A stretch of 64,000 bases of DNA from an uncultured Victivallales bacterium (GCA_964387425.1 CAYLXP010000004.1:4246-68245); one strand, 5' to 3'; shown: positions 1 to 64,000, counted from the stretch's first letter. The notes: generated from the sequence alone by a model not told the origin. Numbers and translations are program-made.

Positions 1-2183
1 GCCACGAGTACTTGGATGGCATTCCCCAGTCGGTAGCCACGTTTGTCGTTCTGTTTTAGAGTGTTGTTGGACAGGCCATCAACACCCATCTCCACTTCGA
101 GGCAGCCTGCTTCGCGCAGTAAGCCAATGAACGCTTCGTCCGGTTTGCCCTTCCTCAGGAATGAGCTAACGCTGGTTTGCCCGCCGCCGAACCGCATGTA
201 GCGATTCAGACCCGAGTCAATGACCCAGCGGCAGAAGACCTCAATGTACTCACGATTGCACAGCGTGTTGTCGTCCTCGAGCAGGATCTCGAGCTTGTGG
301 TCAAGACCATGCTCGTACAGGTCTTCGTCCTTCTCCAACAGCACGGCCAACCATCGTCGCCTGATCGCCACGATGACCTCGTTTACCTGGCTCCTCGTGA
401 CCACGTTGGAACGCTGGCAGACCAAGGAGCCTAGCAGTCCTTCCATTGCTTCGCCGTCAAAGAGTCGTGCGTCTGCCGCCAGCAGTCCCCGGGATGACAG
501 ATCCACCGTCAGACTTCTGTTCAGCAGGTTGGCTACGTCTGCCAGTCGGCTTTTAGGGAACTCGTACGCGTCCGCCGGGAACCAGTAGTCCCTCGCCGCT
601 TCGGAGGTTGCGGCATCCTCCCGCAGCGCCGCCGCGATAGCGTCTTCCGTAGCCGGCGGCAGGGGGATCTCCATCGCCAGCATGCCCAGCACGTACTGCT
701 GGAACTTCTCAAAGGCCACGTATCTCTGCTTCCATCCCATGGCCATGCTGCAGAAGTTGCATCGGAACGGACACCCCCTGGCGATGTCGGGATTGATGAT
801 GGTTCTGGATGTTATGGGATTGCCGCCGCCATAGAGGCTGAATGACCCATAGTGGAACATGACCGGGACGTCGAAATCGTGTGGGGCGTTGACCCTGTCC
901 AGGTTGTTGAACATCATGAATCCCGGTGTGTGCAGGAACAGCCCGTCAACATTCTTCAGGGCCGCGATCTGCTCGCGGCTGAGCCCGTCAGTGGTTCGGG
1001 TGCGCCCGATGATACGGAGGACTTCGGGCAGGACCTCTTCTCCCTCGCCCCTGAGCAGGATATTGACTTCCGGGTAGAGCGCGATTGCGGCCTTAGGGTG
1101 CTTGGCAGACGGTCCACCCATGATGATGAAGGATCCCGGGAAGTGCTCGTCAATGGCTGCGCGCAGGGACTTGAGCTGGTCGCCGACCCCGGCCAGTCCC
1201 AGCGGCTGTGTCGCCAGCGAAACGCAGAAAACGGCGGGATCATCCAGGGCGACCTGCTCGCCCGGTTTGACGACCTGCGTGGGGTAGCCCCTCATCTCCA
1301 GGGCGTGGGCGACGAGATAAGGGCCTGAGGTTCCGGAGAAATCGAGCATGACAACCCCCGGGAGCGTTTCTGTCTCCAGGTCCTTACCTACACTCCGCGG
1401 TGACAGTGACCTGCGCTCTTCCGTGGTCGGAGTGACCGGTGCCATGGTGGGGAACGCGTCGCGCAGGAGATCTCTCAGTTCACGGCGGGAGAGCGTCAGG
1501 AGGCGGCTCGCTGCGTATAGTCTCAGATGTCCGTCTTCAAGAATCTCCGCAGCAATGCTGTCGGCAAACGCTGAGTCTGAGGGCCGGCAGAGTGTGGAAC
1601 CCTCGTCGAGGTACCTGTCTGCCTCCAGGACGTCATCTATGATCACGAGCTGGTCATCCTCACCCGTCAAGCGATCTGCGATGTGACCGTAGTCCTGCGG
1701 TATGCTCGCGGTGAAACGGATATCGCACAAGGCGTCGAGGAGTCTTGTCACCGATGCTGCTGCCGTGTCCGTTGGTTCTTCCGCAGTAAAGATGACCTTC
1801 CACCGGCCTGGCGTGCCTACGGTATCGATGAGATAGCTGCCGTTACCGTCAGGCACGGCTGCGGTCTGGATTTGCCCCTCGAGAAAACGACCATCCTCGA
1901 TAGCAGCCAGTGTGGCCTGTCTCCGTTTAGTTTCGATGAGCAGTGTTTCCGGTGAATCGGATAGAGGCGGTCCTTTAAGGGAGGCCTTGATGCCTTCTGC
2001 CAAGCGGGCATCGGGCAGGATGCTGCGTTGTATCGCCCTTGTAGGGTCCTCAACGATCTCTGCAATGAAACGGTCGATCAGGTCCTCGAAAGACGCGGCA
2101 TCTTCAGGGCCGTACTTGCTCCGCAAGGTCTCCCTAGCGTGAGCCAGGGCTGCCTCGAGTCCGAGATCGTACGGTTTGTTCAT
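1..2183 (-). CDS. B12-binding-domain radical SAM protein (3' end runs off window start; N-terminal ~727 aa present)
   Basis: Manual reverse-complement translation from ATG at 2181-2183 (MNKPYDLGLEAALAHARETLRSKYGPED...) gives an uninterrupted frame to position 1. It is absent from the ORF track only because no in-window stop exists. It contains the radical SAM CxxxCxxC motif (INPDIARGCPFRCNFCSMAMGWKQRYVAFE, around 750-800). Upstream is a Rossmann-like stretch (VVMLDFSGTSGPYLVAHALEMRGYPTQVV) typical of the B12-binding domain. Confidence 0.7.
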   Translation of the reverse strand, partial: MNKPYDLGLEAALAHARETLRSKYGPEDAASFEDLIDRFIAEIVEDPTRAIQRSILPDARLAEGIKASLKGPPLSDSPETLLIETKRRQATLAAIEDGRFLEGQIQTAAVPDGNGSYLIDTVGTPGRWKVIFTAEEPTDTAAASVTRLLDALCDIRFTASIPQDYGHIADRLTGEDDQLVIIDDVLEADRYLDEGSTLCRPSDSAFADSIAAEILEDGHLRLYAASRLLTLSRRELRDLLRDAFPTMAPVTPTTEERRSLSPRSVGKDLETETLPGVVMLDFSGTSGPYLVAHALEMRGYPTQVVKPGEQVALDDPAVFCVSLATQPLGLAGVGDQLKSLRAAIDEHFPGSFIIMGGPSAKHPKAAIALYPEVNILLRGEGEEVLPEVLRIIGRTRTTDGLSREQIAALKNVDGLFLHTPGFMMFNNLDRVNAPHDFDVPVMFHYGSFSLYGGGNPITSRTIINPDIARGCPFRCNFCSMAMGWKQRYVAFEKFQQYVLGMLAMEIPLPPATEDAIAAALREDAATSEAARDYWFPADAYEFPKSRLADVANLLNRSLTVDLSSRGLLAADARLFDGEAMEGLLGSLVCQRSNVVTRSQVNEVIVAIRRRWLAVLLEKDEDLYEHGLDHKLEILLEDDNTLCNREYIEVFCRWVIDSGLNRYMRFGGGQTSVSSFLRKGKPDEAFIGLLREAGCLEVEMGVDGLSNNTLKQNDKRGYRLGNAIQVLV

Positions 2184-2484
2184 CTTTCGGTTCACACTCA
2201 ATCCTGATCGTCGACAGTACCTAGATCATCAGCGACATCAATTGGCGGTCACCCCGTGGGTGAATCCCGGTCGGGCCGGAGGCCCAACCCTACCAGCACC
2301 AATTGGTAGGGCTGAGCCTCTGGCTCGGCCGTCAGCGCGTAGCCTGCATTGGCACGCTCTGCGGAGATTTGGCGATTCCGCCTAGATCCCCCTTTTTCGT
2401 TGCCTACAATCTGTTAGCATAGAAAGCACGTGTATGTCGACAGGCGGTGCCGCCGCCGATGATTGCTGTGAGATAGGAGATGCT

Positions 2485-3921
2485 ATGAAGATCAAGCGAA
2501 TTGCCGCAGTGCTGTGTGTTGTCTCAATTCTGGTAGTGGGCTGTGTCTCGCCTCCGCAGAGCGGCACAAAGAAGCTCCCCGACGCGGTGCGGGCAGAGCA
2601 GGTGAAGGATTTGAAGTTCGGCATGTTCATCTGCTGGTCGTTCAGCACCTTCTCCGGGCAGGAGTGGACACGCGGTGTGGACGATGTCGCCTTCTTCAAG
2701 GCCACGGGTTGTGACACAGACCAGTGGTGCCGGACGGCCAAGGAAGCGGGGATGAACTACATTCTCTTTCTGACCAAGCACCATGATGGCTTCTGCCTGT
2801 GGGACACCGATACGACTGACTTCAAGGTGACCAACTCGCCACTGGGGATTGACGTGCTGGCGAAGCTCCGCAAATCCTGCGACAAGTACGGCATTAAGCT
2901 TGCGCTCTACTTCTCGGAAGCCGACTGGTCCTGGATCAAGGAAGAGACCCCCGTTGCGGGAACCACACGGTCCCACAAGGAGTGGCGGAATCCAATCTGG
3001 CGAACGGGGCAGGATACGGAGCTCAAGAAGGCCCAGCTAGAGGAACTCTGCACCCGTTATGGTCCGATCGAGTTCTTCTGGATGGATCATGCCCAGAGCG
3101 ATGGGGGGCTTGATCACGCGCAGACGGCGGAGTGGGTTCGCCGCTTCCAGCCGAATTGCTTTGTCGGTTTCAATCACGGCGATCCAGCCGGACGGCTGTG
3201 CATCCGCGAACGCGGTCGCCCCGGCAAGATCGGTGATGCATCCACCACGAAGTACAACAAGGATGCCGAGAAGGGCTACAAGGGTTACCTGGTGGCTGAA
3301 TTCACCTATCCCATCCTGCCGCCGCACAAAGGCGGCGCGCAATGGTTCTACTCGCTGCCGGAGCATGACGCCCTTTGCCACCCGGCCGAGAAGCTCTACG
3401 CTGACTATGTCGGGGCCGTGGAGTACGGCAACATCTTCTCTCTCGATGTGGGGCCGAACTACGAAGGCAAGCTTCGCGACATCGATGTCGAAACGCTGCG
3501 CAAGGTCGGCGAGATGATCCGCAACCCGCCACCTCCGCCTCCACCACCGCTGCCCGTTGCGGGCGTGACGGCATCCAGTGTCTGGAACGAGGAGTATGCC
3601 CCGTCCATGGCGACAGACGGCGATCTGTTAACTCGCTGGGGAGCGAAGCCCAAGTCCAGGTCCGGGTGGCTGGAGTTGGACTTGGGGGAGGCTCGGACTG
3701 TGTCGGAAATCCGCATTTCGGAATGTGGGTTCCCAAGAACGCAGGAATTCAAGGTTGAGTTCAAACGGGGCGGGAAATGGGAAGTGCTCCTAGAGGGGAC
3801 CACCATTGGCGGCGATCGTCGCTACTCCGTTGACCCCGCTAAGGCCCGCAGAGTGCGGTTAAGCATTCTGAAGGCCTCCGAGGTCCCGAGCTTCGAGGAA
3901 TTCCAGGTTTTCGGCGACTGA
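2485..3921 (+). CDS. alpha-L-fucosidase (GH29) with C-terminal F5/8 type C (discoidin) domain; lipoprotein-type signal peptide
   Basis: HHDGFCLWDTDTTDFKVTNSP and the surrounding text match the GH29 catalytic core. The N-terminus MKIKRIAAVLCVVSILVVGC is a lipobox signal peptide. ATG 2485 follows AGGAGA; the track's upstream start at 2434 adds a non-signal extension. A PPPPPPPPLP linker (about 3526-3555) precedes a discoidin-like domain (SVWNEEYAPSMATDGDLLTRWGAKP...). Confidence 0.85.
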   Translation: MKIKRIAAVLCVVSILVVGCVSPPQSGTKKLPDAVRAEQVKDLKFGMFICWSFSTFSGQEWTRGVDDVAFFKATGCDTDQWCRTAKEAGMNYILFLTKHHDGFCLWDTDTTDFKVTNSPLGIDVLAKLRKSCDKYGIKLALYFSEADWSWIKEETPVAGTTRSHKEWRNPIWRTGQDTELKKAQLEELCTRYGPIEFFWMDHAQSDGGLDHAQTAEWVRRFQPNCFVGFNHGDPAGRLCIRERGRPGKIGDASTTKYNKDAEKGYKGYLVAEFTYPILPPHKGGAQWFYSLPEHDALCHPAEKLYADYVGAVEYGNIFSLDVGPNYEGKLRDIDVETLRKVGEMIRNPPPPPPPPLPVAGVTASSVWNEEYAPSMATDGDLLTRWGAKPKSRSGWLELDLGEARTVSEIRISECGFPRTQEFKVEFKRGGKWEVLLEGTTIGGDRRYSVDPAKARRVRLSILKASEVPSFEEFQVFGD

Positions 3922-4001
3922 GTTCATGCTATGGCCGTGTCGAGTCTTACCGAGAGTGAAGGCTTGAATGTGGACCCGTTCCATTGGATAATGCCAGCAT
4001 C

Positions 4002-4214
4002 ATGAAGATCATCGTGAAAGAAGATGGAGAAGGATTTCTGGCCCGGGTTCGCGGCTCGGATAACCTTTTTGCCTATGGTCTGACTCGCGAGGAGGCTCTC
4101 GACGAGCTATCCGGCGTCATCGAGATGACAATGGACTATCATCTCGAGCAGATCGATATCGAGCGTCGAGCCCGGCAGGAGTTACTGACGAATCGGGCCG
4201 CATATGCCGTATAA
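4002..4214 (+). CDS. hicB: HicB-family antitoxin (UPF0150-like)
   Basis: MKIIVKEDGEGFLARVRGSDNLFAYGLTREEALDEL is HicB-like. The track start at 3984 is a TTG; the in-frame ATG at 4002 is more plausible. It overlaps the downstream hicA by 11 nt. Confidence 0.6.
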   Translation: MKIIVKEDGEGFLARVRGSDNLFAYGLTREEALDELSGVIEMTMDYHLEQIDIERRARQELLTNRAAYAV

Positions 4215-4413
4215 GTATAGGGATATCGAGAGACGGCTTCTCAAGCTCGGCTACAAGATCGTCCGCCAGAAGGGCTCCCACGTCCTGTTTTCCAACGGTG
4301 CGACCACGTTTCCCGTCCCGCGTCACGGAGGCCGGGATATCTCCCCCGGTGTCGAACGGCAGATTCTGAAGCTTCTACGCATCAGCAAAGACGCATTCAG
4401 AGAACTGGGATGA
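4204..4413 (+). CDS. hicA: HicA-family toxin (YcfA-like mRNA interferase)
   Basis: A 69-aa protein with KGSHVLF, a HicA-type motif, and the basic small-protein character typical of HicA. Confidence 0.65.
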   Translation: MPYKYRDIERRLLKLGYKIVRQKGSHVLFSNGATTFPVPRHGGRDISPGVERQILKLLRISKDAFRELG

Positions 4414-4429
4414 TCAGGTTGCGTATAGT

Positions 4430-5068
4430 ATGAAGCGATTGGAAATACCGAGGGTTGCGGATGTCGAGCTGTCGCTCGAGCATGCCGGCTGTCGCCTGGC
4501 TAACGAGCCACAGCACGCTGTCGACACGCTGAACTGGGCTGAGTTTCCGTACCGCCCACGCGTTTCGTTTGCCATCGCGTACGGCGGCGGCGACCTCTAC
4601 GTGCGCTTTGCTGTTGAGGAGGATGCCGTTTTGGCTGAGAAGACCGAAGCCAACGCTGCGGTTTCCCAGGATAGTTGTGTTGAGGTGTTTATTGCCCCGC
4701 ACTCGGACCTCTACTTCAGTTTCGAGTTCAATTGCATTGGAACGGTACTTGTCACGCGTGGCCACGGGCGGGAGGATCTCGAGTGTTTGGATCCAGAGGT
4801 CTTCAGGGGCATTCGCCGCGAGTCGTCCCTGGGGGCAGAGCCCTTCTCCGAGAGGCTGGGGGATACCTCCTGGCAGCTCACCGTCGCGATCCCGCTCGCG
4901 ATTCTCGGGCTCAATGAAGTCGACCTGCCGGGCTACTCATGTCGTGCCAACTTCTACAAGTGTGGCGACAACCTTTCGAAACCTCACTACGTGAGCTGGA
5001 GCCCCATCAACGCTCCAACCCCAGATTTCCACCGTCCGGAGTGCTTTGGCGCTGTTCGGTTCGTCTGA
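4430..5068 (+). CDS. hypothetical protein, possibly CBM9-like/DOMON-like carbohydrate-binding domain
   Basis: A 212-aa ORF with coding-like composition. Features such as FHRPECFG and the alternating beta pattern resemble CBM9_2-type proteins, but this is recalled from memory only. Confidence 0.35.
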   Translation: MKRLEIPRVADVELSLEHAGCRLANEPQHAVDTLNWAEFPYRPRVSFAIAYGGGDLYVRFAVEEDAVLAEKTEANAAVSQDSCVEVFIAPHSDLYFSFEFNCIGTVLVTRGHGREDLECLDPEVFRGIRRESSLGAEPFSERLGDTSWQLTVAIPLAILGLNEVDLPGYSCRANFYKCGDNLSKPHYVSWSPINAPTPDFHRPECFGAVRFV

Positions 5069-5108
5069 GGGTTGTCGCGTCGTCTCAAGGTGCGGACAAC
5101 CGGGTGGA

Positions 5109-6458
5109 TCAGTCGAACATGAGGCGGTAGCTCACTTGCGCAATTGTCTCTTCGATGTTGGCATCCTGTCCGTATCGCGCGCGCTCGGGGCGGGTGGAGT
5201 CGACCGCGAGGTACTCGAAGATGAGGCGGTGATGCTTCGAGATGGTGAACGTATAGGCCGCCATCCATGAGGTGCCATCTTCCGTGCTGTCGTCGTTGTT
5301 CGGAGGTAGGTTGACGGTTTGCCGAAGCGCCATGTCGCGGTCTTTGGCATCGAACCAGTCATGGCGCACGGAGACACGGTGTCTGCCCCAGGGCTTCGTG
5401 AGAAGCACGTATGCTGACCAGTAGTCGACGTCCACGGCGGCCGGACCTCCCATTCGGGTGTCGCCCTGCAGGTACTGCATCATCAAGGACGCATCGGCCG
5501 GCAGGAATAGTTCGGTCCCTACGCTGACGAACCGGGTCCGCCAGGCATACTGCGACCCGTCAAAAGCGGCCGGATCCCCCATGTTGTTGTAGTAAAGGAC
5601 GTTTGCCCGACCATAGTAGTCGAGCTCGGTAAAGCACCCCGTATAGAATCCCATGCGGTCGTCAATCTCCGTGAAGGGCTCGATCCACTGAACCTGCATC
5701 GGGAAGAGCCCGTCATCCTCGAACGCCTCGCGAGGGGGGAGGGCGAGCCGCTCGAATAGCCCGGTCTTGCGATCATGGAGCGACCAGCCGCGCCAGGCCA
5801 ACAGCGTTCCCGTCGGATCGTTGGCTGTGAAGATGGCGGCCAGGATTCCCTGGGTACTCTCGTCGCCCTTTCGCTGCAGGGTGGCTTCGCCACCGATGGT
5901 TCTTACCTCTTCGCCAATCCAGGAGTTGATTGCCGACGGCGTGATGGAGAACGGGCTGGTCCACGCGACCCCGTCGTTTTCGAGTGACACGGGCGGGAAG
6001 AAGGCCCCGAGGCGGCCCTTTAGCTGGAGGGAGGCGCGGGGGGCAGACTTGTACTTGAGGAATCCCTCGACAATGTCGACCCTCACGTCATCCGTATCGA
6101 AATCGAGCTTTGCGTGCAGGTCACCGGACCAGGACCAGCCGAACGGCACATCCAGAACAAGCGAGAGCTCGGCGAGGCGCGCCAGCGTATCGCTATCCGA
6201 TCCGGCCGTTCCGTCCCCGTATCGGAGTTTCCCGAGTCCCTCGTCCAGCCAGGTCTCGGTTGCGTCCACATGGAGCAAGCGTGCATCCATCAGCACGTGA
6301 TAGCCAATGTCGTCCACTACGCCATATACGCCGTGCCCGAGCAACAGCAGCAAGATCGCCACAATTCGGCCGGTTACACACGCCCTTTGCCGGCTCACAC
6401 CCACCAGATCTCTACTCACCCTGTTTCTCCTGTGCGCTTGTTTCTGGAGTGCCAGCAA
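5109..6458 (-). CDS. putative outer-membrane beta-barrel (porin-like) protein; start probably downstream of track start
   Basis: There is an alternating hydrophobic beta-strand pattern with aromatic-rich C-terminal strands (…IAQVSYRLMFD) and a signal-like N-terminus (…RQRACVTGRIVAILLLLLGHGVYG). The track start at 6458 overlaps the upstream EAL gene by 47 nt; a GTG near 6396 would remove the overlap. Confidence 0.4.
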   Translation of the reverse strand: MLALQKQAHRRNRVSRDLVGVSRQRACVTGRIVAILLLLLGHGVYGVVDDIGYHVLMDARLLHVDATETWLDEGLGKLRYGDGTAGSDSDTLARLAELSLVLDVPFGWSWSGDLHAKLDFDTDDVRVDIVEGFLKYKSAPRASLQLKGRLGAFFPPVSLENDGVAWTSPFSITPSAINSWIGEEVRTIGGEATLQRKGDESTQGILAAIFTANDPTGTLLAWRGWSLHDRKTGLFERLALPPREAFEDDGLFPMQVQWIEPFTEIDDRMGFYTGCFTELDYYGRANVLYYNNMGDPAAFDGSQYAWRTRFVSVGTELFLPADASLMMQYLQGDTRMGGPAAVDVDYWSAYVLLTKPWGRHRVSVRHDWFDAKDRDMALRQTVNLPPNNDDSTEDGTSWMAAYTFTISKHHRLIFEYLAVDSTRPERARYGQDANIEETIAQVSYRLMFD

Positions 6459-8829
6459 TACCCCAGGGGGAGTCCCGTAGCCAGCCCTCGAATTCGCTCA
6501 CGGGTAAGGGACGGCTGAAGAAATAGCCTTGTGCGAGGTCGCACCCGAACTCCGACAGCAATCTCAGGGCATGCTCGTCTTCGACCCCTTCCGCAATGAC
6601 CCTGAACCCCAGGTTATGCCCCATTTCAATCGTAGAGCGCACGATTACGGCATCTTCACGGCTCTGCGACAGCTCCATCACGAAGGACTTGTCGATCTTG
6701 ATCTCATGGACCGGCAGCTTTTTGAGATACGCCACCGATGAGTAGCCCGTGCCGAAATCATCGATGGAGAGTATGATCCCCATTGCATTGAGCTGCCTGA
6801 GCATGTCCATTGCTTTCTGCATGTCCTGCATGACGGCGCTCTCCGTAATCTCGAGAATCAGCCAATCCGGCTGCATATCGTGTTGGCTCAGCAATTGCCC
6901 TATGCGGTCGGTCAGCTTTGCGTCAAGAAGGTCCTTTGCCGAGAGGTTGACTGCAACCTTGATGGGATAGCCGTTCTTGTGCCACGTGCTGCACTGCTGC
7001 ATGGCCGTTGCCAGACTGAAGCTCGTGATGCGATCAATGTTGCCGGTCTGCTCCGCAAGCGGAATGAACGTATCGGGGAACACGAAGCCGCTGTCGGGTT
7101 GCTCCCAACGGATCAAGGCTTCTGCGTGTGTGATGCGTCTCGTCTTCAGGCAGATCTTGGGTTGGTAGAAGAGCTGGAACTCGCCGTCCTCAAGGCCCCG
7201 GCGCATCTTCCCCATGAGAGAGAGTCGCTCGGTGCTGTGGGAATCGGTATCCGGAGCGTACACGGCATACCGGACGGGGGACTGCCTGGCATGGTAGAGG
7301 GCCACGTCCGCATGCTGCATGAGCAGTTTCACGGTTTCCCCGTGCAGGGGGTAACATGCCACACCGACATGGGCGTTCACGTCCGCGGCGACATCATCAA
7401 TCCGAAATGGTGCGTCGAAGCATTTCAGGACGTCCCGGGACACGGTCTCGGCATGGTCCGCGTTCATGCCCGGTACGAGTAACATGAACATGTCCGTCGC
7501 AATGCGCGTCACGGGTTCGACCCGCGTGATGCCCTCCGACAACCGTGTGGCAATTTGCTGGACAATCTTGTCGCCGAGTCTATGTCCCAGTGTGCCGTTG
7601 ATCTCGTCGATGCGGTCGAGACCGATAAGCACCACCCCGAGTGGTGTGTTCGGGTTGGTGTCCTTCTGAATGGTCTCTTGTAGAATCTCCTCGAAGCTGA
7701 GCCGGTTTGGCAGACCGGTTAGAGCGTCGTGGTGGGTTTGGTGGTATATCTTCTGCTCCCGCTGCCGGATGCCCGCCATCATGTGGTTGAAACCGTCCGC
7801 CAGGTGCCCCAGTTCGTCGGCCTGCCTGACGGTCACTGGCGTCTCGTAATCCCCGGAGCGGATGCGTCCGGCAGCCTGCGAGAGCGATAGAACAGGTTGC
7901 GTAACACCTCGGGCGATCCACACGCCTGCGGCCAGGACTACTGCCAGGCAGAGCGATGAGAACAGAAGTAGCCACTTCAGCATTGCGCGATACGGGGCCA
8001 TCGCGCGGTCGAGTGAGCACTGCAGAATAGCAAATGCGTCCAGGCTGTTCTCCGGTGTTGGAAGCGGCCGGAAGAGCGCGATACAGCGTTCAGTCCCCAG
8101 CTCCATTCTCGTTGGACGTGCCGGTGCGAAGTTTGGCCAGTCGGCGAGCGCAATATCGGTGCGTCCCGCCGCACCAAGCGTAGAACCCGCGAGGTGGATT
8201 GCCCCGTTTTCGTCGATGGAGCCGAAGCTGATGTCCAGGTCGAATGACGACTGCTGCTTCATGAGCAGGGCCAGCCGATCGTCCACGGCGAACCCTATGC
8301 CGATGCCGGCAATCGGCAACGGAGCCAGAACGGGGGCCATGGCGAACTCGTAGATGACGTTATTCAACACCAACGTGGAGGCTGCCGAGTCGCCCTGGTC
8401 GACAACGTCAACCATGTTTGCGAAAGGAAACTCGTCGGTATGACCTTCCGGTCGTCCGATGTCGGCGACAATCTCGCTCTCGAGGGATACCACCATGGCG
8501 CGATCCGCGTTCATGCGCTCGATCAGGCTGACGAGGGCTGAGCGAATCGTCGCACGGTCGTCGGTCGCGACTGCGGTTCGGAACCCGTGGTCTGCAGAGA
8601 GCACACTGGTCTCTCTCTTCATGCTGGCAGACCTGCTCTCCAACTGGAGCGTGAACGTCTCGCTGGTGTGCAGGAGTTGACGCTCTATCTCGGCAGCCAT
8701 GTTGCGCGTAATGGTCCTGTGAACCAGCGTGGACGTGACAACCTGGAGAATCGTGACGAGGCCGATGAAGAACACGATCAACTTGAAGCGGAACGTCCGG
8801 TAAACAGGAATGGTGATGCTGGAAGCCAT
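6412..8829 (-). CDS. membrane sensor c-di-GMP phosphodiesterase: periplasmic sensor-HAMP-degenerate GGDEF-EAL
   Basis: An N-terminal TM helix, a roughly 270-aa periplasmic region, a second TM helix (LLLFSSLCLAVVLAAGVWIA) and a HAMP-like segment are followed by a GGDEF-like domain. Its signature is replaced (…RIATDMFMLLVP instead of GGDEF/GGEEF). The EAL domain is intact, with EALIRW, DDFGTGYSS and KIDKSFV. Confidence 0.85.
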   Translation of the reverse strand: MASSITIPVYRTFRFKLIVFFIGLVTILQVVTSTLVHRTITRNMAAEIERQLLHTSETFTLQLESRSASMKRETSVLSADHGFRTAVATDDRATIRSALVSLIERMNADRAMVVSLESEIVADIGRPEGHTDEFPFANMVDVVDQGDSAASTLVLNNVIYEFAMAPVLAPLPIAGIGIGFAVDDRLALLMKQQSSFDLDISFGSIDENGAIHLAGSTLGAAGRTDIALADWPNFAPARPTRMELGTERCIALFRPLPTPENSLDAFAILQCSLDRAMAPYRAMLKWLLLFSSLCLAVVLAAGVWIARGVTQPVLSLSQAAGRIRSGDYETPVTVRQADELGHLADGFNHMMAGIRQREQKIYHQTHHDALTGLPNRLSFEEILQETIQKDTNPNTPLGVVLIGLDRIDEINGTLGHRLGDKIVQQIATRLSEGITRVEPVTRIATDMFMLLVPGMNADHAETVSRDVLKCFDAPFRIDDVAADVNAHVGVACYPLHGETVKLLMQHADVALYHARQSPVRYAVYAPDTDSHSTERLSLMGKMRRGLEDGEFQLFYQPKICLKTRRITHAEALIRWEQPDSGFVFPDTFIPLAEQTGNIDRITSFSLATAMQQCSTWHKNGYPIKVAVNLSAKDLLDAKLTDRIGQLLSQHDMQPDWLILEITESAVMQDMQKAMDMLRQLNAMGIILSIDDFGTGYSSVAYLKKLPVHEIKIDKSFVMELSQSREDAVIVRSTIEMGHNLGFRVIAEGVEDEHALRLLSEFGCDLAQGYFFSRPLPVSEFEGWLRDSPWGIAGTPETSAQEKQGE

Positions 8830-8845
8830 CTTCTCCCGGCCCTTT

Positions 8846-9550
8846 CTAGTAGGCTTTGCGCCTCTTCTTGCGGGGCGGTTTCAGCGACAGTTCAACGGTT
8901 GTGCTTGAAGGAGTGTTCTCTCCGATCTGGACGGTCTGCTCGAGATCGTCCGCCTTACCCTTTAGACGTGGGTGCCAGACCGTCATTCGGTAATCACCTG
9001 CAGGTACGCCGGATACGGCCACGCGCCCGTTGCCATCCGACACACCGAAGTAGGGCGTTGACGCCACGTAGATGTAGCCAAGCATCCAGTCATGTATGTT
9101 GCATCCCAGTACGACGAGCCCCGGTTTATCGAAGGTCACCGACTTGTCTTCATTGCGCGAGTAGAGTTTCAGCTCCAGGCGTTTGGCCGGCGAGAAGGAG
9201 TAGACGTGGTGCCGGACATCGTCGTTGTTGGGAAACATCACGGTTGTTCCCACCTGCACCGCCAGCACGCGCGGGACGAACTCAAGGCCGATCTGGTTCA
9301 TGACCGCGTGGGGTGGGGGCGTTGTGGAGTCTGGGGCAGCCCTATCTGTGGGTATCAGGACAACAACAGCATTTGAAACACCCGCCCCTGAGGATGCAAC
9401 TGTAGCATTCAGCGTGCCCGCTCGAGCAGACGCCACCGGCAGAAGAGCGCAGAATATGCTTGCGAGAAAGAGTGCGCCGGTCACTGGCTTGAGAAGCGGG
9501 CAAATCCGCATGTATATCGCGTCGGCTTCAGGCATGGGCCGTCCTTTCAT
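8846..9550 (-). CDS. secreted cupredoxin_1-like domain protein (start probably ATG at 9511)
   Basis: MNQIGLEFVPRVLAVQVGTTVMFPNNDDVRHHVYSFS fits the cupredoxin_1 pattern (F.P..L.V.VG.TV.F.N.D...H.V.S). A signal peptide, MRICPLLKPVTGALFLASIFCALLPVASARA, begins at the internal ATG 9511. The C-terminal half is Ig/carboxypeptidase-regulatory-like, with a KKRRK tail. Confidence 0.45.
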   Translation of the reverse strand: MKGRPMPEADAIYMRICPLLKPVTGALFLASIFCALLPVASARAGTLNATVASSGAGVSNAVVVLIPTDRAAPDSTTPPPHAVMNQIGLEFVPRVLAVQVGTTVMFPNNDDVRHHVYSFSPAKRLELKLYSRNEDKSVTFDKPGLVVLGCNIHDWMLGYIYVASTPYFGVSDGNGRVAVSGVPAGDYRMTVWHPRLKGKADDLEQTVQIGENTPSSTTVELSLKPPRKKRRKAY

Positions 9551-9637
9551 TCCATGTGAACACAGTCTAGGGTCCCCGCGTAGGCCAGTTCAAGCGAAAG
9601 CATTTGACGAGATGCTCTCCATCACGGCGCAAGGCAG

Positions 9638-10792
9638 CTACCGGATGGTAGTCCAGTAGGCTGACATGTCGACGATCGTGCCGGTCTCCATGGCTTGGTC
9701 GATGCCGAAGCAGGTGAAGGCGGAGCGGACACCATCGAGGAGCGTCGTGGGCATGGGAGTATCGTTCAGGATGCAGTGGGCAAGATCCTCCGCCATGCAG
9801 CCATCGGCATTCCCGTGGCCGCCACCCTCGATGGGCTTGAAGCTCTTGGTTTCAGGCTTCCAGCCCACGGGACGATACTCGATTTTCCCGGTCAGTACGT
9901 CTCCCCGGATAGCCCCTTTCGTGCCGCAGATGTAGAAGCGGCGCTCCTGTATCGGGGCATGCGTACAGAGATGGAAGGTGGCGCGGACACCGTTCTCCAT
10001 CTCAAGAATGGCGACCTGGTTGTCGATGACATCCTTGTCGTCGTTGAATGGCGAGATGTTGTCTTCCTTGCCGACAGCCCAGCCGGTTGCCTTGCCCAGA
10101 CCGTAGAAGGGAATTCCTTTCCCGTTCGGTTCGTAGCGGTCCATGAAATGTGCATTTGCGGCTTTGAAGAAATTGAGGCCACCGAAGCTTGCGATACGGC
10201 TTGGGCGAGTGTCCGTCAGCCAGAGCATCAGGTCCATATCGTGGCAGCATTTCTCCAGCAGGAATGAGCCGCCTATTGCATGCCGACGCCGCCAGTTGCC
10301 ATGCATCGCCGCTCCGTGGTTTGGATGCAGCGTTTCGTTGAATTCGAAGCTGATGATGTCACCAACAGCGTCAGCATCCAGCAGTTCTTTGATCTTTATG
10401 TAGAAAGGGGAGTAGCGCAGCACAAACCCGACCACGAAATGGCCGGCGTGGGCACGCGATGCTGCCAGCATCGCGAGGCAGTCATCTTGCGTTGTGGCCA
10501 GCGGCTTTTCGCAGAAGATGTGCTTTCCGGCGTCCAGTGCAGGAATCACATGTTCGCGATGGGCAGCATTGAAGGACCCCACGAGGATCCAGTCGATGTC
10601 TTCGCGGGCAAGCATGTCGTGGTAATCGTCGCAAACCGTCGCGCTCGGGAAGCAGGCGAGGCCATCAGTGATGGACGTCTGCGATATGTCGCACAGCGCC
10701 GCCACCTCGATCGCGCCCTTGCCGGCCTCTGCCACGTTTTGCGCCACTTCACGAGCCCTGAACCCGCATCCGATGATCCCGATCTTCTTCAA
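9638..10792 (-). CDS. Gfo/Idh/MocA family NAD(P)-dependent oxidoreductase
   Basis: The N-terminal Rossmann signature MKKIGIIGCGFRAREVAQN, the EKPLA motif (HIFCEKPLATT) and a 384-aa length match the family. Confidence 0.85.
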   Translation of the reverse strand: MKKIGIIGCGFRAREVAQNVAEAGKGAIEVAALCDISQTSITDGLACFPSATVCDDYHDMLAREDIDWILVGSFNAAHREHVIPALDAGKHIFCEKPLATTQDDCLAMLAASRAHAGHFVVGFVLRYSPFYIKIKELLDADAVGDIISFEFNETLHPNHGAAMHGNWRRRHAIGGSFLLEKCCHDMDLMLWLTDTRPSRIASFGGLNFFKAANAHFMDRYEPNGKGIPFYGLGKATGWAVGKEDNISPFNDDKDVIDNQVAILEMENGVRATFHLCTHAPIQERRFYICGTKGAIRGDVLTGKIEYRPVGWKPETKSFKPIEGGGHGNADGCMAEDLAHCILNDTPMPTTLLDGVRSAFTCFGIDQAMETGTIVDMSAYWTTIR

Positions 10793-11748
10793 AGTTGCCC
10801 CTTTAGATGTAGTTCCGCCTGCAGCGGTCGATGGTCTGACGCGATGGTTTCGGCAATGACGGTGCTGGTTGCATTGGTGCTGAGCCCGCGTGTCACGATG
10901 TAATCAATCTCGGTGCTGGGTTTGTCGGCCGGATACGTCTGTGCGGCGCCCTGCTTGGGTAGCACCGTCCAGCCCGATGCGTAGAGTGCTTGCATGGATG
11001 GCTCATCTCGCTTCGCGTTGAAATCTCCGGCAAGGATGACAGGGTGTGGTCGCGTCGCAAGCTTATCGAGAAGCGTACTCATCTGGGGGAGGCGTCGGCT
11101 GTCCTTGGTCCAGTCCATGTGGACGCAGACGAACGAGACGGGCTTGGGGACGCCGGATGGTTGCACCTGGATCTCTAGTGCGCAGCGGGGTTCCGCGCCC
11201 CGCGGCAGGACGTGTCGGATCGCCTTGAGAATCGGAAAACGCGACAGCACGGCCAGCCCGTATTCGCCACCCTGGAAACTCATAAAGGCTCCGAACGCAT
11301 GCTCCATGCCAAGGAGATTCCCCAGCTCGGCTGCTTGGTCTGTCTTTTCGCTCCGTGTGCAGTTCTTGTCTACTTCCTGTAGCGCCACCAGGTCAGCATT
11401 CAACCGTTTGAGGACTGCTGCGGTGCGTGCCAGGTCGAGCCTGCGATCCATGCCAGCGCCGTGGCGGATGTTGTAGGAGACGACGTTCAGCGGCTTCATG
11501 CCCGCACCCGGCGCCTGTTCGGCATCCGCGCGTTGGCACGACACGGCTGTGGTTGCCGCAACGGCGACAGCTACTAGATGTGCGTTCAATCGTTTGATGG
11601 TATCACCTTGCCGAAGGACGATGCCGCGAGACGGCTCTCGTGTCAACCTGAGAGCTGTGACGGCCTTGACTCCGGAGCTTGGGCGGGTTCTCCCTGCAGT
11701 GATTCCTCGACTTCGCTCTGCTCCGCTCGGAATGACAGCTAAGTTCAA
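10789..11748 (-). CDS. endonuclease/exonuclease/phosphatase (EEP) family protein, probably secreted; start uncertain
   Basis: PLNVVSYNIRHGAGMDRRLDLARTAAVLKRLNADLVALQEVD is the EEP N-terminal catalytic motif. A signal/lipobox-like stretch KRLNAHLVAVAVAATTAVSC lies just upstream, so the true start is probably internal. The stop overlaps the start of the downstream Gfo/Idh/MocA gene by 4 nt (ATGA). Confidence 0.7.
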   Translation of the reverse strand: MNLAVIPSGAERSRGITAGRTRPSSGVKAVTALRLTREPSRGIVLRQGDTIKRLNAHLVAVAVAATTAVSCQRADAEQAPGAGMKPLNVVSYNIRHGAGMDRRLDLARTAAVLKRLNADLVALQEVDKNCTRSEKTDQAAELGNLLGMEHAFGAFMSFQGGEYGLAVLSRFPILKAIRHVLPRGAEPRCALEIQVQPSGVPKPVSFVCVHMDWTKDSRRLPQMSTLLDKLATRPHPVILAGDFNAKRDEPSMQALYASGWTVLPKQGAAQTYPADKPSTEIDYIVTRGLSTNATSTVIAETIASDHRPLQAELHLKGQL

Positions 11749-11796
11749 GTCATCCTGAGCGGAGTCGAAGGATCTCGGAAGTCAGAAAGTGCCGTA

Positions 11797-11826
11797 TTGT
11801 CCTTAGACGCGGCATCCCCATATACT
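11797..11826 (+). promoter_or_regulatory. candidate sigma70-like promoter (TTGTCC-N18-TATACT) upstream of the FGE-fusion gene
   Basis: Found by eye about 85 nt upstream of the preferred ATG at 11911. The track's ORF start at 11797 is the TTG of this hexamer. Confidence 0.25.
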
Positions 11827-11910
11827 CTGCCTATGCTAAATGGGGTGTTTGCAGGAACGGTTGGCGATGGGGAAGTTGTGTCGACCTTCAGAGAGAAACG
11901 GATCTGGACT

Positions 11911-14900
11911 ATGAGAATTATCTTGATGATGGGTGTTTTGTGCGGGGCTGCCGTGATTTCGCAGGCAGCGGAGACGGTAAAGGGGCGGTATGTCCGCGTG
12001 GAGTTGCCGGGTGACGGACGCTATCTCTCCCTGTCGGAGGTGGAGGTCTTCTCGGGTCGCAAGAACATCGCTCCGAAAGGGAAGGCAACGCAGTCATCGC
12101 TCTGGGGTCGCGGCGTAGCGCAACTCGCGATTGATGGCAACACGTCGGGGGAATATGGCGACGGAACGATCACGCACACCGCGAAGAGCACCAACCCGTG
12201 GTGGGAGCTCGACCTGGGGCGGGAGACTGATGTCTCAAAGGTCACGGTTTGGAATCGCGCCAGCATCGGAGAGCGGCTAGACGGTTTTCGCTTGTTGGTG
12301 CTGGACGCCAGTCGCTCACAGACACTGACGGCTTCTGTTCCCAAGGCGGGTCGGAAGATGGATATCGCTACGGACGGAACCGTCAAGACGACGTCAGTTA
12401 AGACTGTGCCCAGCAAGAACTCCGCGGCAAAGGGGCTGGCCGCGCACATTGCCGTGTTTGATCCCGATGCCATGGTTCGTGCCATCAAGGACATGGCGGC
12501 AACCTGGCCGGAGCGTTTCAAGGACGTCGATGAGCTGTTGGCAGGAGTCGAGAAGTGCCGGGCGTTGAAAGATGATGCGTCAAAGGCGGAGGAGATTCTC
12601 GCCTTCCAACGCGAAGTCCTAACGCGCAACCCGCTTCTGGACTTTGATGAGCTACTGTTCGTTCGCCGTGACACCAAAATGTTCGGCAAGTCCCTGCCCG
12701 CTAACTGGCAGAGTAATTCAAGCATTTCGAAGACCGGCTACGACAACGAGATTGCTGTGCTGTCGATCCGTGAACCCGAGAAGACGCGTCAGCTTCACCG
12801 GCCTGACGGCGGGGCCTACGTCGGGGAGGTCGATCTTCATTTCAATGCCGACAAGATGCTCTTCTCATCCATTGGGGAGAATGGCGCCTGGCATGTGTTC
12901 GAAATCGGGGCGGACGGAAAAGGCCTGCGGCGTGTGACGCAGACAACCGAAGTGAACGTGAACAACTACGACCCCTGCTATCTTCCGGACGGACGCATCC
13001 TGTTCACCTCCACGGCTCCGATGGTCGCGGTGCCGTGCGTGAATGGAAACTCGCCGGTCGCGACGCTTTTCATCTCCGACAAGAACGGTGGGGACATGCG
13101 CCAGCTCTGTTTCGATCAGGAGCACAGCTGGAGTCCGCAGGTGATGGCCGACGGACGTGTTCTCTATCAGCGCTGGGAGTATGCCGACCTGGCGCACTCG
13201 AACTCCCGTATTCTCTTCACGATGAATCCTGATGGCACGAATCAGCGCGCAATCTATGGCTCCAACTCGTGGTGGCCGAACTCCTGTTTCTATGCCCGGC
13301 CTGTACCGGGGCATCCCTCCCTGATCGTGGGCATTGTGACGGGGCACCACGGATGCCGCCGGATGGGCGAGCTTGTGCTGTTTGATACCTTCAAGGGGTA
13401 CATGGAAGCCGACGGCGTGGTTCAGCGTATCCCCGGCTACGGCAAGCCGGTTGATCCCAAGGTCGCCGACCGACTCGTCAACGGTAGCTACCCGCTTTTC
13501 CTGCATCCATACCCTTTGAGTGACAAGTACTTCCTTGTCTCCGCTGAGATCTCGAAAGGCGAGTGGGGGATCTATCTTGTCGACGTCTTTGACAACATGA
13601 CGCTCATCAAGAGTGAGCCGGGCTACGCCTTGCTCGAACCCGTGCCACTGCAGAAGACCAAGATGCCTCCCGCGCGACCGGACAAGGTTAACCTGGAGAG
13701 CAAGGATGCCACGGTGTTTATCTCGGACATCTATGAAGGCCCGGGGCTTGAGGGCATTCCTCGCGGTGTGGTCAAGAAGCTGCGTGTCTACACCTACACC
13801 TTTGGATACAACCAGATCGGAGGCTTGCTTGGCACGATTGGCGCCGATGGCCCGTGGGACATGCGCCGCATTCTTGGGACCGTGCCAGTGGAGTCCGATG
13901 GCTCAGCCGCATTCACGGTTCCCGCGAACACGCCGCTTGCGCTCCAGCCTCTTGACGACGAGGGCAAAGCTCTGCAGGTGATGCGCAGCTGGTTTACCGC
14001 CATGCCCGGTGAGAACCTCTCCTGCATCGGCTGCCACGAGCCGCCCGACGCCGGCCCGCCCGTGCGCCGTTCCATCGCCGCGCAGAAAGCGCCCTCCAAG
14101 ATCACGCCATGGTACGGACCGGCCCGGAACTTCGAGTTTGCCCGCGAGGTGCAGCCCGTTCTCGACCGCTACTGCGGCGGCTGCCACGACGGGGAACCCC
14201 GCGACGACGGCAAACAGCTTCCTAGCCTGCGTGGAGACCGCAGTGTCAAGTTCGTGTCCAAAACACCGGGCAGCAGAGGGGCGACATTCTCGGAAGCTTA
14301 TGTCTCCCTGCACGGCTACCTGCGTCGTCCGGGTGAAGAGAGCGGCATGCGTCTGCATAGCCCGATGGAGTTCCACGCGGATAACACTGAGCTGTTCATG
14401 ATGCTCAACAGCGGCCATCACGGGGTGGAGCTTAGCGCAGAGGCCATGGACCGGCTCATCACGTGGTTCGATCTCAACGCGCCCTTCTATGGGCGCTGGT
14501 CCGAATATGGCCACACTCCCGCTGCGGCAAAGGAAGCGGAACGTGCCGAGATGCGTGCCCGCTACGCGAATGTCCATGAAGACCACGAGCACATTGATGA
14601 TGCTCCGCCATCCAAGGTGGAGTTCATCCGCCCCAAGCGCGTACAGCCCAAGGCGGAGGAGAAGGTCTCTTGCTCTGTAGCGCGGGCTCCGCGGGAAGAA
14701 GCCAGGACGCTGGATCTGGGTAACGGCGTCTCTTTGAGTCTGTCGTACGTGCCTGCAGGCAAGCTGTCGAAGGGGGCGAAGGCCGAGGAATTCAAGAGAG
14801 GCTTCTGGATGGGGAGCTACGAGATCACCAACGAGCAGTTCCGCCAGTTCGACCCGGCACACGATAGCATGGAGGAACCGCGGCACGGCTACCAGTTCGG

Positions 14901-15483
14901 CATTACCGGCTATCCCGTCAACGACCCCGACCAGCCGGCCGTGCGGCTTTCGTGGCAGCAGGCCGCCGCCTTCTGCCGGTGGCTCTCGGATAAGAGCGGT
15001 AAGAGCGTCTCGCTGCCTTCCGAGGCGCAGTGGGAGTGGGCTTGCCGCGCGGGGGCATCGACGCCGTTTAGCTTTGGCGAGCTCGACGCCGACTTCACCG
15101 AGTACGCAAACCTCGCGGACGAGACTCTAGTCTGGTTCATCGGCGATCCCTATACGCAGGATCCTGCTGCCGGCTACCAGAAATCCCTCAAGCGATACAA
15201 GGAGCTCAAGGGATCCGACAACGACTGGATTCCGCGCTCCGATCTGAACGACGGCGGTTTTGTTTCCGAGCCGGTTGGCAAGTACAAGCCCAACGCCTGG
15301 GGACTATACGATATGCACGGCAACGTTGCGGAGTGGACTGCTTCGGATGCGAACGGTCAAAAGATCGTGCGCGGCGGTTCGTGGTACGATCGTCCCAAGT
15401 ACGCCACAGCCACTTTCCGCCGTCCATATCGCGACTACCAGCGTGTCTACAACGTTGGATTCCGTGTCGTGGTGGAAGAGTAA
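11911..15483 (+). CDS. secreted multidomain protein: F5/8 type C domain, PD40/TolB-like beta-propeller, two CxxCH haem-c motifs, C-terminal FGE-sulfatase (SUMF1-like) domain
   Basis: A signal peptide MRIILMMGVLCGAAVISQAAE begins at ATG 11911; the track start at 11797 is a TTG. The discoidin-like stretch GRYVRVELPGDGRYLSLSEVEVFSG is followed by propeller-type repeats (…DGRILFTS…, …DGRVLYQRWEY…, …MNPDGTNQRAIYG…). Two CxxCH motifs, LSCIGCHE and YCGGCHDGE, lie about 45 aa apart. The C-terminal FGE domain contains GFWMGSYEITNEQFRQF, WEWACRAG and HGNVAEWT…GGSWYD. Confidence 0.75.
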   Translation: MRIILMMGVLCGAAVISQAAETVKGRYVRVELPGDGRYLSLSEVEVFSGRKNIAPKGKATQSSLWGRGVAQLAIDGNTSGEYGDGTITHTAKSTNPWWELDLGRETDVSKVTVWNRASIGERLDGFRLLVLDASRSQTLTASVPKAGRKMDIATDGTVKTTSVKTVPSKNSAAKGLAAHIAVFDPDAMVRAIKDMAATWPERFKDVDELLAGVEKCRALKDDASKAEEILAFQREVLTRNPLLDFDELLFVRRDTKMFGKSLPANWQSNSSISKTGYDNEIAVLSIREPEKTRQLHRPDGGAYVGEVDLHFNADKMLFSSIGENGAWHVFEIGADGKGLRRVTQTTEVNVNNYDPCYLPDGRILFTSTAPMVAVPCVNGNSPVATLFISDKNGGDMRQLCFDQEHSWSPQVMADGRVLYQRWEYADLAHSNSRILFTMNPDGTNQRAIYGSNSWWPNSCFYARPVPGHPSLIVGIVTGHHGCRRMGELVLFDTFKGYMEADGVVQRIPGYGKPVDPKVADRLVNGSYPLFLHPYPLSDKYFLVSAEISKGEWGIYLVDVFDNMTLIKSEPGYALLEPVPLQKTKMPPARPDKVNLESKDATVFISDIYEGPGLEGIPRGVVKKLRVYTYTFGYNQIGGLLGTIGADGPWDMRRILGTVPVESDGSAAFTVPANTPLALQPLDDEGKALQVMRSWFTAMPGENLSCIGCHEPPDAGPPVRRSIAAQKAPSKITPWYGPARNFEFAREVQPVLDRYCGGCHDGEPRDDGKQLPSLRGDRSVKFVSKTPGSRGATFSEAYVSLHGYLRRPGEESGMRLHSPMEFHADNTELFMMLNSGHHGVELSAEAMDRLITWFDLNAPFYGRWSEYGHTPAAAKEAERAEMRARYANVHEDHEHIDDAPPSKVEFIRPKRVQPKAEEKVSCSVARAPREEARTLDLGNGVSLSLSYVPAGKLSKGAKAEEFKRGFWMGSYEITNEQFRQFDPAHDSMEEPRHGYQFGITGYPVNDPDQPAVRLSWQQAAAFCRWLSDKSGKSVSLPSEAQWEWACRAGASTPFSFGELDADFTEYANLADETLVWFIGDPYTQDPAAGYQKSLKRYKELKGSDNDWIPRSDLNDGGFVSEPVGKYKPNAWGLYDMHGNVAEWTASDANGQKIVRGGSWYDRPKYATATFRRPYRDYQRVYNVGFRVVVEE

Positions 15484-15694
15484 GCATCGCGCTCTCGCGC
15501 GAAGCGGGGCTGTGTTTGCGAAGGGGTATTTCACCATCTCATTTGTGTCTCGTCACCTTGAGTATTTACGGCCTGAAGGCCGAACTACAAACGGTCGTGT
15601 CGGCAGTCCAGGCGTATGTAGTTCGGGCTTTAGCCTGTATCTCGTTTGCCTATGCACCAACGCACAGATGCGCCCACCCCAGCACACTGCAAAT

Positions 15695-15726
15695 CTCTCG
15701 TATTGATGCACGAGGCCGCGTATAAT
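15695..15726 (+). promoter_or_regulatory. candidate promoter: perfect TATAAT -10 hexamer about 34 nt upstream of the 15760 ORF, no convincing -35
   Basis: tataat sits at 15721-15726, and GGAGGG lies 9 nt before ATG 15760. Confidence 0.2.
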
Positions 15727-15759
15727 TGTGGCTAGTCAAAACGTGGAGGGCAATGGCGA

Positions 15760-18000
15760 ATGAGGTCGTTTGGAAGCCTGTCGGTAGCTGCCTCCTGGTT
15801 GCTCCTATTCTCCTGCGCCGCAGAGGCTGAGTTCGTGCGACCAGCCAGCGCGACGGCATCGAGTCGTTGGAGTGCGAATACTGGTGAGTCTCACCTGATC
15901 CAGCTCAGTGGGACTGCCGGGGACAAGACGCTGAGTGCCGAGAGTCCGACGGCCACGCACCCTGAAGACGGTGGCGGTCCTGAGTTTGGCCAGTGGCATA
16001 CCGCCGACGGCGACATGACGAATGGCGCATGGGTTGTATTCGATTTTGGCTTTCCCCGCATTCTGACGCACATCTACATCTGGCAGGCCAACCAGACGGG
16101 GCTATTCGATCGCGGCGTCGATGGCTTCAGTGTGGACGTGTCGACCAATCAGACAGCGTGGCACGAGGCGCTTGCTCCGACCAACCTGGCTATTTCCAGC
16201 GGGGGCGACATCGCGGCCGAGTCCTTTGGGCTATCGAACGCTGATCGCATTCGCTACGCGCGCATCAACATCACATCCACACACGGCAGTACGTATGCGG
16301 GGCTTTCCGAAGTTCGCTTCGAGGCCGTGGCGAACGAATTTCTGGGTGGTGACTTCAACGCGGACACCAATTGGGTCGTCGATTGTCCCTCAAACGGCGT
16401 TTCTGGATACGTCGGCACCGATGGCACGATGTCGTGGCAGGAGCACAACAACTGGGCAGCAGTGACCATCACCAACGGAACCATCTCGCGCACAGGGCAC
16501 TTCAGGAGCCAGCATACGACGTGGAATATCCTCGGTGGGACGCTCGACATCAGTGGCTATCTCCATTGGCGAGCCGGAGTGGCTCTTACGGTGGATGGCG
16601 GGACGGTCAACGTCGGGCTCGACACGCAGCTCGAGAGCAGTCCCAGCTTTCTTTCTGGAACGATTACGTCGGGGGATTACCTATACTTCCGCCGTGCGCT
16701 CTCGATCAACATCCGTGATGCAGTCCTGGAGCTCGATGATCTGCGCTTCTGGAACAATCCTGCCAACCACCCTGAGGCGAATGGCGCCGCGGTTAACTTC
16801 TACTCGGGTGGTGACGGCAGCCTGACCCTCCCCGGTGACCGGGTCTCTTTCCTGACCAGCCTTGTCGAGGGCTCGCATGACCCGTCTGACCCTCGCAGGG
16901 CACCGGATCGTTATGGCGGGCAGGGCGGAGTCGCCTTAGACTTCGACGGCGGACCGTACCCGGTCAACATCAAGCTCGATGGGGATGCAGTTTCGATCGA
17001 TGCCTTCTCGATCAGCTATGATTCTGCCTCCAACAAGACGACCATATGTGTGGCGCCCCCGGACCTGGTCGGCCACTGGGGCTTCGACAGTGATGGTGAA
17101 GATACCTCGGGCTATGGAAACGACGCCGTCATTAAGGGAACGGCCGCGGTTACCCATACAGGTGGCGAGCACGTAATCGGCGGTGGCGCCTTGTCCGTGC
17201 CGGGCTCAAAAGCTAACTACGCTTTCGTCTCCGATGATGGGTTGTACGACGGGAACCTGCCGGCCGTGTTGCGGCTGCCCAACCGGTTCACTGTTGCCGC
17301 CTGGGCTTGGCGTGATTCCGCCGACGACAACCAGAGCTGGATTCTGAGTAATCGATACTGGCAGGATGGCTATGCCCTGGGACGGACTGCGTCGACGCCT
17401 TCCGGGACGAACGCTTACGTATTGGGGCGCTACCAGTCGATTGGACAGCCGGGGCTACAGCTTGCAGATCCGCAGCCCGTGGACGAGAACTGGTTCTTTA
17501 TCGCCGGAACGTTCAGTCGCAGCACGCCCGGCGACAACCAGGCGCTCTACATCAACGGAGAGCTGCGCAATGCCAGCCGGCGGACCTCGGCTTATGGTAT
17601 CAACAACGGAATCCCCCTGGGGATCGGTATCGAACATGTTGAGCTGACGTCCGGGGATGGTCGAAATGCGTGGGATGGGGATATAGACGATGTGTCGATC
17701 TGGAATGGTCCACTGTCCGCGGGCGAGGTGCGCGCCCTCTACAACCTGGCGACGGATGCCGTGCTCAACTACGACGCATCCCGGGTCCATGCCCTGTTTG
17801 AACTCTACGCTGATGGGGCAGGGGGAGGGACGGTCACGTTCGGCAACTACCGTTGGCGCTATGCGGATGGACTGACCGCCACGCGCGACGGACAACTCAA
17901 CGCCCCTCCCGCCGTCTCACGCTATGAGGTGGTGCTGGACGCAAGCAAAGGAACCGGGCTTGTTGCGGCTCCTCGTGGAACGGTGCTGCTGGTGAGGTAG
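15760..18000 (+). CDS. secreted protein with N-terminal F5/8 type C (discoidin)-like domain and C-terminal LamG/concanavalin-A-like domain
   Basis: The signal peptide is MRSFGSLSVAASWLLLFSCAAEA. The discoidin-like region reads …GAWVVFDFGFPRILTHIYIWQANQ…YAGLSEVRFEAV. The LamG-like C-terminus reads …DNQALYINGELRNA…WDGDIDDVSIWNGPLSAGEVRALYNLA. Confidence 0.55.
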   Translation: MRSFGSLSVAASWLLLFSCAAEAEFVRPASATASSRWSANTGESHLIQLSGTAGDKTLSAESPTATHPEDGGGPEFGQWHTADGDMTNGAWVVFDFGFPRILTHIYIWQANQTGLFDRGVDGFSVDVSTNQTAWHEALAPTNLAISSGGDIAAESFGLSNADRIRYARINITSTHGSTYAGLSEVRFEAVANEFLGGDFNADTNWVVDCPSNGVSGYVGTDGTMSWQEHNNWAAVTITNGTISRTGHFRSQHTTWNILGGTLDISGYLHWRAGVALTVDGGTVNVGLDTQLESSPSFLSGTITSGDYLYFRRALSINIRDAVLELDDLRFWNNPANHPEANGAAVNFYSGGDGSLTLPGDRVSFLTSLVEGSHDPSDPRRAPDRYGGQGGVALDFDGGPYPVNIKLDGDAVSIDAFSISYDSASNKTTICVAPPDLVGHWGFDSDGEDTSGYGNDAVIKGTAAVTHTGGEHVIGGGALSVPGSKANYAFVSDDGLYDGNLPAVLRLPNRFTVAAWAWRDSADDNQSWILSNRYWQDGYALGRTASTPSGTNAYVLGRYQSIGQPGLQLADPQPVDENWFFIAGTFSRSTPGDNQALYINGELRNASRRTSAYGINNGIPLGIGIEHVELTSGDGRNAWDGDIDDVSIWNGPLSAGEVRALYNLATDAVLNYDASRVHALFELYADGAGGGTVTFGNYRWRYADGLTATRDGQLNAPPAVSRYEVVLDASKGTGLVAAPRGTVLLVR

Positions 18001-18012
18001 CCGTGGGCTAGC

Positions 18013-19521
18013 TCAGTGTCGAGTCTTTGCCTTCTTGCCACCCTTGCCCTTGTTCGGAACCCACCGGAAGTCCTCACCCTCACAGACGAGTCGGATTTCC
18101 TTGCGTTTGGGACCCTTGCCTTGTGGTGCGGGGTCGCTCGGGATGATGGTTCCCATCCTCTTCTTGATGGGAGCATACTCCGGGTTTGCTGCAAGATTGT
18201 TCCATTCGTTGGGGTCGTTGCGTTGGTCGTAAAGCTCCTCGCCATCAGGGCGCGAGATGTAGCGCCAGTTGCGGTTGACGACACTGTACTGATCGTGATC
18301 GGTGGTGATGACCATGCGGTCCTTGGCCCCGTCGGGATTGCCAAAGACGGGAACCAGGCTCTTCCCGTCGATATCGGGATTGGCAGGTAGCTGGCAGAGA
18401 TCGGTCAGGGTCTTGTAGGTGTCGATCAGCCCAACCGTAACGTCGAGCTTCTTGCCTTTCGGAATGCCGGGGCCGGCCCAGATGAACGGCACGTTGGTCG
18501 TGCGCTCCCAGAGCGTATGCTTGGCCCAGCGGGTCTTCTCACCAAGGTGGTAGCCATTGTCGGACCAGAGCACGACGACCGTGTTGTCAGCATAGGGCGA
18601 CGCCTCGAGTGCATCGAGTACACGGCCCAGCATGGCGTCGGTATACGTGCAGGCGGCAAAGTACCCCTGCATCGCCTTCTTCCACAGGCCGTGCTCGACG
18701 AGAGGATCATGCACCTTGCGTCCGCGGCCCTCGGTCTGGCGGCGGATTGCCGGCGGGAGGTCGTCAAGATCGTCCGCCTTGAAGGGCGGCAATTGGATAC
18801 TCTCCAGCGGATACATGTCGAAGTACTTCTTCGGTGCGTAGTTAGGTTTGTGTGGTGCGTAGGTCCCGAATGCGAGGAAGAAGGGCTTGTCGTGCTCTTG
18901 TTTCAGGAAGTCTGCAGCCCAGTTAGCGCATAGCGTGTCGGCCATCCTCTCTTCGTCTTCGTTCGGCATGGCGAAGTGGTCAAACTCCGGCCAGCCGGTC
19001 ACCTTGCCGGTCTCCGCCAGCGGACGCACTGCCTTGGCGTCGATCGGCGCCCCGGGATCCCATGAGCCCAGGCGCCAGCCCTTCTGCTTGAGATCCTCGT
19101 TCCAGATGTACCAGTAGTCGAAGCCGCGCAGGTCGACGAAACCCTGCATGTGGTGATAAACCTTGCCGCCTCCGTAGACCTTGTAGCCGTTGGCCTTGAA
19201 GTACTGGGGAATATCCATGTGCTTCGGAATGTTGTACATGTGCGGTTCTTCGCCGTAGAGGCCGGAGTTGAAGGGCTGCAGACCGGTCATGATGGCTGTA
19301 CGCGACGGCGTGCAGTAGACACCCGGAGCATGGGCATTTGTGAACACGGTTCCGCGCGCCGCGAGCTTGTCGAGGTTAGGCGACTTCACCCGCGGGTCGC
19401 CCATCGCGTTCATCATGTCGTTCCAGTCATCAACAACAAGGAAGAGAACATTGGGGTGGGGGGCGGCTTGGGCTGCTATTCCGAGAAGAAGTACCAGTAA
19501 CAGGCTAAGTCTCACCATCAT
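18013..19521 (-). CDS. arylsulfatase (type I sulfatase, FGly-dependent), secreted
   Basis: A signal peptide is followed by NVLFLVVDDWND (metal-binding start) and the sulfatase signature C-x-P-x-R within VYCTPSRTAIMTGL, so it needs Cys-to-formylglycine maturation. Confidence 0.9.
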   Translation of the reverse strand: MMVRLSLLLVLLLGIAAQAAPHPNVLFLVVDDWNDMMNAMGDPRVKSPNLDKLAARGTVFTNAHAPGVYCTPSRTAIMTGLQPFNSGLYGEEPHMYNIPKHMDIPQYFKANGYKVYGGGKVYHHMQGFVDLRGFDYWYIWNEDLKQKGWRLGSWDPGAPIDAKAVRPLAETGKVTGWPEFDHFAMPNEDEERMADTLCANWAADFLKQEHDKPFFLAFGTYAPHKPNYAPKKYFDMYPLESIQLPPFKADDLDDLPPAIRRQTEGRGRKVHDPLVEHGLWKKAMQGYFAACTYTDAMLGRVLDALEASPYADNTVVVLWSDNGYHLGEKTRWAKHTLWERTTNVPFIWAGPGIPKGKKLDVTVGLIDTYKTLTDLCQLPANPDIDGKSLVPVFGNPDGAKDRMVITTDHDQYSVVNRNWRYISRPDGEELYDQRNDPNEWNNLAANPEYAPIKKRMGTIIPSDPAPQGKGPKRKEIRLVCEGEDFRWVPNKGKGGKKAKTRH

Positions 19522-19595
19522 ATATCTCCCATTATGTGAGCGTGACTAAATAGAACTGTCGACACTCGTCCCTAAGATTCGGAACCGGTGCGGCT

Positions 19596-21680
19596 CTAGC
19601 GGCAGAGCGCATATTGTCTTGGCTCAGCTTGGCCCTCTAGAACCGAGAGAGCCCCGGCGGCCATCGCTTCCATTTCCATGCCGTCCTTGAAGATGATGAT
19701 CTGGGCCAAGTGCCCAACGCGCTTCTTCAGAGTGGCGACGATGCGGTCTGAGCTTGCCATGTTGCCCGTGAGAACGATGGCGTCGACGGGGCCGTCAATG
19801 GCGATGTGCATGGCCCCGATCTCCTTGGCAATCTGGTAGATCATGGCGTAAACAGCCTTCTCGGCCTCTTCATCTCCATCCTGGATGCGCTTCTCAATCT
19901 CCGGTAACGAGTCTTCTCCGATGTAGGACACCAGGCCCGCGCGTTTGGTCAGCTCTTGCTTGAGGGCGACCTTGTCAAACTCGCCGCTGTAGCACAGGTC
20001 GATCAACTCGTTCTGGGGCAGTGTGCCGGCGCGCTGCCGCGTGAAGGGCCCTTCGCCGAGCAGTGCGATGGTGTTGTCCACGATTCTTCCATGTTTGACT
20101 GCTGCCACGGAGATGCCATCCCCGATGTGCGCAAGCAGGAAGCTGGATCGATCGAATGGGCGGCCAATCATGGCAGCGGCTTTTTGGGCCGACGCCCGAA
20201 TGCTCAGAATGTGCCCGGTGCTCTTGCGTTCGATCGGGGCATAGCCGGAGTAGCGGGCCTCCTCCTTTAGTTCATCCGAAACGACTGGATCGACAGAGAA
20301 CGCGGGGATCTTGTAGTGGTGCGCGAGCCGCGCGGCAATCGGAATGCCCAGGTTGGATGCATGATCCATCTCGGCATAGTCACGCACGGCGCTGACTATG
20401 TCCTTCTCTTCGTGGACCTCGCCATTCTCAACCGAGCAGACCTGGTATACGCCGCCCTTGATGCGCTGGTTCTCCCTGTTGAGGAAACCGCCGCGTCCCA
20501 CGACGGCGTCTAATGCGGGTAAGTCGTCGGTCAGAAAGCCCTGGATTTGCTCGACATAGCGTTCGACCTCTTCGTCCATTGCGCTGCCTGTGAGTCCGGA
20601 AACGTGAGGCCTTGCCACCTCGAACTTCTTCAGGCAGTGGCGGTTCTCGAAGAGGGCGAGTTTCGTGGATGCGGCGCCCGGGTTGATGGTGAGGATGTGG
20701 TGGGCCTCCCGCACCTCGGCGGCAGGCGAAGCGCCCGCTTGCTCGGCCTGCTTCCGGAGGTAGTTTGAGTAGATACAGGCGAGGGCAATTGAATCGATCT
20801 TTGATCGTTCGGGATCCGACCGCGATGAAATCACGTAAGGGGTCTTGATGCCCACCGTGACACAGGCCATGCGGGCCGTCTGTTTTGCCACCATACGCAT
20901 GAGCATCTTGTACATGATGTTGGCGGCATCCAGGGTGGGGTTCACGAGAATATCCGCCTGGCCGGCAACCTGGCGCATGGGGGAGTCTGCGGGGCCGTCC
21001 AGTTTCTTCAAGCGGACGGATTCGGGGTCGACGGAAAGGTCGAAAGACAGGGGCCCGTACACAACAGCGTTATCCCAGTGCGCGCTCGCCAGTTCATGGG
21101 CGAGTACCGTGGAGGGGAGGGCCTGCATCACCTTCTCGTTGCCGGCCAGGAGTGCCACCCTGGGCAAAGGAAGGTTCAGGGCGCACTGTGCAACTTCGAC
21201 GGCATTGTCGATCAGTCCAGTCATGCGACTGTAGTTGAGAATGGCCGACACGCCCGGGTCGGTCATGACCATGGGGACTCCATCGCGAATACAGTCCGCC
21301 TGGAAGACCGTGGCGAGTGACATGGTATCGCGTGTGCGAAGCTTCACGAGTTGGCGATTCAGAATAGGAGTGGAGATATTCCCTTTCTGGATGACATTCG
21401 TTCTGCCAGATCGGGCAAGCTCCAGGATGGTCTCTGCGGTCTGCTCCTGGGAATCCGTACCCACAATATCGGCGGTGGGAATTTCGAGCTCCAACCGGGA
21501 TGCCGCTGCAAGCATGTCTTTCTCATTGCCGACAAGAACGCACTGCTTGACATACGGTTTGTCCCGCACGTTGCGATAGAGAAGTAGGTCGCCTTCGCGA
21601 TCCCCGCCCGCAATCGCGATTGTCTGAGGGGTCAGTGATTCGGCGATGCTTTCGAATTGCGCAATTTCTGTGGCGGCCAT
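19596..21680 (-). CDS. fused phosphate butyryl/acetyltransferase (PTA_PTB domain) - butyrate kinase (Buk) protein, copy 1
   Basis: The N-terminal roughly 320 aa is Ptb/Pta-like (…DPGVSAILNY…VISSRSDPERSKIDSIALAC…). The C-terminal roughly 370 aa is butyrate-kinase-like (ILTINPGAASTKLALFEN…IVLTGNMASS…). The track start at 21845 adds a Pro-rich 55-aa extension and would overlap the ACT gene by 109 nt; ATG 21680 (MAATEIAQF) is preferred. Confidence 0.8.
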   Translation of the reverse strand: MAATEIAQFESIAESLTPQTIAIAGGDREGDLLLYRNVRDKPYVKQCVLVGNEKDMLAAASRLELEIPTADIVGTDSQEQTAETILELARSGRTNVIQKGNISTPILNRQLVKLRTRDTMSLATVFQADCIRDGVPMVMTDPGVSAILNYSRMTGLIDNAVEVAQCALNLPLPRVALLAGNEKVMQALPSTVLAHELASAHWDNAVVYGPLSFDLSVDPESVRLKKLDGPADSPMRQVAGQADILVNPTLDAANIMYKMLMRMVAKQTARMACVTVGIKTPYVISSRSDPERSKIDSIALACIYSNYLRKQAEQAGASPAAEVREAHHILTINPGAASTKLALFENRHCLKKFEVARPHVSGLTGSAMDEEVERYVEQIQGFLTDDLPALDAVVGRGGFLNRENQRIKGGVYQVCSVENGEVHEEKDIVSAVRDYAEMDHASNLGIPIAARLAHHYKIPAFSVDPVVSDELKEEARYSGYAPIERKSTGHILSIRASAQKAAAMIGRPFDRSSFLLAHIGDGISVAAVKHGRIVDNTIALLGEGPFTRQRAGTLPQNELIDLCYSGEFDKVALKQELTKRAGLVSYIGEDSLPEIEKRIQDGDEEAEKAVYAMIYQIAKEIGAMHIAIDGPVDAIVLTGNMASSDRIVATLKKRVGHLAQIIIFKDGMEMEAMAAGALSVLEGQAEPRQYALCR

Positions 21681-21736
21681 TTGAGTCACCTTCCCGTTCG
21701 AAGCCCCTTGCCGTTCAGGCTGAGGCTTTGCTGCCC

Positions 21737-22219
21737 CTACAGAGCGGTGATCGCGTAGACCTGGTCGACCAGGATCCCCTGCTTCTTCAGGCGGTGCAGG
21801 ATCGGGTCGAGCTGGTTTGGGGATCCCCCCAGGAAATACGTCCATCCCGTAGAATCGTTGTACATGAGTTCGCAGGTCAGGAAGGAACTCTCGCCTGCGA
21901 CGTCTTTCGGGGCCAGTTTGCGCTTGGTTTTGGTCACCACCGTCTTGCGGAGGTTGTCGCCGAGGTAGGGATGCTCTTCAACCTTCTTGACCTTGGATAG
22001 GCGACTCAGGATTCGCTTGATCGTCGCCTTTTCCTCTTCGGTACAAGTGAACGTAACCAGAACGGTGCCACCGCAGCCGGACGACGTGTCTGACCCGTGC
22101 CCTACAACCGAGTCGAGCGAGATGCTGCGGTTCGAGAACGCGGAGGCGATGCTAGTCAGGGCCCCTGCGCGGTCATCTACCCAGATGCGAATAAACCAAT
22201 GCTTGATTGCCTTGCTCAC
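21737..22219 (-). CDS. ACT-domain protein
   Basis: IRIWVDDRAGALTSIASAFSNRSISLDSV is an ACT-type regulatory fold motif. The protein is 160 aa, and its stop overlaps the upstream Ptb-Buk copy 2 start by 4 nt. Confidence 0.55.
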   Translation of the reverse strand: MSKAIKHWFIRIWVDDRAGALTSIASAFSNRSISLDSVVGHGSDTSSGCGGTVLVTFTCTEEEKATIKRILSRLSKVKKVEEHPYLGDNLRKTVVTKTKRKLAPKDVAGESSFLTCELMYNDSTGWTYFLGGSPNQLDPILHRLKKQGILVDQVYAITAL

Positions 22220-24336
22220 GACGAAACCCTCCTGTTCAAACTGTATTGCAGCGGCTTCTCCCTGCCGCTGAGAACCCGGCAGGCCCCCCTGGCCATGGCC
22301 ACCATTTCGAGCGATTCCCGGTATACTACGATGGGCCCCAGCGATGCGATGCGTCGACGGATACCACGGAGCAGGAGTGATGAGCGTACCATGCCGCCGG
22401 TCAGCACGATGGCTTCGACCTTGTGCTCCACGGCAGCGGCCATGGCCCCGATGTCCTTGGCTACCTGGTAAGCCATCGCTTCTACGACCCGCGCGGCCTT
22501 CTTATCACCACTTAGCGCTAATTCCCCAATTCTCTCCAGGCGATCGTCGCCGAGGTAAGAAACCAGTCCGCCCCGCTTGGTCAGTTCAGTGATTAGCTCG
22601 GCCTTGGACATGCCGCCGTCGTAGCACAGGTCGATCAGCTCCTTCTGCGGCACTCCCCCCGTCCTCTGTGGCGTGAAGGGACCCTCTCCGAGGAGCGCGA
22701 TGGTGTTGTCGATCATGCGTCCCTTGCGAATAGCTGCAATTGTGATTCCACCACCCAGATGCCCCACAACCACGTTTACCGCTTTCGGGTCGCGCTGGTT
22801 GTCCTCGGCAAACTGGTGCACGGCTGCCTTGATGCTCAGCGCGTGCGCCGTGCTCTTGCGCGTGATTCCGGCGTAGCCTGAGAGTTCTGCCTCGGGACAG
22901 AATTCATCAACGACCACGGGGTCCACGGCGTAGGCCGGCAGGGTGAGTCGCCGCGCATATGCCGCGGCCATGGGAATGCCCAGGTTGGATGCATGATCCA
23001 TCTCTGCGAACTCGGTTACCCCGCGCACGATGTCTTCCTGTACGCGCACCTTGTTCCGCTTGACGTCGGCCACCAGGTAGGTTCCGCCCTTGAGCTTGCC
23101 TTTCGGGCGTTTGAGGAATCCGCCGCGGCCCACGATGGCCGTGAGTCCTCGCACCTTGTGCTTGCGCAGAAAGGCGTCGACTTGTTCGATGCGTTCATCG
23201 ACTTCGGCCTGCAGGTCGCTGCCCGGCAGGAGCTTCGATGCGTAGGAGAGTTCCTGTTCGTGAAGGCAGGTGTCATTCTCGAAAACGGCTACCTTGGTGG
23301 ACGTAGAGCCAGGATTGATCGTCAGGATTCTCTGCGCTTTGGCAGCCTTCCGCTTTGCTGTCGCAACCCTTTCGCGGTGTCCCGTGCGTTCTGCATAGAC
23401 ACAGCACAGCGCGATTGAGTCGAGTTTGGTCTCGAGCGGGTCGGAGCGCGAGAGGATGCCGTAGGGGACTTCCACCCCCGTTGTGATTCCGGCCATGGAG
23501 GCATCCCCGTACTTGGCCATGGCCATGATGGTCTTGTAGACGGCGTTGGCCGTGTCGATCCCCGGGCATACCAGCACATCCGCCCGACCTGCCACCTGGC
23601 GCGCATTCCGGGAGGCAGGCATGCCCTTGCAGGAAACCGATTCCATATCTGTGGCCAGGTCAAACGACAGCGGACCGCACACGATCATGTCATTCCACTT
23701 GCGCTCGGCCAGTGCCGCGGCCATCACGGAAGAGTGAAGGGACGGGATAACTTTCTCGTTTGCGGAGAGCAGTGCAACACGCGGTTTCTCGATCCCGGTG
23801 ACGACCCGGCAAACGTCGGCGGCGCTCTCAATGAGGTCGATCAGGCGCCCGTAGGTGCATTCGGTTGTCACACCCGGGTCGGTAAGAAACATGGGGCGCC
23901 CGTCGGCCAGGGGTGCGGCGTCAAACATCGTCACCTGGCCCATGGTGTTGCGGACGCGCAGCTTGAGAATAGCCCGGCTGAGGGTGGGGGTGGAGATGTC
24001 GCCCTTGATGATGATGTCGGCACGACCCTTTCGTACCAAATCAACGGTCTTGGCGGCGGTTTCCTCGTCCGAGGCCGTGTTGAGAATATGGGATTCCGGA
24101 ACGTCAATCCCGACCTTGTGTGTGGCAACCCGGATACGGTCGGCATCGCCGATCAGCAGGCAGTCGCGGATGATGCCGTGGTCCCGGGCCGACTCGAGGA
24201 GCCTCAGGTCATCCTCTCGATGGCCGCCGGGGATGACGACGTTTTTCGGCGCCATCGCCCCGGCAACTTCGAGTAGATCAGAAACACCGGCGACCTTGGG
24301 AAGGTCGCCGGTGTTCCGGTTGTTCGTTTGAGTCAT
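22216..24336 (-). CDS. fused phosphate butyryl/acetyltransferase - butyrate kinase protein, copy 2
   Basis: It has the same architecture as copy 1: a Ptb-like N-terminal half, then RILTINPGSTSTKVAVFEN…AIVLTGGMVRSSLL in the Buk-like C-terminal half. It is a paralog of copy 1. Confidence 0.8.
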   Translation of the reverse strand: MTQTNNRNTGDLPKVAGVSDLLEVAGAMAPKNVVIPGGHREDDLRLLESARDHGIIRDCLLIGDADRIRVATHKVGIDVPESHILNTASDEETAAKTVDLVRKGRADIIIKGDISTPTLSRAILKLRVRNTMGQVTMFDAAPLADGRPMFLTDPGVTTECTYGRLIDLIESAADVCRVVTGIEKPRVALLSANEKVIPSLHSSVMAAALAERKWNDMIVCGPLSFDLATDMESVSCKGMPASRNARQVAGRADVLVCPGIDTANAVYKTIMAMAKYGDASMAGITTGVEVPYGILSRSDPLETKLDSIALCCVYAERTGHRERVATAKRKAAKAQRILTINPGSTSTKVAVFENDTCLHEQELSYASKLLPGSDLQAEVDERIEQVDAFLRKHKVRGLTAIVGRGGFLKRPKGKLKGGTYLVADVKRNKVRVQEDIVRGVTEFAEMDHASNLGIPMAAAYARRLTLPAYAVDPVVVDEFCPEAELSGYAGITRKSTAHALSIKAAVHQFAEDNQRDPKAVNVVVGHLGGGITIAAIRKGRMIDNTIALLGEGPFTPQRTGGVPQKELIDLCYDGGMSKAELITELTKRGGLVSYLGDDRLERIGELALSGDKKAARVVEAMAYQVAKDIGAMAAAVEHKVEAIVLTGGMVRSSLLLRGIRRRIASLGPIVVYRESLEMVAMARGACRVLSGREKPLQYSLNRRVSS

Positions 24337-24362
24337 TGTTCTTTGTCTGTCGTCAGTAGTGA

Positions 24363-24986
24363 CTAGGCCGCAGCAGCTTCAGATCCTGATCCTGCTGTCA
24401 CCTTTGCTTCGTACGCACCGCGCCAGGCGACGGTGATGAAGCCGAAGATCTGGCCCACGATGCAGCCGATCATTTCCGGGACGGCTACGGACATGAATCC
24501 GGGCATGTCGTGAGCGATACCGATCTTGACCGCTTCGCCGGCTTCGTTGAGGCCAACCCCGCCGCCAAGTGTCATGATGGCGAAGAACATGCCTGATCCG
24601 ATGAAGAGGCCGGGAATGAAGTCGAACATAGGCACGCGTTCCAGGCTGATCGCGGGAATAACGATGATGAAGACCGCGAGAGCATAGGACAGGTAGTAGT
24701 TCGGCGCCTCGGCTGAGCCCAGGGGAACCGCCAGCGCATCACCCATCAGCATGATGATGATCGAGGCGATGATACCGCTGAGGTACGCGAGGACGACCTT
24801 CACACCGTTCTTGGGTGTGCACCCGGCGGCGAAGTAGACGGCCCACGCCTGGAACGTGACGAAGATGAGAAGTCCCGGGCCTCCGACGGCCGCGGTTGAG
24901 CCCGGTACGAACTTGGCAATCAGCATGAGAATTGCCGCCTGAACGCCCAGCAGAATAGGGATGATGATGAATTTACCAAATGACAT
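24363..24986 (-). CDS. multi-pass inner-membrane protein (about 6 TM), unknown function, possibly a small transporter or DUF1097-like
   Basis: It is highly hydrophobic (IIIPILLGVQAAILMLIAKFV…, …VVLAYLSGIIASIIIMLMG…, …GLFIGSGMFFAIMTLGGG…) and tightly packed between Ptb-Buk 2 and the LsrF-like gene. Confidence 0.5.
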   Translation of the reverse strand: MSFGKFIIIPILLGVQAAILMLIAKFVPGSTAAVGGPGLLIFVTFQAWAVYFAAGCTPKNGVKVVLAYLSGIIASIIIMLMGDALAVPLGSAEAPNYYLSYALAVFIIVIPAISLERVPMFDFIPGLFIGSGMFFAIMTLGGGVGLNEAGEAVKIGIAHDMPGFMSVAVPEMIGCIVGQIFGFITVAWRGAYEAKVTAGSGSEAAAA

Positions 24987-25000
24987 GATTGTTCTCCTTT

Positions 25001-25879
25001 TTACTTAGATGCTTTGAGGTCGTTAAACATAGTGAAGGCGTCTGCCGGTGTCGCACCGTCATGCACCACATGCCCGACAGCCTTGATCATGGCAATCGGA
25101 TCTTCCGACTGGAACACGTTGCGCCCCATATCAACGCCCGCAGCGCCATCGTTGATGGCCTTGTAGGCGAGCTCGAGCGCTTCGTCCTCGGGAAGCTTCT
25201 TGCCGCCCGCGATCACAATCGGAACCGGACAGCAGGCCGTAACCTTCTCGAAGCCCTCCGTGTAGTAGGTCTTCACGATGTTCGCCCCGTTCTCCGCGCA
25301 GATGCGCGACGCAAGACCGAAGTAGCGTGCATCGCGCGCCATGTCCTTGCCAACCGCCGTGACACCCATCACGGGGATCTCGAAGCGCTGCCCGAGGTCG
25401 GCCAGCTCGTAGAGGTTGGCGATCGTCTGCGCTTCCATGTCGGGATCGCCAATCGCCAGCATGATCGCCATCGCCGAGGCGTTCAGACGCACGGCGTCTT
25501 CCACGTCGATGATCACGTTGTCGTTCAGCTGCGTCAGGATCGAGGTGCCGGCGTCAGAGCGCAGGCAGATCGGCTTGTTGTAGGTCGGCGGGATGCAGGT
25601 GCGGATGATGCCGCGTGCGCCCATCAGGCAGTCTGCATGCTCAACCAGCGGGACGATGTTGAGGTCGATACGCTCCACGCCGGAGGTCGGCCCCATGATG
25701 AACCCGTGGTCAAACGCCAGCATGACCGTCTTGCCGGTGTCGGGCCGGAAGATTCGGGACATGCGGTCCTTCATCCCCCAACCCATGTTGTCGCACCCTT
25801 TCAGGTGGAATCCCTGGCTTTCGGCCGGCTTGTCCAAGCCGAAATCCTTGCCGTCTCTGATGTCGTCTAAATCCGCCAT
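25001..25879 (-). CDS. lsrF: LsrF-type DhnA-family class I aldolase/thiolase (3-hydroxy-5-phosphonooxypentane-2,4-dione thiolase-like)
   Basis: The 292-aa length matches LsrF. The N-terminus [18 protein letters not shown]…HLKGC…WGM…[18 protein letters not shown] closely matches E. coli LsrF as I recall it (MADLDDIKDGKDF…[12 protein letters not shown]…). [28 protein letters not shown](V/I)FQS and IAMIKAV are also conserved. Confidence 0.7.
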
Positions 25880-26514
25880 TACTCTAGTCCTTTCTTCAGT
25901 CCCTCAAATAGAAGCGCCATTGAGGTCGCCCCGGGGTCAACGTGTCCGATTGACCGCTCCCCGATGTTCTTTGCCCGGCCGAACGTGGCCTGCATTTCCT
26001 TCGTCGATTCAGCCCCCTTGACGGCAGCTTCCGCACCAGCAGCCAGTGCCGTAAGAACACAAGGCTGTGCGTCTGCCGATTCCCGAAGGGCGGCCAGTGC
26101 CGGAACGAGCGTGTCGATCATGGTCTTTCCACCCACTTCAGCCCGGGTGTTCTTCCGGAGCTTTGCGACGCCTGACTCCAGCATGGAGACAAACGTGGTG
26201 CAGTCGATGGGACCTTCTTCAGGTGTGGCATTGCTCATGCCGATGAAGAGCGAACCATACAACGGGCTGGTAGAACCGGCGTCCGTCGACATGGCTGCCC
26301 AGCCGATCGCTTTGAGCAACGTTTTGAGCTCATTGCTCTCGTCCTTTTCGATGGTATCAATGATAGCGTCAGCCACCTTTGAGACCGCCGTCCCGTGATC
26401 ACCATCACCGGTAGCCGAGTCGAGCTGGGACAGGTGGTCCCGGTTCTCTTTGAGCAATCCGGCTGCCGTCTGAAGCATACTGACGACAGAGCTGTAATCT
26501 ACTGTTTCCGGCAC
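25879..26514 (-). CDS. dhaL: dihydroxyacetone kinase ADP-binding subunit DhaL
   Basis: The 211-aa length and [20 protein letters not shown]…, an all-helical DhaL-type sequence, match DhaL. Its stop overlaps the LsrF start by 1 nt. Confidence 0.8.
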
Positions 26515-26595
26515 CTCAGGCCTCCTTTTCGAGGTGTTTGTGAAGGATCGAAGATCCCCGCCGCAGGGCGGGGATCTCCGGTAAGGTCTGGTTGC

Positions 26596-27597
26596 CTAGC
26601 GCGTTACCCAGAACGGCGCGTCCGACGGAGCCTTCATCAGTTCGACCAGCTCGTCATCCAGTTTCGCGGCGCACATCTGGAATCCGCCCATTTCCTGAAC
26701 GGTGAGGTACTCACCGACCAGTGCGTGGGCGACGGTTATGCCCTGCGACTCGGCGTAGTTCTTGGTCGCACGGAACACGATGAACTGTTCCATCAGCGTG
26801 GTTGCGCCGGCGCCGTTGATCATGAGCATGATCTTGTCGCCGCTTGCGCAGTTGGCGGCAGGCAGAACCTGCGTGGCCATCTTGACTGCCGTCTCGTCAG
26901 CCGTCAGCATCTTCGAGCTACCCGTGCCGGCTTCGCCGTGCTGGCCCATGCCGATCTCCATCTCGTCGTCCGCGAGGTCGAAAATCGCGCCCCCGGACTG
27001 CGGGTGGGTTGCGGTCTTGAGCGCAACCGCCAGCGTGGCCATGTTGTCGTTGATCTTCTCGGCCACGGCGTAGACTTCGTCCAGGCTCTTGCCGGCCTCG
27101 GCCGCGGCGCCAGCCACCTTGTACAGCGGAATGCAGCCGGCCAGGCCGCGCTTGTCCTCTATCGGAGCGTCGGCGCCCGGTGCAATGTCTTCGTGCGTCA
27201 GGATCATCTTGACGTTGATGCCTTCTTCTTCCGCCATTTCCATGGCCATATTGCCGCTCATGACGTCGCCTTCGTGATTCAGCACCACGAAGAGGATACC
27301 GGCGTCGCGCTTGAGCAGGCGCATGGCTTCGACGACTTTCGGGGCACCCGGGGCGGCGAAGACGTCGCCGACAACCGACGCGTCCAGCATGCCTTCGCCC
27401 ACGAAACCGCTCAGGGCGGGCTCGTGACCGGCGCCGCCGAGCGTGATGATCGCGACTTTGCTCTCATCCTTCGGGGTGGCACGCATGACGATTTTGTCGG
27501 ATACCAGTTTGACCTGCTCCGGGTTGGCGCCGCAGTAGCCTTCCAGCAGTTCGGCGGTGAGGTTGTCGGGATCGTTGATGAATTTCTTCATTGGCAT
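26596..27597 (-). CDS. dhaK: dihydroxyacetone kinase substrate-binding subunit DhaK
   Basis: The 333-aa length, GGAGHEPALSGFVGEGMLDASVVGDVFAAP (the GHEP hemiaminal-His motif) and FVVLNHEGDVM match DhaK. No DhaM-like gene is in the operon. Confidence 0.85.
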   Translation of the reverse strand: MPMKKFINDPDNLTAELLEGYCGANPEQVKLVSDKIVMRATPKDESKVAIITLGGAGHEPALSGFVGEGMLDASVVGDVFAAPGAPKVVEAMRLLKRDAGILFVVLNHEGDVMSGNMAMEMAEEEGINVKMILTHEDIAPGADAPIEDKRGLAGCIPLYKVAGAAAEAGKSLDEVYAVAEKINDNMATLAVALKTATHPQSGGAIFDLADDEMEIGMGQHGEAGTGSSKMLTADETAVKMATQVLPAANCASGDKIMLMINGAGATTLMEQFIVFRATKNYAESQGITVAHALVGEYLTVQEMGGFQMCAAKLDDELVELMKAPSDAPFWVTR

Positions 27598-27624
27598 GAT
27601 GTGTTCTCCTTTTTCTGATGTGAA

Positions 27625-27969
27625 TTAGTATGCGGATCCAGCGTCGCCACCGGACATTTCCATGAACTCGATCGGGCAGCCTTCGCCATCGACGATGAAC
27701 GCGATGCGGAGCGACTCGTTAACGGCGACGGGATCGAGAATGACCTTCTGTCCCGCAATGGCCGCGTCGAGGTCTTCGACGATATAGGCGATATGCGTGT
27801 GATCCTGGATTTCGCGAGGCATTTCGCAGTCGGCGTCGAAACGCAACCACTCAATGTTGTGTTCGCTGTTCGCAAAATCGGTGAGATGGAGCTTCATACC
27901 CTCGGCGTATGTCTCGCCCGCTTTGGACTCTGTTGTGGGGATTCCCACATGGCTGAATGTCTTCGTCAT
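27625..27969 (-). CDS. small VOC (glyoxalase/bleomycin-resistance-like) fold protein
   Basis: The N-terminus FSHVGIPTTESK… and IAYIVEDLDAAI resemble the VOC betaalphabetabetabeta start motifs. The protein is 114 aa and tightly linked to dhaK. Confidence 0.4.
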   Translation of the reverse strand: MTKTFSHVGIPTTESKAGETYAEGMKLHLTDFANSEHNIEWLRFDADCEMPREIQDHTHIAYIVEDLDAAIAGQKVILDPVAVNESLRIAFIVDGEGCPIEFMEMSGGDAGSAY

Positions 27970-27995
27970 CTATCGTCCTCCCGTGTTTGCTGATT

Positions 27996-28742
27996 CTAGT
28001 GACCCGTGCTCTTGAATTCCATGTCCGGCTTACTGAAGTGCACGTGATTGTGGTACGTGGCACCTTCCGTGATGATCGCACCGTCCGGCCCCGCGATGAT
28101 GCCATGCCAGGCTTCGGGATCCTGGAGCTTGTACATGATGTTCTTCTTCGCATCGCGATGGGTGATGTATTTCGACTTGAACCACTTCTCGCCATAGCCC
28201 CAGGGACGCTGGTCTTCGGGAAGGTCGCTGATCTTCATCTCGTCGCCGTGCTTGTACTCACCGTAGAAGCGAACGTCGCCGTAGCGAACGTGCCAGGCTT
28301 CCATTTTCGGCGGCAGGTCTTCCGGGCCGCCCAGGTGGGCGTGCTCGGGCAGCGTCTGTCCGGGCAGCAGGTAGATTTCGTGCAGCAGGTAGCCGAAGTG
28401 TGCATCCTTGAACTTGCCCTTGTACTTGCCGGCGCCGGTGGACTTGTACTCGCCCTTTTCGTTCAGCCAGAAGATGCCGCCCATGCCCAGCGCCAGGATG
28501 TTGCCCTGGTTGAAGTCGCAGACCCAGAATTCATCGGTCTTGAGTACGTCCGGAATCGGGTAGTTGAAACGCTCAAACATGTCGTAGTAGGCCTGCTTGA
28601 CCTCCTCGATATTCATCTTCCCGTCATCATAGAAGCTCTCCACGCATCCTCCTTTTCCAACCTTTGGCGCGGTTGCACACCCCGAAAGGATTCCCGCTAC
28701 TCCGACTGCTACCGACATTGCTACGACATGCCTCTTCTTCAC
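27996..28742 (-). CDS. lipoprotein, D-lyxose ketol-isomerase-like cupin
   Basis: LLPGQTLPEHAHLGGPEDLP and WHVRYGDVRFYGEY resemble the YdaE-type lyxose isomerase motifs (FPGQTCPEHRHPP, FRCRYGKVYLY). The preferred start is GTG 28742, 5 nt after AAAGGAGGG. It gives a classical lipoprotein signal, MKKRHVVAMSVAVGVAGILSGC. The track start at 28817 lacks an RBS and leaves only 26 nt to the divergent AraC gene. Confidence 0.55.
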   Translation of the reverse strand: MKKRHVVAMSVAVGVAGILSGCATAPKVGKGGCVESFYDDGKMNIEEVKQAYYDMFERFNYPIPDVLKTDEFWVCDFNQGNILALGMGGIFWLNEKGEYKSTGAGKYKGKFKDAHFGYLLHEIYLLPGQTLPEHAHLGGPEDLPPKMEAWHVRYGDVRFYGEYKHGDEMKISDLPEDQRPWGYGEKWFKSKYITHRDAKKNIMYKLQDPEAWHGIIAGPDGAIITEGATYHNHVHFSKPDMEFKSTGH

Positions 28743-28843
28743 CACTGCCCTCCTTTTTGTCAACGCGTGTCCTTGCCGCACGATGACCTGTTCCGATTGG
28801 ACCGAAATAGTAGTCACTACGCGAGTAGAAGGGAATAGAAGGA

Positions 28844-29782
28844 ATGATGTTTCTTCTTGTGTTTTTTGACATGGATGTGCAGCCTGTTGGCGGTATGGCG
28901 GAGCGACAAGAACAGATTCGGGTTTCCACCGTCGTTATGAACGGCCTGGTGGAGGAAATTGGCCAGACACTTGGGGTGGGGGTGTTGAATTGTGCACCCG
29001 CGGAACCGACGGTGGAGGTCATTGCCGAGGTAGAGGGTACGGTCGGGTTCTGCTTTCATATGAACCGTGGACTGCAGATTCCTCTACATACGTCGGCTCC
29101 CGGCAAAGCGATTGTGGCATCTCTACTGCCTGATGATCGTGAGGATGTGATCTCGCGGATGTCCTTCAAGGTGTTCACCGACTACACGATCTCGACCCCT
29201 GGTGCATTCAGAACGGAGCTCAAGGAGGTTAGTCAGCTTGGATACTCCATCGATCGGAATGAGCAGGTCCTGAATTGCCACTGTATCGGTGTGCCCGTCT
29301 GCTTTCCTGGCGAGACCAACGTGGCGGCCCTCTGGACCACGGGACCGGCCAACATGCTGCCCGAGGACTCTTTTCCCGAGGTCGCCCGGCTCCTTGCGAA
29401 GGGCGCTGATGAGATCGAGGCGGCCCTGGGTGGAGCGAGCAGGGAGATAAACGCCGAGTACATACACCACGTGGTTGCCCGTGCGATCCAGATGATGGAT
29501 GTGACGCTGAATCAGCGGATGGACATGAAGCAAGTGGCGGCCGACCTCTGCGTGAGTTACTCCTGGTTCCGCCAGGCCTTCAAGAAACGCACCGGCTTGA
29601 GCCCGAATCAGTACCATATGCAGCGGCGGATCGAAAAGGCGAAGGAGCTACTCGCCAGCCCGCATGTAAAGGTCAAGGACGTCTCCGCGCAATTGGGCTT
29701 CTCCGATGAGTGCTACTTCTCCACCCGCTTCAAACAGCAAACCGGCCAGAGCCCGCAGGCATATCGGGATGGGCTGAGCTGA
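28844..29782 (+). CDS. AraC-family transcriptional regulator with N-terminal ligand-binding domain (start possibly ATG 28895)
   Basis: The C-terminal AraC HTH reads …MKQVAADLCVSYSWFRQAFKKRTGLSPNQYHMQRRIEKAKELL…LGFSDECYFSTRFKQQTGQSPQAYR. The gene is divergent from the catabolic operon. Confidence 0.75.
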   Translation: MMFLLVFFDMDVQPVGGMAERQEQIRVSTVVMNGLVEEIGQTLGVGVLNCAPAEPTVEVIAEVEGTVGFCFHMNRGLQIPLHTSAPGKAIVASLLPDDREDVISRMSFKVFTDYTISTPGAFRTELKEVSQLGYSIDRNEQVLNCHCIGVPVCFPGETNVAALWTTGPANMLPEDSFPEVARLLAKGADEIEAALGGASREINAEYIHHVVARAIQMMDVTLNQRMDMKQVAADLCVSYSWFRQAFKKRTGLSPNQYHMQRRIEKAKELLASPHVKVKDVSAQLGFSDECYFSTRFKQQTGQSPQAYRDGLS

Positions 29783-29959
29783 AACTGCATTTCGAACGTC
29801 GAACATCGAACATCGAACTCAGAACATCGAACGTCGAACACTGAAGTCTGTTCTCTCCTGGCTTGTCGAGTGTCCTGGCAAAAGAAAGTAGAACGTGACA
29901 ACTGCACCGGGAATAGAGACAATCTGATGAAATGTGAAGTTGCGCGGGAGGACTCCGTT

Positions 29960-30202
29960 ATGACCGAAGATCTACATCAAAGGATTACGATGAACCCGGG
30001 AGTGATGGCGGGCAAGGCCGTCATTCGGGGAACTCGGATCGCTGTCGACCTGGTTGTTCGAATGGTTGCGCAGGGAATCCCCGAGGAAGAACTGCTGCGG
30101 GAGTACCCTAGGCTGACGAAGGAAGATATCCAGGCGGCCCTCATGTATGCGGCAGACGTGGTCGCTCACGAAGACGTGTATCCTCTACCCGTCGCAGTCT
30201 AG
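29960..30202 (+). CDS. DUF433 family antitoxin-like protein
   Basis: The 80-aa protein MTEDLHQRITMNPGVMAGKAVIRGTRIAVDLVV…EDIQAALMYA matches the DUF433 pattern. ATG 29960 lies 8 nt after GGGAGGA; the track start at 29870 lacks this. Confidence 0.65.
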   Translation: MTEDLHQRITMNPGVMAGKAVIRGTRIAVDLVVRMVAQGIPEEELLREYPRLTKEDIQAALMYAADVVAHEDVYPLPVAV

Positions 30203-30209
30203 GACGCCC

Positions 30210-30572
30210 AATGCTCCGCTTCATCGTAGACGAATCGACTGGCACATCTGTTGCCAACTGCCTGCGTGATGCCGACTGTGATGTTGTTGTGGTCTCTGAG
30301 TCTATGCCTGCGGCCGATGACGTGGATATCCTGGCTCTGGCGGAGTAGGAAGATCGGATCGTTGTCACCAACGACAAGGATTTCGGGGAACTCGTCTTTC
30401 GCAGTGGTAAGGGGCATGCGGGAGTCATTCTTTTCCGCTTGCAGGATGAGTCTGCGGCGAACCGTGTGCGCATGGCGGCCATCATCTTGGAGCGGCATGG
30501 TGACCAGCTTGCCGGGAGCTTTGTCGTCGTCACCGAGAACAGCATCCGAATCCGTCCCGCTGTGAGTGGATA
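30210..30572 (+). pseudogene. DUF5615 (PIN-like) toxin-like gene interrupted by an in-frame TAG at 30345-30347
   Basis: Manual translation gives MLRFIVDESTGTSVANCLRDADCDVVVVSESMPAADDVDILALAE-*-EDRIVVTNDKDFGELVFRSGKGHAGVILFRLQDESAANRVRMAAIILERHGDQLAGSFVVVTENSIRIRPAVSG. Both halves match the DUF5615 consensus (…FLVDE…, …RILVT.DKDFGELVFR…HAGVIL.R). Uninterrupted, the gene would encode about 120 aa. Confidence 0.6.
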
Positions 30573-30990
30573 GTCGTCTTCCTCTGCCGGACAAGATGTC
30601 CGGCCTACCAAGGAAGTTTCCATGATGTATGATCCGGCGGAGGCAAGACGCCTCGCGCCTGAAACTGGCCTCGAGAGCTACTCGGACTGTCGCATCGGAA
30701 GACGATAGCGGGCGACGAGAGCGCTAGACGATTGATATGATCACTACTCGTTATCCGTTCTCGCCCCCTATCGTCAACCGGTTCCCCTTCTTGTTGGCTC
30801 CATTTCGATCCCGTGTCAAATCGCACAAGTCGATTTATCATAACCCTCATTTTCTGTTGAAGTCCCTTGCTCTACACTGCTCGTGATGAGACGGAGAGAG
30901 TAGTGCAAGCTTCCAGCTTGCGAGTTCACAAGCAAGATGCTTGTGCTACACTATTGGACTACAAGTGAACTGACTGGAGATAAACAGGAC

Positions 30991-33900
30991 ATGAACCCTA
31001 CTACGAAACTGAGAATACTGAGTTTGGCATCCATGCTACTGATCACCGCGTCATCAATGTGGGCAGGCACCTGCACCTTCAGCGACTGGCGCGTGAGTCA
31101 CGAAGGCAAAGTCACAAACTGGGTGGGAAGCGTGAAAGCAACCCAGGGGTTGCCGGAATGGTACGACGAAACCGAATGGCAGATGAATCGCGGCAAACGC
31201 TTCTCCAACAAGAAAGCCGACATCTATGCGGTGTGCGAGGTCACGGCTGATCGCGCCTATACCCAAGGCCTGTCGATATCAGGCCATACCAAAATACGTC
31301 TCAATGGTAGGGAGGTGGAACCGTACGAGAAACTGAACATCTTCAGTTTGGCTCTCAAGCGCGGCAAGAACGTCTTCGAAGTCAAGGCCCTGAAGGGCGG
31401 GAGCAAACTGCTGCTTACACGCGTGAACCTGGATCACATGTTTGTGCCAACCAATGCCAAGATCCGGAATGCGGAGCTCGCGATTAATGCACTGGGGAAG
31501 CGGTATTCTGACTATCCAGCAAAGAAGCATCTTGCGCGCCTGAAGGCGCTCAAGAAGAACAAGGCATCTGACGAAGAGGTCGAGAAACTGCGCTATCGTG
31601 CGCTGGTGTTGGACAACCCCGATGTTGATTTCGACAAGATCCTGTTCCGGGCGTCAAAGAGTACCTCCATGCCGGCCAACTGGCTGGGCAACGCCTCGTA
31701 CATTCGCAGCCGCGGTTCGGAACGCCAGGTGAACTTCAATGATGAGCTGTTGACGCTCAATCTGAAGAACCGCGCCATGGCGCCTGTCTGCAAGGGCGCC
31801 GACTCGCGTGAGGCATTCATGGATATTGCGCTGGATTACGATGGGACGAAGTTCCTCTTCTCCGGTGTCGATCTCGAGAGCAATAGCTTCCAGGTGTACG
31901 AGATGAATGTTGATGGCACCGGTAGGCGGCGCATCACCACGCCGGTACCGGCGATCGACAACTACAATGGGATTTACCTGCCGGGCGGCAAAATCCTCTT
32001 CTGCTCGACATCATCCCTCAACGCCGTGCCATGCGTTTCGGGTAGCCAGTATGTTGGGAACCTCTACGAAATCAACCCCGACGGATCCGGCATGCGCCAG
32101 GTGACCTTTGACCAGGAAAACGACTGGTACCCCTGGGTGACCGACGATGGTCGGGTGATGTACCTGCGCTGGGAGTACACCGACAACGCACACTATTTCA
32201 CGCGGATCCTCATGAAGATGAATCCCGACGGAACCAACCAACGGTCCATCTACGGTTCAAACTCCTATTTCCCGAACACCATGTTCTATGCCAAATCGAT
32301 CCCCGGGCGACCCTCGCAGTTTGCGGCGATCTGTTCGGGGCACCATGGAGTGTCGCGCGCGGGCGAGTTGATCATTTTTGACACGGCCAAGGGTGAGTTC
32401 GAGGCAGATGGTGCTGTGCAGCGGATTCCAGGGCGCGGCGAGGAGGTTGAACCCGCGGTTATCGACCAGTACATGAGTGGCAAGTGGCCGCGGTTTCTGC
32501 ATCCTTATCCGTTGAGCGAGGACTTCTTTCTGGTGTCCGGCCAATTGGATCCCCGGCAGAGATGGTCTCTTTACCTGGTGGATCGCTATGATAACATGAT
32601 CAAGCTCGCCGAGTCCGATCGGCATCTCTACGAGCCCGTGCCCCTGAAAGCGCGTAAGCGTCCCCCCGTCCGGCCTGACAGCCGGAACTTCGCCGCGGAG
32701 GATGCAACGCTATTCATCCAGGACATCTACGAAGGTCCGGGATTGGAAGGGGTTCCCCGCGGGACGGTCAAGTCGCTACGGCTCTTTACTTATGGCTATG
32801 CCTATCGCCAGGTGGGCGGTCATGAGGCTCTTGCTGTTGAGGGCGGTTGGGACACGAAGCGTGTGCTCGGCACGGTGCCCGTAGAGGAGGACGGCTCTGT
32901 CATGTTCAAGATTCCGCACAGCAAGCCGATCTCCATCCAGCCGCTGGATAAAGATGGGCGTGCATTGCAGTTGATGCGTAGCTGGCTGACGGCCATGCCC
33001 GGTGAACGGCTTTCCTGCATTGGTTGCCACGAGCGCAGCAATACGGCGCCGCCGCCACGCGTTGCCGCTGCGGCGCGCAAGGCTCCCGAGAACCTCACGC
33101 CCTGGAGAGGCATTGCGCGTCCGTACGGGTTCGGTTTTAAACGTGAGGTGCAGCCCGTACTCGACAAGTTCTGTGCGGGTTGTCACAAAGGCCAGGATGG
33201 CCGTCCCAACTTCGCAGACGCCACCGAAGAACAGTTCGGTAGGCGGCGCTTCGGCAAATCCTATCTTGCTCTGCATCCCTACGTGCGCCGGCCCGGTCCC
33301 GAGAGCGATATGCATCTGCTTCCGCCCATGGAGTACCACCCATCAACCAGCGAGCTGGTTCAGTTGTTGGAGAAGGGTCACTATGGGGTTGAGTTGGACG
33401 AGGACGCATGGTCCCGCCTGATTACGTGGATCGACCTCAATGTGCCCTACCACGCGACCTGGCTCGAGGAGCGCAACTACGACGAGGCCACCCAACAGAA
33501 GGCCGCCGATACCGTGGCGCTCAAGAAGCGCTACGCCGGTATCGACGACAACATCGAGTGGATGCCTAAACGGCCCATTGAAACGCCGGAATTCATCAAA
33601 CCCAAGCCGGTCAAGCGCACCGCGGATACCGTGACCCTGGATGGTTGGCCCCTCAGCGAGCAGGGCGCGAAAGCGCTCGCGGGTGAGACCAGGAGCTTCA
33701 AGGTTGGCGGGCGCAAAATGACCTTCGTGAAAGTTGCCGCCGGAAAATTCGTGATGGGTTCAAAAGATGGCGCCCTTGATGAAGCTCCGCGGAGCATCGT
33801 TTCGATCGACAAGCCGTTCTGGATGTCCGTGAAGGAGCTCACGAACCGGGAGTACAGCGATTTTGATCCCACGCACGACAGCGGGGCGATCGATCAGCAG

Positions 33901-34515
33901 TGGAAAGACCACATCTTTCCCGGCTATCCCGCGGGCGAGCCGGAAATGCCGGTCATTCGCGTCAGCTGGAACGAGGCGATGGCATACTGCAAGTGGGCCT
34001 CGGAGGAGAGCGGGGTCAAGGTCTCGCTGCCGACCGAAGCGCAGTGGGAATGGGCGGCCCGTGCCGGCAGTGGCGATGGTTTCCATTTTGAGAAAGCGCA
34101 GATAGCGGAATATGCAAACCTGGCCGACGAGAGCATCGGGTTGTTGGCCGTGAAGGGCGTGGATCCAAAACCCATCTCCGAAAGCTCGCGCTCACCGGTG
34201 ACTGACTTCGTTCCGCGCGATGCATCATTCGACGATGGCCGCCTGACGCCGTCCGGTACGGCGCAGTATGCCGCGAATCCGTGGGGACTGTTCGATATGC
34301 ACGGCAACGTCTCCGAATGGACGCGCTCCGACTACGCCGCCTACCCGTACAAGGCCGACGACGGCCGCAACGGCGGGAACGTTGACGTGCGCAAGGTGGC
34401 CCGTGGAGGCTCGTGGCGTGATCGTCCGCACCGCGCGACGGCTTCATTCCGCCTGCCGTACGAAGCGCACCAGAAGGTCTTCAACGTCGGCATTCGTCTT
34501 GTGATCGAGGAGTAA
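30991..34515 (+). CDS. paralog of the PD40 beta-propeller, two-CxxCH, FGE-sulfatase domain fusion protein (different N-terminal domain)
   Basis: A signal peptide MNPTTKLRILSLASMLLITASSMWA begins at ATG 30991. It is about 60% identical to the 11911-15483 protein across the propeller and haem regions (FIQDIYEGPGLEGVPRG…LSCIGCHERS…FCAGCHKGQDG). The C-terminal FGE domain contains FWMSVKELTNREYSDF, WEWAARAG and HGNVSEWT…GGSWRD. Confidence 0.75.
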   Translation: MNPTTKLRILSLASMLLITASSMWAGTCTFSDWRVSHEGKVTNWVGSVKATQGLPEWYDETEWQMNRGKRFSNKKADIYAVCEVTADRAYTQGLSISGHTKIRLNGREVEPYEKLNIFSLALKRGKNVFEVKALKGGSKLLLTRVNLDHMFVPTNAKIRNAELAINALGKRYSDYPAKKHLARLKALKKNKASDEEVEKLRYRALVLDNPDVDFDKILFRASKSTSMPANWLGNASYIRSRGSERQVNFNDELLTLNLKNRAMAPVCKGADSREAFMDIALDYDGTKFLFSGVDLESNSFQVYEMNVDGTGRRRITTPVPAIDNYNGIYLPGGKILFCSTSSLNAVPCVSGSQYVGNLYEINPDGSGMRQVTFDQENDWYPWVTDDGRVMYLRWEYTDNAHYFTRILMKMNPDGTNQRSIYGSNSYFPNTMFYAKSIPGRPSQFAAICSGHHGVSRAGELIIFDTAKGEFEADGAVQRIPGRGEEVEPAVIDQYMSGKWPRFLHPYPLSEDFFLVSGQLDPRQRWSLYLVDRYDNMIKLAESDRHLYEPVPLKARKRPPVRPDSRNFAAEDATLFIQDIYEGPGLEGVPRGTVKSLRLFTYGYAYRQVGGHEALAVEGGWDTKRVLGTVPVEEDGSVMFKIPHSKPISIQPLDKDGRALQLMRSWLTAMPGERLSCIGCHERSNTAPPPRVAAAARKAPENLTPWRGIARPYGFGFKREVQPVLDKFCAGCHKGQDGRPNFADATEEQFGRRRFGKSYLALHPYVRRPGPESDMHLLPPMEYHPSTSELVQLLEKGHYGVELDEDAWSRLITWIDLNVPYHATWLEERNYDEATQQKAADTVALKKRYAGIDDNIEWMPKRPIETPEFIKPKPVKRTADTVTLDGWPLSEQGAKALAGETRSFKVGGRKMTFVKVAAGKFVMGSKDGALDEAPRSIVSIDKPFWMSVKELTNREYSDFDPTHDSGAIDQQWKDHIFPGYPAGEPEMPVIRVSWNEAMAYCKWASEESGVKVSLPTEAQWEWAARAGSGDGFHFEKAQIAEYANLADESIGLLAVKGVDPKPISESSRSPVTDFVPRDASFDDGRLTPSGTAQYAANPWGLFDMHGNVSEWTRSDYAAYPYKADDGRNGGNVDVRKVARGGSWRDRPHRATASFRLPYEAHQKVFNVGIRLVIEE

Positions 34516-34583
34516 TTCTCGTTGAATGGGCAAGGACATCAAGCTAGTGGGGCCTGGGGGAGGACCCACGGAGTGGAGACATG

Positions 34584-34712
34584 CGTCGTCCTTCGGACGC
34601 CGCGGCGTGCGCTCGGAGATCGCACGCTACTGAGAGCCACGCTGGCGTGGCCTACTCCCAGGTAGCCGTTGCTCTCCGAGCGACGGCAGCAACGCCCGGA
34701 GGGCGGTGAATG
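34584..34712. repeat. copy A of a roughly 130 bp structured intergenic repeat (conserved arms, variable centre)
   Basis: cgtcgtccttcggacgccgcggcgtgcgctcggagatcgcacgctactga … gtagccgttgctctccgagcgacggcagcaacgcccggagggcggtgaatg is near-identical to 41810-41943. Each arm carries its own hairpin (gcgtgcg-N9-cgcacgc; gttgct-N14-agcaac). gcgctcggaga in the left arm is the reverse complement of tctccgagcg in the right arm. Confidence 0.6.
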
Positions 34713-34759
34713 AGCAGTGCACTGGGAGTGCGAAAGAGCTAGCAACAGGAGAAACAGGT

Positions 34760-35983
34760 ATGAGAACACCGGATCTGAGCCGGCGCACGTTCATCAAGGC
34801 CGCCGGGGCGGCCGTCGCGGTCCCCAACATCATCACATCCAACGCACTGGGCTCCAACGGGGTGCCTCCCGCCAGTGAACGCATTGTTATGGCCGGTCTT
34901 GGCATGGGGGGGCGCGGTCGGGGCGTGCTGGGCGAGTTCCTGGGCCAGGCCTCCATCCAGGTGGTTGCCGTCAATGACGTCAAGAAGGACACGATGGCAG
35001 GCGCCAAGAGCATGGTTGATAAGAAATACGGGAACAGTGACTGCCAGGCTCACGAGGATTACCGTGAGATCCTGGCTCGTGACGATATCGACATGGTTTT
35101 CTGTGCGCCGCCGGATCACTGGCACGCGCAGATGATGATCGACGCCTGCAAGGCGGGCAAGGACGTGATGTGCGAGAAACCGCTCACCCTGACGATTGCG
35201 GAAGGTCGCAAGATCGTCCAGGCGGCCAGGCAGTATGGTCGTATCGCTGCGGGCGGCAGCCAGCGTGTGCTGCAGGATTACGGCCGCGCGGCCTGTGCGG
35301 CCAACAGCGGGAAGTTCGGGAAGATCCTCTCCGCCAACGCCTCGCCCGGCGGGCCACCGAACCCCTGCTATCTCGGCGAGCAGCCTGTTCCTGACAACAT
35401 CAACTGGGATCTCTGGCTCGGTCCGGCGCCCTGGGCTCCTTATCACGCTTACCGCTGCGGTCGTGCCTACGGCCTGAGCGGCAAAGGTTTCCGGACGTGG
35501 GAGGATTACTCAGGCGGCATGATGACCGACTGGGGCGGCCACAAATTCGGTGGTGCGCTGCACGGTCTGCAACTCGATCACACCGGCCCGACCGAGATTC
35601 ATCCTCCCAAGGATGGACAGCCACTGACCTACGTCTTTGCGACCGGCCAGACGTTGAAGGTCCAGGGCGGACCCAACTACGTATGCGAGGGCGGTACAGT
35701 TTCCAGGGACAACCTGCGCCACAAGGTGCCGGCGGGTCTACGTTGGTACTCTGGTGGTGCCAAGACGCTCGTCCAGGATTTTGTCCACTGCGTCAAGACA
35801 CGCGAGACGCCATTCCGGGACGTCGAGTGGGCGCATCGTACGGCGACCGTTTGCCACCTGGGCAACATAGCGCTGAAGCTCAAGCGCTCCCTGAAGTGGG
35901 ATCCCGACAAAGAGGACTTCATCGGCGATGTAGAAGCAAGCCGAATGGTAGATCGCCCGCGTCGTGGCCCCTGGCAGATTTAG
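34760..35983 (+). CDS. periplasmic (Tat-signal) Gfo/Idh/MocA family oxidoreductase
   Basis: The N-terminus MRTPDLSRRTFIKAAGAAVAV is a twin-arginine motif. A Rossmann region (RIVMAGLGMGGRG…), EKPLTLT and a roughly 410-aa length follow. The ATG at 34760 is preferred over the track start at 34706, which lies inside repeat copy A. Confidence 0.8.
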   Translation: MRTPDLSRRTFIKAAGAAVAVPNIITSNALGSNGVPPASERIVMAGLGMGGRGRGVLGEFLGQASIQVVAVNDVKKDTMAGAKSMVDKKYGNSDCQAHEDYREILARDDIDMVFCAPPDHWHAQMMIDACKAGKDVMCEKPLTLTIAEGRKIVQAARQYGRIAAGGSQRVLQDYGRAACAANSGKFGKILSANASPGGPPNPCYLGEQPVPDNINWDLWLGPAPWAPYHAYRCGRAYGLSGKGFRTWEDYSGGMMTDWGGHKFGGALHGLQLDHTGPTEIHPPKDGQPLTYVFATGQTLKVQGGPNYVCEGGTVSRDNLRHKVPAGLRWYSGGAKTLVQDFVHCVKTRETPFRDVEWAHRTATVCHLGNIALKLKRSLKWDPDKEDFIGDVEASRMVDRPRRGPWQI

Positions 35984-36002
35984 AGAATTGGAAGGAAAAC
36001 TC

Positions 36003-38432
36003 ATGAAGACGCTATTTGCATTCATATTGGTTTCAGCTGCCTTGGCCGGTTCGGCCCGGGCAGACCTGTGGGATGATCTTGCCCGGTACGAAATGGGTGA
36101 CGCAACAAACAAGGCACCGATGCAGGTGACCGAGTTGATTACCGAAACGGCCGTGGGCGAGCGAGGGGAGATAGAGGCGCGGTTCATTGCGCTTTTGCAG
36201 TCCGACGCAGCGACCCCGGCGGCCAAGTGGTTTGCCTGCCGTATGCTGCAGCGGGTCGGTACGGAGGCGTGTGTGCCGGTACTGGCTTCGTTACTGCATG
36301 AAGAGAAGCTCTCCCACTATGCCAGGCTCACACTGGAGCGGTTGACCGATTCCGATGCGGCCGGCAAAGCCTTGCTCAAGGCGGTCAAGGATGCACCCGA
36401 TCAGCTCAAGATTGGCATTATCGGGAGTCTTGGCGTACGCGGCGATGAATCTGCCGTCAAGACGATCGCTAGATACACGAAGAGCGAGAATCTTGCGCTC
36501 GCGAAGGCAGCGGCAGAGGCATTGGGTAAGATTGGCGGAAAACCTGCCGCGGCGGCGCTTCGCAAAGCGCTCGCGGAGCAGGCAGCGCTGCCCGTTGACG
36601 CTGACGCGCTGTTGGCCCGTGCCGAGGCGATCAAAGACCCGGGGACGTTCTACCGTCGGGGGGAGAGCACGGGTGTGACCGCAATGGGTGAAGACTGCGT
36701 GACCTCAGAGGGGAAGCCGGGCTGGAAGGGGGAGTATTTCAACGGTTCTGGCTGCGATGGCGAGCCCGTACTGGTTCGTCATGATGAGAGCATCCAGTTC
36801 AACTGGGATAAGGGGAGCCCCGGCGAAGGCATCCAGGCGGACCATTTCACGGTTCGCTGGACCGGCACCGTGACGCCCCCGGAATCGAGGCTGTATACCC
36901 TTTTCTCGGATGCTGATGATAGTATCTCGATTGCGGTCGATGGTGCGCTGCTGACGAGTGCTTCAAAAGGGAGCTTCAAGCGGGAGGCCCAGGTCGAACT
37001 CGAGGCGGGGGCCGCGTACACCGTGGTGGTAACCTATGGAGAACTGGCAGGGCATGCTCGAATCACGCTGGATTGGGACTGTCCGTTGCCTGGACATCAT
37101 GAGGCGAAAGCGTGTGCGTTGGCCGCGGTGGTTCCCGTGGCGCAGCAGGGCAGTCTTCTGGCCTCAGGGGACGGCTTGCGGCCCGACGACGCATATACGC
37201 TCCTGATGGAGGGGCGCAACCCCGGCATTCGCACGGGTGCGTTCATTCAGCTTGCGGCCGCGGATCCAAAGCGCGCCAAAGCTGTGCTGATGGAAGCGCT
37301 CAACAAGGCGGATGACCCGATTCGGCCGGAGCTCCTTCGTGCTGGGATGGAGCATGGCGACGCAATGACGCGGGATGTCCTGGTCGCCAAGCATCTCTGC
37401 AATGGCAATCCTGCCGACCAGCTTGTGCTTCTCGCCGCTATTGAGGATCTCAACTATGCCGAGTACGAGCCGGAGGTCATTGAGCTTCTGGCCGCCTCGG
37501 GCGGGAAGCTTCAGGATGCAGCCATCTACACGCTTGCGACGATTGGCGGCGTGGCAAGTTTCAAGCCGCTGTATGACCTGTACTCCAAGAATCCCAGTGA
37601 CGCCGTGACCTATGCCATCACCGCCTTGCCCGTGCCGTCGGTGGATGCTCAACTCCTGAAGACGGTTGGCGAAGGCGATGACATGGCGGCACGCCTGTCT
37701 GCGATGACGCCCCTGGTGCTTCGGAATCCTGCCGGGGCGATAGCGCTGCTCAACCGGTTGGCAGGCGCGGGTCATCCGGACGAGATCCGGAAAGGCGCCT
37801 ACAAGGCCCTGGAGTCCATTAACGACCTGGATACCTGCAAGGTTCTTTCTGCTGCCGTGGTTAAAGATGATGCATGGCGGAAGCCGGCTCAGCTGACGTT
37901 GAAGCGTGTCTGTGTCTACCGGAACGAACCACAGGCCATCTGGAGTGGAGCGTTTGCTCCGGCGCTGGAGTCCGCAGACAATGGCGGCCGCGAAGCGCTG
38001 CTGGCAATTCTCGACGGCGTGGCCTGCAATGAATCCCTGGCGTACCTGAAGAAAGCGATTGAGACTCCCGGGGATCCGCTAAGGCCTGCGGCTCTTCGCT
38101 CCCTGGCCCGGTGGCCACACTTCAACGCCGGTGAGGCGTGGGTGACCATCGCAGCCGCACAGGGCTCAGCCCCCGAAGACGTTACCGCCGCTGAACGCGG
38201 AATTGTGCGTGTGCTCACGCGCAAGGAGATCAGCGCAAAAGCTGATCAGCGCGTGAAACTTGCTGCCAGGGCCATCCAGAAGGGACCAACCCCGGAGTTC
38301 AAGCAGGCAATCCTGGGTTGTTATGAGAAACCGTCCAAGGATGACATGGCGGCCATCAAGAAGCACTGGAAGCCGTTGCTGAATGATGCCAACAGCAATA
38401 TTGTGGCTCGGGTGCAGGCGCTGATGAAGTAG
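36003..38432 (+). CDS. secreted HEAT-repeat protein with embedded PA14 domain
   Basis: ATG 36003 lies after GGAAGGA; the signal peptide is MKTLFAFILVSAALAGSARA. Repeated alanine-rich HEAT-like units run throughout. The PA14-like segment reads PGWKGEYFNGSGCDGEPVLVRHDESIQFNWDKGSPGEGIQADHFTVRWTGTV…YTVVVTYGELAGHARITLDWD. Confidence 0.7.
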   Translation: MKTLFAFILVSAALAGSARADLWDDLARYEMGDATNKAPMQVTELITETAVGERGEIEARFIALLQSDAATPAAKWFACRMLQRVGTEACVPVLASLLHEEKLSHYARLTLERLTDSDAAGKALLKAVKDAPDQLKIGIIGSLGVRGDESAVKTIARYTKSENLALAKAAAEALGKIGGKPAAAALRKALAEQAALPVDADALLARAEAIKDPGTFYRRGESTGVTAMGEDCVTSEGKPGWKGEYFNGSGCDGEPVLVRHDESIQFNWDKGSPGEGIQADHFTVRWTGTVTPPESRLYTLFSDADDSISIAVDGALLTSASKGSFKREAQVELEAGAAYTVVVTYGELAGHARITLDWDCPLPGHHEAKACALAAVVPVAQQGSLLASGDGLRPDDAYTLLMEGRNPGIRTGAFIQLAAADPKRAKAVLMEALNKADDPIRPELLRAGMEHGDAMTRDVLVAKHLCNGNPADQLVLLAAIEDLNYAEYEPEVIELLAASGGKLQDAAIYTLATIGGVASFKPLYDLYSKNPSDAVTYAITALPVPSVDAQLLKTVGEGDDMAARLSAMTPLVLRNPAGAIALLNRLAGAGHPDEIRKGAYKALESINDLDTCKVLSAAVVKDDAWRKPAQLTLKRVCVYRNEPQAIWSGAFAPALESADNGGREALLAILDGVACNESLAYLKKAIETPGDPLRPAALRSLARWPHFNAGEAWVTIAAAQGSAPEDVTAAERGIVRVLTRKEISAKADQRVKLAARAIQKGPTPEFKQAILGCYEKPSKDDMAAIKKHWKPLLNDANSNIVARVQALMK

Positions 38433-38646
38433 GTGTTTGTCAGGTAACCCCGGGCCGTCTCGGCCCGAGGGCGGATCGGCTATACGGATGAGATATCCTC
38501 GGCAGCGGTTGCTGATCACATGATGCCTCGCGTGGATCTGCGCTGGCCCCGGGACGGGGCCGCGCTACTGGGAAGTCGGGAACGTTGGAGAATGGACGGG
38601 AATAACGCTCATGAAGCGTGCATGGCTGAACAGAGGAGGATGCAAG

Positions 38647-41600
38647 ATGGTTAAGCGGTTAGTGTGGGGTGCAGCGTTCGCAGTATTGATCGTGGGAATG
38701 GTGGCTCCTCAGTGCGAGGCGGCCGAGACTAGCGCTCCTGACGAGGGCGGCATTTGGATTACCGAAACAGCTAAGCAGCGTGATGCGCGCATGGCTTGGT
38801 GGCGCGAGGCGCGCTTCGGCATGTTCATCCACTGGGGGCTGTATGCAATTCCGGCCGGTGAGTGGGAGGGCAACACGAACCACGCCGAATGGATCAAGCG
38901 GACCGCAAAGATCCCGGTTGAGACCTATGACAAGTTCGTCGATCAGTTCAACCCGGTGAAGTTCGATGCCGATGCCTGGGTGAAGATGGCAAAACGTGCC
39001 GGCATGAAGTACATCGTGATCACCTCGAAGCATCATGACGGCTTCTGCCTCTGGCCCAGCAAGGTCTCCGAGTACGACATTGAGTCTACGCCCTACAAGG
39101 AGGATTTGCTGGGTCCGCTGACCGAAGCGTGCGAGAAGCACGACGTCAGGATGTGTTTCTACCACTCCATCATGGATTGGCACCATCCGCACTACACGCC
39201 CAAGCACGGTTGGGACCCCGGTACAATGCCGAAAGAGGGTGAGCCCGACTACAGCAAATATATAACCTACATGAAGGGGCAGCTCAAGGAGCTGGTCGAG
39301 GACTACGACCCCGGGGTGATGTGGTTTGACGGTGAGTGGGAAGGCACCTGGACGCACGAGATGGGCAAAGACCTGTACGAATACGTGCGCGGGCTCGATA
39401 ACGACATCATCATCAACAACCGTGTCGACAAGGGGCGCAAGGGCATGCACGGCCTGACGAAAGAGGGTGCATACCGGGGAGACTTTGGCACGCCTGAGCA
39501 GGAGATTCCCGCGACGGGATTGCCTGGCGTTGACTGGGAATCGTGCATGACGATGAACCGCAAGTGGGGGTGGAACAAGGCCGATACCCATTGGAAGTCG
39601 AGTGAGGACCTGATCCAGAAGCTGGCGGATATCGCCTCCAAGGGCGGCAACTTCCTGCTCAATATCGGACCCAAGGCTGACGGCACGTTCCCCGACAAGG
39701 CCATCGAACGTCTTGAGGAAATCGGTAAGTGGATGGACGTCAATAGCGAGTCCATCTACGACACCCAGGCCAGCCCGTTCGAGCTCTTCGACTGGGGGCG
39801 CTGTACGATGAAGAAGATCGGGTGGGGCAAGACCCGGCTTTACCTGCACGTGTTCAAATGGCCCGAATCGGGAAAGCTCTCTGTACCCATTAGCAACAAG
39901 GTCAAGGATGTGTCCCTGCTGGCGGATCCGGATGCCAAGCTGACAACGGACAGCGGCGAGTTCAAACTGACAATCGCGCTGCCGGAGACCGCTCCGGATG
40001 CCGCGAATTCAGTCGTCGTACTGGACATTGCAGGTGAGCCTGAGGTCGTGACGATCAATCCCTATGCCAACGAAACTGAAGAAGAACGCGATGCACGGAT
40101 GAAATGGTGGCGCGAGTCCCGCTTCGGTATGTTCATCCACTGGGGTGTCTATGCCGTCCCCGCCGGGACGTATGACGGGAAGCAGATCCCGGGCATTGGA
40201 GAGTGGATCATGCGGCGTGGCAAAATTCCGGTAGAGCGCTACCGCAAGTATGCCGCCGAGTTCAATCCGGTGAAGTACGATCCGGATGCCTGGGTCCGGT
40301 TGGCCAAAGAGGCCGGGATGAAGTACATCGTGATCACCTCCAAGCACCATGATGGCTTTGCTCTGTTCGATTCGAAGGTCACGGATTGGGATATCGTCGA
40401 TGCAACGCCATACGGCAAGGATTTGCTGAAACCGTTGGCCGAGGCGTGCCGCAAGCATGGGATGAAGCTGGGGTTCTATTACTCCCAGGCGCAGGACTGG
40501 ACGCACCCCGGTGGAGCCGGAACGGGATGGGACCCCGCTCAGGAGGGGGACATGACCGAGTACATCCGCAAGATTGCCGCGCCGCAGGTGCGTGAGATCC
40601 TGAGCAACTATGGCGACCTTGCCGTGTTGTGGTGGGATACGCCTGCCAACATGACGAAAGAGCGCGCAGAACTCTTGCTCCCGTTGATTCGCCTGCAGCC
40701 CGGAGTCATCCACAACAACCGGTTGGGTGGGGGGTATCGTGGCGACACCGATACGCCCGAGCAGCACATCCCGGCAACCGGTATCAAGGGCCGTGACTGG
40801 GAAACCTGCATGACCATGAACCGAACGTGGGGCTGGAAGAGCTATGACCACGACTGGAAGAGCGTGCAGATGCTGATACGCAACCTCTGCGATATTGCGT
40901 CGAAGGGGGGCAACTACCTGCTGAATGTGGGGCCCAAGCCGGACGGGACGATTCCCGATGAGAGCATCGAGCGCCTCCAGGCCGTTGGCGAGTGGATGAA
41001 GACGTACGGCGAGGCAATCTACGGAACGTCCGCCAGCCCCTGCAAGCGTCCTGCGTGGGGCCGTATTACGCGCAAGGCGTGTGACGGCAAGACAACGCTC
41101 TACCTGCACGTTTTCGAGTGGCCGGCCGACGGCAAGCTCAAGTTGTGGGTCGGTGGCGAAGTTGATTCAGCGTCGCTGCTGGGAGAGCCCGACAGGGTGA
41201 TCACGGCCACATCGGCTGAAGGTGCGACAGAGGTCACGCTCAGGGGAGAGGCTCCGGACCCGAACGCATCCGTGGTCAAGGTTGTCTACACGGGTGACAT
41301 CGAGGTGACGGATGCCCTGGCCCGTGTGAACGCAGACGGCAGCTACCAGCTGGATGCTGTGGATGCTGTGCTGCACGGCGGCCTGAAGACGGAAACCAAG
41401 GATCACAAGCCCAATATTGGGTTCTGGCTCAAATCGAGTGACTATGTGGAATGGAAGGTCCAGGTCGATAAGCCCGGCACGTTTGACGTAGCAGCTGAGC
41501 TGGCCATTCAGAATGGTGGTCAGGAAGTACGCATGGTTGTGCAGCAGGGCAAGATGAAGCCGGTAACGGCACTCCAGGCCAAGCTCGAAGCCACGGGTGG

Positions 41601-41739
41601 CTATGAGAAATTCAAGACCGTACCACTTGGGCAGCTGACGTTCAAAACGGCCGGCAAGGCAACCGTTGCGCTCCGGACCAAGGCAGAAGGTTGGAAGCCA
41701 ATCAACGTTCGGCATCTCAAGCTGGTGCCGGTGGAGTAG
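38647..41739 (+). CDS. tandem double-GH29 alpha-L-fucosidase (two complete catalytic modules in one polypeptide), secreted
   Basis: ATG 38647 lies after GAGGAGGA; the signal peptide is MVKRLVWGAAFAVLIVGMVAPQCEA. Module 1 reads …ARMAWWREARFGMFIHWGLYAIPAGEW…MKYIVITSKHHDGFCLWPSK…. Module 2 reads …ARMKWWRESRFGMFIHWGVYAVPAGTY…MKYIVITSKHHDGFALFDSK…. Each module is followed by a beta-sandwich region. Confidence 0.85.
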   Translation: MVKRLVWGAAFAVLIVGMVAPQCEAAETSAPDEGGIWITETAKQRDARMAWWREARFGMFIHWGLYAIPAGEWEGNTNHAEWIKRTAKIPVETYDKFVDQFNPVKFDADAWVKMAKRAGMKYIVITSKHHDGFCLWPSKVSEYDIESTPYKEDLLGPLTEACEKHDVRMCFYHSIMDWHHPHYTPKHGWDPGTMPKEGEPDYSKYITYMKGQLKELVEDYDPGVMWFDGEWEGTWTHEMGKDLYEYVRGLDNDIIINNRVDKGRKGMHGLTKEGAYRGDFGTPEQEIPATGLPGVDWESCMTMNRKWGWNKADTHWKSSEDLIQKLADIASKGGNFLLNIGPKADGTFPDKAIERLEEIGKWMDVNSESIYDTQASPFELFDWGRCTMKKIGWGKTRLYLHVFKWPESGKLSVPISNKVKDVSLLADPDAKLTTDSGEFKLTIALPETAPDAANSVVVLDIAGEPEVVTINPYANETEEERDARMKWWRESRFGMFIHWGVYAVPAGTYDGKQIPGIGEWIMRRGKIPVERYRKYAAEFNPVKYDPDAWVRLAKEAGMKYIVITSKHHDGFALFDSKVTDWDIVDATPYGKDLLKPLAEACRKHGMKLGFYYSQAQDWTHPGGAGTGWDPAQEGDMTEYIRKIAAPQVREILSNYGDLAVLWWDTPANMTKERAELLLPLIRLQPGVIHNNRLGGGYRGDTDTPEQHIPATGIKGRDWETCMTMNRTWGWKSYDHDWKSVQMLIRNLCDIASKGGNYLLNVGPKPDGTIPDESIERLQAVGEWMKTYGEAIYGTSASPCKRPAWGRITRKACDGKTTLYLHVFEWPADGKLKLWVGGEVDSASLLGEPDRVITATSAEGATEVTLRGEAPDPNASVVKVVYTGDIEVTDALARVNADGSYQLDAVDAVLHGGLKTETKDHKPNIGFWLKSSDYVEWKVQVDKPGTFDVAAELAIQNGGQEVRMVVQQGKMKPVTALQAKLEATGGYEKFKTVPLGQLTFKTAGKATVALRTKAEGWKPINVRHLKLVPVE

Positions 41740-41809
41740 GGGTCGGCTGGGGCAGGCTGCTGGCGTCCTCCTCCGCTGGATCGTACAGGCAAAGCTCAGG
41801 GAACGGTAT

Positions 41810-41943
41810 TCGTCGTCCTGCGGACGCCGCGGCGTGCGCTCGGAGATCGCACGCTACTGAAGAGCTCGCCGGCATGCGCTGGGGCTTCTTTAGTAGCCGT
41901 TGCTCTCCGAGCGACGGCAGCAACGCCCGAAGGGCGGTGAATG
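41810..41943. repeat. copy B of the roughly 130 bp structured intergenic repeat
   Basis: ttcgtcgtcctgcggacgccgcggcgtgcgctcggagatcgcacgctactgaagag … tagtagccgttgctctccgagcgacggcagcaacgcccgaagggcggtgaatg has the same arms as copy A, with a different roughly 35-nt centre. It lies between the convergent fucosidase and uvrC genes. Confidence 0.6.
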
Positions 41944-41960
41944 CGCCACGGTTCAGACGC

Positions 41961-43430
41961 CTACTCCGACCCCGCCAGCGCCTGCCAGATGGTGCGGGCG
42001 AATTCGGGGCCGATGCCGGGTACGGCGGCGATCCCGTCCGGTCCGGCGTTGAGCATGCGGCGGACCGATCCGAAGTGGTTGAGCAGTTGCTGTTTCCGCT
42101 TCGGGCCGATGCCGGGAATGTCATCCAGTACGGATTCCCGGATGCGCCTGCTGCGCAGGGTCCGGTGGTAGGTGATGGCGAAGCGGTGGGCTTCATCCCG
42201 CAGCCGTTGCAGAACCTTAAGGGCCTCCGAATCCTTGTGCAGCCTCAAGGGTGGCCCGTCGTCCGCCCAGTGAAGCTCTTCGTACCGTTTGGCGAGTCCT
42301 GCCGTGGGGATCTCGGGACAGTCCAGTTTTTCCAGGACAGCGCGGGCCGCCCGGAGCTGAGTAATGCCGCCGTCTACCAGGATCAGGTCAGGGAAGGGGG
42401 CTTTCTCGTCGCGCAATGCCGTGACGCGGCGTCGGACGACCTCGGCCATCATGGCGGGATCGTCGATGCCCTTCACGGTCTTGATGCGAAAGCGGCGATA
42501 GCGGTTCTTGGCGGGCATGCCGTCAACGGCGCAGACCATGCTGGCAACTGCATATGTCCCTGAGATGTTCGAGATGTCGAAGGCCTCGATGATGGCCGGT
42601 GGCGAGGGCAGTTCGAGCGCATCCTGCAGCTCGGCAACACCCCGGGCGGCAGCTTCCTTGCGCATCTGCGGCGTGGGCGCCACGCGCGCATGCTGACGTA
42701 CCGCCTTCTGCAGCAGAAAGAGCGTGTCGCGCAGGCCGGCGGCCCGCTCGAAGTCGAGCGCCTCCGAGGCTTCGTTCATGCGCGCGCGCAGTTCCTTCAA
42801 CAACTCCGGGCGATGCCCGCGCAGGAAGGCGCACGCCTCTTCAAACCGGGAGCGGTAATCGGCTTCCGAGATCTTGTCGACGCAGGGGGCTGTGCAGAAG
42901 CGGACGACATCGTTGATGCAGTGCTTATAGGTTTCGGTGTCCGGCTGCCGCGGCGTACATTTGCGGATGCCAAACTGCTTCTCGACGAAGTCCAGGGTGG
43001 CACGGGCCGCATGCGCAGAGGCGTATGGCCCGAAATAGTAGGCGCCATCCTCGCGCCGGATGCGGACGAGCGTGAAACGGGGTAGGGGATCACGGGGATT
43101 GGCCCGCAGCAAGAGAAAGCGTTTATCGTCCTTGAAAGAGATGTTGTAGCGGGGACGGTAGGCCTTGATCAGTTTGCCCTCGGTGAGCACGGCGGCAGCT
43201 TCGTTGTGGACCACGATGATGTCGATATCCCTGATGGTTTTGACCATGCCGCGGACCTTGGGGGTTGCACTCTTGAGCGAGGCTTCACGGAAATAGGAGC
43301 GGACGCGTTTACGCAGGGAGCGGGCCTTGCCGACGTAGATGATCTTCCCGTTCCGGTCCCGCATCAGGTAACAGCCGGGCTTGTCGGGGAGATTGCGGAG
43401 CTTCTCTTTGAGCTGGTCGGAGATAGTCAT
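41961..43430 (-). CDS. uvrC: excinuclease ABC subunit C (UvrC), shortened form
   Basis: The GIY-YIG N-terminus reads PDKPGCYLMRDRNGKIIYVGKARSLRKRVRSYF. A UVR motif (ALDFERAAGLRDTLFLL) and a C-terminal tandem HhH (IPGIGPKRKQQLL…VPGIGPEFARTI) follow. At 489 aa it is shorter than typical UvrC. Confidence 0.8.
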   Translation of the reverse strand: MTISDQLKEKLRNLPDKPGCYLMRDRNGKIIYVGKARSLRKRVRSYFREASLKSATPKVRGMVKTIRDIDIIVVHNEAAAVLTEGKLIKAYRPRYNISFKDDKRFLLLRANPRDPLPRFTLVRIRREDGAYYFGPYASAHAARATLDFVEKQFGIRKCTPRQPDTETYKHCINDVVRFCTAPCVDKISEADYRSRFEEACAFLRGHRPELLKELRARMNEASEALDFERAAGLRDTLFLLQKAVRQHARVAPTPQMRKEAAARGVAELQDALELPSPPAIIEAFDISNISGTYAVASMVCAVDGMPAKNRYRRFRIKTVKGIDDPAMMAEVVRRRVTALRDEKAPFPDLILVDGGITQLRAARAVLEKLDCPEIPTAGLAKRYEELHWADDGPPLRLHKDSEALKVLQRLRDEAHRFAITYHRTLRSRRIRESVLDDIPGIGPKRKQQLLNHFGSVRRMLNAGPDGIAAVPGIGPEFARTIWQALAGSE

Positions 43431-43669
43431 TGGCTAATGGTCATCCGTCATTGGCCATTGGTCAACGGAATTCGGCGTGAGTGCAAGTCGAGATCCTCGC
43501 TCGGGAGCCCCGACTCTGCAAGGAGACGTTTGTTCGTTGATCCCGGCCGGCCAGAGGGCCAGCCCTGCCGTTCTCGAGAGTCGCGTGTGCCGGTCGACTG
43601 GTAGGGTTGGGCCTCTGGCCCGACCGGCGTTGAGCGCAGAACCATCCTGTCAGACACCCGAATCTCTCG

Positions 43670-45799
43670 TCAGTTCAACACTCGATGAACAGCGTCGGCG
43701 AGAACGCGCGTGGTCATGGGTTTCATGATGTACTCGCGGATGCCAAGTTCCCGAGCCTTCTCGTCGTTGATGGCCTCGCTGAAACCGGAGCAGAGCACGA
43801 TGGGGAGATCAGGCCGCTCCTGGAGAATGCGCCGGGCCAGTTCCGCACCTGTTAATGTCGGCATCGTCTGGTCGGTAACCACGCAGTCGTAGCGATCGGG
43901 ATTGGTCTCGAATGCCTCGAGGGCCTTGACGCTGGAGCCGTAGGCTTCGATGTCATACCCAAGGTGCCTCAGTGCGATCTCAATCATCTGGACGATGGCC
44001 TCTTCATCATCCACGACCAGGATCATTTCGCCTTTCCCGCGCGGAAGGGGCGGTGCGGGTGTTCCGCTCTCACGCTCTTCGATATCGGGGGTGCAGATCG
44101 GCAGGAAAACGTTGAAGGTCGTGCCTTCGCCCGGTTCGCTGTAGACTGTGACGGCGCCGTCGTGAAGCTTCACGATGCCATGGACAGTCGAAAGCCCGAG
44201 CCCGGTTCCGTCGCGACCGCGCTTGGTTGTGAAGTAGGGCTCGAAAATGCGGTCGCGCACCTCTGATGTCATGCCGTGCCCCGTGTCGCAGATCGACATA
44301 TGGGCATACTGACCGGGAGGCAGGATGAGCTGCCCAGCCTCTTTCTCTTCGTGGAACTCGATCTTCTCGAGACGGGCATCCAGGATCCCGCCATGTTCAC
44401 GCATGGCGTGGTAAGCGTTGGTGCAGAGGTTCATGATGATCTGATGCATCTGGGTGGCATCGGCCAGCACAGGGGGGCAGTCCGCCGCAATAGTCTGCTG
44501 AATATCGATGGTGGAAGGCAGGGTGCCGCGCAGCAGCTTCAGGGCCTCTTTCATGATGGGCGCCAGCAACAGCGGTTTGCGCTCCTGTTCTGTGCGGCGG
44601 CTGAAGGTCAGGATCTGTGCGACGAGGTCCGCGGCGCGCTTGGCGGCCTTGAAGACCTCGACCATGTTGGCATGGGCAGCACTATCGTCATCCGAGTCCT
44701 GCATTGCAAGTTCCGTGTAGCCGATGACTGCGCTCAGGATGTTGTTAAAGTCGTGGGCGATGCCGCCGGCTAGCGTGCCAAGTGCCTCCATCTTCTGGGC
44801 TTGGCGGAGTTGCGACTCGAGGAGTGACTCGTGGGTGACGTCCCGGCCGATGGCCACGTAGTGGGTCGTCGTGCCGAGGTCGTTCTTGACGGGCGAGATT
44901 GTCGTCTCCAGTTCAACGGTGGTGCCGTCCTTACAGCGCTCCACCAGGGTCCCGTGCCAGACACGGCCGCGGTTGAGGTCGTTATTCAAGCTCTGGTAGA
45001 ACGCATCGTTGTGACGGCCGCTGCGGAACATCTTGGGGGTCTGTCCCACGACCTCGTCAGGCAGGTACCCCATCTTGGCGATAAACGTGGGATTGACGTA
45101 TTCAATCACGTCTTCGGCATCGGTGATGACAATGGTCTCGGCGGCCTGCTCGACCACCGTGGCGAGGCGCTGGAGTTGGGTTTGGGCCTGGTGACGTCCC
45201 GAGACGTCCACATGCGTCCCAATGGCCTTGAGCGGCGTGCCGTCGTTCGTCCACTCCACGACCTTGGCGCGGTCGAGAATCCAAAGCCACTCCCCGGTCT
45301 TGGTCTTAACGCGGTATTCGGCCCGGTAAACCGGAGATTGGCCGGAGAAGAGCGTCAGGAGCGAGGATTTGGCGCGCTTGTGGTCATCCGGATGGGTTTG
45401 CTCCGACCACCAGGTGAAATGCGGTTCGACTTCGCCCGGCTGGTATCCAAGCATCTGGGCACATCGGTCATCCGCTTTGAACTCGCCGGTGGGGATGTTC
45501 CACTCCCAGAGTCCCATGGTTGCGCTGTCGAGGGCGACTTCGATCTGGTTGCGGTGCTGCCGCAGTTCTCCCATCACGCGTCGCTGGTTGAAGCGATGCA
45601 CGAGCAGGAAGACGATCGTGGCGGCCAGGGTGACAATCAGGATGGGGTAGCCGAAGTGTGGATCTGTGGGATCAAGCGTCCACAGTGAGTCTCCGGCCGC
45701 CAACACGGGCAGGGCCGGGAGCAGTAGTGCTGTAATAGCCGTCAGGCGTCGACGTTTGCCTCGTCTACATCGTTCTACCGTGTGCGTCCTACATCTCAT
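43670..45799 (-). CDS. hybrid sensor histidine kinase / response regulator (TM-PAS-PAS-HisKA-HATPase-REC)
   Basis: PAS-like segments ([13 protein letters not shown]…; [18 protein letters not shown]…) are followed by the H-box [11 protein letters not shown]. The HATPase motifs are [11 protein letters not shown] and GTGLGLS. The C-terminal receiver reads [11 protein letters not shown]…[10 protein letters not shown]. Confidence 0.85.
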
Positions 45800-45878
45800 A
45801 GTGATTGCGCTGGTGCAATTCCCCAGTTCGTACCTCGCAGTGAAGCTACTTTAGGCGAATAGCCGCATTAAGACGACA

Positions 45879-47123
45879 CTATTCTTCCCAGCGGCGAAGG
45901 ACCAGCACGCCGTTGTTTCCCCCGAAACCGAAGCTGTTCTTCAGCGCGAAGGGGCGTTCAAGAGGCTGGGCTGCCTTGCCCACGAGGCAGGCGTCACACT
46001 CGGGATCGGGATTGTCGAGGTTGAGGTTGGCGGGGATGGTGTTTTGCTCCAGCGCGAGGACGGTTCCCAGGGCCTCCATGGCTCCCGAGCCACCGAGAAG
46101 ATGTCCGAAATAGGACTTTGTTGAGCCCATCGGGGTGGTGGCAGCAGCCGGACCAAGCGCCAGCTTCACGGCCGCACACTCGGAGGGGTCATTGGCGCCG
46201 GTGGCAGTGCCGTGGGCATTGATGTAGCCGACGTCCTCTGCAGCGATGCCGGCGCTGGCGATGGCGGCGGTGATGGCCTTCGCCTGTCCCTCGGCGTCGG
46301 GTGCGGTAATGTGCTTGGCGTCGGACGATTCGCCGTAGCCGCAGATCTCGGCCCGGATGGTGGCACCGCGTTTGCGTGCGCTGTCCAGGCTCTCCAGGAC
46401 GAGGGCGGCGGCACCTTCGCCGATGACACAGCCGTCACGATCGCTGTCAAACGGGCGGCAGCTCGTGGCGGGGTCAGGATTCTTGGACATGACGCCGAGA
46501 CGGTCCCACGCGATCATCGTGAAGGGATCAAAAATGCTGTCGGCACCGCCGCAGAGCGCCGCGTCGATGTAACCGTCAGCAATCATGCGAAATCCGACGC
46601 CGATTGCGGTCGTGGATGAGGTGCAGGCGGAGGTCATGACATAGTTGGGGCCGGTGAGCCGGTAGCGGATAGCCGCTTGTGAGCAGATGGCGTTGGCCAT
46701 GCAGCGCGGGACCGTGGTGGGACGCACGCCCTTGATGCCCTTCGCAAGGTAGCTCTGGACAGAGGCGTAGTAGCTCTCGGTGCATCCGATGCCGGTGCCG
46801 ATGAGCGTGGCGACCTCCTGCGGCTCATAGGGTGGGGCGCCGTCAATGAGCCCGGCCTGTTTCAGGGCCTGGTCGGCTGCAAAGATTCCGCTATCGACGG
46901 TCATGTCGGTGTAGCGCATGCGCAGCTCGCGCAAGGCATCCTGCAGGGCCTCGCGGTCTACGACACCGCCTACCTTGGTTTTCAGCTCGCTGGTGTCAAT
47001 GTGCTCGACGGTGCGGATGCCGGTTTGGCCGTTCGCCAGCCCGTCCCATAGGGGAGCCTCACCAAGCCCGTAGGTAGATGCGGCCCCCAGCCCTGTAATC
47101 ACGACGCGACGTTTGTCTGACAT
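45879..47123 (-). CDS. fabF: beta-ketoacyl-ACP synthase II
   Basis: RRVVITGLGAASTYGLG, the active-site Cys context SACTSS and the His motifs (HGTATG, GHLLGGSGA) match FabF. The protein is 414 aa. Confidence 0.9.
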   Translation of the reverse strand: MSDKRRVVITGLGAASTYGLGEAPLWDGLANGQTGIRTVEHIDTSELKTKVGGVVDREALQDALRELRMRYTDMTVDSGIFAADQALKQAGLIDGAPPYEPQEVATLIGTGIGCTESYYASVQSYLAKGIKGVRPTTVPRCMANAICSQAAIRYRLTGPNYVMTSACTSSTTAIGVGFRMIADGYIDAALCGGADSIFDPFTMIAWDRLGVMSKNPDPATSCRPFDSDRDGCVIGEGAAALVLESLDSARKRGATIRAEICGYGESSDAKHITAPDAEGQAKAITAAIASAGIAAEDVGYINAHGTATGANDPSECAAVKLALGPAAATTPMGSTKSYFGHLLGGSGAMEALGTVLALEQNTIPANLNLDNPDPECDACLVGKAAQPLERPFALKNSFGFGGNNGVLVLRRWEE

Positions 47124-47221
47124 ATCCGGCTCTCTCCTTTAAGCGCTTCCCATCCTATCAAAAACCTCACCCCCCCATGGGGCTAGTCAACATTCCACAT
47201 AGCCTTTTGTGGCTCACTAGA

Positions 47222-47330
47222 TGTCGTCTAAGGGGCTAGGTGTTAGGCGCCAGGCGTTAGAAAAGAAGGGGTTAGGATCTAGGCGTTAGGCGCTAGCAAC
47301 CTCTACTAATGCCTAGTGCCTAGCCCCTAA
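47222..47330. repeat. CTAG/TTAGG-rich low-complexity repeat cluster (left copy), inverted relative to the 49481-49760 copies
   Basis: ggggctaggtgttaggcgccaggcgttagaaaagaaggggttaggatctaggcgttaggcgctagc…ctaatgcctagtgcctagcccctaa contains an internal inverted repeat ggggctagg / cctagcccc and tandem aggcgttag motifs. Its reverse complement shares ctaggcattag and ctagcgccta with the region upstream of pilT. Confidence 0.4.
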
Positions 47331-47399
47331 TCCCTTCGTCTGCCCACAGCTCTGAACCTCGCCACTCACGCTTTCATACTCCTCGTAGAGCTCTTGGCA

Positions 47400-48146
47400 C
47401 TACGCATTCCCCATGAATAGCCCACCGTCGACATGCAGGACTTGGCCGGCGATGTATCCCGAGGCTTCCGATAGCAGAAAAGCGGCTACACTAGCAACTT
47501 CTTCAGGGACTGCAAAGCGTCCCATCGGGATGTTGAGGCTCTTGCGCATGTCGGCGGGCAGGAATTCGGTCATGTCGGTCTCGACCAGCCCCGGAGAGAT
47601 GGCGTTGACTCGGATTCCGAGACGCGCCGCCTCAAAAGCGAGCGACTTGGTCAGGCTGACAAGCCCGGCCTTGCTGGCTGCGTAGTCGGCGCCCATCCAT
47701 TTTCCCGGGCCGTGCGCGGCGATCGAAGCCATGTTTACGATGCAGCCCTGCTTCTGGCGGCGCATGATCGGGTAGGCAGCCTGGCAAACCTGTACAGCGG
47801 CCTCGAGGTTGACGCGGAACGTGTCCTGCCACTTCTGAGGGGTCAAGCCACGGAAGGCAACGGCCTTTCCGCCGCCGGCGTTGTTGACGACGCCGTCCAG
47901 TCTTTCGGTCGCCGTGTGGAACGAGGAGACGACAGATTCTGCTGCGCCCTCGTCCCCGAGGTCACCTGAGACTGCCACGGTCCGGCTGCTGTGTAGCTCC
48001 CGGCAGACAACCTCAACACGGTCGTGGTTGCGGCCATGGACGCCGACGATGGCTCCCTCCGCAAGTAGCCGTTTGGCGATGGCGCGCCCAATCCCCCGCG
48101 TAGAGCCGGTTACAAGAATGGCCTTATCTTTTAGATCTGGATACAT
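47400..48146 (-). CDS. fabG: SDR-family 3-oxoacyl-ACP reductase-like protein
   Basis: The SDR NAD-binding motif is AILVTGSTRGIGRAIA; the catalytic motif is YAASKAGL. The protein is 248 aa. Confidence 0.8.
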   Translation of the reverse strand: MYPDLKDKAILVTGSTRGIGRAIAKRLLAEGAIVGVHGRNHDRVEVVCRELHSSRTVAVSGDLGDEGAAESVVSSFHTATERLDGVVNNAGGGKAVAFRGLTPQKWQDTFRVNLEAAVQVCQAAYPIMRRQKQGCIVNMASIAAHGPGKWMGADYAASKAGLVSLTKSLAFEAARLGIRVNAISPGLVETDMTEFLPADMRKSLNIPMGRFAVPEEVASVAAFLLSEASGYIAGQVLHVDGGLFMGNA

Positions 48147-48222
48147 GATTCACCCGTTATTGGTTGGCTGTTGCCAGATACTGGTTACTGATCACTGGTT
48201 CCTGATGACTGATAACTGACAG

Positions 48223-49314
48223 CTAGCCCCCGAGAATGCGTTTGTCTTCGTCGAGGAAGATGCCCTGGAGATTCATGCGTAGCGATTCCGGGTTAGTGGC
48301 GTGACGCATGCCCTCGGCCTCGGTGATCAGCCCGCTCTTGATCAGCCCGTAGATGGACTGGTTGAACGACTGCATCCCGTCTTCCTTGCCGGTTTCGATG
48401 GCGGCGCCGAGGACGTCGAGCTGGTTGCGTTCGAGGAGCTTCCGGACGGTTGACGTGTTGATCATGATTTCGACGGCCGGGACAACGCTGCCGCCTGTAT
48501 CTGCAATGAGGCGCTGGCAGACTACGGCGTGAAGGTTCGCGGCGATCGCCATGCGAATGTTGTCGTGCTCGCCGGCGGGAAACACGTCGAGGATACGCGG
48601 TACGGCGAGGTCGGCTGTCCCGGCATGTATCGTGGAAAGCACGAGGTGACCGGTTTCGGCTGCCAGGAAGGCGGTTCGAATACTGGTGGCGTCGCGCATC
48701 TCACCGATCAGGATGACGTCCGGGTCCTGGCGCATGAGATGTTTGAGGGATCTCTCAAAACTCAGTGTGTCGAGCCCCACCTCACGCTGCGTGATGACCG
48801 ACTGGTCGTCGGTGAACACATATTCGATTGGGTCCTCGACCGTGATGATACGGCGGCGCTGCGTGCGGTTGATCTCGCCGATGATGGCGGCCAGCGTGGT
48901 CGACTTGCCGCTGCCGGTGGTGCCGGAAAGGAGAATGATGCCGCGCTTGACGTGGGCCAGGTCCGCGAGCTGTTCGGGGACCCGGATGGCTGAGAAGGTC
49001 GGGATATCATCCTTCACGTGCCGCATGGCGACCGTAGGCAGCCCTTGGGATAGGAAGACGTTGACGCGAAAGCGCCCCACACCCTCTTCGTGATGTGAGA
49101 AGTCGGCTTCGTGCTCACGGGCGAACGTCTCATGGAGATAGGCGGGGATGATCTCATTGATGATCGGCTGCAGGGAGTCCAGCGGGAGGGGCGCGAATCC
49201 GCTTTCGGTCAGCTCGCCGCCAACACGGTAGAACGGCTCCTGGTTGGTCTTCAGATGGATGTCTGAGGCCCCGACCGCGATCGCGCGTTCAAGCAGCTCA
49301 TGAATACTCGACAT
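48223..49314 (-). CDS. pilT: type IV pilus retraction ATPase PilT/PilU family
   Basis: IHELLERAIAVGASDIHL, the Walker A ILLSGTTGSGKSTTLAAII and the Asp/His boxes match PilT. ATG 49314 lies 8 nt after GAGGAG; the track start at 49392 adds 26 aa. Confidence 0.85.
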   Translation of the reverse strand: MSSIHELLERAIAVGASDIHLKTNQEPFYRVGGELTESGFAPLPLDSLQPIINEIIPAYLHETFAREHEADFSHHEEGVGRFRVNVFLSQGLPTVAMRHVKDDIPTFSAIRVPEQLADLAHVKRGIILLSGTTGSGKSTTLAAIIGEINRTQRRRIITVEDPIEYVFTDDQSVITQREVGLDTLSFERSLKHLMRQDPDVILIGEMRDATSIRTAFLAAETGHLVLSTIHAGTADLAVPRILDVFPAGEHDNIRMAIAANLHAVVCQRLIADTGGSVVPAVEIMINTSTVRKLLERNQLDVLGAAIETGKEDGMQSFNQSIYGLIKSGLITEAEGMRHATNPESLRMNLQGIFLDEDKRILGG

Positions 49315-49480
49315 GATTCTATCTCCTCTCAACCGGGACACGCGCCTCCGAGGCGGAAACACATCCTGCATGAGAGCAGAAAACGTATCCAACAGGTATT
49401 GTACTGATGCTTGTGATCAGCACTCTAACGTTTTCCGCCAAGGGGGTCAACGGGAGGCTTCTGCACTGCGCCCCAGCGCA

Positions 49481-49560
49481 GAAGCCAGTGGCTAGGTGCT
49501 AGTTGTTGCTAGGCATTAGGTCGGTCAAGCTAGCCTCTAGCTGATGACTGCCAAGACATC
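49481..49560. repeat. CTAG-rich repeat cluster (right copy) in the 440-nt pilT-lptFG intergenic region
   Basis: tggctaggtgctagttgttgctaggcattaggtcggtcaagctagcctctagctgatgac is followed by the direct repeat catcgctgaca…catcgctgaca. A further fragment, tctagcgcctagggcctaac, lies at about 49737-49756. This region is visibly less GC-rich than the flanking genes. Confidence 0.35.
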
Positions 49561-49830
49561 GCTGACACCAAGAAGTGCCACGGCATCGCTGACAGCCAGA
49601 AAAACCAACGGATAACGCACAATTTGACAAGCTCCATAACTAGCTAGATGTAAGAGGCTTATAGGGCACGTTAGATTAACAACTTCATCATGGTATACAC
49701 TGTTGTAAGCGATGTCCTGGCAGTCATCATCTAGCGCCTAGGGCCTAACTCCTCTACGCGTGGGGTAAGCATCTGTCTTGCGTTGCGGCAACACTCTGAG
49801 TCTCAGTTTCTTGCGAGCAGCGTGACTGCC

Positions 49831-50934
49831 TCAACGAATCCGCGCCATCATCGCGAGCCCGATGAGGCAGAAGACCGCGTTGGCAAGCCAGGCGCCCGCC
49901 CAGGGAGGAACCATGCCCGTGGACCCGACGACCAGGCCCACCTGGGCGAGGGCGTAGAAACTGGCGAGCAGGGCGATAGCGGTGAAAACGGCGGTGAGCA
50001 TGCCCTGGCGCCCCGTGCGGGCGCCGGCGGGAATCGCGAACAGGATCACGATGAAACAGGCCCACGGCATGGCCAGGCGGCTGTGGAGATTGTAGCGCTT
50101 CTCGGCAAGAGCTCGCTCGGAGAGGTGGTTCTCTGTGCGGCGCAGGTAGTTGTGCATTTCGCGGATGTTGAGGAACATCCAGGGGCGTACCGTACTGACA
50201 AAGGCTGAAGGGGTCTCGGTGTACTCGCGCATCTCGACGACACTAGACTCATCGACACCGATCAGTTCCTGTTCTCCGATAGGGTTGTCATTGGTGCCGA
50301 AGCGCTGAATGCGGGGGGCGTGGAACCACCATTGCCCGTCGAGGTACTCGGCCCGTTCGGTGGTGACAACGCTCTGGCGCAGGCCCTCCGCCGTTTCTTG
50401 TTTCACCTCGACGTGCTGCAGCCGGTTGGGATTCTTGGTGTCAAAGTGCTTGATGACCCATTGACGAGAATGCTCGGGATTCAGGTAGATGCACTGATCG
50501 ATGACCTTGGTTTCGAGGCGCTTGAACTTGTGGGCGCGTATCTCCTCGGCCCACTCCATAGCGTGCGGGGTCCAGGTTTCGTTGAGTGCGCCGGTGCCGA
50601 GGCTGAAGGCGAATCCGACGCCGAGAAAAGGTACCATGATGCGGTAGATGCTGACGCCGCTCGCGCGCATGGCGACAAGTTCATTGCTGCGCGTCAATCC
50701 GTAGAGCGTATAGAGCGTGGCCAGCATGAGGGACGCCGGTGCCAGGTACTGCATGGTGGGGCCGAGGATCGAGAAGTAAAAGCGCACGATGATGTGCCAG
50801 GGCGGCCTGGCGTCGATGATACGGCTCATATCGCCGAATAGCTCGCCGATGATGAGGATCATGACAAAGGCGAGCAGGCAGTAGAAGACCGGTACCAGGA
50901 ACTCGCGCAGCAGGTGTTTGTCGATTAGTTTCAT
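49831..50934 (-). CDS. LptF/LptG (YjgP/YjgQ) family LPS export permease
   Basis: MKLIDKHLLREFLVPVFYCLLAFVMILIIGELF… gives the typical three N-terminal TM helices, a periplasmic beta-jellyroll region and C-terminal TM helices. ATG 50934 (MKLIDKH) is preferred over the track start at 50973. Confidence 0.75.
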   Translation of the reverse strand: MKLIDKHLLREFLVPVFYCLLAFVMILIIGELFGDMSRIIDARPPWHIIVRFYFSILGPTMQYLAPASLMLATLYTLYGLTRSNELVAMRASGVSIYRIMVPFLGVGFAFSLGTGALNETWTPHAMEWAEEIRAHKFKRLETKVIDQCIYLNPEHSRQWVIKHFDTKNPNRLQHVEVKQETAEGLRQSVVTTERAEYLDGQWWFHAPRIQRFGTNDNPIGEQELIGVDESSVVEMREYTETPSAFVSTVRPWMFLNIREMHNYLRRTENHLSERALAEKRYNLHSRLAMPWACFIVILFAIPAGARTGRQGMLTAVFTAIALLASFYALAQVGLVVGSTGMVPPWAGAWLANAVFCLIGLAMMARIR

Positions 50935-51102
50935 TACGCGCACACAGTAGCCGCTACGGGGGCGAGGGTTCAAGATTCAAAGGTCGGGGTGTCGTGTGTC
51001 GGGTGTTGCGTGTCGGGTATCAACGTTGGAGAGGCTTTTCTGTTGATTGGGAAGGGGGGAGGGGGTAGCGTGGCTCGCGTATTAAATGAAAGGATTTTGA
51101 CA

Positions 51103-52989
51103 ATGCCGTCGTTTCTTATCCCCGTTCGTCGCCTGCGCCAGCTTCCCGGAGCATTCTCATGGCCGAAGCGCGTTGTTCTGAGCAGCGCACGTGATGCGGA
51201 TCGCGTTGCCCTGGAGGGGCTGCAGGCCAGCCTGAAGCTGGAGTTGAAGCGGCCGTCACGACTGGTGTGGACGGCGGCAGGCGGGGGCGATGTGCGGATT
51301 GTGCGACAGCCGGGCGTTGGCGGGGCCGAGGGGTATCGTCTGACCGTGCGCGAGGACGGAGTCGAGATTGTCGCCGCCTCCGATGCCGGCGCTTTCTACG
51401 GGGTCCAGACCCTTCGCGAACTGATCACGATGCATGGAGAGAAGCTGCCCTGTTGCCGTATCGACGATTCACCCGACTTTGCGCGCCGGGCGGTCTACTA
51501 TGACTGTGCCCGCGGGAAAGTGCCGACCGTTGACACACTGAAGGCGCTCGTCGAGCGACTGGCGAGCTGGAAGATCAACGAGCTTCAGCTCTACATCAAG
51601 AACACCTTTACCTGGAAGGCGCATCCAAAGGTCAGCCGTGGATTCAGTCCGTTCACGCCGGAAGACCTGCTGGAGGTCCAGGCGCATTGCAAGAAGCACC
51701 ACATTCGGTTTGTGCCGTCGATGGCGACGCTTAGCCACAATGAGCTCTTCCTGCAGCTTCCCGAGTATCGTCACCTGGCAGAGCTTCCGGGACACTCCGG
51801 TTGGGAAGGGGGCACCATGCTCTGTCCGACCGACCCGAAATCGTTCAAGTTCGTGGAATCGCTGTACGCGGAGTTTGTGCCTTTGTTCGAGGCTACGGAC
51901 ATGAATGTCTGCTGCGATGAACCTTGGGAGTTGGGGAAGGGGCGTAGCAAGCGCGTCGCCGACAGGCGTGGACGAGGCCCTGTCTATTTTGACTTTCTCA
52001 AGAAGGTGCATGGTCTCTGCGAACGTCACGGTAAGCGCATGAATGTCTGGGCGGATATTGTGCTCAAGTACCCGGAGCTGATTCCTGAGCTGCCATCCGA
52101 CATCGTGATGCTGAACTGGGACTACGCCGGCGAGTGCAAACGCATGGCCCGCTCCCGTGAGATTGTTGATGCGGGGCAGCCGGTTATGGTTTGCCCTGGG
52201 ACAAGCGGTTGGCAGCGGCATGGGACTGATATGCCCAACGCTATGGCGAACGTCTCGAAATCCGCCGCAATCGGTCGACGCCACAAGGCCGAGGGGATGC
52301 TGAATACGGACTGGGGTGATTTCGGACACCGCAACCCGCTGGGAGTCAGTCTGCACGGCTATGCGCATGGGGCAGCCCATTCGTGGCATGGCCGGGCCGT
52401 GGATGAGAAGAGCTTCACGGAGACCTTCGCGTTTCACCTGTTCGGTGACGGGGATGGGCGGCTGGCGTCGGCCTTGCGTACATTGGGGTCGACCGGTGAA
52501 ATGCTGAAGGACGCCTACTGCCTCTACCCTTCGCTCATCGAACCACTGCTGCCACCGATTGACCGTTTCCTGAAGCGCTTCCGCCGGGTACCGATCGCCG
52601 CGCACTATCCGGCGGCGTTGCCGAACGCGATCGAACGTCCTGCGCGCGAGGACCTGGCCCGCGTGGTCGACGCGCTGAGTGTCCGGAACCTCTGGCACAA
52701 ACCGGGGCGCAAGCTGGGGCTGTTTGAGACACAAGCCCTGCTGGATTGCCACCTTGCGACGGAAATGGACATCGTGGCCGCGAAGCGCGCCCTGCTGGGA
52801 CAACGCCTGCGGGCAGGGGAGAAGGTGCGACCGAGAGAACTTGTCGCGTGGGCCGATGACATGCGCCAGCTTACCGCCATGTTCGAGTATCTCTGGATGA
52901 CCCGCAACCGCCCTTCGCGCCTCAAGGACAACTTGAAGCTGATGGGACTGGCCGAGGACGATGCGCGATCTCTCGCCGCCTCGCCTTGA
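51103..52989 (+). CDS. GH20-like beta-N-acetylhexosaminidase-family protein
   Basis: A GH20b-like N-terminal domain (GYRLTVREDGVEIVAASDAGAFYGVQTLRELI) is followed by RIDDSPDFARRAVYYDCARGKVPT (the R..D.PRF.YRG..D..R pattern), a TIM-barrel region and a D-E catalytic pair in a CCDEPWE context (GGDE replaced by CCDE). ATG 51103 (MPSFLIP…) is preferred over the Cys-rich track start. Confidence 0.55.
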   Translation: MPSFLIPVRRLRQLPGAFSWPKRVVLSSARDADRVALEGLQASLKLELKRPSRLVWTAAGGGDVRIVRQPGVGGAEGYRLTVREDGVEIVAASDAGAFYGVQTLRELITMHGEKLPCCRIDDSPDFARRAVYYDCARGKVPTVDTLKALVERLASWKINELQLYIKNTFTWKAHPKVSRGFSPFTPEDLLEVQAHCKKHHIRFVPSMATLSHNELFLQLPEYRHLAELPGHSGWEGGTMLCPTDPKSFKFVESLYAEFVPLFEATDMNVCCDEPWELGKGRSKRVADRRGRGPVYFDFLKKVHGLCERHGKRMNVWADIVLKYPELIPELPSDIVMLNWDYAGECKRMARSREIVDAGQPVMVCPGTSGWQRHGTDMPNAMANVSKSAAIGRRHKAEGMLNTDWGDFGHRNPLGVSLHGYAHGAAHSWHGRAVDEKSFTETFAFHLFGDGDGRLASALRTLGSTGEMLKDAYCLYPSLIEPLLPPIDRFLKRFRRVPIAAHYPAALPNAIERPAREDLARVVDALSVRNLWHKPGRKLGLFETQALLDCHLATEMDIVAAKRALLGQRLRAGEKVRPRELVAWADDMRQLTAMFEYLWMTRNRPSRLKDNLKLMGLAEDDARSLAASP

Positions 52990-53262
52990 GCTCCTCGGAG
53001 CAACGCGCTGCCCCTCCTTCCGTCCCTCTTTCAGCCTTTCGGTCTTTCAGCTTCTCAGTGTTTTCCCCTATGGATACCCTTGCACATCAGTGTAAGCTCC
53101 GCATAATTGACGGGCACGGAGTGTGCCTTGGTTCGGTGAACACAGAGCCGCAAAGAGGCGCAGAAGTCGCAAAGACGGGCAGAGAACAAGGATGTTGATG
53201 CCCGCGGGCGATATCATACGTATTATCGCCCACAATAACTAATAGCTGTTGGGCTCGACAAA

Positions 53263-53949
53263 ATGAGAATACGGACACTAACACTGAGCATCGTGGCGCT
53301 GGTCCTTACGCTGGTGGCAGTTCGCAGCGAACCCGTTGAGCAGAGGCTTGATCGGCCGTTTGAACCACCAATGTGGCGAGCCAACTGGCCGCTTCGCGGC
53401 ATGCTGGGGCAGGTCGCGTCAATGGCTCAACTGAAGGCGACGTTCGATCAGAGCGTCCCCGAATCCGCTGACGCTGATCTGTTCCTTCAGGGCAACTACC
53501 TTGGCCTGCCCTGTCGCTATATGCTCTCCTGGTTGCTGCATTTCGGTGGTCTCACGGCCACCATTCAGGAGGATTCACTTGTTGTCATGAACGGGTCAAT
53601 GCGCAGCGATCAGCCCCTCTTTCAGCACCACGCTGAAACCAATGGCGCGTGGGTAGTCCGGCTGAAGGAACGCCTCAGGCAGCGTGTTTCAGTTCCCGCC
53701 GGGAAATGGGATTGTGGCCAGTTGCTGCAGTTCGTTGGCTACAAGTCCAACGTGTTCTCCATTGTCGATCCCGCGGTCTTTCCCCAAGGCAATGCGCCGA
53801 GTCTTCACGTGGAGTTCCACGACGAGCAGGTCTCGACCATTCTGGATCAGCTGTGCACGAGTCTGGGCTTCGAGCAACGCTTCCAAGGCGGAGTCGTTTT
53901 CATCACGAGGGAACAGAACAAGAGGGAGCCCAAGCCCGCTCGACGCTAG
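53263..53949 (+). CDS. hypothetical secreted protein
   Basis: A signal peptide (MRIRTLTLSIVALVLTLVAVRSEP) and ORF-like composition. I recognised no family. Confidence 0.4.
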   Translation: MRIRTLTLSIVALVLTLVAVRSEPVEQRLDRPFEPPMWRANWPLRGMLGQVASMAQLKATFDQSVPESADADLFLQGNYLGLPCRYMLSWLLHFGGLTATIQEDSLVVMNGSMRSDQPLFQHHAETNGAWVVRLKERLRQRVSVPAGKWDCGQLLQFVGYKSNVFSIVDPAVFPQGNAPSLHVEFHDEQVSTILDQLCTSLGFEQRFQGGVVFITREQNKREPKPARR

Positions 53950-54035
53950 CACAAACAGCCGCGGACGGCTGTCTGCGCAGCGTCAGCGGCGACGTTGGCG
54001 CTTGACAGAGATACCAATAGTGATACTATAGCACC

Positions 54036-54293
54036 ATGGCAAGGGTTGACGACATAGTCGCGCTTATGAGGCGCAATCCGAAAGGAATTCGGTTCACAGA
54101 CGCTTGCCGCGTCTGCGATCACTACTTCGGTCAACCAAGGCAGAAGGGATCAAGCCACAGGGTCTACAAGACCCCGTGGCAAGGTGATCCGCGCGTCAAC
54201 ATTCAGAACGCCAAGGGCAGAGCCAAGGCGTATCAGGTCAAACAGATCCTAAGAGCGATCGAGAGGTTGGACTATGAAAGCCATTCGAAATGA
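54036..54293 (+). CDS. hicA: HicA-family toxin
   Basis: The 85-aa protein contains …QKGSSHRVYKTPW…, a HicA GSHH-type motif. Confidence 0.7.
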   Translation: MARVDDIVALMRRNPKGIRFTDACRVCDHYFGQPRQKGSSHRVYKTPWQGDPRVNIQNAKGRAKAYQVKQILRAIERLDYESHSK

Positions 54294-54606
54294 TCACTAT
54301 ACCTACCGGGTGACCTGGTCAGAAGATGATCAGGAGTACGTCGGGCTGTGTGCAGAATTCCCCAGCCTGAGCTGGTTGTCCAGCTCCCCCGAAGCCGCGC
54401 TTCGCGGCATTCGCGGAGTCGTCGCGGACGTCGTCGCCGACATGAAGAAATCACGCGAGCGAGTGCCTGAGCCGCTGGCAAGCCGTAAGTTCAGCGGCAA
54501 GTTTATGGTTCGAGTCCCTCCGGACGTTCACCGTGAACTCACCGTCGAGGCGGCCGAAGCAGGCGTGAGCCTCAACCGTCTTGCCACCGTCAAGCTAGCC
54601 CACTGA
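54274..54606 (+). CDS. hicB: HicB-family antitoxin with C-terminal ribbon-helix-helix
   Basis: YTYRVTWSEDDQEYVGLCAEFPSL is a HicB N-terminal-type sequence. The C-terminal KFMVRVPPDVHRELTVEAAEAGVSLNRL is a CopG/RHH motif. It overlaps hicA by 20 nt. Confidence 0.7.
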   Translation: MKAIRNDHYTYRVTWSEDDQEYVGLCAEFPSLSWLSSSPEAALRGIRGVVADVVADMKKSRERVPEPLASRKFSGKFMVRVPPDVHRELTVEAAEAGVSLNRLATVKLAH

Positions 54607-54714
54607 GGCGAATGCGCCTATAAGGCCAGTGGAGCGTACGGCTTACAGCCGCCGCTCACTGCCGACGTTGGCCCAAGAAGGACGAATTGACCGCTATACG
54701 CCAATGGCGTATAG

Positions 54715-55038
54715 TTGAATGCGATGGTATTCAAAGAAACAAGCGTTTTCACCCGGCAGATCAGCAAGCTGATTCCTGATGAAGCCTATCGGGAGTTTCA
54801 GCAGGAATTGATCTTCAACCCGACCGCCGGCGACCTGATCAAAGGAAGCGGTGGTCTGAGGAAGATACGCTGGCGCTCTGCGACGGGTGGGAAGCGCGGT
54901 GGAATCAGGGTGATATACTATTGGTATGTTGCTGACAGTGAGATCTTCCTGCTTCTTGCCTACGGCAAGAACGAGAAGGCTGATCTGTCACCCAAAGAAA
55001 TCAAGATCCTACGGACCTTGGTTGAGGAGAATATGTGA
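54715..55038 (+). CDS. RelE/ParE-superfamily toxin (HigB-like / addiction-module killer protein)
   Basis: GLRKIRWRSATGGKRGGIRVIYYWYVADSEIFLLLAYGKNEKADL matches the HigB-type conserved core. Confidence 0.7.
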   Translation: MNAMVFKETSVFTRQISKLIPDEAYREFQQELIFNPTAGDLIKGSGGLRKIRWRSATGGKRGGIRVIYYWYVADSEIFLLLAYGKNEKADLSPKEIKILRTLVEENM

Positions 55039-55328
55039 TGAAGAAGGAACTATTTGACGAACTCGTCGAGAGTATTGAGGAAGCGGGAAAGATACGCAAA
55101 GGCTTGGTCAAGCCTTCCCGCGTATTTCGTTACCGCCCTGTGGATATCAAGCGCATCCGCAAGAGACTCCATGTATCCCAATCCCAGTTCTCTCTTATGA
55201 TTGGCGTGAGCAAATCGACCCTCCAGAATTGGGAGCAGGGGCGTCGTGAGCCGGAGGGGCCGGCAAAAGCACTGCTTCGCGTTGTCGACAAACAACCGGA
55301 AGCCGTCCTGCAAGCGCTCCAAGCCTGA
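55035..55328 (+). CDS. XRE-family HTH antitoxin (HigA-like)
   Basis: The HTH reads LHVSQSQFSLMIGVSKSTLQNWEQGRREP. It overlaps the toxin gene by 4 nt (ATGA). Confidence 0.7.
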   Translation: MMKKELFDELVESIEEAGKIRKGLVKPSRVFRYRPVDIKRIRKRLHVSQSQFSLMIGVSKSTLQNWEQGRREPEGPAKALLRVVDKQPEAVLQALQA

Positions 55329-55412
55329 CCACAGACGGGCCAACATCAGCTTCGAGACCGACGTGAAACAGCCGCGAATACGCGACTGCTTCACGCGGCT
55401 CAAGCAAGCGTT

Positions 55413-55685
55413 GTGAGGAGAAAGATGATGAATGATACGGACAAGAGGAAGTACGGTGGGCTGGCGCTATCCCTGTGTCTCGGCGGTCTCGTACTCGCCA
55501 TTGCAGTCGGCATGCTCGCTCGGTTGCTGCAGCACAATGCGGACATGCCCGCATATCTGATCTTCCTCGGATTCCAGGTTGCCGGGTTTGTTCTCGGAAT
55601 CGTTTCCCGGCAGGATGCCCTCGGCAAGACGGCGTACATCACTTCGGCTGTCTTGGCGGTTGGGTCAGTCTTGTTCCTGGGATGA
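55413..55685 (+). CDS. small two-TM membrane protein, hypothetical
   Basis: There are two hydrophobic helices: GGLALSLCLGGLVLAIAVGMLA and YLIFLGFQVAGFVLGIV. Confidence 0.35.
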   Translation: MRRKMMNDTDKRKYGGLALSLCLGGLVLAIAVGMLARLLQHNADMPAYLIFLGFQVAGFVLGIVSRQDALGKTAYITSAVLAVGSVLFLG

Positions 55686-55780
55686 GACAAGCGACCTCGC
55701 AACGAGGTCTCTCCACGGTATTTGCTGATTCGCACGGCTCATCAGCTGAACCGTGAGCACGACGTTGTCCATCAGAGGGG

Positions 55781-58700
55781 TCAAGGCGTCGGATCGAGCC
55801 ATACGCCGCCACGGTAGACCGCTTTCGGGTCGTCTGTATTGATGTTCCAGATGATGCTGTCTTCAGCCGGGACCTTCACAAAGCCGGGAACATCCACCCA
55901 CTGTGCGTCCCGTTCCATGCTTGTACGGGACTTCAAGCGGTAGTATCGCGCCATACCCGGGTGCTCATCTCCCGTCGTGCGCATAGTGAACCCGATCCGC
56001 GGGCGGCCGTTTGATGAGGCAACATCGAGGGAGAAGAAGTCGAGGGCATTGGTGGGGTCGGTTCCCGCGATGTACTCGCCGCCATTCAGCAGGCCATCCC
56101 CGTCCCAGTCGTCCAGTTCGCCACCAAGGGGAACGTCTGTTCCCTTGAAATGCCGCATCTCCCACGCATCCGGCATGTTGTCGTTATCGTCATCAATGTC
56201 GTACCGCGGTGGCATGCTGTATGCCGCAAAGGTCTCTGCCTCCATGACGGTTGCGTACTCGGCCCATAGCCAGTCTTCAGATCGCGTGGCGTGCGCCACG
56301 CGGAACTCATCTACGGTACCCTCAAAGAAGTCGCCGGGCACGCCGTTCGCATTCAGGCACCCGAGCGTGGGGGCGGCTGCCAGCGAGTAGGCAGTCGGGG
56401 ACCCGACCGAGACCAGGTTTCCTCCGTTCAGAGCGCCTCTGGGTTGCGTGCCGTCCACCGTCAAGGCGAGGTGATGCCATGTGCCTGTGGCGGCCATGGT
56501 CGCGGCGCCAACCTCGGTCGAGTTGACGCCGTATCGCCACAAGTAGTTTCCAATCGTACGCCCGGCGATGAGCAGGCGACTTCCGCCGGATGCATCCTCG
56601 GAGCCGAAGACGGTGCTTGCCTTCTGTGGCTTCGCCCAGAGCGTGACGGTCAATGGCGCCGTGGCCGACACGTAGTCGCCGGTGCCGAGGCCGGGCGCGA
56701 TGTAGGCGTCGACACCGTTACAGTGGCGAGCACTGCCGATAGCGCCTGCAGCGTCGGTTGATGTCCCGTGATTGGTTGCGACCAGGCCCGCGACCGAGTC
56801 CGTAAAGTCGTCCCCGAAGTGCCACACCCCGGTGAACCCCTCTGACCACGTGGATCCGTCGGTCACGTAGACGGGGACATTCGTCAAGTTCGTGGAGCCC
56901 CAGTAGGCCCAGATGAACGTTTCCGGGGTCAACTCCGGGATGCGGACCCAAACGGTGGAGACTCCATTCGTGTTCCACTCATCAATCTCGTAGACGAGTG
57001 AACTCCGTTCGGTGCTGTCCGCGAAGCGGAGATCGCGCCCATCCTCGTCTGCGAAGTCGGCATAGGAAAATCCATCGAGGCCTTCATGCAGGCGCACGAG
57101 AGCAGGGAAGTTCTCGAGCGGGGTAGGGCGATTGTAGCCGTCGAACGCGATTTGCATCCGGTTCACCTCCTTGACGGGAGGTGGGCCATATACGGTGATA
57201 CGGTGCTGCCGGGATGTGTAGCCTTGGCCCAAGGCGTCGGTCAGTTCGATGCGGAGGTCGTAGATCCCCTCGTGCGTCATTGTGTCAAGGTAGGCGTAGT
57301 AGGGCGCGGTTTCGTCGCGGTGGAGTAGGGTGTCGTTGGCATAGAACTCGACGTGCTGGATCGCGTTTGTGACCGTGCCCGGGTCGACTTCCGCCTCGAA
57401 TAGTTCCGCGATTGGCGTCATGAAGAACGAGCCATCCAGGGGGCGCTTGATCGAGACCGCATCGGGGGAGGATCCCGGTGAGCCACCCGATACCGGGAGC
57501 CAGTAGTTCGGGTTGCGACCGTAACGATCAGGCCAGACGCGGCGCAGGGCGGCTCCCTCGCCGTCCGCGCCTTCCGGCCAGGGCGAGCGGTCGAAGTAGA
57601 TCACTTCATCGACAATCACCCACGAGATTGAATCGCCAATCACGTCGGGCGCCTGTGGCCGTTCAAGGGCAATGCGCTCGCCGCGGTTCGAGAGCTTGCC
57701 GCCCAGCGGTCCCAGCAAGGTCAGGTCGCCCTCCTCCAGACCATAGGCATCCAGGAAGGCGGCGCGGGCCGAGGTATTCGTAGCGGGATCGAACGACACC
57801 ACGACGAGGTAGCCGCCGGCGGGGATAACCGTGTTGCTCGGGAAGGTGTAGCCAACGCCATCGAGACGCCATGGTCCCTCCGCGTTCCATAGATCTACGG
57901 CGGCATCCGTTGGATTGTAGATCTCGATGAACTCATCATTGGTGTTGTCTTCGGGGTGCGTCGCTGTCGGTTGCGGGTGGTACATGACCTTCCCAATGAC
58001 CACGTGCTCCGCTGGTGCGGTATTCGTTGCGTCCGGGGTCGGCGTCAACGCGTACCAGTCGATCGTTCCATCGGGGTAGCGTCCCAGGGAGGTGTCGTTC
58101 TCCTGCCCCTTGAATACGACGGCATCTGCAATCCGTGCGTTGGTGGTTCCGTCGAGGTATGAGAGGAAGACGCTCTCGCCGGCCTTGTTGAGCCCGAATC
58201 CTGACACGCCATCCGGGTTGAAGTGTAGCCGTTCAGTCAACGTAATGCGTTCGCCTGCATTGAGTACGCGATTGGTTGGTAGCGCGTAGTTTGTCAGGAG
58301 ATCGATGTCATCACTGAGATACCACTCTGCCAGGGAGATCGTCCCGGAGCTAACATTCAGGATCTCGACCCAGTCGTCCGAATCCAGCGGGGGTGCCTGC
58401 AGGGTGTCGGTGTGGGCTGTGATCTCGTTAATCACCAGTGTGGCGGGTGGGGCGGGGTCGGGACTGCCCGGAGAGCCGCCGATGAGGGTGCTGGCGCGCC
58501 AGTTGCCACCGTAGTCGAGACCCTGTTCCGTGACGGCTAGGTCCACGGGGACGAGCGCATGCCCTCCGCCGTCGGCTGTCGCAGGCCATCCGCGTCCATC
58601 ACCATAGGAGAAATTGAAGATAGCGAGGCCGCCGCTGGCGGTCTCAAGCCGCAGCTCCTCGCCTCCGTTGGCGAGCTTGCCCGAATAGGGCCCCGTGATC

Positions 58701-61700
58701 GCTGCAGAGCCGTCCAGCCCGTAGTGCGCGCGGAACGTGGCCTCCGATGGATGTCGCGTCAGAACGAGGTAGCCGCCTGGCAGCAGAACTGTCCCGTTCG
58801 TGAAGACATAGTCGATGCCGCTCGCGAATGCGGCTCCCGCCAGGTGGAGAGGCAGGTTGGTGCTTGCGTTGTGCAGCTCGATGAATTCGTAGTCACTCCC
58901 GGCCGGTGGATTGTACATCACTTCTGTTACGCGCAGGTGGCTGATGAGTTCGTAGCGATTGTCCGAGTCGCTGGTCGTGAATTCAACGGGCGCCGACCAG
59001 TGACTCGCATACCCGGTGCCGGTTGTGTTGTCCAGCATGCGTACGCGTACGCGGTAGGTGCGGCCGACCTCCAGGTGCTGGGCGGGGATCTTCACCTGGT
59101 TCGTGTAGGTGGTGATGTCGCCGGATTCCCATACGGGGCTGTATTCCCACTGGCGACGGGTAGTCACGGGATCGAACGTGGGTGATACCATGTCTGTGAC
59201 ATCACCCACGCGCCACTGCAGCGCTCCGAACGAGTCGTCGCCTTGCGGATCCGAGAAGGCGCTGCACTGGAAGACAAGGCCATTGATGGGGTAGTTGGTG
59301 TCGCCGACATACGTCACGGTGGGCGTGTTGGGGATCTGGTCGCCGTGTCCCTCCTCGTTCGCAAGGTCCAACAGAACCGCTCGTTGTCCTCCGGCGGGGA
59401 TGTCCGGTCCGGTGCTGCCTGACCAGCCGTAGAACGCGAAGTTCTTCATGTCCTGGATCTTCTCAGCGAATGACCAGTACTTGGACGCCGAGTGCGTTCC
59501 TGCGTCGGCGGGCGCGCTGATCCAGCGATCCCGCTCCGCCATGGCGAACTCACCGACGATGCCGGCGTGATCGTCGATCCACGTGTTTATCACCTCTTCC
59601 GTCCAAAGCAGGTCGATGAACTCACGCATGTAGTTTCGGTACTGCCGCTTGAATATCGGTTTTCCGTAGCTGCCAAACACACAATACTTGGGGTAGTCCT
59701 CGGCGCCGTTCCCCCAGTTGGGGCCCCAGCTCGCGTCCGCATCGTGCGGCAGAACGGTCAGGCGGCCGTAGATATTCGTGCTGCCGTCGAGTCCGAAATA
59801 CCAAGCGCGGTTTTTAAGGTGCGAGTTGGCGATCTTGAAATCCTGGTGCCGAATCGCCCGGCAGACGGTATGGCAACGGTACCAGTGGTAAAGGTCGATG
59901 TGCTCTTCTATCCACTGGTCTGTGCGGTCGGGGTAGTAGTCGCTCCGGACATAGTTGAAGTCGCTGCCGTCCCCGACGGAGTACCGCCCCTGGTGCCGCT
60001 GGAGTCGCTCCGGGTCGAATTGACCGTTCTTGAGCTTGTAGACGTTGCCGTCGCTGAGGTCGTGCGCATCCAGGAAGCGCGCATCGTAGTTCTCGATCGC
60101 GAGGTTCATCCCCTGGAAGTCGCCGTAGTACTGGCCGTTTGCGCCGGACGGCGCTTCCTCGACACCTTTTACGACGCGGTAGTGGAACAAGTGTGAGAAG
60201 GGCGCCGGAGTACCCACCAGGTTCCAGAGATGGAAGTTCATGTTCTCGGTCATTCCGAAATTGAAGATGTCCTTGTTGTCGAAGAGCTTCCCGACGTTCA
60301 ACGTCTTCCAGCGGGTGGGGTAGCGCTTGCCATAGTTGTCGCGGGCTTCGAGGTAGCGGCCCTTGTTGAAACGGACTCGGAAGGAGCGCTTGCCGGCGAG
60401 TCCATAGCGGTCGTTGTGCTGGCGCAGACGGTAGAAGACATGGTCGTAGACCTTGCCTTCATAGACAAAGGCGCCGGGCCAGTTGAACCGGCGGCGAGCG
60501 CCGTCATTGCTGGAGGGAATCCGGTCGGCTGAGTTATAGGCGTAACACTCCTCGTAGTCGGCTGCGCGCGTCACCATGTGATAGACGGGTAGTCGATGCA
60601 TGACGTTCGTGTCGTAGGTGTGGCCGGCGCCGTCCGGGTGGACGGAGCGCGTGGCGGCCGTGTAGGGCGGGACGCCGCTGTACACGAAGCAGGCAAAATT
60701 GAGTTGGGGATCGTCGTCAAAGGGGGCTGTGTGTCCGAGTCCAATGCCATCCGTGGCCGTGATGCGGTAGCGCACGAGCGTGCGGTTCATGGGCTGGGGC
60801 GGTAGCAGCACCGAGTAGATGTCATCCCCCGCCACTTCGTCAGGCCACACGCCGTTGTCGACCATGTTGGTCTGCTGCCAGTTCGCGGGATCCCAGTAGG
60901 CCGCGTTCGTCGGTGCAGGCGCATACGGCGTGGACAACAGCGTGGCATGGTCAAGGGGCAGCAATGCCGGGATGAAGCTGCCCGGCAGGACGACCTGGTA
61001 GTCCAGCGTGACGTTCGCCACACCGTTGGTGTCTGTAATCTTGGCGGTAACGACAATCGCTTCGTTGGTGGCCGGCTGCCTCGGCGTGTGATTTACCTGC
61101 CGCATCTGGGGCGCAACGTTGAGGGCCCACATGCTGTTGACTCTGCCAGGCGTTGGCGCACCACCGTCCCGGCTGGCGGTCAGTTCCAGGTCGAAGACGA
61201 AGTCGCTGCTGCCCACTCTCGTGTTCAGGGCATGCACGGCGACGATATTCGTGCCTTCCACGAACAGGCTTGCGGCGTTCGTGATCGTTAACGTCTCCCA
61301 GGTCGCCTCGTGGTTGACCGCCACACCGTTGTGTGGGATTTCGCCGGCTGCAACATGGAAGCGATTCAGTTCAGTGCCATTGAGCCAGACAATGCAGCCG
61401 TCATCGACGTAGACGCGCAGGGTCGCAGACTGGGGCAGGCTGGCAAGCGACGGCACGATGATGGCGTGACGCAGGTACACCGAAGTGAATTGATTGAACA
61501 TGTTGGTGAGCGTCGTGTTGAGCGTGTAGCCCGAACCATTCTCATAGCCAATGGGGGTTTGCCCCGTATTCCAGGATGCATCCTCCTCGAATACGATTTG
61601 CCGCCAGGCATTGGAGGGCGACGACGCCTCGGACGTCCCTTCGCGGTAGTGCCATTGGGAGGACGCCATGGGAATATAGGAGATCGACGTCGCGTCGTGA

Positions 61701-62278
61701 GCACTTGGTCGCCAGCTTGCTCCCAGGTCGTTGTCGAGGGAAGGATGAACAAGCTCCATGGAGCTGCCCTCGCCGGCGGAAGCCGTTGGCCATGGGAATC
61801 CAACGCTATAGTCGACCTCGTCGATCTCGTCGCCGTTGGCATCGCGGAGGCGAACGGTTTCGCCGGCGCTGTCCAGTCGCCCCTGGAAGGGGCCAAACGC
61901 ATGCGTACCGAAGTGGGCGAAGAGCGTGTTGGTGTTTTCAGCGACAACCAGGTATTCGCCGGGGGCCAGCAGCGTATTGCTCGGGAACGTGTAGTCGAAT
62001 CCGGCTGAGAAGTACCATCCGGCCATATCGACCGTGGTTGTGTCGGCGTTGTAGAGTTCAACGAATTCAAGGAGTTCTGTGTTGTTTGTCGGATCGTAAT
62101 GGATCTCGTTGATCAGGATGTCGGGACGCGCCAAGCCAGCTATGGGGAGCACGCACACGGCAGCCGCCAGCCCGACGGCTACTTTCGTCCACGACTGTCG
62201 GTACCCAGTCCTCATCGCTATCCTATCCAATCCAGACATTCCCCGAATCTTAGCACATTTTCGCCCTGAATGCGCCAT
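55781..62278 (-). CDS. giant secreted protein: multiple lamin-tail domains (LTD), CotH kinase-like domain, LamG/ConA-like domain, Asp-rich dockerin/TSP3-like Ca-binding segment
   Basis: Four LTD motifs are present (ILINEIHYDP…EFVELYN; LRVTEVMYNPPAGSDYEFIELHN; LVINEITAHTD…DWVEILN; VVIGKVMYHP…EFIEIYN). The CotH-like core reads …KRSFRVRFNKGRYL…WKTLNV…HLWNLVGTPAP…NGQYYGDF…NVYKLKNG…. A LamG-like region (…GTVDEFRVAHATRSEDW) follows, then DIDDDNDNMPDAWE…DDWDGDGLLNGGEYIAGTDPTN. A signal peptide begins at internal Met 62215 (MRTGYRQSWTKVAVGLAAAVCVLPIAGLA). Confidence 0.8.
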   Translation of the reverse strand: MAHSGRKCAKIRGMSGLDRIAMRTGYRQSWTKVAVGLAAAVCVLPIAGLARPDILINEIHYDPTNNTELLEFVELYNADTTTVDMAGWYFSAGFDYTFPSNTLLAPGEYLVVAENTNTLFAHFGTHAFGPFQGRLDSAGETVRLRDANGDEIDEVDYSVGFPWPTASAGEGSSMELVHPSLDNDLGASWRPSAHDATSISYIPMASSQWHYREGTSEASSPSNAWRQIVFEEDASWNTGQTPIGYENGSGYTLNTTLTNMFNQFTSVYLRHAIIVPSLASLPQSATLRVYVDDGCIVWLNGTELNRFHVAAGEIPHNGVAVNHEATWETLTITNAASLFVEGTNIVAVHALNTRVGSSDFVFDLELTASRDGGAPTPGRVNSMWALNVAPQMRQVNHTPRQPATNEAIVVTAKITDTNGVANVTLDYQVVLPGSFIPALLPLDHATLLSTPYAPAPTNAAYWDPANWQQTNMVDNGVWPDEVAGDDIYSVLLPPQPMNRTLVRYRITATDGIGLGHTAPFDDDPQLNFACFVYSGVPPYTAATRSVHPDGAGHTYDTNVMHRLPVYHMVTRAADYEECYAYNSADRIPSSNDGARRRFNWPGAFVYEGKVYDHVFYRLRQHNDRYGLAGKRSFRVRFNKGRYLEARDNYGKRYPTRWKTLNVGKLFDNKDIFNFGMTENMNFHLWNLVGTPAPFSHLFHYRVVKGVEEAPSGANGQYYGDFQGMNLAIENYDARFLDAHDLSDGNVYKLKNGQFDPERLQRHQGRYSVGDGSDFNYVRSDYYPDRTDQWIEEHIDLYHWYRCHTVCRAIRHQDFKIANSHLKNRAWYFGLDGSTNIYGRLTVLPHDADASWGPNWGNGAEDYPKYCVFGSYGKPIFKRQYRNYMREFIDLLWTEEVINTWIDDHAGIVGEFAMAERDRWISAPADAGTHSASKYWSFAEKIQDMKNFAFYGWSGSTGPDIPAGGQRAVLLDLANEEGHGDQIPNTPTVTYVGDTNYPINGLVFQCSAFSDPQGDDSFGALQWRVGDVTDMVSPTFDPVTTRRQWEYSPVWESGDITTYTNQVKIPAQHLEVGRTYRVRVRMLDNTTGTGYASHWSAPVEFTTSDSDNRYELISHLRVTEVMYNPPAGSDYEFIELHNASTNLPLHLAGAAFASGIDYVFTNGTVLLPGGYLVLTRHPSEATFRAHYGLDGSAAITGPYSGKLANGGEELRLETASGGLAIFNFSYGDGRGWPATADGGGHALVPVDLAVTEQGLDYGGNWRASTLIGGSPGSPDPAPPATLVINEITAHTDTLQAPPLDSDDWVEILNVSSGTISLAEWYLSDDIDLLTNYALPTNRVLNAGERITLTERLHFNPDGVSGFGLNKAGESVFLSYLDGTTNARIADAVVFKGQENDTSLGRYPDGTIDWYALTPTPDATNTAPAEHVVIGKVMYHPQPTATHPEDNTNDEFIEIYNPTDAAVDLWNAEGPWRLDGVGYTFPSNTVIPAGGYLVVVSFDPATNTSARAAFLDAYGLEEGDLTLLGPLGGKLSNRGERIALERPQAPDVIGDSISWVIVDEVIYFDRSPWPEGADGEGAALRRVWPDRYGRNPNYWLPVSGGSPGSSPDAVSIKRPLDGSFFMTPIAELFEAEVDPGTVTNAIQHVEFYANDTLLHRDETAPYYAYLDTMTHEGIYDLRIELTDALGQGYTSRQHRITVYGPPPVKEVNRMQIAFDGYNRPTPLENFPALVRLHEGLDGFSYADFADEDGRDLRFADSTERSSLVYEIDEWNTNGVSTVWVRIPELTPETFIWAYWGSTNLTNVPVYVTDGSTWSEGFTGVWHFGDDFTDSVAGLVATNHGTSTDAAGAIGSARHCNGVDAYIAPGLGTGDYVSATAPLTVTLWAKPQKASTVFGSEDASGGSRLLIAGRTIGNYLWRYGVNSTEVGAATMAATGTWHHLALTVDGTQPRGALNGGNLVSVGSPTAYSLAAAPTLGCLNANGVPGDFFEGTVDEFRVAHATRSEDWLWAEYATVMEAETFAAYSMPPRYDIDDDNDNMPDAWEMRHFKGTDVPLGGELDDWDGDGLLNGGEYIAGTDPTNALDFFSLDVASSNGRPRIGFTMRTTGDEHPGMARYYRLKSRTSMERDAQWVDVPGFVKVPAEDSIIWNINTDDPKAVYRGGVWLDPTP

Positions 62279-62415
62279 TTAAGAGCCGCACGCTAGCAAA
62301 ATCCCGATCTTAAGAACACCCGTATTCTAAAGGGGGAACGTGTGCGAACCCCTGGAGAGGAGAGTCATGGGCCGGTGTGCCTCGGCTCGTTCGCCAAAAT
62401 AGTGGTGTTGGGTAG

Positions 62416-62443
62416 TTGACTTGAGGCGGGGCTTTGATAAGGT
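62416..62443 (+). promoter_or_regulatory. candidate promoter for gapA (TTGACT-N16-TAAGGT with a TG-n extended -10)
   Basis: Found by eye about 55 nt upstream of the strong RBS GGAGGTAAGGAGAGAA that precedes ATG 62499. Confidence 0.25.
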
Positions 62444-62480
62444 GTGCCAAATTTTTAACGGTTTGAAGGGCAAACCATAG

Positions 62481-63506
<1,026 letters not shown>

Positions 63507-63536
63507 GTCGGAACGGCTTTAGCTGAAACCAATGTG

Positions 63537-63570
63537 AGGACACTGAGGTCATGAACGGCCTCAGTGTCCT
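63537..63570 (+). terminator. hairpin between gapA and pgk (12-bp perfect stem aggacactgagg / cctcagtgtcct), possible weak terminator or attenuator
   Basis: A perfect inverted repeat with a 10-nt loop is followed by tgtt. The T-tract is poor, so termination is likely partial at best. Confidence 0.35.
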
Positions 63571-63619
63571 TGTTACATAATAAAGGTGGCGCTCCTGGCG
63601 CGATGAGGATAACGGCGGA

Positions 63620-64000
63620 ATGAACAAGAAGACGATCAGCGACATCAATTTTCAGGGCAAACGCGCGCTCATGCGTGTGGATTTCAATGTTCCGCTGGAC
63701 GGGACTACCGTCAGTGATGATACCCGTATTCGCGCGGCATTGCCGTCGATCCAGCACGTGCTGGACAATGGCGGATCGCTCGTGCTGATGAGTCATCTTG
63801 GCCGCCCGAAGGGGCAGGCGAAGCCGGAATTCAGCCTGAAGCCGGCGGCGGACCACCTGGCGGAGTTGATCGGTCGCGAAGTCAAGTTTGCGCCGGACTG
63901 CGTCGGTGACGCTGTTAAGCTCATGGCGGACTCGCTGCAGCCGGGTGAAATCCTGGTGCTGGAGAACCTGCGCTTCCACGCTGAAGAAGAGGGTAAGCCC
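63620..64000 (+). CDS. pgk: phosphoglycerate kinase (5' part; continues beyond window end)
   Basis: [25 protein letters not shown] is the PGK N-terminal signature, and the ORF continues open to position 64000. GAGGA precedes the ATG. Confidence 0.9.

Follow-up and report, generated by a model that had tools for sequence, protein, structure and literature searches.

An LsrF cassette with a VOC protein and DhaK/DhaL points to an undescribed route from a small keto-sugar to DHAP and acyl-CoA

Why should a gene for an LsrF-type thiolase be found next to dhaK and dhaL? The question is raised by a 64,000-nucleotide stretch of DNA (the window) from an uncultured Victivallales bacterium. LsrF reportedly carries out a CoA-dependent transfer of the acetyl group of P-HPD, giving DHAP and acetyl-CoA. 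An earlier note on this DNA regarded the gene as orphaned from the lsr (AI-2) operon and coupled to DhaK/DhaL in place of the FGGY kinase LsrK, and proposed that the substrate had changed with the kinase. The cassette described here, in which LsrF is joined to a VOC protein and DhaK/DhaL, points to a route from a small keto-sugar to DHAP and acyl-CoA. We found no description of the cassette in the searchable literature, and the papers on fucoidan degraders that we consulted do not mention its genes.

The trio itself is real. The genes dhaK (26596..27597, 333 aa, Pfam Dak1 344 bits), dhaL (25879..26514, 211 aa, Pfam Dak2 151 bits) and lsrF (25001..25879, 292 aa) all lie on the minus strand where they had been placed and give strong full-length HMM matches, and dhaL and lsrF do share one base at their stop and start codons (gagTAATGgcg). 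The description of lsrF as orphaned was wrong. The gene is part of a larger conserved cassette including a VOC protein, which is probably the analogue of LsrG, and a cupin resembling sugar isomerases. In the window the trio forms the middle of a run of ten genes on the minus strand, in the order exported lyxose-isomerase-like cupin (27996..28742), VOC protein (27625..27969), DhaK, DhaL, LsrF, DUF1097 protein (24363..24986), Ptb-Buk fusion (22216..24336), ACT-domain protein (21737..22219), second Ptb-Buk fusion (19596..21680) and exported sulfatase (18013..19521). The sulfatase (174 bits) is the last gene on this strand and its membership of the unit is uncertain. The earlier note had missed the VOC and cupin genes upstream of the trio and the DUF1097, Ptb-Buk and ACT genes downstream of it. 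A regulator in which an IclR-type effector domain is fused to an AraC-type HTH (28844..29782, plus strand; Pfam IclR_C 71 bits, HTH_18 75 bits) is transcribed divergently from the run. A scan for promoters and terminators gave a signal no better than in shuffled sequence.

Is the thiolase a genuine LsrF? The protein scores 452.3 bits against the LsrF equivalog model NF006081 (cut-off 297), with residues 1-289 matching positions 1-290 of 291. Its identity to E. coli LsrF is 58%, and PDB 3GKF is matched with E=4e-108. Ten residues are invariant in 95 LsrF sequences (D57, H58, K203, Y205, G226, G227, D251, M252, G253 and R254); they include the whole phosphate site (His58, Gly226, Gly227, Gly253, Arg254). 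Lys203 forms the Schiff base and Asp57 is the general base, and the Asp251 beside the lysine is specific to LsrF, the related aldolases having Ala or Ser at this position (PMC2728841). The window protein keeps Lys203 and Asp57, and Asp251 within a VDMGRN motif. The alternative that it is a generic DhnA aldolase is thus not so by score and catalytic residues, and judged from its sequence it is a true LsrF-type enzyme.

Of the two kinase subunits, DhaL passes the equivalog model TIGR02365 (163 bits, cut-off 138.3) and keeps the Asp triad which binds Mg-nucleotide in an LDxxxGDGDHG motif. The DhaK motifs GGAGHEP, HEGD and GQHGE align with His56, Asp109 and His218 of E. coli DhaK, which supply the hemiaminal His together with the His and Asp of catalysis. 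All three are kept. It should be noted that DhaK falls under every NCBIfam equivalog cut-off for the family (TIGR02363, 318.7 against 406.25; NF011049, 339.4 against 492; TIGR02361, 257.9 against 575), and these low scores fit a substrate other than dihydroxyacetone. The mechanism of Dak-type kinases is described in PMC6429413. Among solved structures L. lactis DhaK (3CT4) comes closest, and in sequence the protein resembles the two-subunit, PTS-dependent kinases more than the ATP-dependent Dak. DhaM and DhaR are both absent from the 64-kb window, as noted earlier for DhaM, and neither is found in any of about 90 related loci; for DhaM this covers every DhaKL-linked locus examined.

The VOC protein (114 aa) reaches the threshold of no Pfam model, and its assignment comes from residues and fold. 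It has an invariant His/Glu/His/Glu metal-site pattern (H7, E40, H59, E101), and its profile finds the glyoxalase I structures 3HDP and 2QH0 in the PDB with E=4e-7. The AF2 model (pLDDT 92.9) consists of paired beta-alpha-beta-beta-beta modules, and its best Foldseek matches are all VOC proteins (3HDP with TM 0.68, 2QH0, 6BU2), of the glyoxalase I / methylmalonyl-CoA-epimerase fold. We propose that it is probably an isomerase and the functional analogue of LsrG. Its gene is upstream of dhaK in all 69 related loci with enough sequence. A 223-aa double-VOC match (P0121) was set aside because of its restriction-modification context.

The cupin also is without a Pfam match. A profile built from 28 homologues finds D-lyxose isomerases (7NZO, E=9e-22; 2Y0O, E=9e-20), and the motif PEHxH...K.E...H...E is kept, which contains both the HxH...E...H metal site and the catalytic Lys and Glu. 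By these matches the cupin is a member of the D-lyxose/D-mannose isomerase superfamily and a putative isomerase. In the window it is a predicted lipoprotein of 248 aa starting from the GTG at 28742; ahead of this GTG is an AAGGAGG Shine-Dalgarno sequence, and after it comes MKKRHVVAMSVAVGVAGILSGC with a lipobox. Cupin genes are present in 57 of 74 loci containing DhaK; the protein is exported in most lineages, whereas planctomycetes and alphaproteobacteria have it in the cytoplasm. It shows no relationship to the 118-aa cupin encoded in the lsr operon of L. paracasei.

The genes downstream of lsrF suggest transport and acyl-CoA handling. The small YcdZ-like inner-membrane protein (Pfam DUF1097 53 bits) is a candidate substrate channel or transporter; its gene adjoins the cassette in 11 of the 74 loci and also occurs in Aureibacter. 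Each Ptb-Buk fusion joins a Ptb-like phosphate acyltransferase to an acyl kinase of the butyrate kinase family (PTA_PTB and Acetate_kinase domains). Copy 1 passes the butyrate kinase model NF002834 (373 bits against 222) and stays under the cut-off of the Ptb model TIGR02706 (166 bits against 410), and copy 2, 694 aa from its called start, is 46% identical to copy 1. The ACT-domain protein between them has 160 aa (Pfam ACT 29 bits). Ptb-Buk together with ACT is found in the window and in three planctomycete cassettes (L013, L016, L019), where the ACT homologues adjoin the Ptb-Buk gene; in L013 and L016 the order is Ptb-Buk, ACT, VOC. Buk alone is present in locus L004 and in Aureibacter. Of roughly 85 loci, no more than about 6 show a linkage to Ptb-Buk or Buk; they belong to three phyla.

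How general is this arrangement? The same operon, identically arranged, is present on at least 24 metagenome contigs. Carriers of the cassette are found in Verrucomicrobiota, Kiritimatiellia, Lentisphaerae, Bacteroidota (including Parabacteroides distasonis), Planctomycetota, Actinomycetes (Actinomycetota), Alphaproteobacteria and Vibrio (Gammaproteobacteria; among them Vibrio sp. 99-70-13A1). DhaK and/or DhaL adjoins lsrF in 72 of the 75 informative related loci, from several phyla, and the coupling to DhaK/DhaL and not to an FGGY kinase, first claimed from the window, holds well beyond it. The core of this conserved catabolic cassette is VOC, DhaK, DhaL and LsrF, usually with the cupin and often with DUF1097 alongside. 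In P. distasonis the four core proteins are WP_005857750, WP_009275032, WP_008779698 and WP_005857742. The minimal form in Vibrio has five genes only (VOC, DhaK, DhaL, LsrF and DUF1097) and is without a cupin. Regulators of the IclR family are found next to the cassette in 14 related loci, and sulfatases similar to that of the window are found in 4. The layout of the alphaproteobacterial cassettes resembles an lsr operon, with a regulator of the SorC/LsrR type and a CUT2 ABC transporter; the closest solved structures to their binding proteins are ribose and YtfQ binders, and these are distant relatives only. As a rule a large set of genes for periplasmic haem, cupin and propeller proteins accompanies the cassette. 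The window also encodes, on the plus strand, two dihaem proteins with a hydrazine-synthase-alpha-like domain and an FGE/SUMF1 domain. One (30937..34515; Pfam HZS_alpha 108 bits, FGE-sulfatase 142 bits), which is secreted and has the FGE/SUMF1 domain at its C-terminus, has CxxCH motifs at 694 and 746; the other (11797..15483), with CxxCH at 743 and 793, has in addition an N-terminal discoidin (galactose-binding-like) domain. Homologues of the first are syntenic with the cassette in 31 related loci.

The absence of Lsr partners reported for the window extends to the related loci. No homologues of LsrK, LsrG, LsrR or LsrACDB are present in the 64 kb; LsrK is in no DhaKL-linked locus, LsrK-like kinases being confined to three FGGY-type comparison loci, and LsrG is in no related locus. 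Oceanospirillaceae loci from the same LsrF clade pair LsrF with an ABM protein and not with a VOC protein; this ABM protein is linked to LsrG through its Pfam family only and has no BLAST similarity to E. coli LsrG. Isomerases of the VOC and ABM types are therefore interchangeable as partners of LsrF, and so are the kinases.

The claim that the exchange of kinase implies a different substrate was not borne out. Enzymes of the main clade are substituted beside the catalytic residues (Y60F, F61I, Q141M, S109D), which at first looked like evidence for a new substrate. This evidence is weakened by the DhaKL-linked enzymes of Vibrio and Aureibacter, which keep the E. coli-type residues at these positions. 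The DhaKL-linked LsrF proteins were monophyletic in a first tree and ceased to be so once Vibrio was added, the Vibrio enzyme grouping with the FGGY-linked ones in 89 of 100 bootstraps. As a DhaKL-linked LsrF can be E. coli-like and branch with FGGY-linked enzymes, the kinase swap alone does not imply new chemistry; what the sequences indicate is that the kinase has been exchanged on a conserved LsrF.

From the gene identities, conserved residues, folds and synteny observed above we infer a pathway in which DhaKL replaces LsrK and the VOC protein replaces LsrG, neither being orthologous to the enzyme it replaces, and LsrF cleaves a P-HPD-like diketone phosphate to DHAP and acyl-CoA; we give this reading about an even chance. 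It seems that that half of the Lsr pathway which lies in the cytoplasm has been put together anew in the cassette, with parts that are not homologous. What would enter the cell, possibly through DUF1097, is a small free sugar of the alpha-hydroxy-carbonyl or dicarbonyl kind, which the cupin of many lineages may have isomerised beforehand between aldose and ketose. The conserved hemiaminal His of DhaK would bind the carbonyl covalently and DhaL would phosphorylate the primary hydroxyl next to it. ATP itself is the probable donor, since DhaM is linked nowhere and the carriers include Bacteroidales, which to our knowledge have no PTS. The metal-dependent VOC protein would shift the carbonyl through an enediolate in the manner of glyoxalase I, before or after the kinase step. 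This is the reaction of the ABM-fold LsrG in E. coli, and the product would be a 1-phospho-2,4-diketo-3-hydroxy compound resembling P-HPD. LsrF would then form a Schiff base through Lys203, transfer the acyl half to CoA and release DHAP and acyl-CoA. In the window the two Ptb-Buk fusions and the ACT protein may finally convert the acyl-CoA through an acyl phosphate to the free acid with formation of ATP. The core cassette has no oxidoreductase, and the substrate must therefore already be at the oxidation level of the diketone or be oxidised elsewhere. Against the replacement reading, DhaK is closer to the PTS-dependent type and a DhaM may be encoded elsewhere in the genome; the location of the cupin, varying by lineage, is awkward for a fixed order of steps; and the few loci with Ptb-Buk or Buk and the lack of a redox enzyme in the core also count against it.

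A layout of isomerase, kinase and aldolase is just as characteristic of ordinary pathways in which an aldose is finally split by a retro-aldol reaction. The cupin would then produce a 2-ketose, DhaKL would phosphorylate C1, the VOC protein would epimerise C3 and the LsrF-like protein would behave as a simple class I aldolase and yield DHAP with an aldehyde such as glycolaldehyde, lactaldehyde or glyceraldehyde; DhaKL could phosphorylate glyceraldehyde too. Such a pathway agrees with the kept D-lyxose isomerase motif of the cupin and needs no redox enzyme in the core, and in the window a tandem GH29 fucosidase and the sulfatase are consistent with a fucoidan-type locus. Yet the LsrF passes its equivalog cut-off with Asp251 and is without the Tyr or Glu proton donor of the true aldolases of the fold. 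The cassette has no conserved aldehyde dehydrogenase or reductase, while the acyl-CoA-handling Ptb-Buk is linked in three phyla, and the Vibrio cassette does without a cupin. Fucosidases are linked in just 2 other related loci, and fucose as the substrate, suggested by the tandem GH29, was dropped for lack of a conserved association. We consider an aldose pathway rather unlikely. That DhaKL is a normal dihydroxyacetone or glycerol kinase, with an adjacent lsrF of no functional meaning, we regard as hardly credible. DhaL does pass as an ordinary DhaL, but DhaK fails all its cut-offs, neither DhaM, DhaR nor a glycerol dehydrogenase is present, and lsrF is translationally coupled to dhaL in the window; the conserved synteny effectively refutes this explanation.

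The remaining alternative is that the substrate is AI-2 (DPD) itself and that the cassette takes up and destroys the interspecies signal independently of LsrK and LsrG, with DHAP and acetyl-CoA as products. The fully conserved LsrF residues, the exchangeable VOC and ABM partners, the lsr-like layout in alphaproteobacteria and the position of the Vibrio enzyme speak for it. So does the substrate, since glyceraldehyde is a substrate of Dak kinases and the C3=O/C4-OH/C5-OH end of DPD is similar to it. On the other side, the alphaproteobacterial binding proteins have 0 of the 6 residues by which LsrB contacts AI-2 and are 16% identical to LsrB, the main clade is substituted beside the catalytic Asp-His, and the periplasmic haem, cupin and propeller set would not be needed for AI-2. 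A search of 1.5 Mb of related loci turned up no luxS, which is weak evidence. On balance we think it unlikely that AI-2 is the substrate. A narrower variant is that the minimal cassette, as in Vibrio, may be a second, Lsr-independent route of AI-2 consumption.

The replacement pathway can be extended to the periplasm, although we hold this extension to be doubtful. The cassette may then form the cytoplasmic part of a pathway, so far undescribed, which spans two compartments in anaerobic degraders of glycans, human-gut Parabacteroides among them; in the periplasm a precursor released from glycans would be turned into a small dicarbonyl sugar. The proteins responsible would be the dihaem hydrazine-synthase-alpha-like/FGE protein, with a CcsBA haem-attachment protein of its own, a YncE-propeller cytochrome c, a Mal s 1-like propeller and the exported lyxose-isomerase-like cupin. 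After import DhaKL would phosphorylate the sugar, the VOC protein isomerise it and LsrF split it thiolytically to DHAP and acyl-CoA, with extra ATP gained through Ptb-Buk.

An LsrF or AI-2 thiolase label on a gene from Bacteroidota, Verrucomicrobiota, Planctomycetota or some Vibrio is now taken to indicate AI-2 processing; as these genes have no Lsr partners, the labels call for a new interpretation. The cassette also offers a testable role for two families without a Pfam model, the VOC protein (about 105-114 aa) and the exported cupin, and for DUF1097. For pathway evolution it would be a clean case in which two of three steps have been non-orthologously replaced (FGGY by Dak kinase, ABM by VOC isomerase), and if this is true covalent Dak-type kinases reach a new class of substrates. 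Should the substrate be AI-2, quenching of the signal could be far more widespread among gut and marine bacteria; should it be an oxidised sugar, anaerobic polysaccharide degraders would have a new energy-conserving route of C-C cleavage.

The known system closest in logic is the Lsr pathway of E. coli and Salmonella, which likewise combines a kinase and a carbonyl-shifting isomerase with a terminal LsrF. There the kinase is the FGGY protein LsrK and the isomerase the ABM-fold LsrG, whereas the cassette has a two-subunit covalent Dak-type kinase and a candidate VOC isomerase; the window lacks LsrR, LsrACDB and an LsrB-type receptor and adds the exported cupin, DUF1097 and Ptb-Buk. In the PTS-dependent DhaKLM systems of E. 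coli and L. lactis, as in the cassette, K and L are two subunits of their own with a conserved hemiaminal His, catalytic His/Asp and DhaL Asp triad, but their partners are DhaM/DhaR and glycerol dehydrogenase, where the cassette has a thiolase and a DhaK under the equivalog cut-offs. Dak-family kinases acting on larger ketoses are the L- and D-erythrulose kinases LerK and DerK of Mycobacterium smegmatis and mammalian triokinase. They are alike in that a Dak-type kinase has been recruited, in a dedicated catabolic cluster, for a sugar larger than dihydroxyacetone. In their pathways isomerases lead on to erythrose 4-phosphate or glyceraldehyde 3-phosphate, and we know of none with an LsrF thiolase or a VOC protein. 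LsrF is also found outside canonical lsr operons at the end of other sugar-like catabolic clusters, with an FGGY kinase, a GlpD-like oxidase and a class II aldolase on plasmids of Shinella and Sagittula, and with a Zn-ADH and ABM in Oceanospirillaceae. In these the kinase is FGGY or there is none nearby, and a dedicated oxidoreductase, which the DhaKL cassette does not have, could create the diketone. The non-phosphorylative L-fucose and L-rhamnose pathways also degrade a sugar by C-C cleavage of a 1,3-diketone. They end in a 2,4-diketo-3-deoxy-acid hydrolase which splits a non-phosphorylated acid hydrolytically to pyruvate and lactate, whereas the cleavage proposed for the cassette would be thiolytic, acting on a phosphorylated ketose to give DHAP and an acyl-CoA from which ATP could be recovered.

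The genes dhaK (26596-27597, minus strand), dhaL (25879-26514, minus) and lsrF (25001-25879, minus) were described in an earlier note, from the sequence alone, as an LsrF orphaned from lsr and coupled to DhaK/DhaL. The gene assignments are correct: DhaK (333 aa) matches Pfam Dak1 with 344 bits, DhaL (211 aa) matches Dak2 with 151 bits, the 292-aa LsrF, which has the DeoC/LacD fold, scores 452 bits (cut-off 297) in a full-length match to NF006081, the LsrF equivalog of NCBIfam, and the stop codon of dhaL overlaps the start codon of lsrF (TAATG). The term “orphaned” is wrong, since lsrF sits within a ten-gene same-strand run with intergenic gaps of -4 to 81 nt. The upstream end of the run is formed by an exported cupin (27996-28742), with a 114-aa VOC protein (27625-27969) between it and dhaK. 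Beyond lsrF lie a DUF1097 membrane protein (24363-24986), two phosphotransacylase/butyrate-kinase-family (Ptb-Buk) fusions (22216-24336 and 19596-21680, the second 46% identical to the first), an ACT protein between them (21737-22219) and a sulfatase (18013-19521), all on the minus strand. The gene at 28844-29782, divergent from the run, codes for a regulator that combines an IclR effector domain with an AraC HTH. At least 24 metagenome contigs share this operon, and their LsrF is identical. The Ptb-Buk paralogues, with the ACT protein between them, are in tandem at 19596-24336 (minus), and we know of no description of fusions of this kind.

Scanning one genome per species gave 326 relatives, and the best 80 of these (71-89% identity) were studied with 10-kb flanks. 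The coupling proposed in the earlier note is real and strongly conserved: immediately upstream of lsrF, 72 of the best 80 encode DhaK and/or DhaL. In five more the contig ends just upstream of lsrF, and only three loci truly lack DhaKL (two Oceanospirillaceae, one Fibrobacteria). An HMM search of six-frame ORFs found the VOC gene in 69/69 loci where dhaK has 450 nt or more upstream, and at most 300 nt from dhaK in 71 loci; of the 74 DhaK-containing loci, 57 have the cupin and 11 have DUF1097. The carriers include Puniceicoccales, Kiritimatiellia, Lentisphaerae, many Bacteroidales, Pirellulales, Phycisphaerae, Sedimentisphaerales, uncultured Actinomycetes and the alphaproteobacteria Pseudovibrio and Polycladidibacter; annotated records with the cassette include Parabacteroides distasonis and Aureibacter tunicatorum (Cytophagales). 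One Vibrio isolate has a minimal form consisting of VOC, DhaK, DhaL, LsrF and DUF1097. The LsrF of a contig labelled Anaerobutyricum sp. (L068) clusters tightly with Tannerellaceae sequences (L063, L071); this contig is probably mis-binned and not a Firmicutes occurrence. LsrG was not detected in any cassette locus examined, and among all related loci examined LsrK-like kinases occur only in three FGGY-type comparison loci. The cassette is not described in the searchable literature.

The LsrF of the window is 58% identical to that of E. coli, and the closest solved structures are LsrF 3GKF, 3GLC and 4P2V (E about 1e-108). In the E. coli enzyme the Schiff-base lysine is Lys203, the general base is Asp57, the LsrF-specific Asp251 replaces the Glu/Tyr proton donor of related aldolases, and the phosphate site is made up of His58, Gly226, Gly227, Gly253 and Arg254 (Diaz et al., PMC2728841). 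The alignment which the earlier note suggested as a check bears out its assignment: in 95 LsrF sequences all eight of these positions, Lys203 and the LsrF-specific Asp251 among them, are invariant, and so are Tyr205 and Met252.

The kinase subunits also keep their functional residues, the His/Asp motifs in DhaK and the Asp triad LDxxxGDGDHG in DhaL, as the same note proposed to check. The DhaK motifs GGAGHEP, HEGD and GQHGE align with His56, Asp109 and the hemiaminal His218 of E. coli. DhaL reaches the equivalog cut-off, and DhaK falls below every DhaK or Dak cut-off; its closest structure is the PTS-dependent DhaK of L. lactis. DhaM is not linked in any of the related loci examined, and the cassette occurs in Bacteroidales, which to our knowledge are without PTS. 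For these two reasons ATP is the likelier direct phosphoryl donor. The mechanism of DhaK/DhaL-type kinases is summarised in PMC6429413.

No Pfam model matches the 114-aa protein or the cupin. For the small protein, a profile built from 27 homologues finds Clostridium glyoxalase I (E=4e-7), and the AlphaFold model of the protein (pLDDT 92.9) retrieves only structures of the VOC superfamily, among them glyoxalase I (3HDP, TM 0.68), methylmalonyl-CoA epimerase and HPPD domains. H7, E40, H59 and E101, the classic VOC metal-site pattern, are invariant. A profile of 28 cupin homologues leads to D-lyxose/D-mannose isomerases (E=9e-22), and the metal and catalytic motif lines up with theirs. In the window the cupin starts at a GTG at 28742, preceded by a strong Shine-Dalgarno sequence, which gives a 248-aa precursor with a predicted lipoprotein signal, MKKRHVVAMSVAVGVAGILSGC, and an LSGC lipobox. 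In this region (27996-28817, minus) public gene calls begin the cupin at an internal Met (215 aa) and lose this signal. Most homologues have Sec, lipoprotein or TAT signals; the 197-aa versions of planctomycetes and alphaproteobacteria have none.

The four invariant genes would correspond to the three cytoplasmic Lsr steps, with DhaKL in the role of LsrK and the VOC metalloprotein in that of LsrG; a carbonyl shift of this kind, through an enediolate, is what glyoxalase I catalyses. The LsrF step would then yield DHAP and an acyl-CoA, which Ptb-Buk could take through an acyl-phosphate to ATP. The window and three planctomycete loci (L013, L016, L019) have a Ptb-Buk fusion and the ACT protein in the cluster, and a butyrate-kinase gene alone is linked in one Verrucomicrobiota MAG and in Aureibacter. 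This linkage fits such a branch and therefore favours thiolysis over retro-aldol cleavage. A plain aldolase pathway, one of the two main alternatives, appears unlikely. The other is that the substrate is AI-2 itself. AI-2 (DPD) would suit the proposed chemistry, but in the alphaproteobacterial cassettes the binding proteins have 0/6 LsrB contact residues, and we regard this alternative as quite improbable. A non-orthologous, Lsr-like thiolysis of a phospho-diketone is the best mechanism we can offer, and we give it about an even chance. Since the core cassette contains no oxidoreductase, oxidation must take place elsewhere unless the substrate is a dicarbonyl or deoxy-diketo sugar from the outset.

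Further clues to the substrate come from a conserved extra gene set joined to the cassette in Bacteroidota and many PVC genomes. One member is a secreted HZS/FGE protein of 1100-1330 aa, in which a middle domain of the hydrazine-synthase-alpha type is combined with two CxxCH motifs and, at the C-terminus, an FGE/SUMF1 domain; the others are a dihaem cytochrome with a YncE propeller, a propeller protein like Mal s 1, a dedicated CcsBA and a chorismatase-like/RidA fusion. The HZS/FGE protein is found in 31 related loci; members lie at 3366-7352 in P. distasonis (L091) and at 15236-18876 in L093, and two copies flank the operon in the window (11797-15483 and 30937-34515, plus strand). Its PDB relatives are PorK/GldK, HZS-alpha 5C2V, PvdO and FGE, and one has an N-terminal discoidin domain; in Bacteroidales the cytochrome, the Mal s 1-like propeller and CcsBA accompany it. 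The RidA fusion (RidA398; 19 loci, 1368-2462 in P. distasonis) is a cytoplasmic protein of ~385 aa with an FkbO/Hyg5-like N-terminal domain and a RidA/L-PSP domain, adjoins the cupin in the Bacteroidales forms of the cluster and may point to a step that hydrolyses an enol ether or imine. Four Kiritimatiellae and Lentisphaeraceae MAGs (L033, L051, L056, L061) have a PF06439 gene (3-keto-disaccharide hydrolase-like/DUF1080) immediately before the VOC gene; in these loci the ORF caller, a crude one that may have missed it, gave no cupin. The linked set and the PF06439 gene suggest a substrate that most lineages form in the periplasm from a precursor, possibly by oxidation. In the window the stretch 34706-41739 (plus) encodes a GFO/IDH/MocA oxidoreductase with a TAT signal, a HEAT+PA14 protein and a protein of 1042 aa that carries two alpha-L-fucosidase (GH29) domains and CBM6/35, and a LamG protein lies at 15760-18000. 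Together with the sulfatase, the GH29, GFO/IDH/MocA and LamG genes resemble a fucoidan-type utilisation locus from a Puniceicoccales-like organism; fucosidase linkage to the cassette is not conserved among the related loci. A 2165-aa ORF lies at 55781-62278 (minus).

DhaKL-linked LsrF proteins have a mean identity of 76% among themselves and 55% to FGGY-linked LsrF. Their main clade shares the substitutions Y60F, F61I, V105C, S109D, Q141M, H150A, S152T and M197N, part of which adjoin the catalytic Asp-His; they are no proof of a new specificity. At most of these sites the DhaKL-linked LsrF of Vibrio has retained the E. coli-type residue, at some so has that of Aureibacter, and in a bootstrapped NJ tree the Vibrio protein clusters with FGGY-linked enzymes in 89/100 replicates. 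These residues and this position show that the partner kinase has been swapped while LsrF stayed otherwise conserved.

Other partners are found as well. The lsr operon of an L. paracasei plasmid (L095, 798-9888) has lsrK, lsrR, an ABC transporter, an LsrB-like protein with 4/6 AI-2-contact residues and lsrF, and instead of lsrG a 118-aa cupin and RbsD adjoin lsrK. On the plasmids Shinella p1 (L092) and Sagittula p3 (L094) the neighbours of LsrF homologues of 59-63% identity are an FGGY kinase, an oxidase resembling GlpD (glycerol-3-phosphate dehydrogenase), either a class II aldolase or an SDR fusion, and an ABC transporter not of the LsrB type; here is another non-canonical LsrF pathway, whose diketone could arise by sugar-phosphate oxidation. 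The Oceanospirillaceae loci (Osedax symbiont Rs2, L007, and a MAG, L008) have neither DhaKL nor the VOC gene. Their LsrF (78% identical to the window protein; unit at about 8405-10879 in L008) falls inside the main DhaKL clade and is accompanied by a Zn-dependent dehydrogenase and an ABM protein, a member of the Pfam family to which LsrG belongs. The isomerase and kinase partners of LsrF are evidently modular.
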